Virus record (IMG/VR): IMGVR_UViG_3300049859_000063 | Location: 1 to 48,594 of that record | Direction: 5' to 3' (one strand) | DNA from: a virus | Lineage: Duplodnaviria > Caudoviricetes | DNA: 48,594 nt | Shown: piece after piece, positions 1-48,594 of the stretch | Position numbering within the stretch: the stretch's first letter is position 1 | How the letters are laid out: the number at the start of each line of letters is the position of its first letter | Program-made: the position numbers and the translations under genes | Notes under the pieces: generated by a model | What the model was told of the DNA's origin: nothing | The model's input: only the letters and a program-made list of their open reading frames with translations | Database searches by the model: none

Positions 1-127
1 TGGCGCTTGGAGTCGATGACGTTCCGGTTATTGTCACAGTTCGGCCAGTACCATAGAGCGTAGTCCCGCCTGTTCCATCCAGTGCGGCAAGTCGCACGAG
101 GATGTTATCGACCGAGGCTTGATTGAG
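1..127. repeat. 127-bp terminal direct repeat (copy 1); circular-contig overlap
   Basis: Bases 1-127 (tggcgcttgg...gcttgattgag) are identical to 48468-48594, and an ORF reads in frame across the junction. 127 is a common assembler k-mer size. Confidence 0.95.
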
Positions 128-1510
128 TGCGTTCGAAGTCATTGAAACGTTACCGCTCATAGTCTTCAATGTTGCGCCAATCGTGAATGAGCTAAGTGAA
201 GCGGTGCCGGTCCCCATAGTAATGCCACCCATTGTAACGACGGCAGGCAGTGAGATCGTTGTCAGTGCAACCATGTTAGTCGGCGAGAACGCACCTGCAA
301 GTGTTAGTGCGGCGGGTAGCGAGATCGTTGTTAGTGCTGCCATGTTGGTCGGCGAAAACGCGCCCGCTACTGTCGTCATCGACGGGAAGCTAAACGTTGT
401 TAATGTTGCCATTGCACTCGGAGAAAACGCGCCCGACACAAGATTCAACGATCCAAAGCTCATTGTTGTACACGCGGCCATCGTATTCGGAGAAAACGCG
501 CCATTGACTGTCACGAGATTCGGAAACGTTAGCGTTACCATTGATCCCATACTGCTTGGAGCAAATGCCCCAACAACAGTTGTCATTGATGGAAAACTCA
601 TCGTTGTCAACGCGGCCATCGTACTCGGAGCGAAAGCCCCAGGCATCGACGACAACACCGGGCATGAGATCGAAGTCAACGAGGGCATGTTAGTTGGAGT
701 GAATCCGCCGCCAACCGAAGTAAGTGCTGGCAATGACATCGTAAGTAGATTATTAAACCCATTCGGCGCAAACGCAGCACGAACTCGCTGTAGTGACGGA
801 AAATCAAACGTAGTACAGACAGCGAATGTAGTCGGGTTGAATATGCCCCCAACATCGATCAATGTGGGCGCGCTCAATGTTGTGCAGCCGGTTAATTGGA
901 GCGGGCTATAATTGCCACCGATTTCAGTCACAGCCGCTAACGTCATATTGGTTAGCGCGTTCATGATAGTCGGGGCGAAGTTGCCAACAATCGTAGTCAT
1001 TGCCGGAAAGCTGAACGTAGTACAGCTGTTTAGCGTGTTCAACGTGAAATCACCACCAACCACTTGCAACGATGAGAATGTTAAGTTAGCCAACGTGTTC
1101 ACTGTCGTCAATGATAACCCTGTACCTATAAACGTCACTGCGCTAAAATTCAACGTCGAAAGCGAGTTAGCCGAGTTGATCGACAAAGCGCCCACGATAC
1201 CCAATAGCGTCGGAGCGCTTAACGATGCCAGTGAGGTCATTGTTTTGAATGACATCGACCCAGATACCCCAGCAAGATCAGTGAATGTAATCGACGTAAC
1301 AAACCCGTCAGTATGATTGACGTCCTCGATCCATTTGCCTGCGCCTATAGTCACTGTTGGCGATACCGTGGTACGTGGAAATGTCAGCGCGTAAACAATC
1401 GGCACCGTACCGTTTAAGACTGTAATAATCAATGGATCGGTAGGCGTGACACTGCCACCGCTGCCCCCTTGATCGGCATTCCCTGCTGGCGTTACAACAG
1501 CGGTCCCCAT
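1..1510 (-). CDS. LRR/receptor-L-domain-like 22-aa repeat solenoid protein, 5' part (522 aa in total, joins 48409-48467); probable virion accessory protein
   Basis: Manual translation from ATG at 1510: MGTAVVTPAG..., about 16 repeats of the type LTTxSFPxxxTVxGAFSPxxMAx, then ...LNQASVDNILVRLAALDG..., continuing past the origin to TAG at 48409-48411. It starts right after the stop of 1512-3167. Missed by the ORF track. Confidence 0.85.
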   Translation of the reverse strand, partial: MGTAVVTPAGNADQGGSGGSVTPTDPLIITVLNGTVPIVYALTFPRTTVSPTVTIGAGKWIEDVNHTDGFVTSITFTDLAGVSGSMSFKTMTSLASLSAPTLLGIVGALSINSANSLSTLNFSAVTFIGTGLSLTTVNTLANLTFSSLQVVGGDFTLNTLNSCTTFSFPAMTTIVGNFAPTIMNALTNMTLAAVTEIGGNYSPLQLTGCTTLSAPTLIDVGGIFNPTTFAVCTTFDFPSLQRVRAAFAPNGFNNLLTMSLPALTSVGGGFTPTNMPSLTSISCPVLSSMPGAFAPSTMAALTTMSFPSMTTVVGAFAPSSMGSMVTLTFPNLVTVNGAFSPNTMAACTTMSFGSLNLVSGAFSPSAMATLTTFSFPSMTTVAGAFSPTNMAALTTISLPAALTLAGAFSPTNMVALTTISLPAVVTMGGITMGTGTASLSSFTIGATLKTMSGNVSMTSNALNQASVDNILVRLAALDGTGGTTLYGTGRTVTITGTSSTPSA

Positions 1511-1511
1511 G

Positions 1512-3167
1512 TTACACCGCCATCGTGCATGTAACAGCCGCAGACGTGCCGCTGATACCGCTCAGAATAACAAATACGAACGGCCATTCTGCCGGTATGT
1601 CACTACCCACCTGATCGGCATTCGTACCGCTCAATGTGTGCGTTGCTAAGAGAATACCTTGTGAAGTCGAATTAGTTGTATTGCCGTACCACGTAACAAC
1701 GGCAGACACTGCCCCGCTGCCTGTGATCACAGTCTGTATCGTACGACGTGCGCCCGTAGCAACAAACACAGCACTCGTTTGATTCACAACGACAGCACTG
1801 AGTAACGTTGAAACAGTCTTAGTCGGCGACAATGGTGATAACAACGAGGCGTATATCGCACTCAACCACCCATTGATAGATGAACCACCGGCGGGCATCG
1901 TTGCGCCAGTAATCGCCGCGCCATCTGTTGAGGCACCTGTTGGCAATGGCAACGACGTGGCGCTTATCGGTTGAGTCGCTTGGAAGAACGTGCCGGTTAC
2001 CGCGATACTCCCCGCCAGTTTCGTATGAATCGCCGACAACCAACCGAGGAACCCAGCGCCACCAGCGGGCATTGCACTACCCGTAATGGCCGTTCCATCG
2101 TTCGTATTGCTGATCGGCTGCGTTGCTTGGAAGAATGTACCAGTCACCGCGATACTACCGATGAGCTTCGTGTAGATCGCGCTAAGCCAACCGTTGATTG
2201 AAGCGCCACCTGCTGGCATAACTGAGCCAGTGATCGCCGTCCCATCGGTCGCCGCACCGGTAGGCAATGGCAACGATGCAGCACTAACCGGCTGAGTCGC
2301 TTGATAAAACGTGCCGGTTACCGCGATTGATCCGCTAAGCTTCGTGTAGATAGCACTTAGCCAACCACGGAACCCGACACCACCGGCGGGCATTGCTGCA
2401 CCGGTAATATCCGAACCATCATTGACGTTGCTGATCGGCTGCGTTGCTTGGAAGAACGTGCCGGTTACCGCTACGGTGCCAATCAACTTCGTATAGATCG
2501 CCGATAACCATCCGTTAATTGACGACCCACCGGCAGGCATTACACTCCCGGTAATGTCCGTTCCATCGGTTGCCGCACCAGTAGGCAGTGCGGAACTCGT
2601 CACAATGACCGAACGCACCGCATACGGACGAGGATTAGCGCCAACCACATACGGCAGCGCCCCAGGTATCGTAAACGCGGCAAAAACCGGCGTGGCACCG
2701 GTACCCGTATCGCGGTAAACAAACTGAGTACCGCTGTCATCCGTGTAGAGCAGGTCTTCAGCGCCGCCACCTGTGCCACCTGTGGAAGTATTGACAGCGA
2801 TTGCCGACAACCAGCCTTCTACACCCTTACCACCTGACGGCATAATAGCGCCACTGATTGCATTGCCGGTAAACGTAGCATAGGGGCGCGGATTTGCGCC
2901 AACGGTGTACGCAGTGCCTGCCGGTACAAGGATCGGCAAGAACGCACCCGAACCGCCGTCACGATATACAAAATTAGCACCTGTGTCATCGGTGAACAAT
3001 AGATCACTGAATCCTGAACCACCGCCCCCACCTCCACCACCGCTTACGGGCAATGGATTGGTGGCACTGATCGGCTGCGGCACGCCGTTGCTATCGAGCA
3101 CCATCGGCACACTGCCGAGGACTGCACCGCCTTCAGCTACGGGGTAATTAGTTTGGGAATTGCTCAT
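1512..3167 (-). CDS. Gly/Ala/Thr-rich repeat protein, putative head fibre or decoration protein
   Basis: 551 aa. Six copies of I(T/S)GxxMPxGGxxxxGWLSAI, four of VTGTF(F/Y)QATQP, two of DLLxTDDxGxxFVYRD...VGANPRPYA. Directly downstream of the portal. Confidence 0.7.
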   Translation of the reverse strand: MSNSQTNYPVAEGGAVLGSVPMVLDSNGVPQPISATNPLPVSGGGGGGGGSGFSDLLFTDDTGANFVYRDGGSGAFLPILVPAGTAYTVGANPRPYATFTGNAISGAIMPSGGKGVEGWLSAIAVNTSTGGTGGGAEDLLYTDDSGTQFVYRDTGTGATPVFAAFTIPGALPYVVGANPRPYAVRSVIVTSSALPTGAATDGTDITGSVMPAGGSSINGWLSAIYTKLIGTVAVTGTFFQATQPISNVNDGSDITGAAMPAGGVGFRGWLSAIYTKLSGSIAVTGTFYQATQPVSAASLPLPTGAATDGTAITGSVMPAGGASINGWLSAIYTKLIGSIAVTGTFFQATQPISNTNDGTAITGSAMPAGGAGFLGWLSAIHTKLAGSIAVTGTFFQATQPISATSLPLPTGASTDGAAITGATMPAGGSSINGWLSAIYASLLSPLSPTKTVSTLLSAVVVNQTSAVFVATGARRTIQTVITGSGAVSAVVTWYGNTTNSTSQGILLATHTLSGTNADQVGSDIPAEWPFVFVILSGISGTSAAVTCTMAV

Positions 3168-4656
3168 CTGTCATGTCCTCGTCTGTTTCTGGTTCAATTG
3201 GTTGCGGAATCACCGCGTCTACATCGAGCGAAGCATACGCGCTATTGTCGGCACGTGCAATTCGTTCACGCACCTCCTGCGGGGAAACAACACCCGCTTC
3301 AATGTAGATCGCATCGGTTTCAGCATCGGTTTTGCGAGCCGCCGCTTCTTCTTCGGCGCTTAGCGAATGTAGCGGATTCCATTTAAAATCAATATTTTCA
3401 TCTATGTCGCCGAAGATCGACAACTGGATCAGGTCAATAATTTTCTTGAGCGGCTCATTAAACAGAACTTCCTGCTCTGCGAAAATCATATCGTACCAAC
3501 AAGCTATTTCACCCTCACTTGAGGCATTAAGGCCGGATGGCGTAATGCCCAACAGCTTCACTAGTGGAACACCGTTGATCGACGACATGTGTTCTTGCGC
3601 CTGCGCCTGTAGCGAATCGAGTGTGGTCAGCGGTACAGCGACATTGAAAAACTCTTCTGCGTCTTTGTCGAGTAGCATTAGACCCCGGTTATTGCGCTGC
3701 TGGTTAAACAACAGCGCTCGATCCTCGATGCCTTTTAGCGCACCACCGTGAAGCACACTACTCATGTTCGTTTTGATACCTAACACGCTAAACGACTGGA
3801 CTAGCTCAGTCACAGCCTGCCGGGTGTTTAGCCAATTGTCTACATAAGGCTTAGCGATTTGAGTAATCGACAGCCCACAAAACGTGTACGCTGGTTTCAA
3901 TATCGTAGGTACAGGTCGAGCGGTGAACATGAGAAACCGACTATCATGTACCTCTTTGCTCATAACGTACCATGACGTAGGCTTAAAATAGTCCGGCCTC
4001 AATGGGTCGGAGCTGTTGTAATTACCCGGATAGGTCCAAGTCGGTTCAACAATCGTCAGGCACTTGATCCCGTTACGCCGCACCTTTCTCGCCGACATTA
4101 CCAGAGGAGTCTTAAGCTCATCAGGATTATCCGTGTCGCCCGTGTCTATAAATATTTGCCCCCTGCCGAACAACCCATCGTGCTCGACTGCTTCCCTAAA
4201 TCGATCTTGGACTTTAAGACGCTTCAATTCTTTGTTGATCACCTCAATTCGATCAGTCACGTCATCATCACCGTTACTGATAACCTCCATCCAGCACCGG
4301 GTTAGCTCTGATGCGATTACTTGAGTCAATCTGCGGTATTCGTTACGTTGCGATAGTTCGGCTAGGTATGCGAAGCCCAAGAACATTTGACCTTCTGCGA
4401 ACGTACTATTGACCTGCATCTGCGAGTAGGTGCCGGTAATTGCAGAGTCGCAAGCCAATCGTGATTTAGCAGGTATTACACCGGGCAACACGTCCGGCAA
4501 CGTGAAACAAGTACGATGTGCGTGCGTTGTTGGATCGGTGCTTTGCGGTATTCGTATCACCATCTCGCGCGGCAATGGGGGAGCTTCCGGCACTACTGTC
4601 GGTTTGGGCGACTCGTCCCAAGACGGGCCTTTAGGCTTTGGTTTAAAAAATCTCAT
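3148..4656 (-). CDS. Portal protein (DUF1073-like)
   Basis: Follows TerL with an ATGA overlap at 4653-4656. Motifs FLGFAYLAELSQ, GVPLVKLLGITPSGLNASSEGEI and FKWNPL are typical of this portal family. Confidence 0.88.
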   Translation of the reverse strand: MRFFKPKPKGPSWDESPKPTVVPEAPPLPREMVIRIPQSTDPTTHAHRTCFTLPDVLPGVIPAKSRLACDSAITGTYSQMQVNSTFAEGQMFLGFAYLAELSQRNEYRRLTQVIASELTRCWMEVISNGDDDVTDRIEVINKELKRLKVQDRFREAVEHDGLFGRGQIFIDTGDTDNPDELKTPLVMSARKVRRNGIKCLTIVEPTWTYPGNYNSSDPLRPDYFKPTSWYVMSKEVHDSRFLMFTARPVPTILKPAYTFCGLSITQIAKPYVDNWLNTRQAVTELVQSFSVLGIKTNMSSVLHGGALKGIEDRALLFNQQRNNRGLMLLDKDAEEFFNVAVPLTTLDSLQAQAQEHMSSINGVPLVKLLGITPSGLNASSEGEIACWYDMIFAEQEVLFNEPLKKIIDLIQLSIFGDIDENIDFKWNPLHSLSAEEEAAARKTDAETDAIYIEAGVVSPQEVRERIARADNSAYASLDVDAVIPQPIEPETDEDMTDEQFPN

Positions 4657-6011
4657 AAGTTTATTCTCATCTCGCTTTGAGTGGGGGCGTATGCGCATAC
4701 AAGCGCGTCAGCTAAATTCGGCGACATTATACCGCGTTTAGCTAAATCTTGTTTCGATTCGACCTTGACTTTACCATTGAGATCGTAGTCGCGTTTTACT
4801 GAAGACAACTCGTCGATCAATTGCACAAGATGAGGCATGTCGGCATCAAGCGAGATAATATCATAATCCTCGAAATGAGCCCCGTCCTTGATCGCGTTGT
4901 ACGTGTTGCGGAATCGGTCGGCCAATAACCACCACGCTTGTGCTTTGATGTTAGAGAACATCTCTTGATTCTTAATGCCAGACTTGTAGATCGAATCGGG
5001 GCGATACACAGCGCCACCCGCGTTGAATTTAGTGTACTCGACTCGTTGGCTACGAGACTCGTTGATCTCTGCGAACTTCGATCCACAACCAGCACCCACG
5101 CCAATTGAGTCATAGATAATGCGACTACCTGTCTCGAACGCACCAGCGTACACACGGGCGCACGATTGCATCAACTTATCTTCCCCGCCTTTCCACATGT
5201 CGAGATCATACGCGACATGACCGTGTGTCTTAATCGCAGCATTCACGTCAACACCACTATCCGCGACATCATAGCCAATACGCTTCTCGCCTGATGCAGG
5301 TCTATCAAGCTTATGATGCGCATCAATCGAGGCGATAATCCACGATCTCTTGATTACTGCCACATCATCATCTTGGAGCGGTTGCCCAAGGTATTTGTGA
5401 TTATAATCCTCTTCGTCCTCGTTTCGACACTCTTCGATAATGTCGAGCATCGTCTTACTGAGAAACGGATTGTTAGTGTAATTTATTTCCTGTACTAGCG
5501 TATTCTTCGGCGGATCGACAACGAAACGTTTCCACACGAAATCCGTTACGAGACGTGGATTGAATATGATCCAACACTGCGACCCTTCGGCGCGTATCGT
5601 TGGTTCAAGAATGTCCCATTGAGCTTTAGTTAACAGATGCGACTCTTCGCTCCAAAGAATATCAATACCCTCGATAGACTTGATTTCGTCAATGTTTCGC
5701 GCTAGGCCGTAGAAAATAAACTCCGAGCCGGTTCGGGTGCAGACGATGGAATTACGAACCGTTTTAAACTCGTTTTCAAGCCCAAATCGGGCAATCTGGA
5801 TTTTGAGCAGCGTGTAGACTGACTGACTTAGCTTGTTTTGAAATTGTCGAACGCAGAGCACCCTTATTTTGCAATTTAGGGCAAGGAAGATAGCGAACCC
5901 TGCCGCATCCCAACTCTTCGACGAAGCGCGACCACCGTAGAGCACCCGATTGCGAATCCCTGGTGCTTGCCAAAAGTTACGTAAATACGGGTTTAAACTG
6001 GCGGTTGCCAT
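4653..6011 (-). CDS. terL: Terminase large subunit (PBSX/Terminase_3-like)
   Basis: Walker A variant YGGRASSKS, Walker B ILWSEE, motif IIFNP, nuclease motifs IGYDVAD and SPNLADA. Likely start is ATG 6011 (upstream AAGGGTG). Confidence 0.93.
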   Translation of the reverse strand: MATASLNPYLRNFWQAPGIRNRVLYGGRASSKSWDAAGFAIFLALNCKIRVLCVRQFQNKLSQSVYTLLKIQIARFGLENEFKTVRNSIVCTRTGSEFIFYGLARNIDEIKSIEGIDILWSEESHLLTKAQWDILEPTIRAEGSQCWIIFNPRLVTDFVWKRFVVDPPKNTLVQEINYTNNPFLSKTMLDIIEECRNEDEEDYNHKYLGQPLQDDDVAVIKRSWIIASIDAHHKLDRPASGEKRIGYDVADSGVDVNAAIKTHGHVAYDLDMWKGGEDKLMQSCARVYAGAFETGSRIIYDSIGVGAGCGSKFAEINESRSQRVEYTKFNAGGAVYRPDSIYKSGIKNQEMFSNIKAQAWWLLADRFRNTYNAIKDGAHFEDYDIISLDADMPHLVQLIDELSSVKRDYDLNGKVKVESKQDLAKRGIMSPNLADALVCAYAPTQSEMRINL

Positions 6012-6012
6012 A

Positions 6013-6651
6013 TCACCCTTGTGAAACTGTAATCGTGTCACCTTGGGCATTCCCTGTGCCCACGTTAGATAGCGATTGATAGAACTCGTTCAACCCCGGT
6101 ACAGAGGGTAACACGTCCGGCACTGGTCGGATTGCACCACCGCCTTTATCTGGGTAGAAGGCAACAGTACCGGAAATCTTCATACACTTGCCGAGAACGT
6201 CGGCTAACATGTCCATCGTTGCCAAACTAACCATCGGTTCTTGGAGGCACTCCATCGCTTTGGCTGCAATGAGCATACCGGCATTGGCATACCATTCGCA
6301 TTTGAGTTTTAGCTTATCAAGATCGCTATCACTTTCGAGCCATACGAGTCGGTCTATCGGAACGACTTCCCGACCTAACACCTCTTCACGGGTAGGCTTT
6401 TGACTCACCCTAGTTGAGTTTAAATTGTCGATAGATTCGCCCAACGATTTGCTATCGATCATAGCTTGTACAGATTTAACTTTGGCCTTATCGATTATCG
6501 TCACCGGGGTATTCCTACCTATGCCTTCGGTTAAATTTTTGACGGTCTGATGCGATACCCCGTGACGGGCAGCTATTTGACGAAAGCTATCCGTGCTAAA
6601 CGAATATTCGAATCTTATCGCAGCGATTAAATCAGGATCAAGTTTGGACAT
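6013..6651 (-). CDS. Probable terminase small subunit
   Basis: N-terminal HTH (SFRQIAARHGVSHQTV); immediately upstream of TerL. Confidence 0.65.
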   Translation of the reverse strand: MSKLDPDLIAAIRFEYSFSTDSFRQIAARHGVSHQTVKNLTEGIGRNTPVTIIDKAKVKSVQAMIDSKSLGESIDNLNSTRVSQKPTREEVLGREVVPIDRLVWLESDSDLDKLKLKCEWYANAGMLIAAKAMECLQEPMVSLATMDMLADVLGKCMKISGTVAFYPDKGGGAIRPVPDVLPSVPGLNEFYQSLSNVGTGNAQGDTITVSQG

Positions 6652-6682
6652 CGGTTGACAGTGGTTATTGCTGTAAAACAAT

Positions 6683-6711
6683 ATCGTAGCGTAGGTTCAA
6701 GTCTATGTAAA
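6683..6711 (-). promoter_or_regulatory. Putative sigma70-type promoter for the packaging/late operon
   Basis: Minus strand TTTACA (6711-6706), 17 bp spacer, TACGAT (6688-6683), upstream of TerS. Confidence 0.5.
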
Positions 6712-6775
6712 GCCCACGTTATCGATCATGGTGAAACAGGCGTTCAGGCACGCTGCAAACAGGCAATTATTGATA

Positions 6776-7128
6776 ACTGCTTAACTGCATATCTACGATC
6801 ATCTTCTGCTCATCTTTTTGTCTTCTAAGTTGTTGATATTATTCTATTACTGCTTAACTGCATATCTTTTATAATAAATAACTATATATTATAGTGTTGT
6901 ATATATACAACATGTTGTTGTATATATAAGAATCTCTATATAGGTTTTTGGCTCTAAGTTGGGAGATGGGCAGTTGGGCAGTTGGGCAGATTATCTATCA
7001 AATCATCATGTTAACTAAAAAAGATGTGCAATAAAACTGCTCGTCTTTTCTCCCGCATCTCTACGCACGCTAGAGTTTCCGCATCTCTTTGTATGCTAGA
7101 GGCTCCCGCATCTCTTTGTATGCTAGAG
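6776..7128. repeat. Putative replication origin: AT-rich non-coding region with iteron-like repeats
   Basis: ACTGCTTAACTGCATATCT at 6776-6794 and 6849-6867. AT-rich core ~6860-6945. GGGCAG(TT) x3 at ~6968-6990. CCGCATCTCTnnGnAnGCTAGAG x3 at 7053, 7079 and 7106. Lies just downstream of the primase-helicase. Confidence 0.65.
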
Positions 7129-7138
7129 TTTCGGACAC

Positions 7139-7161
7139 AAAAAAGGGGCTTACCGCCCCTC
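7139..7161 (-). terminator. Intrinsic terminator after primase-helicase
   Basis: Minus strand AGGGGC-GGTAA-GCCCCT followed by a T run. Confidence 0.7.
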
Positions 7162-7169
7162 TGTTGATG

Positions 7170-9413
7170 TTAGATGAATTTAGCTTTTATATAATAGCCT
7201 CGCATTCCTTTTGAATCAGCATGTTTTTTAAAACCTGCTTTGCTTAAAATCTTAGCTCCTTTGTTCGTGTGAGCTTTAGTTACGTTCGCAATTCCCGAAC
7301 GAATTAATATCGCAGTCACGTTTAAAAACTCAAATGCTCCTGTTTCAGGGGCGTTTGTCAAATGAAAATGGTTACTAATCATCTCCTCGATAGGGCAATC
7401 GGCTTGAAATTCAGATTCTATTTCAGATTGCCTGTTTGTTAATTCTGCGTTTAACCACCACTCAGCACCGCCTATATATAAGTTCCAGCATTGCGCCCAG
7501 AGCTGCTGTAAGTCGATATTAGTTTCGTATAAAGGAGTCGCCGCAAACACTTCGAGGGCTAGGAACCTACGATTACCCGTATCGTCGATCAAGAATGATT
7601 TGTCATTAACAGATGCAAAAAACGCCGTGGTTCTTGGAAAAGTTACGGCCTCCCTGTCGTAAGGCAATCGAATAATGTCGTCTGTGGCTGACATGAACGA
7701 CTTCAACTTAGAATGATCACTTTTTCTAAAAGTCGCATCAACTTCCCCCAATTCAACAATCCAGTGACGAATTGCTTTTAGTTGGGAATCCTTATCATTT
7801 AAATCCAAAGTGGCCCCGCTAAGGATGTAATCTCTAAGTTCTTTTGGTAACAATGACCCAATCCATTTAGTTTTCCTCAAACCCTGCTTGCCTTGAAATA
7901 CCAGTACCGATTCGAATTTAGGCAGAACGTTTGGTATCGGAGAACTTCTAGCGTAATCCATTGCCGCCACACATTGGATCATCCAAATACGCATCACCTC
8001 ATTGCGATATTCAACCTTATCAGGCGCAACCATTGCAGTATTGCAGAAGGCTTGTAATCTATCAACGCCGTCCCAAGGTACTGATGTCACCCAATCCTTG
8101 ATGGGGTTAATTGGATTATCTTTAATCAATATCCCTATGTTATCTACCATTCCTTCGGCCACATCGTTCAAACATAACCCTTGACGAATAGTTTGAATTA
8201 TTATATTTGGGTCGCCTACATCAACTTGATTCGGTATAGATATGATCGGCTTTTTCTTAAGCACATCATATGCACATGTAATACCATAAGACTTTAAGAA
8301 GTATTCGAGATTTAGAATAGTTTTGAGTGGTTTGTTTTTATAATCTTCGTTCGGCCATTTGCCTTCGAGCATTTTATCCTTTCTTATATCAAGCAAAGGC
8401 TCTTCATTAGAAGCAACAAACCCTGATTGACCGAAACCGACTGTGGTTGGATCGATCTCCACCCTTGCCCGTGGGTTGACCCAACCGAACAGCTGCGCTT
8501 GTGTAAACACCGCTTGGAACCCGGTTCTATCGCAAGCGAGATGGTTGTCCCACTTCTCGCGGCATACTTCATCACAGGCGGCGTCCGCTTGATCCTGGTC
8601 CATTGTCGGCGGGTAATGGCGCAATGATGCCCGTGAGTATCTATAGAACAGTTCGTACATGCGTTCGTCATCTGGATTGAACAACCGGTTGCCCATCGCC
8701 GCCCAATCGATATACGAATAAGCCTCTTTATTGCCAGCATTCCACGACTCTGCATTCGATTTATTGATGAAGTCAATCGCACTTGCAAGCTCTGCCATCT
8801 GAGCATCGGTAGCGAAATCTAACGGTTCGGTTCGTACAACTGTATCCTGGACACCCGTATTTAACCCAATCGGGAAGCTAGGTTTAATTGGCAGTAGATC
8901 GATTGGCGTACCGTCGATGGACCATACTGCATGTGCGTAGCCTTCTAACGCGCCGATGTGGAATGTCTGCGAATCACGAAATGATTCGGACGCGAGACGA
9001 CCTCCAAGTATGGTGTTAATCTTACCGACCATCGCCGCACGTTCTGCCCTGGTAACCGGCTTCGACAACGGGGCCAGCACGTGCCAACGAGGCGCGTCTT
9101 CGGTGTAGCGTGCGGAGCTCTTAATGATGCACCGAACACCTTCCTTAGCCAGTAATCGATAGCCTTCTTGGATAGATAGCTCCCCTGCATCGTAATCGCA
9201 TTCAACGCCGGTTATTTGTAGTATGTTTCGATCAATGCGAAGACAGTTTTTAGCGCTACGCTCATCGCCGAAGGCGGCTAATTTGATCAATGGCATTTCC
9301 GCTTTGTCCGAGTATATCGGCAACGAATCGAGCCACGGTTTGACTTCCGACCAATCTAAGTCATACTCTTGCTTAGACTGCGCGGATCGGTCGGGGAATA
9401 ACGTGATAATCAT
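7170..9413 (-). CDS. DNA primase-helicase (N-terminal primase/PriCT-like region, C-terminal VirE/VapE-type P-loop domain)
   Basis: Motifs VPWDGVDRL, Walker A FQGKQGLRKT, Walker B WIVELGEVD, IRLPYDR, FLIDDTGNRRF. N-terminal GVECDYD and PRWHVLAPLS. Start ATG 9413 with RBS CAGGA. Confidence 0.88.
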   Translation of the reverse strand: MIITLFPDRSAQSKQEYDLDWSEVKPWLDSLPIYSDKAEMPLIKLAAFGDERSAKNCLRIDRNILQITGVECDYDAGELSIQEGYRLLAKEGVRCIIKSSARYTEDAPRWHVLAPLSKPVTRAERAAMVGKINTILGGRLASESFRDSQTFHIGALEGYAHAVWSIDGTPIDLLPIKPSFPIGLNTGVQDTVVRTEPLDFATDAQMAELASAIDFINKSNAESWNAGNKEAYSYIDWAAMGNRLFNPDDERMYELFYRYSRASLRHYPPTMDQDQADAACDEVCREKWDNHLACDRTGFQAVFTQAQLFGWVNPRARVEIDPTTVGFGQSGFVASNEEPLLDIRKDKMLEGKWPNEDYKNKPLKTILNLEYFLKSYGITCAYDVLKKKPIISIPNQVDVGDPNIIIQTIRQGLCLNDVAEGMVDNIGILIKDNPINPIKDWVTSVPWDGVDRLQAFCNTAMVAPDKVEYRNEVMRIWMIQCVAAMDYARSSPIPNVLPKFESVLVFQGKQGLRKTKWIGSLLPKELRDYILSGATLDLNDKDSQLKAIRHWIVELGEVDATFRKSDHSKLKSFMSATDDIIRLPYDREAVTFPRTTAFFASVNDKSFLIDDTGNRRFLALEVFAATPLYETNIDLQQLWAQCWNLYIGGAEWWLNAELTNRQSEIESEFQADCPIEEMISNHFHLTNAPETGAFEFLNVTAILIRSGIANVTKAHTNKGAKILSKAGFKKHADSKGMRGYYIKAKFI

Positions 9414-9433
9414 ATTTAAATCCTGTATTAATA

Positions 9434-9462
9434 TTGACAATTAAACACGACACAGTCATACT
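9434..9462 (+). promoter_or_regulatory. Plus-strand sigma70-type promoter, divergent from the primase start
   Basis: TTGACA (9434-9439), 17 bp spacer, CATACT (9457-9462). Confidence 0.6.
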
Positions 9463-9467
9463 AATAC

Positions 9468-9548
9468 TGTGTTGATGTGTTGATGTGTTGGTACTAACGT
9501 GTTGATCATTTTTAGCCGGAGGTGGATAAGTCCCTCCGGCTTTTTTTT
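9468..9548 (+). ncRNA. Candidate small RNA 1 (~80 nt), antisense to the region upstream of the primase
   Basis: Bounded by the 9434 promoter and the 9514-9548 terminator; no plus-strand gene between them; contains TGTGTTGA repeats. Confidence 0.5.
9514..9548 (+). terminator. Plus-strand intrinsic terminator
   Basis: AGCCGGAGG...CCTCCGGCT stem followed by T8; no T run on the minus-strand side. Confidence 0.8.
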
Positions 9549-9550
9549 GT

Positions 9551-9826
9551 CTATCGTTTCAGTTTGTCCAGCATTTCATTGAGCATGTCGGCAGAGATTG
9601 CAACGCCGCGCTTATCTCTATGTAGATACGCGCCGACAATAGTCCTTGCTTCTCGACGCTCAACGGCATAGCGTACGACTTCGTCTAGGAATTTATCCAT
9701 GCTTTCGAAGTGGTAATTTATCAGCGACGGGTGCGCCTCTGCGGCCTTAGCGTAAACCGCTCGACTTGAACCATACGGCACATACATCGCCGATTTAAGC
9801 ATTCTGTGTTGCATCAAATTCATCAC
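9551..9826 (-). CDS. Hypothetical protein (possible TetR-like HTH)
   Basis: 91 aa, coupled to the VRR-NUC gene; segment VYAKAAEAHPSLINYHF resembles a TetR HTH. Confidence 0.55.
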   Translation of the reverse strand: MMNLMQHRMLKSAMYVPYGSSRAVYAKAAEAHPSLINYHFESMDKFLDEVVRYAVERREARTIVGAYLHRDKRGVAISADMLNEMLDKLKR

Positions 9827-10188
9827 AATTCTCCCGTAGAAAAACAGGCGTACCCGCCCAACTTGTTAATCAGGTTTATCCAAGCGGCTTGTGCTACTTG
9901 GTGTTCATCCCTACTATCATACACCCAGCCCGTTCGCTTTGTCTCGATACTTACGAACTGCCCTATTGTTTTGCCGACCATGTCCGGCGTGATTACCAAG
10001 GGTCTAATGCCGATGAAATCACCGCTCTTCATGACGCTGTTTTGTTGCTTCGACTCGTTGCATAGGCCCCAGCGCACAAAACTCCCGTTTGACAACTTGC
10101 CCGCACCCACGTTATTGCGGAACAACCTCATTCCAAGGGCGGAGGCTTTAATTAATACTCGTTTTGCTACATCACTTTCATTGCTCAT
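9823..10188 (-). CDS. VRR-NUC domain nuclease
   Basis: LFRNNVG, SGDFIG, FVSIETK, Q..W...INKLGGYA (PD-(D/E)xK VRR-NUC signature). Confidence 0.85.
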   Translation of the reverse strand: MSNESDVAKRVLIKASALGMRLFRNNVGAGKLSNGSFVRWGLCNESKQQNSVMKSGDFIGIRPLVITPDMVGKTIGQFVSIETKRTGWVYDSRDEHQVAQAAWINLINKLGGYACFSTGEL

Positions 10189-11776
10189 TGTTTAAAATCC
10201 TATTGGTTAAAATTATCATATCCTTCTTCGGTAAGGTCTGCGCCGTTGCGACATCGATACCGAACGTTAAATAAAACAAGCGCCGGGCGTGGGGTAGATC
10301 GTTCATTCCCGCAGCCCATAGCGCCATGACCGCCTTTAGTTCTGCCAGCGCCGCAAGGTGTTCGCGGTGCCGCTTCATGATAGCTCCGCGAATTTCAGGT
10401 GTCGCGCCCACCGGCACCTTAGGAGCCGCTAACACTTTGTTAATCGCGCCCGTTAGTTTCGCTATTGCTTCGGGGCTCAGCTCGTCAAGCTCACCGTCCG
10501 CCTCGTCGATTTCCTCTTCGAGCGGTTTTTCTTTGACTGGCGCGGGTGGGCGCTCGTAGCCGCAGAACGGGCAAACCGGACCCTCTACGCGCTCATAAAC
10601 AGCGGCACACGCATCGCATCGCCTAACTTTCAGTAGCCCCGGTTCTTTGCGTTTACCGTCGAGACTCCACACCTGCACCGTGGTCGGCAAACCAAGACCG
10701 GACATCACGTTACCAACCAAGTCGATAATCATCGCTATTTTACCTAGTATCGGGTTCAATGGTCGCATTGACTGTTGAATGTGAAGCGCCAACGACTTCG
10801 TAGGCCTTGCCAGTATGACGGCTTCAAGGTCGGGTATATCGACACCCTCGCCGTATAGATCGACGTTACATATAACTTTTATTTGTCGGTTTTGATGAAG
10901 CTGTTGGATGCGAATCTGTTCGAGTATCGGCGTTTCCCCGCAGAGCATCGCTGCACTGATGCCAGCTTGGGCGAATTTATCCCGTTGCAGCATCGCTGCA
11001 TTCACATCAACACAGAACACGACTGCTTTGGCGTTCGGACAGTATTTTAAGTACGCATCGACCACGTCGGCGGCAATCGTTGATTTCCGAGCAGCATCGG
11101 ATAGCGGTACCGGCGAGAAGTCGCCACCAGCAGCCACCGGCAAGTTAGACGTGTCAATGCTGATTTTCGGTAGAACAACGCGGAACGGCGCGAGGAAACC
11201 GCCTGCTGACAGTTGTAGCGCGTTTGGTCCTTCGATTAGTTTGTCGATGACGCCGCCGCGCCCACGCCCTAAGCCTTTGTTATCTGCCCGTTTTGGTGTG
11301 GCTGTGATCGCTAAGCCTTTGGCGTTGGTGAACTTGGCGATAACTTTTCCCCACTGGTTATCTTCGGTCAGATGGTGGCCCTCATCAACTAACCATAGGC
11401 TTACATCGTCGAACCAATGTTCGTCCATTTTAACGATAGTGCCAACGCTAGCAACAACAACAGTGGCGTCTTCGTCAACATATGACCGACCGAACTCGTT
11501 TAGTTGGGACTTTATAATGTCCCGGCGCATTGCAGCGTTGCCAATGATACGGTGTGCAATGCCGTTGCGTGCCAATGTCCTAGCCATCTGTGCCACTAAC
11601 GTGCTCCTGTGAGCAATTGCGACTGTCATTCCGCGTGTGTTATTGCGTATAATAGTCGATGCTATTACCGTTTTCCCGCCTCTGCAAGGCAAGACATACA
11701 TCACATTGTAATGACCGTCTCGCCACGCTTGTTCTACGTCGGCAACCGCCTTTTTTTGATATTCTCGTAATTCCAT
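10178..11776 (-). CDS. Superfamily 2 DEAD/DEAH-like helicase with C-terminal Zn finger
   Basis: Q motif LREYQ, PCRGGKT, VDEGHH, TAT, EGVDIP, ARPTKS, QQSMR, then CDAC...CPFC. Confidence 0.92.
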   Translation of the reverse strand: MELREYQKKAVADVEQAWRDGHYNVMYVLPCRGGKTVIASTIIRNNTRGMTVAIAHRSTLVAQMARTLARNGIAHRIIGNAAMRRDIIKSQLNEFGRSYVDEDATVVVASVGTIVKMDEHWFDDVSLWLVDEGHHLTEDNQWGKVIAKFTNAKGLAITATPKRADNKGLGRGRGGVIDKLIEGPNALQLSAGGFLAPFRVVLPKISIDTSNLPVAAGGDFSPVPLSDAARKSTIAADVVDAYLKYCPNAKAVVFCVDVNAAMLQRDKFAQAGISAAMLCGETPILEQIRIQQLHQNRQIKVICNVDLYGEGVDIPDLEAVILARPTKSLALHIQQSMRPLNPILGKIAMIIDLVGNVMSGLGLPTTVQVWSLDGKRKEPGLLKVRRCDACAAVYERVEGPVCPFCGYERPPAPVKEKPLEEEIDEADGELDELSPEAIAKLTGAINKVLAAPKVPVGATPEIRGAIMKRHREHLAALAELKAVMALWAAGMNDLPHARRLFYLTFGIDVATAQTLPKKDMIILTNRILNNEQ

Positions 11777-11799
11777 AAAAACCCCTTAAATGTTATCAG

Positions 11800-11833
11800 T
11801 TGACATCATATGATCTATCATCTATTATGTCAA
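11800..11833. promoter_or_regulatory. Overlapping opposed sigma70 promoters (bidirectional element)
   Basis: Plus: TTGACA 11800-11805, 17 bp, TATTAT 11823-11828. Minus: TTGACA 11833-11828, 17 bp, TATGAT 11810-11805. Confidence 0.7.
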
Positions 11834-11872
11834 GCAATCCGCTACACGCAAGAACTGGCGTGAAAATAAAGT

Positions 11873-11925
11873 TTGACAAATGCGACAAATGCGATTACAC
11901 TTTAACCGTACTTTAACAACAACCA
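11873..11925 (+). promoter_or_regulatory. Early promoter (family member) driving the recombination/replication arm
   Basis: TTGACA 11873-11878, 17 bp, TACACT 11896-11901, then the conserved TTAACCGTACTTTAA leader shared with promoters at 19229, 21119 and 24524. Confidence 0.75.
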
Positions 11926-11945
11926 ACCAACAAGAGAGAACTAAC

Positions 11946-12713
11946 ATGACCACTACTATTGGAATAACAATTAACGACATTGATGGCTTAACTGATTCAC
12001 AACGTGCCAGAATAACCGCGTTTATCGCAAAAGCACAACCAGTTGAACACCAGCATCCGATGACACCTGAGGTAACCGATGACCACGAGACAATTGATGA
12101 GTTTAGGTTAAATTGGGATGCTCGTATCCACACTGCGAATAAATCCACTGACTCGCAAGGCCATTTTAAGTTGAAAAGACCGCATGATTATGCGCTGATC
12201 GAAGTTGTAACGGCTGAACAGAAAGCTATTGCTGCATTACCTGTACCTGAGACTCCGGTTGTCACAGAGTCGGGTTTGATGGATGGGCCTTTTATACCGA
12301 CACCGCCTAGTAGCCCTGTCACGGTCACTGTGCCAAGCAACGTGATTCCGTTACCTGCGGCACCTGTACCGCCAACGATCCAACCGCCAACGATCCAACC
12401 GCCTTCACTTGCGCCAGAGCCGGTCAAGCAAATGACTGATAAAGCAACGGCAACCTACGAGAACTATAGCAACGCTGGTTGGACAGATGCGCAGTTGATC
12501 GCTGAGGGGTTGATGACTATTGTGGAAGCAACTGCCCCCGCTATGACATTCGCGGAGTTGGCGACCATCCTAACATCGGCAATAACTGACGGCGTTATAA
12601 CAAACGCTAAGCTAAATGAAGTCGTAGTTGCGGCAGGTTTTCCCAACGGTCTGTCTGATTTAAGATTACGTATGGACTATGCACCAACGTTACTTGCTAA
12701 ATTAGGACTGTGA
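11946..12713 (+). CDS. Pro-rich hypothetical early protein
   Basis: Start ATG 11946 after AAGAGAG. Contains LNWDARIHT, a Pro-rich linker, and one KQMT..ATYE.Y..AGWTD.QLIAEGLM module also found in the SSB. Confidence 0.75.
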   Translation: MTTTIGITINDIDGLTDSQRARITAFIAKAQPVEHQHPMTPEVTDDHETIDEFRLNWDARIHTANKSTDSQGHFKLKRPHDYALIEVVTAEQKAIAALPVPETPVVTESGLMDGPFIPTPPSSPVTVTVPSNVIPLPAAPVPPTIQPPTIQPPSLAPEPVKQMTDKATATYENYSNAGWTDAQLIAEGLMTIVEATAPAMTFAELATILTSAITDGVITNAKLNEVVVAAGFPNGLSDLRLRMDYAPTLLAKLGL

Positions 12714-13789
12714 TTATGAACACAACACGTTTACCGGCATCAGCGGCGGATAGATGGGTGAATTGCCCAATGTCAGCCAATGTGCTACCGGTTGTACCAC
12801 AAGAAGACAATGAAGCGGCGCGGGAAGGTAGGCAAGCGCATAAATGGGCTGCAAACCTTCTGACTGATCCTGATTACCCTAGACCTGATTATGCCACTGA
12901 TGAAATGGAGTGGATGGTAAGGGTGTACGTTGATGCTGTAACGGGTGTCGCCGGAGTGCTGAATATTGTCGTAGAAGGTGAGTATATAGCGACGTACGTC
13001 AACAAGCTCAACAAATGTGTGATTGATGCGTATGTGTGGGATCGTGCCAATAACACGCTACATGTTTTTGAGTTCAAAACTGGTAGAACTACGGTTGATC
13101 CTGAATCAAGCTGGCAGTTGTGTGATTATGTCGTGGCACTTTCCAGTAATATCAACGTTAACGACGACACCAAGTATATACCGTATGTAGTTCAGCCTCG
13201 CAGCCTAGACGGTATTGGAATAAAAGCTAGGATATGGCACAAATCGAACTTGATTGAAATGACGGAAACGTTACGTGATGCAGCGGCTAGAGCAATCAGT
13301 GAACCTGATGTAGCGTGTACCGGCACCCATTGCCAGTATTGCCCGCTTACTGCTCAATGTGAAACGTTAGGCAAAGAAGTAGATGAGTTCAATCCTGTGT
13401 TGATCGCATGTCACAACCTCGACGACACGGCGTTGTCGGCAACGATCACGGATATTAGGCGCAAAGCAAAGCTGCTTCAAGCTAGGCTTGATGGGCTTGA
13501 GTTAGATGCTGTACATCGCATAACTCACGGTAGGCAACTGCCCGACTACACATTAGCGCCGTCGATGTCTCGCAAAAAATGGACAGTTCCCGATGACACT
13601 GTGATAGCGTTCGGCAGTCTGTTCGGGTTGGACTTAGCTAAGCCCGTTGCGACTGTAACACCGACTCAAGCATTCCAGGTTGCTAAGAGTCATAACGTAG
13701 ATCCTGAAATACTTTCGACTTACATCGAGAGTGTTGCAGGTGCATTGAAATTAACTTACAAACCTATAACCACAAAGAAGGACAAATAA
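12710..13789 (+). CDS. Cas4-like PD-(D/E)xK exonuclease (DUF2800-like)
   Basis: ASAADRWVNCP, AAREGRQAH, IDA..., VFEFKTG, QL..Y, GTHCQYCP...C. Confidence 0.82.
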   Translation: MIMNTTRLPASAADRWVNCPMSANVLPVVPQEDNEAAREGRQAHKWAANLLTDPDYPRPDYATDEMEWMVRVYVDAVTGVAGVLNIVVEGEYIATYVNKLNKCVIDAYVWDRANNTLHVFEFKTGRTTVDPESSWQLCDYVVALSSNINVNDDTKYIPYVVQPRSLDGIGIKARIWHKSNLIEMTETLRDAAARAISEPDVACTGTHCQYCPLTAQCETLGKEVDEFNPVLIACHNLDDTALSATITDIRRKAKLLQARLDGLELDAVHRITHGRQLPDYTLAPSMSRKKWTVPDDTVIAFGSLFGLDLAKPVATVTPTQAFQVAKSHNVDPEILSTYIESVAGALKLTYKPITTKKDK

Positions 13790-13790
13790 T

Positions 13791-15047
13791 ATGGCACTTG
13801 AAGACGACAGCACAATTTTACTACCCATCGCCCGCTATATAGGCGGCAATATCGGCGAATCGCGTGGTGTGGTCAATGATGACGGCACACCAAAGTTAGA
13901 CGCTGACGGAAACAAAGTAACTGAATTTAATTTTGCTATTGGCATACCCAAGACTACTGCTGATTGGAAACAGACAGACTGGGGTGCGAAAATCTACGCG
14001 GTGGGCAAGGCAGGCCATCCGCTATATGCTGACGGTCCTACTTTCGCTTGGAAAATCATTGACGGTGATAGTCAAATACCGAACAGTGTTGGCAAACGCC
14101 CGTGCGACAATATCGGCCACCCCGGCCACTGGGTAATGTGGTTATCGTCTCGATGGGCAATTCGTACCGTCAGTGCTGACGGCAGCGAAGAGATACTTGA
14201 CAAATCTGTTATAAAGCACGGTTACTACCTTGAAGGCGTTATTAGTGTCGCTCCTAATAAAAAATCAGCGAACGGGAAACTTAAGCCGGGTGTTTATTTG
14301 AATCCGTTGGTATTTGCACTTGCTGGATTTGGACAAGTGCTTAATATTGGAACACAGATTGATGCAACAAAAGTTGGGTTGGGTCGTGCGGCGCTACCGC
14401 CGGGCGCGTCTGCCCAACCTGTTTCATCACTGAACGTACCGGCACCGAAACAAATGACATCATTGGCCCTAGACACCTACGAAGCGTATCGAGATGCTGG
14501 TTATACCGATAAAATGTTGATTGATAATGGCTTAATGGTTCCGCCTGCGCCAGCGGCTTCGGCAATAGCGCCTCCTCCTGTTGCTCAGGCAATAGCACCG
14601 CTTCCCTTGATGCCGCCTGTGTTTATTCCGCCAGTTGGGATAGTTTCATCACAGAACGCACCGCCACCGAAACAAATGACATCATTGGCACGAGGGGATT
14701 ATGAAACATATCGAGCCCTCGGTTACAGTGATAAAATGTTGATTGATAGTGGGTTGATGGTCGCACCTGAGCCCGTGGCTCCTGTAGCGATAGCGCCGCC
14801 TCCTGTAGCGATAGCGCCGCCTCCTGTAGCGATAGCGCCGCCTGCGTTGGTTCCACCTGCGTTGATGCCGACAGTTGGGGCGGTTATTCCGCCTCCGGCG
14901 GCTGCGCTTAAACAAATGACATCATTGGCACAAGGGACTTACGAAGCGTACTGTAACCTTGGTTACACGGACGAAATGTTAATTGCCAATGGGTTGATGG
15001 TTCCGCCCAACGTTGCGTTTACGCAGATACCGGGGGTGCAGCAATGA
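13791..15047 (+). CDS. Single-stranded DNA-binding protein (DUF2815-like) with Pro-rich repeat C-terminus
   Basis: FAWKIIDGDS, GHWVMWLSS, PGVYLNP; located after the exonuclease; three KQMTSLA...YR..GY(T/S)D.MLI..GLMV modules. Confidence 0.75.
   Translation: MALEDDSTILLPIARYIGGNIGESRGVVNDDGTPKLDADGNKVTEFNFAIGIPKTTADWKQTDWGAKIYAVGKAGHPLYADGPTFAWKIIDGDSQIPNSVGKRPCDNIGHPGHWVMWLSSRWAIRTVSADGSEEILDKSVIKHGYYLEGVISVAPNKKSANGKLKPGVYLNPLVFALAGFGQVLNIGTQIDATKVGLGRAALPPGASAQPVSSLNVPAPKQMTSLALDTYEAYRDAGYTDKMLIDNGLMVPPAPAASAIAPPPVAQAIAPLPLMPPVFIPPVGIVSSQNAPPPKQMTSLARGDYETYRALGYSDKMLIDSGLMVAPEPVAPVAIAPPPVAIAPPPVAIAPPALVPPALMPTVGAVIPPPAAALKQMTSLAQGTYEAYCNLGYTDEMLIANGLMVPPNVAFTQIPGVQQ
14779..14841 (+). repeat. 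21-bp tandem repeat x3 (PVAIAPP)
   Basis: CTCCTGTAGCGATAGCGCCGC occurs three times within the SSB gene. Confidence 0.9.
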
Positions 15048-15259
15048 GGGTTGGTAAACTGAAAGCATTGATCGCCAATCTTGATGACGATATGCCGATA
15101 CTGGTGCCGTGTGATGACCACGAGTATTGTGAAGCCGGTTGCGAGATCAGCACGGCGCTAAACTTCAAGGGCAGGCGTTATAACGAAGATCACGGAGACG
15201 AGGTTACGCCCTCTGAATTTTGGGGCGAACGTGTTCAAGTTTTGATCGTAAGCCCATAG
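15044..15259 (+). CDS. Hypothetical protein
   Basis: 71 aa, ATGA overlap with SSB; the MRVGKLKALIANLDDDMPILV start is typical of small phage proteins. Confidence 0.7.
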   Translation: MRVGKLKALIANLDDDMPILVPCDDHEYCEAGCEISTALNFKGRRYNEDHGDEVTPSEFWGERVQVLIVSP

Positions 15260-15267
15260 CACTACAT

Positions 15268-15293
15268 GCGACCGTCGTGGTTGCGACGGTCGC
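15268..15293. other. Perfect 10-bp GC-rich hairpin without a U tract
   Basis: GCGACCGTCG-TGGTTG-CGACGGTCGC, directly before the RBS of the secreted-protein cluster. Confidence 0.75.
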
Positions 15294-15312
15294 CCACACT
15301 TCAGGTGATAAT

Positions 15313-16134
15313 ATGAAAAAGATAATTTTAGCTCTTTGCATTCTAATAATATCAACATCTTCCCATGCATACGACATGCGCGGGTATTTCCCTACTACAC
15401 AACGGGTAAATCAATATGTCGATAATGCTGGAAACTACAAACAGACTTACGTGTTTACGCCAAACAGTGTGGGGTATGTTCCACTATATAACGCATATTT
15501 GACTATAAACAAACCAGGGCAGGTTTATACTTGGCAGAAGACTTATTTAATAAACGGTGCTAACTGTACAAAAACAGTAGCCGTATTGCTCTTCGGCGAC
15601 GACCAAACGATTACAGAAGTCGGTGACTGGTATTCAAGTCAATCGAGCGGCGGATGTACGCCGGATTCTGTCTCAGGCTACCGCAATGCCAGCACGGGAC
15701 AGCCGACAGGGTTATTGTGGAGCGGTGGCATTGCCGAGATGCAAGTTATTAGCCAAGATTCGCCGGGAGCCGCATACAACTATAAGAACTGGAGTGCGTT
15801 CAGCAAAACCGGCATCATCGAACATCTTGACACGATGCTTGTGAATGGTCACACTTATTCGGATGTGGTTCACATTATCATGTATCACGGCACCAGAGCG
15901 CCGACCCCTAAACAAGTGCGTTGCGTTGGCCCAATTGCGGCTAATGGTGGTTATTATCAGTCATACAAGGATTATAATAGTTATGCGATGGAATTATGGC
16001 TGGCAAAGGGTATTGGTACAATCAAAGAAGATACTCCGTTTATTGAAGACGCAAGTTACTGGGGCTGGAATAACTGCGTAGGAAATTATCTGACTGGCGA
16101 TAAATCGTTAGAGAGATATTTAATATGGCAATAA
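15313..16134 (+). CDS. Secreted hypothetical protein
   Basis: Signal peptide MKKIILALCILIISTSSHA; Tyr/Trp-rich; contains MELWLAKGIG. Confidence 0.8.
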   Translation: MKKIILALCILIISTSSHAYDMRGYFPTTQRVNQYVDNAGNYKQTYVFTPNSVGYVPLYNAYLTINKPGQVYTWQKTYLINGANCTKTVAVLLFGDDQTITEVGDWYSSQSSGGCTPDSVSGYRNASTGQPTGLLWSGGIAEMQVISQDSPGAAYNYKNWSAFSKTGIIEHLDTMLVNGHTYSDVVHIIMYHGTRAPTPKQVRCVGPIAANGGYYQSYKDYNSYAMELWLAKGIGTIKEDTPFIEDASYWGWNNCVGNYLTGDKSLERYLIWQ

Positions 16135-16219
16135 TGTTTAATCCAATAGGAGGTATTCATGAGTTAGTTAATTTAGCAGTAGGGTATTTAATTTTAATTT
16201 TAATCTGTTCGAGGGTTTT

Positions 16220-16927
16220 ATGAAAAAAATTGCTTTATGTTTAATTTTGATGTGTGTCGCCGCTGGCGTTCATGCTACACCGGGTACGCTATTGTTTATT
16301 GGTGCTCAAAACTCCGGTAAAACGATGGCGGATCGATACAATCCTAGCCCTTGGGCTGTTAATGGTGGCACCTATGTGACTTTGGTCGATGCATTCTTGA
16401 GACAGTATCAAGGTAACCCACCTTTCACGATTAATAGGGCCGTAGCATGGTCTAGTTCTTATACTTACGATTTCCAAATGAGCGGCGCTACATTCCATTC
16501 ATTAGGTTATTGGGATCAATATATGATGGGCGCGTATGGCGCGTTAAACGGACCTAGCCGAGCAGCGCCTTGGCCTACGTCCAATCTTAAATCCGTTATA
16601 ATCGATATTACAAACGATTGTTTTAGAAATACTTGTACCGGTCAGCAACAACAAGCTGTATTTGATGCGGTGCAGGCGGTTATCAATGGCGAGTCGCCAT
16701 ATGGTCGAAAGACAGTTGTGATTAATTATCCATACAGCGGCGTGTCGGGGCAAAACACCACATTCACTAATGCGTTTAATACTCACGTTTGGACTGGTAA
16801 TTATTGCGTGGCTGATATTTATCAGAATGTTACAACTGATTCATCTGGAGTAGTTTTTACAACAGCTTCGATGAATACCGCCGCAGCTCGTTTAAAAAAT
16901 ACCTTAACTTCATACGGATTAAATTAA
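16220..16927 (+). CDS. Secreted SGNH/GDSL-like protein, apparently degenerate
   Basis: Signal peptide. Block I-like LLFIGAQNS, block III-like VIIDITND, VVINYP; no DxxH motif. Paralog of the next gene. Confidence 0.6.
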   Translation: MKKIALCLILMCVAAGVHATPGTLLFIGAQNSGKTMADRYNPSPWAVNGGTYVTLVDAFLRQYQGNPPFTINRAVAWSSSYTYDFQMSGATFHSLGYWDQYMMGAYGALNGPSRAAPWPTSNLKSVIIDITNDCFRNTCTGQQQQAVFDAVQAVINGESPYGRKTVVINYPYSGVSGQNTTFTNAFNTHVWTGNYCVADIYQNVTTDSSGVVFTTASMNTAAARLKNTLTSYGLN

Positions 16928-16928
16928 T

Positions 16929-17657
16929 ATGAAAAATGTTATTTACTTATTTATTGCTTTATTTATCTTCAGCGTATCTCCGGCTAATGCGGCGGGTACT
17001 ATAGGTATTATTGGCGCGTCAGCAGATAACGGTTGTGAAGCTGAAGCTCCCACGATGTATTGCTTGTACGGCGGCATGTATCTAAGTTTAAGTCAAGCCC
17101 TGACGGCAAATTCGAATTATAATATTTTGACCGCAGCTAATGCAGGCGACTTTATCACAAAAGACGCGCCAAGTGATGTTGGACGTGGGCAAGGCTTAGG
17201 TTTCGAATCCCAATGGTGGAAGATTTGGACTGAAAGTATGGGTTCAGATTACACAACCACATCGCTCAGAGCGTTGGTGATAGATGTTAGTAAAGAATGT
17301 TCAATGCCGTCTTTAGGGTATATCTGTGACCAAACGGCCTTGAATAATATAAATGTCACAATTAATAGAATCATTGGTTATGTTAATACTTATATTCGCA
17401 ATGCTTCTGGCAATAACCGCAACCCAAACTTTAAAGTTTTTGTTTTCGGCTATCCGACATACCAATACTTTGCAAATTCACAAGTTAATTGGTACAACAG
17501 CGATTGGTCAGCAAATGCCGCGTCAAGGGGTGCCATGTACTTTGCGCCGTGGGCAAACGCTACTCCAGGCACTGATTTAATTCATCCTACTTACAGTAGT
17601 ATGTTAAATTCGGCTCTACTAGTTAAGAGTTACCTTGATACGTATGTAACTCTTTAA
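16929..17657 (+). CDS. Secreted SGNH/GDSL-like hydrolase
   Basis: Signal peptide ending ANA. IGIIGAS (block I), TAANAG (block II), VFVFGYP, C-terminal DLIHP (DxxH). Confidence 0.68.
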   Translation: MKNVIYLFIALFIFSVSPANAAGTIGIIGASADNGCEAEAPTMYCLYGGMYLSLSQALTANSNYNILTAANAGDFITKDAPSDVGRGQGLGFESQWWKIWTESMGSDYTTTSLRALVIDVSKECSMPSLGYICDQTALNNINVTINRIIGYVNTYIRNASGNNRNPNFKVFVFGYPTYQYFANSQVNWYNSDWSANAASRGAMYFAPWANATPGTDLIHPTYSSMLNSALLVKSYLDTYVTL

Positions 17658-17707
17658 CTGACATCAACCCAGGCCAAGGACGGCCTTACTCACAGGAGAT
17701 ACTCAAA

Positions 17708-18265
17708 ATGTTATTAAGCAGAGATTACTTATTAGATTTGATAAACAACGGTGTTATTACGGCTGATCCGGCTAATGTTAATGGCACTAGTATCGATATT
17801 ACGCTAGACCGAGTTATTAAAATAGAGTCTAAAGCCAAAGCCCCTGCTGGATGGTGCCGTGGTCCAATCGATTTAGCCGCTAAAGAATCTATAAATATGA
17901 CATCAGTGGAAATACCCGATAAAGGGTATGAACTGTTGCCCGGACAATTTATTCTAGCAAGTTCGGTTGAAGTGTTTAATTTACCTGAGACTATAAGCGC
18001 TGAGTACAAGCTGAAGAGCACTATGGCACGCAATGGCTTGGAACACCTCAATGCCGGATGGTGTGACCCTGGTTGGCATGGTTCCAAATTAACACTTGAA
18101 TTTAAAAACACTTGTCAGTTTCATTCTTTGCTGATCAAACCGGGCATGAAATGCGGACAAATGATTTTCTTCAAGCACGTGGCAGTGCCACAAGAACATT
18201 CTTACGCTGTCCGTGGTAAATATAACGGACAGACAGGAGCTACTGAATCAAAGGGGTTAGATTAA
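17708..18265 (+). CDS. dcd: dCTP deaminase
   Basis: SIDITL, LLPGQFILASSVE, LKSTMARNGL, AGWCDPGWHG, LTLE, GMKCGQMIF, GKY.GQ. Confidence 0.92.
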   Translation: MLLSRDYLLDLINNGVITADPANVNGTSIDITLDRVIKIESKAKAPAGWCRGPIDLAAKESINMTSVEIPDKGYELLPGQFILASSVEVFNLPETISAEYKLKSTMARNGLEHLNAGWCDPGWHGSKLTLEFKNTCQFHSLLIKPGMKCGQMIFFKHVAVPQEHSYAVRGKYNGQTGATESKGLD

Positions 18266-18681
18266 TGAGCAGAATAGCAATCCTAATTACCGTGCTGTGT
18301 GCAAGTTGCGCGGGTGCAGACGCATACGCCAGAGAGTACGCTCTTAACCCAGCCGTCACGCAATCTACCATTAACTCAACCATATGTGTGCCAGGATGGT
18401 CGGAAACAATCAGGCCGCCGACATCGTACACGAATCGACTGAAAAAACGACAACTTCCCGCTGGTTTTCCAATGGACGATTACGAAGAAGATCACATTAT
18501 CCCATTGGGGCTTGGCGGACACCCGACTGACCCAAAGAACCTGCAACCTCAATTGTGGTTAGGTAAATGTGGTGCTATTCGCAAAGATGTTGATGAGCGC
18601 CGATTGCATTCGGCAGTGTGCGCCGGTACGACAACACTCGCGGCAGCTCAACAATTCTTTATGCCTTGGGGGTGCAGATAA
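18265..18681 (+). CDS. Exported HNH-motif protein
   Basis: Hydrophobic N-terminal signal; YEEDHIIPLGLGGHPTDPKNL...KD..E (HNH-like fold). Confidence 0.7.
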   Translation: MSRIAILITVLCASCAGADAYAREYALNPAVTQSTINSTICVPGWSETIRPPTSYTNRLKKRQLPAGFPMDDYEEDHIIPLGLGGHPTDPKNLQPQLWLGKCGAIRKDVDERRLHSAVCAGTTTLAAAQQFFMPWGCR

Positions 18682-19232
18682 TGTTTATCACATTCGAAGG
18701 TCCTGACGGAGTTGGTAAAACGACTTTAGCTACCATGCTAGCGCACACCATTGGAGCCATTCCAACGTCGGCGGCAAAAGGCACCGAGTTCGCAAAATCT
18801 ATCTATGACAAGTATATAGCCAAAAATGTTAGCCTCGATCCAATTGTTCAACAGCATTTGTTTCTGGCAATGCACCGCCAGCATCTCGTTGAAGTCGTTA
18901 AACCGGCAATCAGCAGGGGCGCTCACGTTGTTTGTGATCGATACCTAGATTCGTTTTTCGCCTATGGCACTATGGGAATCCACGGCTGGCAAGACCTATA
19001 TAGACCAATCGAGCCGGTAGAGCCTGACATCACATTTCTATTATGGCGCGAGAATGCGGAAGTCGATGCCACCAACGAAGATAAATTCGACGCAATGAGC
19101 AAAGCGGAGCGTGAGCGAATACATGGTAGATTCTTGATATTGCAGGATATTTTCCCTGACCGAATCAAGTTAATCAACACTGACCAATCTCCGGCCAACG
19201 CTATCGAAGATATTCTTGATTATTTGTCTTGA
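18681..19232 (+). CDS. tmk: Thymidylate (dTMP) kinase
   Basis: MFITFEGPDGVGKTT, VVCDRYLDS, PDITFLL; true start is ATG 18681. Confidence 0.92.
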   Translation: MFITFEGPDGVGKTTLATMLAHTIGAIPTSAAKGTEFAKSIYDKYIAKNVSLDPIVQQHLFLAMHRQHLVEVVKPAISRGAHVVCDRYLDSFFAYGTMGIHGWQDLYRPIEPVEPDITFLLWRENAEVDATNEDKFDAMSKAERERIHGRFLILQDIFPDRIKLINTDQSPANAIEDILDYLS

Positions 19233-19295
19233 CAATATGCAATTTTGCATATAAACTTTAGTCGTACTTTAAAAACAACTTCAGGAGATTACGTC
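19229..19295 (+). promoter_or_regulatory. Early promoter with palindromic operator and conserved leader
   Basis: TTGACA 19229-19234, ATATGCAA-TT-TTGCATAT 19235-19252, TAAACT 19252-19257, leader ...GTACTTTAAAAACAACTTCAGGAGATT. Confidence 0.82.
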
Positions 19296-19568
19296 ATGAG
19301 TGACTTGCAAAAACAATTAAACGACTTCGATAAAAGTTTCGACCCTTCTATTTTTGAACATTGTGTATCGCGCGGCATAATGTTACTACACATCCGCGCG
19401 GAGCAAATGGTCGATGAGGGTTTCACCTGGAACTTTCTAATATCTCGACACAGTATTGAGCGATATATTATCAATCGGCATAGCAATCAAACTATGATGG
19501 CAGCTGTAATCGAGTATGTTGAACACGCTGAGGCCTGTGTCGAATCGTTTAACGGAATAGGGGTGTGA
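19296..19568 (+). CDS. Hypothetical protein (paralog pair A1)
   Basis: Strong RBS; C-terminus ...GFTWNF.I.R...VEH...FNGIGV is similar to that of the next gene. Confidence 0.75.
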   Translation: MSDLQKQLNDFDKSFDPSIFEHCVSRGIMLLHIRAEQMVDEGFTWNFLISRHSIERYIINRHSNQTMMAAVIEYVEHAEACVESFNGIGV

Positions 19569-19570
19569 TT

Positions 19571-19825
19571 ATGGCGACTATTGGACAATATGACCCGAAT
19601 AATTTCAAACATGTTGTTGACTACGGGGTATTGCTACAGATGCATAGGCGACAGATACTTATAAATAGAGGTTTGAAATGGGATATTTCAATAAAAAGAT
19701 GGTTAGTGGAGCAGGCGGTTATTGATAATTATCCGTGTCGCTTAAAAACAATGACGGAATGCGTTGAATATTGCGCGAAAATCACCGAGCTTTATGTACT
19801 TAGGTTTAACGGAATTGAGGTGTGA
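19571..19825 (+). CDS. Hypothetical protein (paralog pair A2)
   Basis: ...GLKWDI.I.R...VEY...FNGIEV. Confidence 0.75.
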   Translation: MATIGQYDPNNFKHVVDYGVLLQMHRRQILINRGLKWDISIKRWLVEQAVIDNYPCRLKTMTECVEYCAKITELYVLRFNGIEV

Positions 19826-19830
19826 TTATC

Positions 19831-20076
19831 ATGCGTGAATTACTTAATAAATTAAACCTTTTAATATTCGGAAACAGAATCACTGTTATAAATGACAACG
19901 AAATAATAGTTTCGGCAGACACCTATGTGGCTATTGAATCTGAACATGCCGATTCATGCAAGGGTTGCGCTTTCAACGTAAAAGGGTCGATGAACTGCGT
20001 ACACTTGAAAGGAGACGCTCCTTGCGGTGACTGGGAACGAAATGATGGACTAAACGTAATATGGGTGAAGAAATGA
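19831..20076 (+). CDS. Small Cys-rich protein (paralog B1)
   Basis: CKGCAF...C...C...RNDG..VIWV. Confidence 0.78.
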   Translation: MRELLNKLNLLIFGNRITVINDNEIIVSADTYVAIESEHADSCKGCAFNVKGSMNCVHLKGDAPCGDWERNDGLNVIWVKK

Positions 20077-20255
20077 ACGAAAACGCATACATAAGCGATA
20101 GTGGTGAAACCTATATCACCGTCTATACTGATGATCCAGCAACTTGCGAGGGTTGCGCGTTTCGTGGTGAAACGTGGGGATTTTGTTGTGAAAACGCCCC
20201 TTGCACTGAAGACGCACGGGACGATAAATGTAATGTAATATGGGTGGCAAAATGA
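20073..20255 (+). CDS. Small Cys-rich protein (paralog B2)
   Basis: CEGCAF...CC...PC...RDD...VIWV; ATGA coupling. Confidence 0.78.
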   Translation: MNENAYISDSGETYITVYTDDPATCEGCAFRGETWGFCCENAPCTEDARDDKCNVIWVAK

Positions 20256-20488
20256 TTAAATTAATTAAGCAAGTATGGTCTTGGTTAGCGCCGGGCCGAA
20301 CTGTGATTAGAATCGACGAGAATTGCATATATGTCGATGGTGAGGAATTTATAGCAGTTGATTCTAACCGACCTTATGTCTGCAAAGGCTGCGCTTTCGA
20401 TAATATCGACGAGTATGCTTGTAATGTTGCGGGATGCGCCGCACGTTCAAGAGAAGACGGTCGCACTATCATATGGGTGGAGAAATGA
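20252..20488 (+). CDS. Small Cys-rich protein (paralog B3)
   Basis: CKGCAF...C...C...REDG..IIWV; ATGA coupling. Confidence 0.78.
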   Translation: MIKLIKQVWSWLAPGRTVIRIDENCIYVDGEEFIAVDSNRPYVCKGCAFDNIDEYACNVAGCAARSREDGRTIIWVEK

Positions 20489-20640
20489 TTAACACGTGTT
20501 ATTTTAAACACTCTGTGCGCACCGCTATCGAAGCGTATGCCACTGAAACGCAACAAACATTCGACGCTGTTCGTAACGCGGTGCAATCAGGTTGCCCGCT
20601 AACAACGAGTGCGATTAGACAATTAATGTACGGAGAATAA
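20485..20640 (+). CDS. Hypothetical protein (51 aa)
   Basis: ATGA coupling; fills the gap up to the GNAT gene. Confidence 0.6.
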   Translation: MINTCYFKHSVRTAIEAYATETQQTFDAVRNAVQSGCPLTTSAIRQLMYGE

Positions 20641-20642
20641 AC

Positions 20643-21122
20643 ATGGTCACAGTTAGAAGATTAAACGAGTCCGACTTATCGGCAGCCGTTGCTATTATAG
20701 ACACGTGCTGGCCTGACGGGGAGACTTCCAACGAAGCCGGACATGAGATCAAAGCGAGCTTTATGTTGCACCATCCAGGAGTTATTGCTCAAAAGTGGTG
20801 TGGTGCATTTGTCAATGGTGAATTGATTGGCGTGTCGGCTTGGTCACATTCAGGCTTTGCTTCGGATACTTATGCGTTGTGCTGGGCTGCGGTATTATCC
20901 GAATATCGACATCAGGGCATTAATACCATGATGCTGGATTATCGGCTAACAGAGATATATCGGTATCACGGCGAAACGCCGTACAACGTGATGGTCAATA
21001 CTTGGGATAATCAAATGTATCGGCTGAGAGGTTTTGTAAGCGCTATTCCCAACACGCTACCGTTGGCAGAAGGTAGATGTATTTTGTTGGCAACATTCGA
21101 TCCACCTGTAGATAATACTTGA
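20643..21122 (+). CDS. GNAT family acetyltransferase
   Basis: VRRLNESDL, AAVLSEYRHQGINTMM (motif A), MYRLRGF (motif B). Confidence 0.85.
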   Translation: MVTVRRLNESDLSAAVAIIDTCWPDGETSNEAGHEIKASFMLHHPGVIAQKWCGAFVNGELIGVSAWSHSGFASDTYALCWAAVLSEYRHQGINTMMLDYRLTEIYRYHGETPYNVMVNTWDNQMYRLRGFVSAIPNTLPLAEGRCILLATFDPPVDNT

Positions 21123-21186
21123 CAATGTGCAAATTTGCATATATTATTTAACTGTACTTTAAATCAACCCTTCAGAGGATATTATC
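21119..21186 (+). promoter_or_regulatory. Early promoter with palindromic operator and conserved leader
   Basis: TTGACA 21119-21124, ATGTGCAA-AT-TTGCATAT 21125-21142, TATTAT 21142-21147, leader ...GTACTTTAAATCAACCCTTCAGAGG. Confidence 0.82.
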
Positions 21187-21465
21187 ATGAAACTATTAAT
21201 TTTAATCGCGTTACTCATGTTCATTTGGTCTAGGCCTTCCAGCGCAGACACTGCCAGTGACTTAGAGTCTGTTAGCTTTGCATCGGCGCAGTGCAAGAGA
21301 GGTGACAGTCCGTCTTGTAGCGCATTTCCAACCTTACTTAGTATAGCTTGTTCGAACACGCCAAATGGCAAAGCGTGTGCATACATAGAACAGATGCGAG
21401 CAACAAAAACAGAGGATCAACTGTTTAACCTATGTCACACAGGCATCATCCAACTTTGCAACTAA
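21187..21465 (+). CDS. Secreted six-Cys protein
   Basis: Signal peptide; C..GD...C...P..L..AC.....AC..IEQ.......LC..G...LC pattern shared with the next gene. Confidence 0.75.
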   Translation: MKLLILIALLMFIWSRPSSADTASDLESVSFASAQCKRGDSPSCSAFPTLLSIACSNTPNGKACAYIEQMRATKTEDQLFNLCHTGIIQLCN

Positions 21466-21475
21466 GGGGAACGTC

Positions 21476-22054
21476 ATGAAAAAATTAGCACTTAGCGCAG
21501 CGATTTTGACTTTAACCGCATGTAGCGCAGCTGATATACAACACACATTAGATCGGGACTTGCACGCTTTCGATCTAAACAAGCTCACACGGAACCCAAG
21601 CGCAGATGCTTTTGCCGACATAGCGCGTAAAAAAGCGGAAGCAGAACGCATTGCCGCCGAGAAACAACTCGAATACGACAGGGCTGCGCCTGAACGGGCG
21701 GCTGCTGAGAAGCAACGTGAATACGAAGCGTCCCCTCAGTATCGAATCGATAAATTGAAATACTGGCATTCGCCAGCAGGCGCAGCCGAATATAAAGCGC
21801 GGTTGCGGGTTGAAGTTGGAAGCCTTGCTATGTATGACGATTATTGTGAAGCTGGCGACGCCAATGCTTGTCGTATGATACCGGGCCAATTAGAGAACGC
21901 TTGCTTTATCGATCACAAACCAGCTTGCCAGCGCATTGAACAGCTTAAGAAAGCTCCATTGGCAACCCGTCGATATTTATGCAGTCAGGGCATGGATTCA
22001 CTTTGTCTTGGTGCGAATAAGGATTATTACGAACTAACCAAGCGGAGATATTGA
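21476..22054 (+). CDS. Lipoprotein with coiled coil and six-Cys C-terminal domain
   Basis: Lipobox LTAC after MKKLALSAAILT; AAEKQ.EY repeats; Cys pattern as in 21187-21465. Confidence 0.78.
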   Translation: MKKLALSAAILTLTACSAADIQHTLDRDLHAFDLNKLTRNPSADAFADIARKKAEAERIAAEKQLEYDRAAPERAAAEKQREYEASPQYRIDKLKYWHSPAGAAEYKARLRVEVGSLAMYDDYCEAGDANACRMIPGQLENACFIDHKPACQRIEQLKKAPLATRRYLCSQGMDSLCLGANKDYYELTKRRY

Positions 22055-22057
22055 GCT

Positions 22058-22336
22058 ATGAAGCCAATAGGAATATCAGGGCACATTCGAGATGTATGTC
22101 CAATGTCACCCGATGAGCTTCGGCACAACTGGGCCAACGAACAAGAAGAGCGGTTATCATTTGTTGCCTTACAATCTGACTATAAGCCGTTTGATGAGCT
22201 CGAACCTAAATCAATTTTGCAGCAGTTAATATCAATGCAGGCAACGATTGATGAAATGAATCAGAACAGACTGACCCGCGCTAAACAAATATTTGAGGCC
22301 GAGCATGATTTCCGACAAGACACTGAAGATAATTAA
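22058..22336 (+). CDS. Hypothetical protein
   Basis: 92-aa ORF in the operon. Confidence 0.6.
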   Translation: MKPIGISGHIRDVCPMSPDELRHNWANEQEERLSFVALQSDYKPFDELEPKSILQQLISMQATIDEMNQNRLTRAKQIFEAEHDFRQDTEDN

Positions 22337-22484
22337 ATCCCGCAAGTCGTGGTCAACGTACGCCTTGCAACATAGATTGCGAGTGTCGAATGAATGGGCC
22401 GAAGCGATTAAAAACGAACTCATAGAGCTTAATATTCTCAAAGAGTCATCTAACTGGCGAGGGTATCACGATGTTAATTTGTGA
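22305..22484 (+). CDS. Stand-alone FtsK gamma-like winged-helix protein
   Basis: STYALQHRLRVSNEWAEAIKNELIELNIL resembles the FtsK-gamma pattern S.S.LQRRLRIGYNRAA.....LE..GI; GAGG RBS before ATG 22305. Confidence 0.6.
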   Translation: MISDKTLKIIKSRKSWSTYALQHRLRVSNEWAEAIKNELIELNILKESSNWRGYHDVNL

Positions 22485-24522
22485 GGAGTGCGGTCACGGA
22501 TACCCGGATAAGTCTGCCAATTGTACATGGTGTGGATCACCGTGCTTGTTCGCGCATACTCGCACGATTACAAGCATAGTCGATACTGAGTGTTACCCGA
22601 ATTACTGGTTGTGCGCCTTCAGCACAGGCGAACGGTTCCAGATGACACGGGACACCCCACTCGACATAGATGGGCTGCGGAAGGCACTGAGTCTATACAC
22701 AGTCGTGACGTTCAACGGTAATGGCTACGACATGCCGATTATCGCCTTGGCACTTGCCGGACATGGCACGGATGATTTGCACCGAGCCACCGAGATGATC
22801 ATTGTCGGCAAACAAACCGGCTGGCAGTTGCTTAAACAGCGTGGTTTAAAACCTTTGTATTGGATAGATCACATTGATATGATCAATGTTAGCCCTGGTC
22901 AAAGTTCGTTAAAAGCATATGGCGGCAAGATGCACACGCACGAGATTCGCGACTTGCCCTATACGCCCGGCGTGGAAGTCAACTGGTATCAAGTCGTTAA
23001 CCTGCGCGATTACTGTGATATTGACCTTAAGGTGACCGGCGAATTGCATGGTCGATTCACGTCTCAATTGAAGATGCGCGTCGAAATGGGCGAGGAATTA
23101 GGCATTGATCTACGCTCGAAAAGCGACCCTCAGATAGCCGAGGCTGTGGTCAAAGCCTCGTTGCCAATGTTGATTCCGATGCCGCCAGGAGGATGGTCGG
23201 TTAACCCAGGAGCGAAGTTTTATTATCAACCTCCTGACTGGCTGCGGTTTCAAAATTGGGACTTAGTCGAAATGGTTACATCGCAACCGTTCGAAATATC
23301 TGAATCCGGCGGTGTGTTGATGCCGCCGCATCTTGATGGGGTGCTGTTTCATGGCTATCAACTTGGCATTGGCGGGCTACACTCGACTGAGTCTTGTTGT
23401 TACCATCTTGCTGATGATAGCACACTGCTTATTGATTTTGACGTTGCTAGTTATTATCCGAGTCTTATATTGCGCACGAGCATATACCCGAAACAAATAG
23501 GCCCGGCGTTCAGCACATTGTATCAAGAATGGTTTGATAGCCGCTTAGCAGCCAAGCGAAAAGCTGCTGCGCTGACTAAAGAGATCAAAAGTGGATTGGT
23601 CGATCCCGACTTAATCGCTGAAAAAGAAAAAGAGCGGGATGAATATGCCAAAATTGCTGATTCAAAAAAATTATTGGTCAACGGATCATTCGGAAAATTA
23701 GGCAGCAAATACAGCATCTTCTATGCGCCGTCTGAGATGATTCAAGTCACTGTGACGGGGCAGCTGGCACTGTTGATGCTTATTGAAATGTTCGAGCTGT
23801 GCGGTATTAATGTCGTATCGGCCAACACTGACGGCGTCTTGATCAAGTGTAAGCGTAACATGGAAGCGCGGGCCAAGGAGATTGTCGCTTGGTGGGAGTC
23901 GGTCACCCAATTCAGCATGGAACGCACTGATTACAGCGCTGTATACAGTCGAGACGTCAATAGTTATGTTGCCGTATGCCTTGACGGTAAAGTTAAATGT
24001 AAGGGGGCTTTTGGCTCACCCAACCCTGGTGCAGGCGGATGGTCTAACCCAACCGGCCAAATCTGCGTAACTGCTATGATCGATTACCTAACTAAAGGCA
24101 TTCACCCAATGGAAACGATTCGAGGTTGCACGGACATCAAGCAGTTTGTGTATGTGTGCGCGGTGCGTGGAGGGGGCTCTTTATTAAACGGCAAACTGTT
24201 GCCGAAACACACTAGCCTCAAAAGAATGCGAGAGATCACAGGAATAGGTCTTGGAGTCGGTAAAACTGAGCTAATGGTTGCTTATGAAAAACTGCGTATA
24301 GAACAACAATCGACTAAGCGATACTTAGGTAAAGTGGTTCGTTGGTACTTCGCAAGCGGATCGACCAAATGCATTGTCTACAGCGTGTCAGGCAATAAAG
24401 TGCCGGGTGCTGTCGGTGTGGCCGAAATAATGACATTGCCTGACACGTTGCCGAACGACATTGATTACGACAAATATTACAGCAATACGATTAAGCTTCT
24501 AAACAGCGTGGGGATAAAATAA
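22471..24522 (+). CDS. DNA polymerase, family B-like, with 3'-5' exonuclease domain
   Basis: ExoI VDTECY, ExoII TFNGNGYD, ExoIII YCDID; motif A DFDVASYYPSL; motif B K...NGSFGK; motif C SANTDG; KCKG. N-terminal CEEC...CTWC. Confidence 0.9.
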   Translation: MLICEECGHGYPDKSANCTWCGSPCLFAHTRTITSIVDTECYPNYWLCAFSTGERFQMTRDTPLDIDGLRKALSLYTVVTFNGNGYDMPIIALALAGHGTDDLHRATEMIIVGKQTGWQLLKQRGLKPLYWIDHIDMINVSPGQSSLKAYGGKMHTHEIRDLPYTPGVEVNWYQVVNLRDYCDIDLKVTGELHGRFTSQLKMRVEMGEELGIDLRSKSDPQIAEAVVKASLPMLIPMPPGGWSVNPGAKFYYQPPDWLRFQNWDLVEMVTSQPFEISESGGVLMPPHLDGVLFHGYQLGIGGLHSTESCCYHLADDSTLLIDFDVASYYPSLILRTSIYPKQIGPAFSTLYQEWFDSRLAAKRKAAALTKEIKSGLVDPDLIAEKEKERDEYAKIADSKKLLVNGSFGKLGSKYSIFYAPSEMIQVTVTGQLALLMLIEMFELCGINVVSANTDGVLIKCKRNMEARAKEIVAWWESVTQFSMERTDYSAVYSRDVNSYVAVCLDGKVKCKGAFGSPNPGAGGWSNPTGQICVTAMIDYLTKGIHPMETIRGCTDIKQFVYVCAVRGGGSLLNGKLLPKHTSLKRMREITGIGLGVGKTELMVAYEKLRIEQQSTKRYLGKVVRWYFASGSTKCIVYSVSGNKVPGAVGVAEIMTLPDTLPNDIDYDKYYSNTIKLLNSVGIK

Positions 24523-24523
24523 G

Positions 24524-24588
24524 TTGACATTATGCAACTTTGCATATATCATTTAATCGTACCTTAAATTAACTTCAGGAGAAAAACG
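24524..24588 (+). promoter_or_regulatory. Early promoter with palindromic operator and conserved leader
   Basis: TTGACA 24524-24529, TTATGCAA-CT-TTGCATAT 24530-24547, TATCAT 24547-24552, leader ...GTACCTTAAATTAACTTCAGGAGA. Confidence 0.82.
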
Positions 24589-24948
24589 ATGTCAATTCCA
24601 AATTTTGAAAAAAACCTTGTCGATAATAGAATACATGCCATAGTTAGCGGGATGTGTAACCTATGGTTGCACAAGGTATTGAATAAAATAAATAATCCCG
24701 ACGACTTAGAGGATATGCTTGTGCAATGCAACTCAAGCGCTACATTGCACAATAGAGTGATAGATTATCTGATAATTAGAGAAATTGCTCGTTCAGACGG
24801 GTCGGTTACGAAAAATGATCTTGCTGAATATATCGAAATAGACGAAGAGTCTCTTGATATTAGGCTAAAGAGATTAGTGAAGTTATCTACTATCGTGACT
24901 AACGGCATAACATATGCTACCGATTTATCAGCACTCAAAGGAGAATAA
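24589..24948 (+). CDS. Winged-helix DNA-binding protein
   Basis: C-terminal VTKNDLAEYIEIDEESLDIRLKRLVKLSTI. Confidence 0.65.
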   Translation: MSIPNFEKNLVDNRIHAIVSGMCNLWLHKVLNKINNPDDLEDMLVQCNSSATLHNRVIDYLIIREIARSDGSVTKNDLAEYIEIDEESLDIRLKRLVKLSTIVTNGITYATDLSALKGE

Positions 24949-24952
24949 AACA

Positions 24953-25342
24953 ATGGAAGAATTCAAATCAATGCTAAGAAAATATCACCGTAAACCCGGT
25001 CCCAATGGCGCAATTGAACCTGTGCGGTGCATGATGCTAACCGAGCATGTCATGATGGCGGAGATGCCCGAAGGTATTCCTCATTGCCTTATTATAAAAC
25101 GGGCGGACAATACGTTTGTGATAACGACAGGCGTTCCGTTACCGGCATCGTGGCGGCATTCATTAAAACTGAGCCCTGATAAAGACCTTATCAAATCAAT
25201 TAGAAACAAGCATCAATTGACCCAGGCGAACGCGGCAGAACTTATATGCCGCACTAGGGAAGCATGGTCGCAGTGGGAACGTGGAACGGCTCGAATGTCA
25301 CCTAAACTGTGGGATATGTTCTTAGCCAAGGTCGGAGAATAA
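24953..25342 (+). CDS. XRE-family HTH protein
   Basis: IKSIRNKHQLTQANAAELICRTREAWSQWERG; start ATG 24953 after GGAG. Confidence 0.82.
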   Translation: MEEFKSMLRKYHRKPGPNGAIEPVRCMMLTEHVMMAEMPEGIPHCLIIKRADNTFVITTGVPLPASWRHSLKLSPDKDLIKSIRNKHQLTQANAAELICRTREAWSQWERGTARMSPKLWDMFLAKVGE

Positions 25343-25626
25343 TGAAAGTTTATTACCAATCGCCAATGGGCGACATCGAAGGGCTTCACGGTGGGTTGGT
25401 TGGAACACGACACCCAGAACTGACTGGCGACGTGTCTCTGTTATGGGGTAACATTACAGGTATTTACGGTGATGTTACCGGGCTACATGGCGACATTTCG
25501 CGGGTGTGGGGATGCTTGACGACATTCATCCGAAGTCACTTGCCAATGAATAATTTCACTGGATGTTGCCAACTTAAACCGGCCATTCTGCTTGGATTTT
25601 ATGGAACTAACGAGGATTTAAAATGA
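25342..25626 (+). CDS. Protein with 7-aa GD(V/I)xxLx repeats
   Basis: GDIEGLH, GDVSLLW, GNITGIY, GDVTGLH, GDISRVW. Confidence 0.65.
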   Translation: MKVYYQSPMGDIEGLHGGLVGTRHPELTGDVSLLWGNITGIYGDVTGLHGDISRVWGCLTTFIRSHLPMNNFTGCCQLKPAILLGFYGTNEDLK

Positions 25627-25964
25627 CCGACGTATTACTAAACGGCTGCATCGTGTCAGTCAAACAAAGCCTAAACAGGCTCTATTACACAGTTGGCGAC
25701 AGAGATGCAACTCATCACTTGCTGAAAATTGTCGCTATTGAGAAAACAGCCAACGGCATCGGCAGAATTGGCGTTACCGAGATCGATTCAGAGTTTGTAG
25801 TCGATAGCACGACGAAAGTCGGAGATTTCATCGACACTCGTACGGGCGACGTTGCGACTAGAATTACAGCTATCATGAAGATAGCCACTGTTGTTGAAAC
25901 CATAAATATAGCCGCTGCCGTGGGCAACATTATCGCAATGGCGTCATTGTTTGTATTTCGATAA
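25623..25964 (+). CDS. Hypothetical protein (paralog C1)
   Basis: FVVDSTTKVGDFIDTRTG motif. Confidence 0.75.
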   Translation: MTDVLLNGCIVSVKQSLNRLYYTVGDRDATHHLLKIVAIEKTANGIGRIGVTEIDSEFVVDSTTKVGDFIDTRTGDVATRITAIMKIATVVETINIAAAVGNIIAMASLFVFR

Positions 25965-25976
25965 GGAGTTAGGATT

Positions 25977-26288
25977 ATGTGTGTCGAAGTTATTACAAAC
26001 AACAAGCACGCCGGTACTATATTGGAATATTCAGATGGACTGTATTATAAGCCCGGCGCATCTGACATTATTCATAAATTGTTAGAAATTTCAAGAATCG
26101 ACGTGTCGAATGACGACTGGCGGTTAGTGGCGGTTACTTCGAACGGAGCCCGATTCGCAGTTGATGATACGGCTCGTGTTGGCGATTTCGTAAACACAGG
26201 CACGGGTCTAGTCGCCAGATTGACCCGTGCATTAATACAAGACACGTGCAACCCTACAACAATTAGATTGAGCGCATTGGAGCTATAA
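25977..26288 (+). CDS. Hypothetical protein (paralog C2)
   Basis: FAVDDTARVGDFVNTGTG motif. Confidence 0.75.
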   Translation: MCVEVITNNKHAGTILEYSDGLYYKPGASDIIHKLLEISRIDVSNDDWRLVAVTSNGARFAVDDTARVGDFVNTGTGLVARLTRALIQDTCNPTTIRLSALEL

Positions 26289-26290
26289 TT

Positions 26291-26605
26291 ATGGGTATGA
26301 GAGCATTAATGATAAGAAAATCGGTCCCGGTCTTGATGGGTCATTGCGATGATTTGCACTATGAGAACGATGGTATTACGCATTACTTGCGAAAAATCGA
26401 AGCCGTTTATGATTCACAAGACGGTAGCAGATTGATTGCACGAACCGAAGAAGGGTTTGAATTTATAGTAGTTGCTGGCACCAGGGTCGGCGATTTTATC
26501 AACACCGAAACAGGTAGCGCTGTTCGGGCAGTAACTGCGATTGTTGAGCTCACCGAGGATGATGAAGTAGACATTTTGATCGCAATGAAATGGAGCAAGT
26601 CATGA
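26291..26605 (+). CDS. Hypothetical protein (paralog C3)
   Basis: FIVVAGTRVGDFINTETG motif. Confidence 0.75.
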   Translation: MGMRALMIRKSVPVLMGHCDDLHYENDGITHYLRKIEAVYDSQDGSRLIARTEEGFEFIVVAGTRVGDFINTETGSAVRAVTAIVELTEDDEVDILIAMKWSKS

Positions 26606-26799
26606 GTGAGATGTGTCGCATTGAAGATATTAGCTATTCGAAAGCTGAAAGCAAACTTATTGCCCGTACTGAAAACAGCCTACGTTTTGAAGTCGATAAT
26701 CTAGCTGAGGTGGGCGATTATATTGATGCGCTTACCGGACACGTGTTTAGAATAGTAGCTAGTGTAATTAGACCCGGCAAGCATTTACTTGGAGAATAA
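26602..26799 (+). CDS. Hypothetical protein (paralog C4, N-terminally shorter)
   Basis: FEVDNLAEVGDYIDALTG motif; ATGA coupling. Confidence 0.7.
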   Translation: MSEMCRIEDISYSKAESKLIARTENSLRFEVDNLAEVGDYIDALTGHVFRIVASVIRPGKHLLGE

Positions 26800-26803
26800 A
26801 ACA

Positions 26804-27529
26804 ATGAAAAAACTAACAGCGGCGGCAGATTGCATCAATTACGCCTATACTGTAAACGCACGTATCGAATCACCTGACGCAAGTCGTACCTTGTTCGAAG
26901 AGACTGGTTTATGTGCCATGTGGGCCGAACCTGATGGGTTGTTGGCTAAGCAAGAACTGTTCGGATTCATCGACGTGTTTGATGAGGGCCACATAGAAGG
27001 CTTTCCAGACGGTAGCGGAGACGTGGCGGTTATTGCGTTCCGTGGCACAGACGGGTTTCACGATTGGTTATCTAATGCGGATCATGATCTCGTTAGCGTA
27101 GATGGGTGCAAGCACGATCCAAAGGTGCATGAGGGCTATTTGAAAATATACAACCAGCTTCACGAAAACTATGTCTTACCGTGGCTCGAACAAAACAAGT
27201 CGATCAAGAATATCATCATAACCGGTCATAGCTTGGGTGCTGCGTTAGCCACATTATGCGCCTACAGATTGCTTGATCGTAACATCGAATTGATCACATT
27301 CGCCAGCCCACGAGTCGGCGATGTTGATTTCTGCATGTTGCTCGAACAACGTTTAAAGAACAACCTGCGGATAATCAACACCGAGGACATTGTTCCAACG
27401 TTACCGCTGCCGACTGATACGCAAGGTTTCAGTCATTGCGGAACGTTGCTGGCATTCACTCTTAATTCTAAGGGGGTAATTGGCAATCATGCAATGAGTT
27501 TGTATAAGAGTGCGACTCCCTACATTTAG
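26804..27529 (+). CDS. Class 3 (fungal-type) lipase, alpha/beta hydrolase
   Basis: IAFRGT, VHEGY, nucleophile elbow ITGHSLGAALA, TFASPRVG, DIVPTLP, C-terminal NH...Y. Confidence 0.9.
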   Translation: MKKLTAAADCINYAYTVNARIESPDASRTLFEETGLCAMWAEPDGLLAKQELFGFIDVFDEGHIEGFPDGSGDVAVIAFRGTDGFHDWLSNADHDLVSVDGCKHDPKVHEGYLKIYNQLHENYVLPWLEQNKSIKNIIITGHSLGAALATLCAYRLLDRNIELITFASPRVGDVDFCMLLEQRLKNNLRIINTEDIVPTLPLPTDTQGFSHCGTLLAFTLNSKGVIGNHAMSLYKSATPYI

Positions 27530-27781
27530 TTATTTGCTGAACAACGTAACTAAATGGCTCCAATTTAAATTGGTAAATATGTAACCTAGAAGACCGACAA
27601 CCGACCATTGTATTGCCGTTTTTCTAATCTCTTTGTACGCCGCCGACCGGTCAGTTTCGGCGGCAATCTTCGCAGCAACCCAGTCATGATGCTGCTCATG
27701 GTCGTGGCTAGATATGCCGTTGTAATGCTCCTTAAGAGCATCCGCTATTACTTTTTCAATATCTGATAAGTTGGCACACAT
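27530..27781 (-). CDS. Small single-TM membrane protein, possible holin
   Basis: Last gene of the late operon; C-terminal hydrophobic helix AIQWSVVGLLGYIF; TAATG coupling at 27781. Confidence 0.5.
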   Translation of the reverse strand: MCANLSDIEKVIADALKEHYNGISSHDHEQHHDWVAAKIAAETDRSAAYKEIRKTAIQWSVVGLLGYIFTNLNWSHLVTLFSK

Positions 27782-28326
27782 TAGACCGACTCCCATGTTA
27801 TTGCCGACAGTTCATCGGTTGAAGTGACCGCGTTACACAGCGACTTTAGTGATTGGTAATGCCAAAATATTGCTTGATTGCGTTCAAGGATTGCCATTGC
27901 AAGGCCTTGTAGCTCATCGCGAGTCATTGGAATGTTAACGTTAGCGATTGATCGAAGCCTAAAGTCGGCTGGCAAACTACCGGGAGCCAACAGTCTTGTG
28001 TAAAGAGTTAGTTGTTCGTCTTCAGCTTTGAACATATTGCCGTTGAATAAAATCGGCTCAGCACTCCTAGCTGACATTTCGTATGACAACTGATATGTTT
28101 TTAGCTTGATTCGTTCTGCCAAGGTTAACAACAACTCTTCAGGCACCGCTTCAGGTTTTCCATCGGGACCTGTACGAATGACATGACCGGCAGCGTGGAG
28201 CTGGAATAGGTTAGAGTATTCTTCGAATGTTATCTCAACCGAACCTTCAACAGACTCTTCGTAGAAACCGCCTGTTGTTGGCGAATAAAACATGCTGTTC
28301 GGTTTGTCGTTTATTTGAGTAATCAT
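27781..28326 (-). CDS. Tail fibre assembly protein (DUF4376-like C-terminus)
   Basis: FYSPTTGGFY...VEITFEEY...GPDGKP; C-terminal ANVNIPMTRDELQGL...AITW. Confidence 0.8.
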   Translation of the reverse strand: MITQINDKPNSMFYSPTTGGFYEESVEGSVEITFEEYSNLFQLHAAGHVIRTGPDGKPEAVPEELLLTLAERIKLKTYQLSYEMSARSAEPILFNGNMFKAEDEQLTLYTRLLAPGSLPADFRLRSIANVNIPMTRDELQGLAMAILERNQAIFWHYQSLKSLCNAVTSTDELSAITWESV

Positions 28327-28327
28327 A

Positions 28328-29749
28328 TTATCGTCCGGTTACTTTGTAGAAAAAACCCATCGAGGAAATATCACTGTATGCTGTGAATTGTGAAGTTGTG
28401 AATGAGCCATCGGTCCAGACAACAGCGCTTTGCCCTATCGGGGTTCCCCCGTAAGTTATTGCGCACGCGAAATCTATGTTGGCGAGCAACACAGGGAACG
28501 TAATTGGCAATGTGACTGTGATCGGAGCGCCTACGGTGGCGCTTGATGTAGCGAATCCCCATTGAGTTATCACGCCATTCGGTTCTTTTTTATAACCAAA
28601 CAAAGGTGTTCCGATGTTACTAACTAACTTGAATGATTCAGAATACCGCAGTTGCGCCGTTCCACCTACTGCCAACCATTGGCCTGAGCTAACACGTTCG
28701 ACCGTCAACGAGTCACCTGCGTATAATAATAGCCCGCTTGGATTAGTAAACATCGTGTTGTTGACGATGATCGATTCGCCTGTATTAGCGACGATGAATG
28801 TGCCGCTTGTTGATGCCGACTCGCTGAATATTTCAAACCGTTGCCCGTCAGCGACGCCTGATAAAGCAGGCAAGGTCAATTGCAATAGACCTGATGCGTG
28901 CGCGGCGACAATTGTGCCGCCCAACGAAGATGTCGATAAAGTTTGATTTACAGTAACTGTCGTGATGGATTTGCTTCGCAGACCTAGTGCGTTAGTCACA
29001 GCTGTACCGACAAACTCAGTGTTTGCTATCAACTTAGAGCTGTCGCCCGGCGTTGCTGTGTCAGCGGTGGCGTTCGCATAGGCGACATTAGTGCCGTCGG
29101 CCATGACCGAAGCTGCGTAACCTTGTTTAACGACAACACCTGTGCCAGTTGCTTGTGCGATTGTTACAGTGAAAGCGCCGGTTGTAGCGTTTCGGAATAC
29201 CCACGATTTCACTCCGGTCGGTACTGTGACTTGGATATTAGCCGTAATCACGCCTGTAAGTAATATTGTGTGTTTGTTCGCTTCGTCAGCGGTCAGTGTT
29301 ACATTCGACCCGCCTGCGATGGATTTGGTTAGATAATCCACACCCGTGACTGTAACCCAACCAGCACCGCCGGTATCCGGGTTAGTTAGATTGTTATCGA
29401 CAGTATTCGCCCAAAATCCGGTATTGTCGGCTTTAACCAACACCGCTTTATTCGGATAACCCCCAATAGCGGTTGAGAACGTCGAATCATAATAAGCACA
29501 GCCACCGGCCTCCTGCCAGCGCAACGCTGCGCTAATATTGTTAAGCACCCCGTTCATATCCTGCCCGAATGGAGGTACGCCGCCACCTTCGACCGGGGTG
29601 AAATTCAACGGTGGGAAGCCGTCAGTCCATGACGCAGCTCCGGCTTCTATCGATATTTGAGACGGGACCGGGATAGTTCTGATATAACTTGGCCCGGCGC
29701 TATTACCAAACGGCACCGTTATTAGTGCCGGTTTCTGTGTTAATTGCAT
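28328..29749 (-). CDS. Tail fibre protein
   Basis: N-terminus ASWTDGFPP...GGVPPFGQDMNGVL...AIGGYP; IANTEFV; C-terminal GYKKEPNGVITQWG...ITFP. Confidence 0.88.
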   Translation of the reverse strand: MQLTQKPALITVPFGNSAGPSYIRTIPVPSQISIEAGAASWTDGFPPLNFTPVEGGGVPPFGQDMNGVLNNISAALRWQEAGGCAYYDSTFSTAIGGYPNKAVLVKADNTGFWANTVDNNLTNPDTGGAGWVTVTGVDYLTKSIAGGSNVTLTADEANKHTILLTGVITANIQVTVPTGVKSWVFRNATTGAFTVTIAQATGTGVVVKQGYAASVMADGTNVAYANATADTATPGDSSKLIANTEFVGTAVTNALGLRSKSITTVTVNQTLSTSSLGGTIVAAHASGLLQLTLPALSGVADGQRFEIFSESASTSGTFIVANTGESIIVNNTMFTNPSGLLLYAGDSLTVERVSSGQWLAVGGTAQLRYSESFKLVSNIGTPLFGYKKEPNGVITQWGFATSSATVGAPITVTLPITFPVLLANIDFACAITYGGTPIGQSAVVWTDGSFTTSQFTAYSDISSMGFFYKVTGR

Positions 29750-30405
29750 TATAAAAATCCTCTGAAAAATATACCGTTGCCGAAACCGTAACCGGCGGTT
29801 ATGAAACCGGCCTCTTTAAATCCGAAATTATGATAGCGCTCGATTTGAATAATATCGAATTGTACGCCGGTCGGGTTGCTAAACGCGCCTGACTGCTTTA
29901 GTATCGCTAATTCAAACGGTTGCAATATAAATTCGAACGTTAGACGTGCTGACATGTTGCCTATGTCACTGACGTAAGCATTCCCCCTGCCGGGGAATAG
30001 TTTCATTAACATAGCGTTGTACATTGATGATGTGCAACGGCTGATATTCGCCAACGCTTTAACGAGAATCAGCACACGAAACGCATCATCAGATAGATTG
30101 TAACTAGACCCGATAGTCGTGCCTTGGAAAAACCGCGCTTGACCGAATGGTGTGTAATCAATCGTACCACCTTCTTTGTAACCTAAGACCGGTTCGTTGC
30201 CTAATTCAAGCACGCGCGATACCCCGACTATCCGGCCCCATACGTCGAGCCCGTACCCTTCGGCTGTGCTGACATCCCACACCTTCGCATACCATTCGTC
30301 GATGTTCGCAGACGGATCGATGTTTGTGTTTGCCATATCGATAATCGACATAATAATAGGCGAGTTCGCATACTGGCTCAGTATCGTCTCTTCTATGTTA
30401 ATCAT
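29749..30405 (-). CDS. Baseplate wedge protein (DUF2612-like)
   Basis: TILSQYANSP, TAEGYGLDVWGRIVGVSR, LSDDAFRVLI. Confidence 0.85.
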   Translation of the reverse strand: MINIEETILSQYANSPIIMSIIDMANTNIDPSANIDEWYAKVWDVSTAEGYGLDVWGRIVGVSRVLELGNEPVLGYKEGGTIDYTPFGQARFFQGTTIGSSYNLSDDAFRVLILVKALANISRCTSSMYNAMLMKLFPGRGNAYVSDIGNMSARLTFEFILQPFELAILKQSGAFSNPTGVQFDIIQIERYHNFGFKEAGFITAGYGFGNGIFFRGFL

Positions 30406-31817
30406 GCGAACGACACCGCTATGTCACTGTCAGTGAGTGTAGGGACCTGACTACCGCCGACCAGCACGTATTGCAGGTTGGCCGCGATTACACCAACCTC
30501 AATCTCGATAACTTGCGCCCATGAACCCAAGGCAAATAACGGCGCGTAATATCGAGAGTGGTAGATTGTGCCGCCGATGCGAGCACGTTGCCCGCCGTCA
30601 GCGCCATTAAATGCCGACTGGATCGCAGCCTTGATCAACGTAACAGCATCCGACGGCACACCGATGCTGGAAGCCATCACGATGTTGAATTTGATCGCCA
30701 GCGGCGTAGGTCGTTGGAATGCGACATCATAGAAGGGGTAAGGCGTTGTGTATAGCCCGTTACCGCTGTCAGTGATTCGGACAACTGTCGAACCGTTGTA
30801 GTCGCAGCCAGTTGATTTTTTAGACCATATCGCGTTTGCTATCGCTGTCGAATCGCCGCCGTACACGCACACATACAAGGAGTGCGGTAACAACGAGACC
30901 CCGCCTAAATTCGCGCTCATCGCCTCAGAGCCGACAGTCTGTGAGATCGATACCACATAGTTGCCAGTACCACCCGAACCCGTGCCGAATGCGCTTATAA
31001 CTGTGCCTTGCGCGATACCCGCGCCGGTCACGATATAACCAACCTTAAGCGTCCCGGCAGCGACAGCGGTCACTGTTAGCGTCGTTCCGGCAATGCTGGC
31101 GGTGAATGACGCGCCCGACTGGACACCGGTCACGTTCTCAATCGCATATGCATCGAGAACGCCAGTTACGCCGAAGACAGCTCCAAGAACAGCAGGTAAC
31201 GACCCTTGCGCGTTTGCCGCAACCGAGGCCGCGCGGCGATATTCGAAATCAACACGTGATTCAACATCACGACCGAGTACCCCGGCGGTTAAGTTATCGA
31301 CGGCATCCCAACCTGGAATGGCTTTATAGATTGAGTCTATGAAACCTGTAGGACACGGTATGGGTCCGGTTGTCACCGCGCTAAACACGATGTCAACAGT
31401 ACCGCCTGCACCAATGGCCCCGGCATCGGTGGATGCGTACACGATACCGGCTTGATCTTTGATCAAACTGCCAGCAGGGATTGACACACCGACCCCACCT
31501 GTGCATGTGACTGTAACAGTTGTGGAAGATGCCGGGATGCGCGTTAGGAAATAAATTCGGCCTATCGCATCCTGGAACCGACCGGACGCATAGGATGGAT
31601 CGACACCGTTCGCCATTTGAGTAAATTGCGCGTTTTCGTCGGCAATGATTGCAGCGATACTTGTCGCTAGTTGGCCTTGCGGTGTTGATAGTGCTGGATC
31701 AAGATCGCCGCCAAATGCTGCGTTTATGTCATTGAAAACGCCCGTATATATGTCAGCTTCGGCGGGTGCAACGAAGCCTTTATCTGTGAATGATGGGGTC
31801 GGTACGGACGTTGGCAT
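30402..31817 (-). CDS. Baseplate J-like protein with an inserted Gly/Thr domain
   Basis: STPQGQLA, GRFQDAIGRIYFLTR, GRDVESR, PHSLYVCVYGG. Start ATG 31817; insertion at ~30905-31110. Confidence 0.88.
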   Translation of the reverse strand: MPTSVPTPSFTDKGFVAPAEADIYTGVFNDINAAFGGDLDPALSTPQGQLATSIAAIIADENAQFTQMANGVDPSYASGRFQDAIGRIYFLTRIPASSTTVTVTCTGGVGVSIPAGSLIKDQAGIVYASTDAGAIGAGGTVDIVFSAVTTGPIPCPTGFIDSIYKAIPGWDAVDNLTAGVLGRDVESRVDFEYRRAASVAANAQGSLPAVLGAVFGVTGVLDAYAIENVTGVQSGASFTASIAGTTLTVTAVAAGTLKVGYIVTGAGIAQGTVISAFGTGSGGTGNYVVSISQTVGSEAMSANLGGVSLLPHSLYVCVYGGDSTAIANAIWSKKSTGCDYNGSTVVRITDSGNGLYTTPYPFYDVAFQRPTPLAIKFNIVMASSIGVPSDAVTLIKAAIQSAFNGADGGQRARIGGTIYHSRYYAPLFALGSWAQVIEIEVGVIAANLQYVLVGGSQVPTLTDSDIAVSFA

Positions 31818-31829
31818 AAGAAAATTCTC

Positions 31830-31857
31830 TTGACATATAAGCAAATTCGCTTAAAAT
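31830..31857 (+). promoter_or_regulatory. Promoter of the opposite-strand two-gene insert, with a variant operator
   Basis: TTGACA 31830-31835, 16 bp, TAAAAT 31852-31857; imperfect palindrome TAAGCAAA-TTCGCTTA in the spacer. Confidence 0.6.
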
Positions 31858-31906
31858 TGGTCACCTGTTTATCAGATAATAACACAACCAATCAGGAGTA
31901 CACAAT

Positions 31907-32251
31907 ATGCAGGCATCGAAGGCAGTGAGTATCGTCGGACCGAAAGGACCGAAAAAAACCGCGTTGCTACAACGCATTGCGTCGGAGTTCGGAGATTTTC
32001 TCGAAATATCGATAGATGACATGTTTGATCGAGAAAAGTTTAACGACTTTTTGATATTGGGAGTGAAGACAATAATCATCGACGGCACCACTAAGAATGC
32101 ATCATTATGCAATAGATTGCATAAACTGGCATCAAGTAGCCATACCACTGTAGTTGATTCGGACGGCAGATATGTGCGCGTGAGAACCCCTAATTTATTA
32201 TTCAACGTTGAACAAACAGACGGCGGGGCTATCGGTGGAGTGATTTCATGA
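31907..32251 (+). CDS. Small degenerate P-loop NTPase-like protein
   Basis: IVGPKGPKKTALL (Walker A-like), TIIIDG (Walker B-like); RBS CAGGAG. Confidence 0.6.
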   Translation: MQASKAVSIVGPKGPKKTALLQRIASEFGDFLEISIDDMFDREKFNDFLILGVKTIIIDGTTKNASLCNRLHKLASSSHTTVVDSDGRYVRVRTPNLLFNVEQTDGGAIGGVIS

Positions 32252-32673
32252 TGATTGAATCAGAAGTAACATTCACAGCAAGTATTAATAGGACGATTCT
32301 ACGGGTGACCGGTATAACCGGCGGAACACTTAAGATCGGTCACATCGTAACGGGAGCTAGTGTAGCACAAGGAACGGTAATCACCGGTCAAACTAGAGGG
32401 TTGCCGGGGGGTAGAGGGGATTATGTTGTTAACATAGCGCAAACTATCGTTTCTGAAACCATGAGTGCAAATAAATCATGCATAATCACGACCGGAATAA
32501 AATCAGGCGCGACGCTGAAACGACTGAGAAAATATCACAAACTCACTCAGGTCGAGTTTGCTAAGCTGTCGGGCGTGTCTGTTAGGACGATCAGCACTAT
32601 AGAGGTGTACGGGGCGAGAATTAGCACTAAATACGAAGCAGCATTCCTAGCCGTATTCAAATCACTGGGTTAA
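32248..32673 (+). CDS. Fusion of virion-type Gly/Thr domain and XRE HTH
   Basis: N-terminal FTASINRTILRVT...GTLKIGHIVTG...DYVVNIAQT; C-terminal LKRLRKYHKLTQVEFAKLSGVSVRTISTIE. Confidence 0.8.
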   Translation: MMIESEVTFTASINRTILRVTGITGGTLKIGHIVTGASVAQGTVITGQTRGLPGGRGDYVVNIAQTIVSETMSANKSCIITTGIKSGATLKRLRKYHKLTQVEFAKLSGVSVRTISTIEVYGARISTKYEAAFLAVFKSLG

Positions 32674-33020
32674 ATATTAAACGCTTGCACGTTGCCGGTC
32701 ACATCTGTTACTTGCAGTTGACCGGTCAATGTGCGCTCGTCAAATGATGTGAAAAACATCCTAGCATCGGTCACGCCCGGCACCGTTTTAGCCACTCTAA
32801 TCAACTCGGACCGAACATATTCAATTGGCGGGTTTTGTCCCAATATCGATACGTTATATGTAATTCCAATATCCGTATCGTAGTATGCCTCGCCTTTAAA
32901 CACTCGTGTTGCAGACGCCGCGTTTTGTGCCAAGACATATGGATCGCTTGCTACTGCGATACCTCGTGCCGAATCGACAGCTAAATCCCATGTCACCGGG
33001 TCTAGGTATAAGCTCTTCAT
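32670..33020 (-). CDS. Baseplate wedge / sheath initiator protein
   Basis: LYLDPVTWDL, FKGEAYYDTDIGITY, TVPGV; positioned between spike and J. Confidence 0.78.
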   Translation of the reverse strand: MKSLYLDPVTWDLAVDSARGIAVASDPYVLAQNAASATRVFKGEAYYDTDIGITYNVSILGQNPPIEYVRSELIRVAKTVPGVTDARMFFTSFDERTLTGQLQVTDVTGNVQAFNI

Positions 33021-33655
33021 TAGTTAACCGCTCCCGTGTTGCCACCGCCAGTTTGCACACCGTTGTGGGTGTGGGTATTATCGATTGTCTTACCATTTGC
33101 CTGCACGCTGCCTGTCACATGGACCGCGCCATTTATGTTAATGTTCGGCGCATTGATCGTAACAGCGGTAGGTGAAATTAACTCAATACCTGTAGCAGCA
33201 AACCGAACATATTGCGTCGGCTGGCCGTTGAGAACACCTCCTAAATAGATGCCGTCGGCAATATCGAATGTTCGAGCACTGCCGGGATTACTGCGTTTCT
33301 TAGTGCGCTGGACCGCTGAAATGTCTCGGCTGGCAAACACGGCTATTCCAATGTCGCCGACCTTCGGATCAATGATGACAGCATTAGCGCCACCTTGGAG
33401 CCGGAAATAGCAGCAATGGTAGATCGTGTTTGTTACAATCGGCGTTCCATCGGCAGCCATCGGATTGACCATTAATTTCATATCAACAAACCCGACAGGC
33501 GCTAATTCGTCATTGTTGCTGACTGCCATCACTTGAACAAGCGCAGTTGTGTTAACCTTGGCAATCAGCGAGTTGATTAGGAAATGGGTCGCGTTAAATT
33601 CGTCATTGCCTGATGTCGGCTCTTGATACCCTTTGACACCATTGTTATCGGACAT
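33020..33655 (-). CDS. Baseplate central spike protein (gp138/gpV-like)
   Basis: RLQGGANAVIIDPKVGDIG; C-terminal HTH metal-binding tip THTHNGVQTGG. Confidence 0.88.
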   Translation of the reverse strand: MSDNNGVKGYQEPTSGNDEFNATHFLINSLIAKVNTTALVQVMAVSNNDELAPVGFVDMKLMVNPMAADGTPIVTNTIYHCCYFRLQGGANAVIIDPKVGDIGIAVFASRDISAVQRTKKRSNPGSARTFDIADGIYLGGVLNGQPTQYVRFAATGIELISPTAVTINAPNININGAVHVTGSVQANGKTIDNTHTHNGVQTGGGNTGAVN

Positions 33656-34524
33656 TATTTTAATACCAGTGCGTCAGGTTTGGTCAAATACAATTGGCTA
33701 AACCACGAACCGCCGGGCATTTTCGCAGCAATATCGTGGTTTAATTGGGTCACTCGCCATAGACCGTCTGTGTTTTTCAAACTACTTTTGACTTCGACAA
33801 GCTGACCGAAACGGATCGTCGGCTCATACAGTATATTGACTATCAGACTGTTGCTTGAATAAGTCGGGTATCCAACCATACCAGTGTCGGGTGAGATCAC
33901 GTAAGGAATGCTTTGACGATGGGAGCCTTTCGGCCATATTGCAACGGTGCCGTTATCGATAATCCAATCGAAACCGGCGGCTCTGGCGCACGTCTCAAGC
34001 ATATTCCTACCGGCACCGATGAAATACGGGTTGTTTAGAATCGCATAGCAACCGTTGTTCTCGAAGTGTAGTCCCATCGACCGAGCTAGGTCAGCGATAA
34101 TGATAGCCGCGTCTATGTCGCCTTTATAGCTCAGATGATCGGCGGGTATAATCGCTTCGATCATGCCGACCGAGCCGAGGATGTTGAACGAAACATCGGG
34201 TGCGTTGGACATGTCGGCAATGGCTGATGTGAGCGTGCCTTGCCAAACCATGCACATTCCACGAACATCATCACCCGCGTACACTGTGACGATGTTCCGC
34301 TGATAAACAACAGGCAGTTTGCCGATAGTCGTCAGGTCGTTGATGAGGTCTGGTGCTAGTCCGAACACTTGACCTTGTAGCGAACCCATGCCAGCCCCGC
34401 CCTGCTCAGACATATATAGCGCGATACGGAGACCTTTCAAGCGAACAGTTCGACCTTCTTCGATCCCCTGTTGCCCGGAACCGAATTTTATTTCCAGTTC
34501 TATTTTTCTATGCAGGAACGACAT
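33655..34524 (-). CDS. Baseplate hub protein
   Basis: FENNG, ISPDTGMVGYP, P.IRFG; synteny. Confidence 0.8.
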   Translation of the reverse strand: MSFLHRKIELEIKFGSGQQGIEEGRTVRLKGLRIALYMSEQGGAGMGSLQGQVFGLAPDLINDLTTIGKLPVVYQRNIVTVYAGDDVRGMCMVWQGTLTSAIADMSNAPDVSFNILGSVGMIEAIIPADHLSYKGDIDAAIIIADLARSMGLHFENNGCYAILNNPYFIGAGRNMLETCARAAGFDWIIDNGTVAIWPKGSHRQSIPYVISPDTGMVGYPTYSSNSLIVNILYEPTIRFGQLVEVKSSLKNTDGLWRVTQLNHDIAAKMPGGSWFSQLYLTKPDALVLK

Positions 34525-34807
34525 AATAAAGAATGTATCGAGTGCCTAAGCCGGGGCTGGCTGGATCACTAGCCCCTTGGGTGTCATGGAAAGCGAGATC
34601 GCCTATAAACCCCAGGTAACCATCGCGAACGATTTTATTCAGATTATGACATTGAACCCCGCCGACGATCAACGAATCATTGACGTACAGGTTTATGAAT
34701 AGCCCATAGTCAGATTGACTCAGCTCAATTCGGCATTGCTGGCCGCCCAACGCAACGTAGAGAATTTGATTCGGGGAGTCAACTAATGGAATAATATAAT
34801 CACTCAT
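34508..34807 (-). CDS. Baseplate protein (small)
   Basis: IPL...PNQ...V.LGGQ, YLGFIGDL.F.DTQG..DP...GLGTRY.L.Y. Confidence 0.78.
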   Translation of the reverse strand: MSDYIIPLVDSPNQILYVALGGQQCRIELSQSDYGLFINLYVNDSLIVGGVQCHNLNKIVRDGYLGFIGDLAFHDTQGASDPASPGLGTRYILYYVVPA

Positions 34808-35385
34808 GTTGTTGCCGGAGCCGAGGGTGAACTACTAGCTTGCACAGTGCCTGATTGCGTCGAAGCGGCGCTATTTGGGTTTTTCGTGTTCGTAGTCGTG
34901 CGCACCACGGTGGCGCGAACTTCTTTTAGTTGAAGGTTGAAAGTCATCAGACCTGCACCATTAGCGGCATCGCGACTATAGTCAAACGACTCTAAGTTGC
35001 AATTCTCGAAATACTGTTCAGGAGTAACGACTGTCACCAAGTCGAGAGACGCGACTAATAATTCCAGTCTTGTTATGAATTTGACTTTATCGGCAACCGT
35101 ACCGCCTTTGGTCATTTCAACTGACGTTTCGAACGGAAGTTGTACCTTATTATATGATTGAAACCCGCCTTTCTCGACGGGGTACGTCATGATTTCGAAA
35201 TTCCGTTGATAATCTAGGGCGCTTATGGAATCAGGGTATAATATCAGTTCACCCTTTTGATTATAAATGCCCCATCCCGAACCTCGAAAAGCGTTGATCA
35301 ACCGAACCGCATCGGCAATCAGTAGCGTGACTCGGTTAAGAATCCCCGTTATTTGATTGAGCAGTGCAGGAGCGCCATTAGCCAT
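34804..35385 (-). CDS. Baseplate/tail tube initiator (Dit-like) protein
   Basis: WGIY, YPVEKGGFQSYNKVQLP, VVTPE; follows the tape measure gene. Confidence 0.8.
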   Translation of the reverse strand: MANGAPALLNQITGILNRVTLLIADAVRLINAFRGSGWGIYNQKGELILYPDSISALDYQRNFEIMTYPVEKGGFQSYNKVQLPFETSVEMTKGGTVADKVKFITRLELLVASLDLVTVVTPEQYFENCNLESFDYSRDAANGAGLMTFNLQLKEVRATVVRTTTNTKNPNSAASTQSGTVQASSSPSAPATT

Positions 35386-37243
35386 TTTGGTTGTTGCTTG
35401 CGTTGGCGAACTGTTGAGACTTCAACGCGCCGCCAATGTCCTTGGCGATACCCGGCGCATCGGTTGCTTTGGTGTTGACTGTTATCTGAGCGATATTCAC
35501 CTCTGATGAACCACCGCCACCCGATTGCGTCGGCGCGGCCTTAGCTGACATATACTGAGCACGTTGGGCTTGAATAGCTTTCATGCTTTCATCAGCACTG
35601 ATTGACGCTTTTTGATTGCCAAATTTGTCGTTATCGTAATAACCCTTGCCTGTTGTTGGATCAGTGAACGATGCCCATTCCATTGCAGCATCTTTAGCTG
35701 CCCCAGCAAGGTCATCACTTAAACCGTGGATGTAGTCATAGAGCTTTTTTCTCTTCTTGACTAAATACTCGTTAAACATCTTGTCCTGCATTTCTGGGTC
35801 GAATTTCTCTTCCCCGGTTAGGCCCATTTTTTCTTTGCCCTCTTTGAGGGTTGATCGAATCATCTGGTATTTGCCAGCAGCGCCGAACTCGTGTTTCTCT
35901 TGCTGCTCAAGCACTTGATTTATAGTCATATTCGCTAAGTCTCTTTTGCCCGACTTAGCTGTGTTCTTTTGATTATGTACGTTTACACTCGAATAGTCAC
36001 CCTCGCCGCGTGAGACTAATTTAGCGAACGGTGATTGTCCAATGGAATCTTTCATGTTTTTCCCTATTTCAGTTGCTTTATCAATAACAGATTTGCCCAT
36101 CGACATTACACCGCCAACAACAGACTCTGTAGTCACTTTGTCCAAATCAATGCCCGCACTTTTAGCAGCCTTTTTAATCCAAGCCACATCTTGCGCGGCA
36201 CCTTTTCCAAGAAATTCAGCAGTGGATTTAATAAATGGAGTTAACATTTTCCAACCGTCAATGATTCTATCTACCAACTCACCGACTATTTTAAGCACAC
36301 TAACTACAGGTTGAATATCATCGAAAAAACCATTGACTCCCTTGCGGGCCCCGGCCCAGTCAAAATTCTCAACCATCGCGACGAATTTAGCAATCTCTTT
36401 CTCAACTTCTTCGAGATCGATGGATTTGATCCACTCCATAAACTCAGCGCTTAGCCGCGTCAATGCTGGGGATAGCTTAGTTAGAAGTTCGCGCCAAACC
36501 GCTTCCAGCGAGTCACGGGTTTTGTTCCATTGGATTTCCCGTTCTCGCGCCTGTTTAACGTCCTCGCTGCTGACTATCGATAATCGACGCTGTTCATCAG
36601 CAAGGTTCTCAACAGCTTTGCGACCTTTAACAAGTACGTTGATCGTACCCTCGTCGAATCCCATGCCCTTGCCCCATGCCTGAGCGTGCGCCAAGCCTTT
36701 GGTGTCAGCCATTTCTTTAAGCTTGTCGGAGGCATCTAACATCACATCCTCGAATGCACGGGCCTTACCCGTAGCATCGGTCAATGATATGCCGAGCGAG
36801 GTGAAATACTTGAAGTCTTCACCACCTTCGCCGGTTAAGCTGAAGTGCTGCAACCGTTGTGACATGCCGGTTATCGATTGAGCCATGCCTTCAGCAGTGC
36901 CGCCAGCCTTATCGGCCATTTTCGTCCAAGCGCTCAGCCGTTCAACGCTCACATCGATATTAGCGGCCATCCTGCCCAGCGCCGCATCGTCAGCAGTTAG
37001 CTTGCTGGCAAGGGATTTGATCGCATTAATGCTCATCAAAGCCGCGCCAATCGCTAACAACTCGGTTTTAATTGATTGTAGCGACTGGGCGGACTTCTTG
37101 TTATCTTTCCGCATCACATCAGCGGTTTTCGATGATTTTTTATTCATCGCACCCAGAGCAGCTACGATCCTCTTCTCACCGGATGAGAATTTTTTATCAT
37201 CAAGGCCGAGGGATATTATTAGCTCATCTATTAAAGTGCTCAT
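35378..37243 (-). CDS. Tape measure protein with C-terminal lysozyme-like domain
   Basis: MSTLIDELIISLGLD start; helical body; GEGDYSSVN...MTINQV...AAGKYQMI..TL...FDPEMQD...EWASF. Confidence 0.88.
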   Translation of the reverse strand: MSTLIDELIISLGLDDKKFSSGEKRIVAALGAMNKKSSKTADVMRKDNKKSAQSLQSIKTELLAIGAALMSINAIKSLASKLTADDAALGRMAANIDVSVERLSAWTKMADKAGGTAEGMAQSITGMSQRLQHFSLTGEGGEDFKYFTSLGISLTDATGKARAFEDVMLDASDKLKEMADTKGLAHAQAWGKGMGFDEGTINVLVKGRKAVENLADEQRRLSIVSSEDVKQAREREIQWNKTRDSLEAVWRELLTKLSPALTRLSAEFMEWIKSIDLEEVEKEIAKFVAMVENFDWAGARKGVNGFFDDIQPVVSVLKIVGELVDRIIDGWKMLTPFIKSTAEFLGKGAAQDVAWIKKAAKSAGIDLDKVTTESVVGGVMSMGKSVIDKATEIGKNMKDSIGQSPFAKLVSRGEGDYSSVNVHNQKNTAKSGKRDLANMTINQVLEQQEKHEFGAAGKYQMIRSTLKEGKEKMGLTGEEKFDPEMQDKMFNEYLVKKRKKLYDYIHGLSDDLAGAAKDAAMEWASFTDPTTGKGYYDNDKFGNQKASISADESMKAIQAQRAQYMSAKAAPTQSGGGGSSEVNIAQITVNTKATDAPGIAKDIGGALKSQQFANASNNQNG

Positions 37244-37418
37244 GGGTCAGTCGCTCATTGTATGCATCGATAGTTAGAATCTCAATCAAATCAAAAACGT
37301 CCTCTAGTCCGAGTATCGTATCCAACTCATGAAGCGTTGCCAGCCTGTTGGATACGATCAGGGCAATGGGTAGCGGTACATTGGGATAATTCTCCGTTGA
37401 TACACCGCTACCGCGCAA
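37224..37418 (-). CDS. Tail assembly chaperone C-terminal extension (gpT-like, reached by -1 frameshift)
   Basis: LATLHELDTILGLEDVFDLIEI; lies in the -1 frame of the upstream chaperone, open from the slippery site. Confidence 0.75.
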   Translation of the reverse strand: MRGSGVSTENYPNVPLPIALIVSNRLATLHELDTILGLEDVFDLIEILTIDAYNERLTHEHFNR

Positions 37419-37420
37419 AA

Positions 37421-37831
37421 TTAACCCGTGTCGGACTCGCTGTCTAAAAAACTTACGTGTAACGAGAAAACCTCCTTGACTAGCTTGAATCTAGTCATGA
37501 TTTCCTCAATGTCATCGTCGATCAAATGCCTGATGATATTAGGCTTTTTAGGATCGGGCAAGTACATCACGCAGCCAAGCAATTCTTCTAACAGAGGTTC
37601 GGCCTCCACGGGATCGATTTTAAACAGCGTTTCAATCCCCATCCGAGCAATACCTGCTAGACCCATATCTTTGAGATTGTCCGGCATGTTTATGCCCGAT
37701 TTACCGATGCTCAGTAGTGCTCTAAGCGCCCAGCTGAAACCCCTCTTTGCTGACATTTCAGTGAGTTGGAATACTTTGCCGCTATCCCGACCACAATCTT
37801 GCAGTGTGATTACGCTTATTTTACGGCTCAT
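37421..37831 (-). CDS. Tail assembly chaperone (gpG-like)
   Basis: GRDSGKVFQLTEMSA, DDIEEI; between tail tube and tape measure. Confidence 0.82.
   Translation of the reverse strand: MSRKISVITLQDCGRDSGKVFQLTEMSAKRGFSWALRALLSIGKSGINMPDNLKDMGLAGIARMGIETLFKIDPVEAEPLLEELLGCVMYLPDPKKPNIIRHLIDDDIEEIMTRFKLVKEVFSLHVSFLDSESDTG
37445..37451 (-). other. -1 ribosomal frameshift slippery site T TTT TTA
   Basis: AGT TTT TTA near the chaperone 3' end; the -1 frame reads TTT AGA CAG CGA GTC CGA CAC GGG TTA ATT TTG CGC..., continuous with 37224-37418. Confidence 0.78.
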
Positions 37832-38259
37832 AACGGAACCCCGATAACGGAACCAAACTCGATAGTAAATGTCCGTTGCTCCAGCGTTTTCTTAGCCGCA
37901 GCTAACGGAGTGTATCCTTTAAGCCAACCCGTGCTTAACACATAACTCATCGAAATCGAGGGCTGACTCAACACACCGAAGCATTCCAATACTTCGCCGC
38001 TGCCTTCTTGTTGGGCGTACAAAGTTTCGAATAATAAGTTGCTTGGGCTATCTGCTTGCAGTGTCAGAGTCATTGTTTTAATTTGCGGAACACGGCCCGC
38101 AGATAACACGCCATCAACACCGAGTTTTGTCTCAGTAACATCCACTTGATCAATTGAATACGCATCATCAGACCCGTACCCCGCAATTACTTGCGGGACA
38201 ACGAATAAACTCTTGACACCGAGCGCTAACGTGCTATTAGCACTAGTAATTGTTCCCAT
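37828..38259 (-). CDS. Tail tube protein
   Basis: TITSANS, GVDGVLSAG, LQADSPS; follows the sheath gene. Confidence 0.85.
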   Translation of the reverse strand: MGTITSANSTLALGVKSLFVVPQVIAGYGSDDAYSIDQVDVTETKLGVDGVLSAGRVPQIKTMTLTLQADSPSNLLFETLYAQQEGSGEVLECFGVLSQPSISMSYVLSTGWLKGYTPLAAAKKTLEQRTFTIEFGSVIGVPL

Positions 38260-38271
38260 AATTTATACTCC

Positions 38272-40212
38272 TTACTGAACTTGAACGGAATTAACATCAA
38301 GCTTGTTGATGGACTGGTTATAACGATACCACAATGTCATAGGCGGTGACGTTCTTAATGCACGCGATTGAGCAGTGGCAGGTAAGATTTGCAGATAGTA
38401 GCCTTGGTTTTCAATAGTTTTGTCTATCGCCACACCGGCAGCGTTGTTTAACAAAGCGGCCTGCTGTTTGCTCAAAGCATCTCCCGGCCCAATCATACCG
38501 AAATTAATGGCCTGATCAAGTGGATCGGTACAAGCGGCTCTGATTAAAGTTCGTCCTTCGGCATTATTCGGCACCGACAACGCTTCAGTTAGCAGCGTCA
38601 ATAGTGCTAATTGCAGCTGATTGTTTAACCAAATGGCATTGACATATGAATCGATCCATAAGTATTCCCCGCTGACCGACCCGTTGCCAAAGAAGTTAAA
38701 ACCTTGATTGCGGGTAGCAACTGCTAGATATGAATTAGCGCCATTTGCAATCATGTTAGTGTAACTGGTGTCGTCAGTGACGTACGGCGTCAATCCTGAT
38801 TGGGATTTGAAACAGAAGTTAGTCAATCCATTTAACTGCCCGTAATTCACTGACGCCACTGCACCGGCAATGAACGCTGCAAATTTATAGTCAGGTGATG
38901 TAATTACGCATGTGCCATTTGAGCCAGCGGTTTTCAAAATGTACGCGAGGCTGTTCACAGCTTGCGTCGATGTAAACACTGTTTGATCAGTATCCCAACA
39001 AGCGTAGAGATAGCTCACGTTTGTGCCGTTCACCCAACTAGCAAACGCTTGCTTATTCGTATTGCCGTAAATGTCTGGGTCGAATATGGTGACTAATGTC
39101 ACCCAATTTTGAGTGTAATTGATCAATGCGTTCATGAACGCTACGGGAGTAGATGCGGCAACCCCTTTGGATATTAGTGCACCGTCCGCCAAATCGAGTT
39201 TAAGCGAAGTCGCCAATGACCCGGACGCATATCCGATTACACCAATAGCGCCCGGCGTGCCGCCTGTGAACAAGAACGCGCCGCTAACGCTGTCGTAAGT
39301 GACAAGCAGTTTACCCGCGCTAATAGTCGTTGCAGCTACCGTTTGTGAGCCGCCGCTGGTGATGTATGTACCAGCCCCGCCGACAGTACCTGTAAGCTGA
39401 CTGACGATTTTCGTGCCGACAGTGGTTGTGCCACCGCTAATGATTTGGCCCGGAGCTAAATAACCTGACGCTATCGTTAGCACGGTCAATACACCGTAAG
39501 TTTGGGTAATAGTCGTGCTAGCAACCGACTGAACGGCAGATACTCTATAAGTACCCGCTCCGCCGGTCGTACCTGTTAACTGCTCAAGTATGTTCGTGCC
39601 AGAGGTGACGCCTGTACCGGACAACACCCCGCCAACAACAAATGCACCTGTTATGACACCACCGACAGTCATAATATCGCCGACAATAGACGCGGCGGTC
39701 GAGTTTGTTGCCGTACCTGCTGCAATTGTTGAAGTGGCAGCGGTGACGCCATCATAGGCATTAAACGCCGTTTCAATTAATCCGGCGGCGGCGGTGAAAC
39801 TGACCGCGCTCGATAGGTTGATGGCACCGCTTGTTTTCGTTGCACCATCAACGCTAATCGTTAGTGTGCCGGAGAGCGCTTGCAATTGCGGGATAGTCAA
39901 CGCCGATACGTTACCACCGCGCAGCCATGCAGGCATTGCCAAGCGGTTGTATTGCGCGAACATCATCGCATTTGGCTTAGTTGTGGAGTTGTCGAAGCCT
40001 AAGAAGTACACCGTTGCAGCAGCGGCTTCCGGCGAACTGTCGCCAAAAAACGCGGCTACATCCGACTGGAAGGGGAACGAATAAACTTCCCCGACCGGAA
40101 CACGATAGTTATCTGTTAAAAATAGGCCGTTAAACGCCAGCGGGTTGCCACCAGCGCCCAGCGTACCGGGTATGATGCGGACAAAATTCTCCGCTTTTAG
40201 GGATTGACTCAT
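38272..40212 (-). CDS. Tail sheath protein (DUF3383-like) with two inserted Gly/Thr domains
   Basis: V.IIPG, DVAAFFG..SPE, TQNW, KSQSGL, WIDSYVNAIWL, R..RTSPP..LWY. Confidence 0.9.
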   Translation of the reverse strand: MSQSLKAENFVRIIPGTLGAGGNPLAFNGLFLTDNYRVPVGEVYSFPFQSDVAAFFGDSSPEAAAATVYFLGFDNSTTKPNAMMFAQYNRLAMPAWLRGGNVSALTIPQLQALSGTLTISVDGATKTSGAINLSSAVSFTAAAGLIETAFNAYDGVTAATSTIAAGTATNSTAASIVGDIMTVGGVITGAFVVGGVLSGTGVTSGTNILEQLTGTTGGAGTYRVSAVQSVASTTITQTYGVLTVLTIASGYLAPGQIISGGTTTVGTKIVSQLTGTVGGAGTYITSGGSQTVAATTISAGKLLVTYDSVSGAFLFTGGTPGAIGVIGYASGSLATSLKLDLADGALISKGVAASTPVAFMNALINYTQNWVTLVTIFDPDIYGNTNKQAFASWVNGTNVSYLYACWDTDQTVFTSTQAVNSLAYILKTAGSNGTCVITSPDYKFAAFIAGAVASVNYGQLNGLTNFCFKSQSGLTPYVTDDTSYTNMIANGANSYLAVATRNQGFNFFGNGSVSGEYLWIDSYVNAIWLNNQLQLALLTLLTEALSVPNNAEGRTLIRAACTDPLDQAINFGMIGPGDALSKQQAALLNNAAGVAIDKTIENQGYYLQILPATAQSRALRTSPPMTLWYRYNQSINKLDVNSVQVQ

Positions 40213-40229
40213 AAATTAAACCTCTAAGC

Positions 40230-40958
40230 TTAGGTTGGGTAGGTTGTATCAACGCTAATGATACCAGATTGCAACTCATCGGCAAACGTTAAAGGTACAT
40301 TAACAATCTGATTGCATTGTAAAACTGCCGTAATTATCCAGCGCATTTCTATTTGCTGTTCGCCATCCAGGAACGGCGCTTGGTGAGCATCGTCGGCGTG
40401 CAGTGGTACAACGTCGAATCCCGTGGACTGAAACAACTCGACACCGTATTCATCGCGCAATAATGTCGTGATAGCGTGCGCGGCATCAGCTGACAGCGGT
40501 CCATAACAATCGATTTGAACAGTCAATTTAGCCGCTTGCTCAATGTCTTCACTGCCAGCGGCTACGACTTGCAAAGCCAGGGTGTGAGGCGTGCTGATTA
40601 CGTAATCACCAATACCGCCCGGCACACCACTAGCCTGACTGATTATAGAGGTGTTAGGCGCGATGTTATCGCCGGTAATTATCGCGCCGATTCTGATTAC
40701 TCCGTGGCCCATTGCGCCGACAGTCATTGTAGTGTTGGCAATGGATGCGTTGAATACACAATCAAGATAAGTCGGCACGTTTGTTCGAAGTCGCTCTTTA
40801 AACAACGGAGTAATTACAATGTAATTATTACCGGCAGGGGGTGAAACTTTGTTCGATTGAGCCCGCACGACTTCCATCGTGTTATTAGTTACGTTTAGCA
40901 AAAACGAACGTAACGCGCTAAGTATTTGTTTTTCAGATAGGTTTAACTGAATACTCAT
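40230..40958 (-). CDS. Tail completion/terminator protein with an inserted Gly/Thr domain
   Basis: V.AQ.N.V..P, VQIDCYG, TLLRD, PL.ADD, EQQ.E.RW; insertion at ~40555-40760. Confidence 0.78.
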   Translation of the reverse strand: MSIQLNLSEKQILSALRSFLLNVTNNTMEVVRAQSNKVSPPAGNNYIVITPLFKERLRTNVPTYLDCVFNASIANTTMTVGAMGHGVIRIGAIITGDNIAPNTSIISQASGVPGGIGDYVISTPHTLALQVVAAGSEDIEQAAKLTVQIDCYGPLSADAAHAITTLLRDEYGVELFQSTGFDVVPLHADDAHQAPFLDGEQQIEMRWIITAVLQCNQIVNVPLTFADELQSGIISVDTTYPT

Positions 40959-41335
40959 GACATTTGTCTCGTTACCGCCACCTTAACCCAACCATCAACA
41001 TCGGCCCAATTCTCAAGAACCAAGACAACAAGCCACACTGTGCCGGTCGATAGCACAATTCGATCACCGCCCGATTGATCAGCTCTAACGACCCCTTGCC
41101 AGTTGCCATTTAGATACATGCCGTGCTTTTCGCCTTGAATATTAAGACCATCAAGTTGAACAAGGTCATTATAAACAAGCGCTTGCATTTGTATTTGTAT
41201 AGGAATTGGCGCGGCATAAATTGGAACCCGCGAGCCGTCGGTGTCGGTTGTGTAGCCCTGCGACTGCTCGATTGTTGCGTCGATCATCGGATTAACTGCG
41301 GGGATTACGTCAGATACGATATTATGTAAGTTCAT
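40955..41335 (-). CDS. Head closure/neck protein
   Basis: MNLH.IV...I.AVNP, QMQAL, DGLNIQG, WLVVLVLE.W; synteny. Confidence 0.75.
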   Translation of the reverse strand: MNLHNIVSDVIPAVNPMIDATIEQSQGYTTDTDGSRVPIYAAPIPIQIQMQALVYNDLVQLDGLNIQGEKHGMYLNGNWQGVVRADQSGGDRIVLSTGTVWLVVLVLENWADVDGWVKVAVTRQMS

Positions 41336-41756
41336 AAGAAATCGAGTTGAGCATGTGGCCGGTATCGATCAGCGGTTTGTCGAATCCCTTGGCGGCCACG
41401 GTCGATGTTGCGTTAGGTGGATCAGATAGAGTCGTTATTGATTCAGCTAATTGACCGGTAACGAGTTCGCCAAGACGACCGAGCGCTAACTCTGAGTTAT
41501 TGCCGGTTAGTTCCATCTGCCTAGCCAGCACCGCGCCCCAGCCATGCTGTTTCGTAGCAATCATGCGACGGAAGAACGGTCGTGGCGGAGTAGTGCCGTG
41601 ACCGTATTCGTTTAAATATGCGACTGAAGCGACCGGCGTGCCATCTGGATATGTCGCACCTGCAAGGAAACCGATATTAACTGAGTTTGCCGATGCGATA
41701 TTCTCGGCAGTACGCCTTAAATGTGCTTTTAGTTTAGCACCACCTCGCATCGTCAT
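41322..41756 (-). CDS. Neck/tail completion protein
   Basis: GFLAGATYPDG, NEYG, PPRPFFR, KGFDKPLIDTGHM. Confidence 0.8.
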   Translation of the reverse strand: MTMRGGAKLKAHLRRTAENIASANSVNIGFLAGATYPDGTPVASVAYLNEYGHGTTPPRPFFRRMIATKQHGWGAVLARQMELTGNNSELALGRLGELVTGQLAESITTLSDPPNATSTVAAKGFDKPLIDTGHMLNSISYELT

Positions 41757-42190
41757 AGCGAGAAATTAACAAGTCTCGCGTACACGTCTTGATCACGTGC
41801 AGGGCTAGGTTGATAGCGAAACATTCGATATTGAGCTGTTGCTTCCCAATATGCCGCGCCGTATTTTGTCTGTTGATACCATTGTGCAGAGCCCGGCGGG
41901 TATGAGTTCTCTATTCCTACCGTAACACTGCCCTCTGTAGCGCCGTTTAGACGACCTACGATATGTTCGGATTTCTTGCCATCAATAGGCGCATTAAGCT
42001 TGGCAATGTGCGCGACAAGCATCCCTAACAACATGGAACGTACGTTTTCATCAACGACCAACGAAGCAGACGTATTATCGCAATACAAACCTGCTTCGTT
42101 GAAATACAACTGCGCTAGTCCAATAGGCACACTCTGTAATTCGGAGTAGCGCAGTATCCAAGTGCCGTAATCGAATGTTACAGCAGGCAT
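41753..42190 (-). CDS. Head-tail adaptor (DUF4054-like)
   Basis: LVAHIA, VGRL..ATEGSV, WYQQTKYGAAYW. Confidence 0.85.
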   Translation of the reverse strand: MPAVTFDYGTWILRYSELQSVPIGLAQLYFNEAGLYCDNTSASLVVDENVRSMLLGMLVAHIAKLNAPIDGKKSEHIVGRLNGATEGSVTVGIENSYPPGSAQWYQQTKYGAAYWEATAQYRMFRYQPSPARDQDVYARLVNFSL

Positions 42191-42192
42191 GA

Positions 42193-42582
42193 TTACGCAC
42201 CGCCATCCATTTCAGGAGCTTTCGTGATACCCTGTGACGGGTTATCTTGCGGCAAAGGTTCTAAACCGGTTTTTTCATTCTGCATTTCGGTAGCGGCGTC
42301 ATGTGCGCTTGCGACTGTTTCCTGCGCGAAAATGAAGCCTTTTTCCACGACGGGCAGTGATTTATTCTCACTCAGCCATTGGAGCCAATGCTCTTTTGGA
42401 ACCATCGGAGTGATGCCGAAACCACCGACAGCGTTAGGATGACTAGAACCATTTGCTTGGAAGCGAACAACCTTGCCGTCTTTCATAACATCTAGGTATA
42501 GACCGTTAGGAGTTTTGCAGGAAACAACAACGTGATTGATTACGTTGGTAGGTGGAGCAGGTACTGTTTTAGCATCAGACAT
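42193..42582 (-). CDS. Conserved virion-associated protein
   Basis: V.CKTPNGL, GGFGIT..VPK..W..W, GFIFA, TGLEPL; directly after the capsid gene. Confidence 0.7.
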   Translation of the reverse strand: MSDAKTVPAPPTNVINHVVVSCKTPNGLYLDVMKDGKVVRFQANGSSHPNAVGGFGITPMVPKEHWLQWLSENKSLPVVEKGFIFAQETVASAHDAATEMQNEKTGLEPLPQDNPSQGITKAPEMDGGA

Positions 42583-42667
42583 GTTATTTTTACTCTAAAT
42601 TAGATGTGGAAGCGGGGCGCGAATCCGCACCCCTATAATAAACGCGAATCCGCGAAAAGAGAGCTGA

Positions 42668-43747
42668 TTATAGCCCAATCATGCTTGCAATCGCAAACGG
42701 TTGGCGAACAATCGCGCCCCAGATGCCCGCAGTCATCTTCTGTTTGAATCCAGACAAATCACGGATAATCGGATGGTTACGCCCTTTCTCGCTGAACGCG
42801 CAATACCCAGTATCTTGTCCTTCGACTCTATCGGTAATCAATTGCATTAGATTGCCTGCATCTGTTTTATATCTAATTGATGTTTCGAAACGCAGATTTG
42901 GGAAGTTGATTTTAAGCAATGCTTGCGCGTTTGTTGCGAAAATCTCGTTAGTCGCAGTCATTGCGATAGCGGACTCAGGAGACATTGCCAACGTCATTTT
43001 ACTTTCAGCGTCAATTAAACCTCCCGATTGAACGATCAATTGCAGCACTAACTTCTGAACATCTTTAAACACCTCGTTCGGAGTTGCCGTTACCTCACCG
43101 TTAGTAATCCACGGACCAGCACCGGCATTGAATGCTTTATATCCAGGTGTTACTGAAGGTGCCAGCGACGGATCGTTAAGCAGACCGTAGCATTTTAGGC
43201 CTTGGATGCCGAAAGCGTAGACTTTGTCTTGGAACCGGTTCATCACGATACCGGCGGCGACTTTCTTCTCAGCTGCTGCGTTGATTTTCGCTAACGCTGA
43301 CATGTCTAATTCGAGTTCGCCCCATTGGGTGATGATTTGGTATAAATAAGATTGACGCTCAGGGAAATTAGCGTTGAATCCAGCGCTACCGTTGTTGTTC
43401 CAATCGCCGTAGGTTGTGACCTCCCCGGTTCGTTCTACGATGGGGAATATCCCGGTCCTCGTAGTCCAATCGCCTTTCTTCACCTCACCGAAAATGACCG
43501 CCATTTTTGTTGGCGATAACAACACTTCAATGAAGTCAGGATCGAAGTAATTGGCGAGGAAAAAAGGAATACCGGCATTTGGTGCCGTGATCAGCGATTG
43601 CTGAGAGTCCATCGCGAGCATGGCCGTGGCCTCCCGCTCTTTAGTTGCTTCGTCCAGCACGCCTTTTACAGCACCTAAATGAATACCGTAGTTTTGGCTG
43701 ATTGCGTGATAATCAGCCATTGTCAAGTCTTTTTTGAATTTATTCAT
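42668..43747 (-). CDS. Major capsid protein
   Basis: NAGIP, GEVKKGDWT, YGDWNNNG, RQSY.YQ...WGELE, YGLLNDP, G.WGAI.RQP. Confidence 0.9.
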   Translation of the reverse strand: MNKFKKDLTMADYHAISQNYGIHLGAVKGVLDEATKEREATAMLAMDSQQSLITAPNAGIPFFLANYFDPDFIEVLLSPTKMAVIFGEVKKGDWTTRTGIFPIVERTGEVTTYGDWNNNGSAGFNANFPERQSYLYQIITQWGELELDMSALAKINAAAEKKVAAGIVMNRFQDKVYAFGIQGLKCYGLLNDPSLAPSVTPGYKAFNAGAGPWITNGEVTATPNEVFKDVQKLVLQLIVQSGGLIDAESKMTLAMSPESAIAMTATNEIFATNAQALLKINFPNLRFETSIRYKTDAGNLMQLITDRVEGQDTGYCAFSEKGRNHPIIRDLSGFKQKMTAGIWGAIVRQPFAIASMIGL

Positions 43748-43750
43748 TAG

Positions 43751-44863
43751 TTACACCCAGCTTGAGATTTTAACGAGTTCTCCCGGCGCTCCGACCGATG
43801 AGAACTTGAATTTAGGAACAAGCACGCCGCCAACTCCGGTCATACCGGTACTTGCAGCCGTACTTGCTTTCGTTAGTTTATAGGTGCCTGTGCCACCAGC
43901 ACCAGTCAACAGACCGCTAACAACTGTATTGGCCGTAACGTTAACGCCGCTCACCGGATCACCGACTTCGATAATACCCGATGCGACGGCAGTAACAACC
44001 ATCACAGTCGATAGCGACGTTACCGCGCCCGATGCAAATGATTGGGCGCTACCGCTCAGCGTATAAGTGCCAGTGCCGCCTAATGAGCCTGTTGTTTGGC
44101 CCGTGATGACAGTACCGTTAACAATCGTGCCGCCACTGATGATGTCGGACGGTTGCAACGTACCACTAGTGATGCCGGTAACATTCAGCACTTTGGAAGT
44201 CGCTGTAGCAGACGCGGCGCTGATCGTAGTTGCGACGCTAGTCACGTACACACCGGCGGCTCCGGTCGTACCGCTGGTTTGACTGACGATAGTCGTACCG
44301 GTCGGAATACCAACACCGGCGATAATGTCACCGGGGCTTAAGTATCCCGTCTGCGCTGAGGTCGTTAAATTAGTACCAACGCCCGTTGCAGTGAACGACG
44401 CGCCAATAGAACCAGTAACAACGCCACCAATCGACGCAGTGAACGACACGCCCGGTTGGATTGTGTTACCAACAAGGCCATTACTATAGTCAGCATAGAC
44501 TGGATCACCGTAGGCGGTTGTAGTCGTGCCGCTATTGACAACCCAGAAATCCCCAGCGCTAAACAGTGTGACTTGATAACCGCCGGGAATAACATAACTG
44601 GACTCTTGCATGAACGCAGTAATAAGCGCTTGCTGCTCACGTGCTACGAAGCCAATTGGCGCACCGACCGAGCTAGAACCAAACGAATTGGCGTATCGTG
44701 GATTAACCGGATCGACCCACGCAAACGCGCCGACAGTCAAGCCCTGTGATCCAGTGACTAATGCGCCTTCGCCAGCATCAACAGATGCAGTCGGGTTAGC
44801 ACTGGCACGGTCGCCAGCCGCACCTAATGCGGTTTGATTATTAACTTGTTGTTGAAACGACAT
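43751..44863 (-). CDS. Capsid decoration/cement protein with three inserted Gly/Thr domains
   Basis: MSFQQQVN, GD.AS.NP, G.TVG.FAW, GFVAREQQALIT, GDFWV, C-terminal GELVKIS. Confidence 0.82.
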   Translation of the reverse strand: MSFQQQVNNQTALGAAGDRASANPTASVDAGEGALVTGSQGLTVGAFAWVDPVNPRYANSFGSSSVGAPIGFVAREQQALITAFMQESSYVIPGGYQVTLFSAGDFWVVNSGTTTTAYGDPVYADYSNGLVGNTIQPGVSFTASIGGVVTGSIGASFTATGVGTNLTTSAQTGYLSPGDIIAGVGIPTGTTIVSQTSGTTGAAGVYVTSVATTISAASATATSKVLNVTGITSGTLQPSDIISGGTIVNGTVITGQTTGSLGGTGTYTLSGSAQSFASGAVTSLSTVMVVTAVASGIIEVGDPVSGVNVTANTVVSGLLTGAGGTGTYKLTKASTAASTGMTGVGGVLVPKFKFSSVGAPGELVKISSWV

Positions 44864-44878
44864 AAGAATCCCCTTAAA

Positions 44879-46264
44879 TTATATTACACGGACAGTATGC
44901 CCGCCGGTCGCAGCAGCAATCCACGACAAGTCCACGGTCCGACTATCGGCTGCCAACGAGGCTTGTTGTGTTGCGCTCTTACTCGGTTGTGCTTGAAGAA
45001 TTGCCTTATAAGCAGATTCATGCACCCCGTCAACATTAACGCCAAGCATCTCTAGCGCAGCGCCATAGACTTCGCTAGCACTATCGAACGCAAGTGACAT
45101 TTCACCGACATAAGGCGTAACTATCTTCAACGCCTCATTCATTTCCTGTACACGCTTAACAGCGAGATCGGTGCTTGCCTTAATTGCCGCATCCATCGCT
45201 TTGACACTGACATAGTTCTTCGGTGCCTTCCGTTTAGCATCGGAAGCCATCCGAGGCTTGCCAGTCTCTTCGTCGATTTCTTCAGTCGCATCCATCGCCA
45301 TTTCTTCAGACTCTTCGGTTGATAGCATTTGCTTTACTTGTGCAATTGCGTCGGGATTCAACCCTTGTGCTGTTAGAAACTGCAAGATAGCATCGTGCGG
45401 ATCAGCGTCTTCGGTTGGTTTGTTTTCCTCGGTTGGTGCGGGTGGTTCTTCTTCATCCATCGCCACGACATCGCCGTCGAGACCGTCCAGTAGCTTGGTG
45501 AGGTCTTCAATCGACGCATCGCTACCTAGAACCTTAGCCAACTTCGCCGCAATAGCTGGTTTTTGCAATACCCATTTCTTCGCTGTAATACCCGCAGTTG
45601 CAGCATCAACGTCGAACTTGGAATCCTTCGCTAAAATCTGTTTACCGAGCACAGCTTTGATTGCAACAGCAACCACCCGCCCGGTTAGTCCTCGTCTCTT
45701 CATATCATTAACCCCTTCGTTTATTGAATCGAACACATATACGTCTGAACCTGCACGACCAGCTTTAACCAAAGCCACGTGATTGCCCCGTATATTACGC
45801 ATAATACCATCATAATCTTCACCTTCATAGCTACCGGCTGTCATATCAGCATCGTACCAATATGAACAGCTAATTTCTTTAGCAGATTCGTCTTCGATCC
45901 CATCAATGGCGTCGGCGTCCCATATCGCCAAGCTATTCATCAAGTAAGGTTCTTTGAACACCGCATCACTGCCGGTCGTACCTACAATCGAATCTTTTTC
46001 CGGCTTCTCTGCATTGACTTCGATGTGTTTATTCAATAGCGGTAGATTGTTGAAAGTGGGCGCGGCTTTCTTCAGTTCGTCGGGATCACGCAACATCCGA
46101 TAGAGTTTGTTCGGATCAAGACCGATTTCCTCGCCGCCCATGATTTCACTGCCAGCGTATTCGTTAACAACCGCTTTACTTATGTTCGTAAGGCTGACGT
46201 GAAGCCGCCCATCGACATCTTTAAATCTTACTGTGCTTTTATCGAACGCTAAACCCATTGACAC
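44879..46264 (-). CDS. Prohead protease/scaffold (DUF2213-like)
   Basis: DGRLHV..TNISKA, TFNNLPLL..H, EISCSY, GNHVALV..GRAG; acidic scaffold C-terminus. Start is GTG 46264 or ATG 46258. Confidence 0.88.
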   Translation of the reverse strand: MSMGLAFDKSTVRFKDVDGRLHVSLTNISKAVVNEYAGSEIMGGEEIGLDPNKLYRMLRDPDELKKAAPTFNNLPLLNKHIEVNAEKPEKDSIVGTTGSDAVFKEPYLMNSLAIWDADAIDGIEDESAKEISCSYWYDADMTAGSYEGEDYDGIMRNIRGNHVALVKAGRAGSDVYVFDSINEGVNDMKRRGLTGRVVAVAIKAVLGKQILAKDSKFDVDAATAGITAKKWVLQKPAIAAKLAKVLGSDASIEDLTKLLDGLDGDVVAMDEEEPPAPTEENKPTEDADPHDAILQFLTAQGLNPDAIAQVKQMLSTEESEEMAMDATEEIDEETGKPRMASDAKRKAPKNYVSVKAMDAAIKASTDLAVKRVQEMNEALKIVTPYVGEMSLAFDSASEVYGAALEMLGVNVDGVHESAYKAILQAQPSKSATQQASLAADSRTVDLSWIAAATGGHTVRVI

Positions 46265-46286
46265 CCCCTGATTAGTTGGCTATACT
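46258..46286 (+). promoter_or_regulatory. Near-consensus plus-strand sigma70 promoter, antisense to the late operon
   Basis: TTGACA 46258-46263, 17 bp, TATACT 46281-46286. Confidence 0.8.
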
Positions 46287-46291
46287 ATATC

Positions 46292-46371
46292 ACACAATCT
46301 CCTGAAGGGTTGTAATCTCTGAGGCCGTCGATGGATTTTAAGCCATGTTACCAGTGACGGCCTCTTTTTTT
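46292..46371 (+). ncRNA. Candidate small RNA 2 (~80 nt), anti-Shine-Dalgarno type
   Basis: Promoter-terminator unit with no ORF. 5' hairpin ACAAUCU-CCUGAA-GGGUUGU; complementary to the leaders at 19279, 21165 and 24573. Confidence 0.65.
46321..46371 (+). terminator. Plus-strand intrinsic terminator
   Basis: GAGGCCGTC (46321-46329)...GACGGCCTC (46356-46364) followed by a T run. Confidence 0.75.
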
Positions 46372-47126
46372 TATTCAGGTATCACAGCTCTACTCACGCA
46401 CCGGCAGTTTATCATTTCACCCGGTCTGATATATTCCCCGTCAATATAAGCCCCTTGTTTAATGTCGAACACAAGCTTATCGCGCCCAGCCTTAACATGA
46501 GATTGCCTAGGGGTTTTCCCACCGCCTGAGTGAATCCACACTGCTTTAGTTAAACCGAGCTCTAACTGGCGAGTCGCAACAATCTGCGCAGTAGCTTTAT
46601 TGTTCTGATCACGGGCAATTAGCACAGCTCTGTTTCGAGTTACGTTGTAACGTTTCATCAGCTCATCAGTCATATATTTCAAATCCCGACCGTTTGCAGC
46701 ACTACGCAACACAATACCCTCGATGTCGTCGAAGTATTCGGATGAGATCGATTTGATCAAGCTTACTTGTTCGCCGACAGATGCCTGCATTGTGTTGCGC
46801 ATCGCATCGGTGTATCGGAAATTAACGCTCATCTGTTTGCCGAGCGAATGATCAACACGACGTTTGATAATCTCGCTGAACTTGATAGCAAGACCTCCCG
46901 CTTCATCGGCGAATCGCTTAGACCAACGCCCCCTCAATTTCTTGATACGTGCTTGCAACTCGCTGACCGGACTCGCATCCATTGCTAGGCGCGACTCGTT
47001 GGCTTTGTATGAGGCGCGTAACCAATAGAGCGTGCTTGCTGCCATTTCGTCTATGAGCGATTGCAGCGCTTTGCGGAAATCGGCTTCCGTGCCGACATTG
47101 GGGTGAATAGGCTTCAGCAGTTTCAT
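46371..47126 (-). CDS. Head morphogenesis protein (MuF/SPP1 gp7-like)
   Basis: RA.LIARDQNNKA, W.HS, R.SH, PGEMINCRC; start ATG 47126. Confidence 0.9.
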   Translation of the reverse strand: MKLLKPIHPNVGTEADFRKALQSLIDEMAASTLYWLRASYKANESRLAMDASPVSELQARIKKLRGRWSKRFADEAGGLAIKFSEIIKRRVDHSLGKQMSVNFRYTDAMRNTMQASVGEQVSLIKSISSEYFDDIEGIVLRSAANGRDLKYMTDELMKRYNVTRNRAVLIARDQNNKATAQIVATRQLELGLTKAVWIHSGGGKTPRQSHVKAGRDKLVFDIKQGAYIDGEYIRPGEMINCRCVSRAVIPE

Positions 47127-48400
47127 TAAACGTCTTCTTCCCAATTCAGCGTTACCGCACAGTCTGATGCCAATTGCTGATTAGCAACGACAGTGACTAT
47201 TTCACCTGGATAAACAAACACATCGCGGCCATCTAGCAGCACATCACCACTACTAGCTGAGCGAGCGACGGAGGTGTTAAACACTATGTTGCCTGTGGTC
47301 GTGGGGTTAGATACCGTTCCGGAAACGTCAACGGACACGATACTATTGCCCGAAGTGATGGTATTACCATTATCCCCAGTTGAACCGTTGATCGGAGTGA
47401 ACGAAGGCGAGCCCGTCAGCGTTGCTCCTTTGCGAACGGTAAGGATGCCGATGTTGCTGCCTGACCCCGACCCGCCGTCACCTGTGTAAGACAGACTTCG
47501 CAACCGAATAATCGAACGGTTCGGCACGCCGTTATAGGTCGTGCAATTCTTGATTGACAATATGGCGGTATCAGTGTTAGCTAGCACCGTGGTACGGCGA
47601 GACGTTCCGTTTTGAGGCCCTAAATATAATTTCTCACCGGTCAAGAATATACCGACCGAACCTGAGTAAAGCGCGACATCAGACGCACCGCCACCGCTGT
47701 TGATATTCTCAGCCCACAAGTAGAACGTTGGGTTGCTGAACTCGGTGATATTAGTCGAATTAGCGTACCTGATTGTGTGTACCAGTATGAATCTACCGCT
47801 GATCGGCTCTTGGACAAACCACTCTATGTCACCGTACCCTAGGTAGGGATATTTAATCACCCACACGTTTCCGAATGCCGGATTGATAACCATACCGCTA
47901 GGCCCGGTCCCGTCCAGCTTGTCGCCGTTGAAATTAGCCTGATGAATCCAGTTCTCTACGATAGTGCCGCTCCCACTGTTCCTATGCAGTAGGGAAAAAT
48001 CAACCCCATCATAACCAACACCCACGCCATCGGAATCGGTCAAAGCGCCAAGCACCCTACGGTTATTGATCACACCGGCATCCATCGGACAGGTTATTCG
48101 AATCAGAACACCTTGCCCCGCGCGATATTTAGCCGAGCGTACCGAGCGAAATTTAGCCGTACTGTTCGGCGTTGTGCCGGTCGATAATTTAAGGCGACTG
48201 TTGCTTGTGGTGACTGTGCCCGACCCGGTTGTTGAAGGCACTCCTGTTTGAGTATTGATGCCATACACCCAATCCATTTGAATGATTGGGAACAGTCGAG
48301 TCGTGATTAGATCGCCGAATGCTGACATGTTAGATTTGTCGAACTGGATCGGAAATTGACTCGTGCCCAAGCCCGCGCCGGTTGTTGTTGCTTGTCCCAT
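47126..48400 (-). CDS. Beta-rich (lectin-like) putative virion accessory protein
   Basis: 424 aa; SAFGDL, KYRAGQG, Q.NFNGDKLDGTGPSG, YLGYG, VHTIRYAN; located in the head module. Confidence 0.65.
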   Translation of the reverse strand: MGQATTTGAGLGTSQFPIQFDKSNMSAFGDLITTRLFPIIQMDWVYGINTQTGVPSTTGSGTVTTSNSRLKLSTGTTPNSTAKFRSVRSAKYRAGQGVLIRITCPMDAGVINNRRVLGALTDSDGVGVGYDGVDFSLLHRNSGSGTIVENWIHQANFNGDKLDGTGPSGMVINPAFGNVWVIKYPYLGYGDIEWFVQEPISGRFILVHTIRYANSTNITEFSNPTFYLWAENINSGGGASDVALYSGSVGIFLTGEKLYLGPQNGTSRRTTVLANTDTAILSIKNCTTYNGVPNRSIIRLRSLSYTGDGGSGSGSNIGILTVRKGATLTGSPSFTPINGSTGDNGNTITSGNSIVSVDVSGTVSNPTTTGNIVFNTSVARSASSGDVLLDGRDVFVYPGEIVTVVANQQLASDCAVTLNWEEDV

Positions 48401-48408
48401 GATTACCC

Positions 48409-48467
48409 CTAGTTAGTTGTTACAGTTACGCCGCGCCCTTGAAGCGTTACTTTAGCAGCAAGCCCCG
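48409..48467 (-). CDS. 3' end of the LRR-like repeat protein that starts at 1510
   Basis: In-frame continuation ...TGLAAKVTLQGRGVTVTTN* with TAG at 48409-48411. Confidence 0.85.
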
Positions 48468-48594
48468 TGGCGCTTGGAGTCGATGACGTTCCGGTTATTG
48501 TCACAGTTCGGCCAGTACCATAGAGCGTAGTCCCGCCTGTTCCATCCAGTGCGGCAAGTCGCACGAGGATGTTATCGACCGAGGCTTGATTGAG
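48468..48594. repeat. 127-bp terminal direct repeat (copy 2)
   Basis: Identical to 1-127. Confidence 0.95.

Follow-up and report, generated by a model that had tools for sequence, protein, structure and literature searches.

The RNA c4 of phages P1/P7 is, in the parts of PMC5320573 that treat it, an RNA of ~77 nt that is processed by RNase P, has three stem-loops and acts by occlusion of a ribosome binding site (RBS), and the RNAs sar, OOP, aQ, STnc6030, PreS and VpdS are described in sections of PMC12197685. SviR has, according to the relevant part of its preprint (bioRxiv 2022.04.08.487710), 5'-UTR targets in both PLE and ICP1, and RBS occlusion was shown for ICP1 gp120. In the cluster K mycobacteriophages Pope et al. 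found repeated SAS/ESAS sequences, with one inverted copy in four K1 phages (PMC3203893). The sections of that paper concerned with these repeats left it open whether RNA or protein binds them, and their role is still called unknown in the corresponding passages of PMC11373665, section 19 of which places the start of late transcription in Adephagia between genes 92 and 93.

The window, by which we mean the whole stretch of DNA analysed, is a complete virus record of 48,594 bases with direct terminal repeats. Its gene content is that of a myovirus (portal, DUF2213 protease, major head, sheath and baseplate genes, all on the minus strand), and its plus strand carries replication and small accessory genes; among its 64 ORFs neither an integrase family match nor an antirepressor was found. 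The nearest cultured phages have Pseudomonas, Aeromonas, Klebsiella, Acinetobacter and Burkholderia as hosts, with identities of 29–55% in the listed protease matches and at most 48% in the capsid protein. Three arrays of small paralogs, for which no families were found, span 19296-20488 (19296/19571 and, with Cys motifs, 19831/20073/20252), 21187-22054 (21187/21476; Cys-rich, with hydrophobic N-termini) and 25623-26799 (25623/25977/26291/26590). The regions 15313-17657 and 26789-27529 hold three proteins of 235–273 aa with hydrophobic N-termini and no family, and also a class 3 lipase. The non-coding, A+T-rich stretch 6681-7170, which has short direct repeats and lies between a candidate terminase small subunit gene and the primase gene, is a possible origin or packaging region. 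The features that concern us here lie at one junction of the head operon:

44879..46258, minus strand: DUF2213 head maturation protease, flanking gene (family search).
46371..47144, minus strand: head morphogenesis protein (PF04233), flanking gene (family search).
46258..46286, plus strand: sigma70-type promoter TTGACA-17-TATACT, 11/12 (motif scan).
46292..46372, plus strand: predicted small RNA of ~80 nt, antisense to the head operon (start inferred, 46292-46294).
46294..46313, plus strand: 5' hairpin of 7 bp, including 2 G-U pairs, with loop CCUGAA at 46301-46306 (fold prediction).
46321..46372, plus strand: intrinsic terminator with a 10-bp GC stem, an inner 3-bp stem and loop, and U8 (fold prediction).
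46331..46357, plus strand: 8-codon frame MDFKPCYQ, its GAGG buried in the terminator stem (ORF scan).

This unit fills the whole gap of 112 bases that separates the head morphogenesis stop (46371) from the protease start (46258). Its promoter (TTGACA at 46258-46263, TATACT at 46281-46286, 17-nt spacer) overlaps the start codon and Shine-Dalgarno sequence (SD) of the protease gene on the opposite strand and holds no palindromic operator; the terminator stem (46321-46364) has a long interior loop, and the U8 tract (46365-46372) overlaps the stop codon of the head morphogenesis gene. A first-pass annotation of this DNA had proposed that a promoter and a plus-facing terminator delimit an RNA of ~80 nt at this place and that its 5' hairpin displays CCUGAA. 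Both proposals were confirmed: the promoter has 11 of 12 consensus positions, 46293-46372 folds on the plus strand at -27 kcal/mol (z -3.4, none of 200 shuffles as good) and ends in U8, and the loop is closed by a 7-bp stem. The minus strand of the unit also folds better than its shuffles (-23.3, z -3.7), and fold predictions favour the plus strand as the transcribed one, since the 5' hairpin, which needs G-U pairs, reaches -5.3 on the plus vs -2.3 on the minus strand, which moreover lacks a U tract. Promoters matching at 11/12 with a 17-nt spacer number five in the window vs 0.15 per genome in 200 Markov-1 genomes, and such a promoter was found together with a terminator in 2 of 200 Markov-1 genomes. 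The RNA had been called ORF-less, which is not literally so in view of the 8-codon frame at 46331-46357; this frame sits inside the terminator stem and is probably incidental. The suggested Rfam search gave no match for the unit at gathering threshold, nor at E<=10 on 46200-46450. CRISPR repeats, too, have families in Rfam, and the same negative result lends no support to the idea of a CRISPR-repeat mimic. The unit has its own promoter and an intrinsic terminator with a U tail, as trans-encoded sRNAs do, and we predict that it is very likely a real small RNA gene.

What such an RNA might act on is suggested by its 5' part. The segment 46296-46313, which holds the anti-SD sequence CUCCU at 46299-46303, reads as the reverse complement of a consensus drawn from the leaders of genes 19296, 21187, 24589 and 31907, all four of them promoter-proximal. 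In sequencing run X7, a contig of 193 bases and depth 2.4 (record 17, 46306-46484) matches the 3' part of the RNA and carries 14 different letters before 46306 that are again anti-leader-like (CTGAAG and then a U/G run); it is either a variant or an assembly error. Strong plus-strand promoters open five operons of the window (11873, 19229, 21119, 24524 and 31830), and further plus-strand matches of 10–11/12 lie at 6655, 9434, 11800, 21087, 24605, 30330 and 33633. Three of the five strong promoters contain a palindromic operator, and four have a GTACYTTAA start; an operator-like palindrome in the spacer of 31830 was not counted, since a fit no worse than its 3 mismatches occurs at 20 places. 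The divergent 11/12 promoters 11800 (plus) and 11833 (minus) overlap within a near-palindrome and promoter 11873 has a direct repeat in its spacer, and 11800-11901 is likely the early control region. The operator and the predicted targets are:

19237..19250, with copies at 21127-21140 and 24532-24545, no strand assigned: palindromic operator in the promoter spacer (sequence comparison).
24953..25342, plus strand: HTH protein, HTH_31/MqsA-like below cut-off, a candidate operator binder (profile search).
19275..19290, plus strand: predicted target, leader of 19296 (90 aa); 16 bp with a 2-nt bulge, net -13.6.
21165..21180, plus strand: predicted target, leader of 21187 (92 aa, hydrophobic N-terminus); net -15.1.
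24573..24582, plus strand: predicted target, leader of 24589 (119 aa); 10 bp, net -10.4.
31884..31898, plus strand: predicted target, leader of 31907 (114 aa); 6+7 bp, net -11.0.
11924..11939, plus strand: fifth site, a weak one, in the leader of 11946, whose promoter is 11873-11901; net -6.5.

All four predicted target leaders are short (30–42 nt) and nearly unstructured, and they share a motif that is conserved beyond the SD. The gene concerned is in each case the first behind its promoter: 19296 behind 19229-19257, 21187 behind 21119-21147 in an operon that continues into the DNA polymerase gene, 24589 behind 24524-24552, and 31907 behind 31830-31857 as the first gene of a two-gene moron that lies antisense in the baseplate region. 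Family and profile searches found no protein family for 19296, 21187 or 31907 and gave only weak winged-HTH-like leads for the product of 24589. The moron (31830-32673, plus strand) encodes the 114-aa protein, which has a degenerate P-loop-like start, and then a 140-aa protein that is a second HTH protein of the window (32251-32673) and combines an HTH_3 domain with a phrog_21413 domain also found in sheath, baseplate and head proteins.

The matches of 12/12, 11/11 and 10/10 that had been reported at 19279, 21165 and 24573 were exact on recheck, and the one at 31892, listed as weak, had been understated, as 13 of 15 bases pair there (31884-31898) and a strong promoter lies upstream at 31830. 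Two other proposed targets look poor: the site at 15299 is buried (net +6.3 kcal/mol), and that at 17693 is weak (-4.3). Arithmetic gives ~0.2 as the expected number of 12-mer matches anywhere in 48.6 kb, and the three exact matches are not three independent events because the leaders are copies of one cassette; the signal is in the position of the matches. We scored the 5' domain against all 64 start regions of the genome with opening costs included. The five best are 21187 (-15.1), 19296 (-13.6), 31907 (-11.0), 24589 (-10.4) and 11946 (-6.5), followed by a sixth at -6.4; each of these top five stands first behind one of the five strong plus-strand promoters, and the gene that directly follows the strong minus-strand promoter 11833 has no match (+4.1). 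Co-folding of the RNA with the predicted 5' UTRs of the top four gives 10–16 bp across the SD at -11 to -16 kcal/mol.

With these four targets fixed, a choice made after seeing them, none of 24,195 genome windows and none of 5,000 shuffles that keep CUCCU (or UCUCCUG) pairs as well. The comparison with shuffled controls that the annotation had called for was also made with free targets (the best 4 of 64) and the anti-SD core kept, and its outcome depends on the scoring: none of 300 shuffles is as good when accessibility is counted (z -4.9), 7 of 300 are as good on pairing energy alone (z -2.0, marginal), and a cruder version with 72 automatically called starts and 60 shuffles was not significant (z -1.3). 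On the first of these measures the RNA behaves as expected of a trans-acting sRNA: it pairs briefly and imperfectly, and more than chance would give, with start regions at several distant places. The strong free-target result leans on the targets being unstructured.

We consider it probable that the unit produces an antisense RNA that acts in trans and prevents ribosomes from binding at several early operons. The proposal that one sRNA silences the early operons is thus retained for the genes behind the repeated promoters, where pairing over the SDs is found in silico, in a layout that recurs elsewhere, and it is dropped for 15299 and 17693, which look like poor targets; the case for silencing in trans is made by prediction and by this recurrence in other records. 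In such a mechanism the loop CCUGAA would meet UUCAGG in the short leaders, the weak G-U stem would open so that 10–16 bp could form across the SD, and ribosome binding to the first gene of each cassette-led operon would be blocked. With no operator in its promoter, the RNA would be expected to accumulate from the start of infection, which might cut early synthesis to a pulse and might also damp a superinfecting sibling. Late head-operon mRNA is complementary to it over its whole length and could either titrate it or be cut. The unit may have originated when an antisense moron promoter at an insertion hot spot came to fire across a leader-like copy.

Since the leaders form one cassette family, the real question is one of function or descent. 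An unlikely alternative is that the unit is a relic, an emptied antisense moron that spans a leftover minus-strand leader or a duplicated RBS and that is perhaps transcribed and regulates nothing; a duplicated RBS is conceivable because the protease gene's own leader resembles the motif. Among 131 distinct morphogenesis-protease junctions (the window included), 33 are shorter than 40 bases, 8 measure 46–79 bases and 89 measure at least 126 bases, and the junction is in this sense an insertion hot spot. In record L018 an antisense promoter of 11/12 sits there in the same register and drives two genes, one RHH-like and one of 183 aa, and Aeromonas phage 2_D05 carries a pair of antisense genes at this place, so this junction is a moron slot. 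The unit has the promoter and terminator of a moron at a variable junction; protein-coding cargo is absent, as it holds only the 8-codon frame. However, an emptied moron would leave an SD in the sense orientation, not an anti-SD, and the minus-strand copy of the leader motif has no promoter and is followed by a frame of at most 2 codons. In a hand alignment over 18 places the segment has 2, 4, 6 and 5 differences to the four leaders, and any two leaders have 4–8 between them (mean 6.5); a drifting sequence should not be closest to all of them. Its likeness to the leaders ends at the SD region of ~18 nt, and the start of the cassette, GTACTTTAA, is absent. Selection to pair with all four leaders accounts for this better than drift, though this falls short of proof.

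Homologs of the unit itself were not found. An ORF-free promoter-terminator unit is absent from the 130 other junctions; blastn of 45000-47500 gave only protease patches of 73–84 nt and blastn of the unit alone only chance matches, the protease as a single query found no loci, and profile scans for relatives reached distant loci only. Pattern scans for the exact anti-leader gave 8 loci, none with the structure, and those for the operator cassette gave no match. Outside the phage's own cluster, the nearest proteins are 42–54% identical over most of the protease, and the morphogenesis protein has three relatives at 66–70% on contigs of 1–1.6 kb. A sister strain (runs X2, X3 and X5; 70 changes in 5,092 bases) has no listed change in 46170-46550, and with only 3 in the protease gene it is too close to be informative.

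The same layout does recur in unrelated records, which also argues against a relic. A pattern of promoter, anti-SD and GGTTG found 16 viral loci, of which 3 fold into the same layout. The strongest analogue (L221 10001-10111; G002:C1:25160) adjoins a sigma factor gene in an unrelated record of 29.6 kb, G002, and has a 12/12 promoter and an RNA of ~77 nt that none of 150 shuffles equals; this RNA mirrors a leader that is repeated, with a small tetraloop hairpin, before at least 7 small genes. A wider pattern gave at least 120 loci from 12 of the 64 parts of the collection, and a terminator hairpin stands at the end of 53 of the 108 distinct matches (the window and L221 included). By hand count, 17 of these 53 face an opposite-strand frame of at least 16 codons, as in type I antitoxins, RNAs that lie opposite their target. 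Terminators occur in 42 of 93 families with the anti-SD vs 27 of 86 with a control pentamer (p 0.066), and a terminator together with a good -10 in 26 vs 11 families; by this comparison short units are common and the anti-SD is only modestly enriched.

We then asked whether each RNA suits its own genome, in a shuffle test on 22 records (three large ones left out, G002 and the window added). All 60 shuffles were beaten in 5 of the 22, namely G002, the window, G012, G020 and G023, and not in the remaining 17; thus 4 of 21 other records pass, of which G002, G012 and G023 had been picked by earlier screens and G020 had not. In G020 (complete, 22.8 kb) the top two targets are the first genes behind repeated sigma70 promoters, as in the window. 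Each of the five passing RNAs prefers its own genome over all 25 foreign sets of start regions. The candidates L226 and L235 have a similar layout and were rejected for want of convincing own targets.

Several further units were seen in these scans. Anti-leader units lie at L287 862-977 (G023) and L516 19815-19909 (G020); one of the two adjoins cro/repressor-like genes and one matches duplicated promoter-leader cassettes. A family of promoter-hairpin-terminator units (L246, L294, L300 and L322; L300 10001-10113) accounts for 11 of the 120 loci listed; its 5' end matches, over 16–17 bases, the RBS of a gene for 109 aa that lies at a distance of 5.5 kb, a second site lies before a HicB-like gene, and the unit adjoins a replication initiator gene. 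A pattern scan of genome contigs gave 30 loci, which were folded and inspected. Six of them (L533, L545, L551, L554, L556 and L558) hold a conserved multi-stem RNA of ~95 nt with a consensus promoter in six Dehalococcoidia MAGs, and L559 (a Thiotrichales MAG) and L530 are chromosome-contig units with the same layout of promoter, anti-SD hairpin and terminator.

It is quite unlikely that the RNA is real and aimed mainly at mRNAs of the host or of competitor phages, its match to the window's own leaders reflecting a common style of strong leader (an A/C-rich run and then CAGGAG). The phage sRNAs PreS and VpdS do act on the host according to sections of PMC12197685, SviR has cross-genome targets in the part of its description cited above (bioRxiv 2022.04.08.487710), and among 1,476 foreign start regions 5 reach a pairing energy of at least -18.7 kcal/mol in strength, the best single one at -20.3 vs -20.6 for the best own target. 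The sum of the best three, however, is -59.2 in the window's own genome vs -39.2 +/- 7.5 in the 25 foreign sets, none of which equals it.

We regard a cis role in the late operon as very doubtful. Transcription collision, or RNase III cleavage of an 80-bp duplex, could tune or delay the head genes, as OOP and STnc6030 act in cis in this way (PMC12197685, in the sections on these RNAs), and the unit does fill the whole 112-nt gap with a promoter over the protease start. Against this, the match to distant leaders would go unexplained, and relatives manage without the unit, their junctions being shorter than 40 nt in 33 of 131 cases. The protease SD (46262-46270) also stays outside the RNA: it falls within the promoter spacer, ~22 nt from the RNA start, and pairing with it in trans nets only -2.2 kcal/mol. 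The further suggestion of cis action on the protease leader is thus not supported, and on these predictions occlusion of the protease RBS in cis is unlikely. Nor does the RNA overlap the RBS or start of any opposite-strand ORF, as cis-antisense RBS blockers such as sar and type I antitoxins do, the longest frame after the opposite AGGAG having 2 codons. Least probable of all is that the RNA shields a protein-binding or nuclease site in the leaders (e.g., that of a phage translational repressor), in keeping with the motif's conservation beyond the SD and with the choice between RNA and protein binding that Pope et al. left open for SAS repeats (PMC3203893, in its discussion of them), or that the unit makes the 8-residue peptide from its GAGG-preceded frame, since a duplex over the SD in all four leaders should block rather than help, and the SD of the frame is buried in a stem and such frames are common by chance.

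If silencing in trans is the correct reading, one inverted, transcribed copy of a leader would silence a whole cassette family at translation, serving both as a timer and as a homoimmunity that needs no protein. Most phage antisense RNAs known so far control a single switch gene; by reading the consensus of a repeated leader, one RNA would bring a dispersed set of operons under control at once, and it could arise in a single step by inverted duplication. Because each phage's RNA mirrors its own leader, such RNAs would be invisible to family searches, and the idea supplies a simple way to predict what the many short promoter-terminator units of phage genomes act on. We put forward more tentatively that anti-leader RNAs are a general layer of phage control that has evolved many times; this possibility would also explain the start-associated sequences of the cluster K mycobacteriophages, unexplained since 2011, and give a directly testable answer for cultured phages as to what the SAS repeats and their single inverted copy do.

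Among known systems, P22 sar, lambda OOP and aQ, and type I antitoxin RNAs resemble the window RNA in being short, with two hairpins, and in having a sigma70 promoter that lies across from a gene start on the other strand. In the account given in parts of PMC12197685, sar, OOP and aQ lie opposite their target, whereas no ORF uses the AGGAG opposite the window RNA and the neighbouring protease SD is outside it. SviR of the phage satellite PLE is likewise an sRNA that a viral element uses in trans, and it has several 5'-UTR targets spread over that element's own operons; it differs in setting satellite against helper phage and in having separate seeds, and the part of its description cited above does not present it as mirroring a repeated leader. 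In the literature searched, mainly outside subscription journals, we found no description of a phage RNA antisense to a repeated early leader.

The likeness to c4 of P1/P7 is closer: in both, a phage RNA of ~77–80 nt has a loop that occludes an RBS in the phage's own mRNA, here by prediction only, and upstream bases give specificity (for c4, the portion of PMC5320573 concerned with it). The window RNA differs in that it has no Rfam C4 match, in that it consists of one 5' hairpin and a terminator where c4 has three stem-loops with a' and b' loops, and in that its targets are the first genes of four dispersed operons in a genome whose 64 ORFs lack a detected antirepressor or integrase. It also seems to be made directly as a primary transcript that ends at a terminator of its own, as suggested by the promoter that directly precedes the hairpin, whereas c4 is processed by RNase P. 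It works like c4 on this evidence and is not a C4 member.

The arrangement as a whole is that of the SAS/ESAS of cluster K. The differences are that sequence and host group are unrelated (the 13-bp SAS itself is absent, the window leaders sharing only its AGGAG core), that function is shown in neither, and that the anti-SAS of Adephagia may lie in a late leader rather than a short sigma70 unit, judging from the sections of PMC11373665 on its transcription. In the right-hand 31–32 kb we count 16 forward SAS in Adephagia and 14 in CrimD with one inverted copy each, which in both phages falls in an SD-complementary predicted hairpin loop, between genes 92/93 and 93/94, respectively. In both cluster K, as described in parts of PMC3203893 and PMC11373665, and the window, an extended SD is repeated before non-structural genes, often with a promoter that contains an inverted repeat, and a single copy stands in the opposite orientation away from any start (PMC3203893, same sections).
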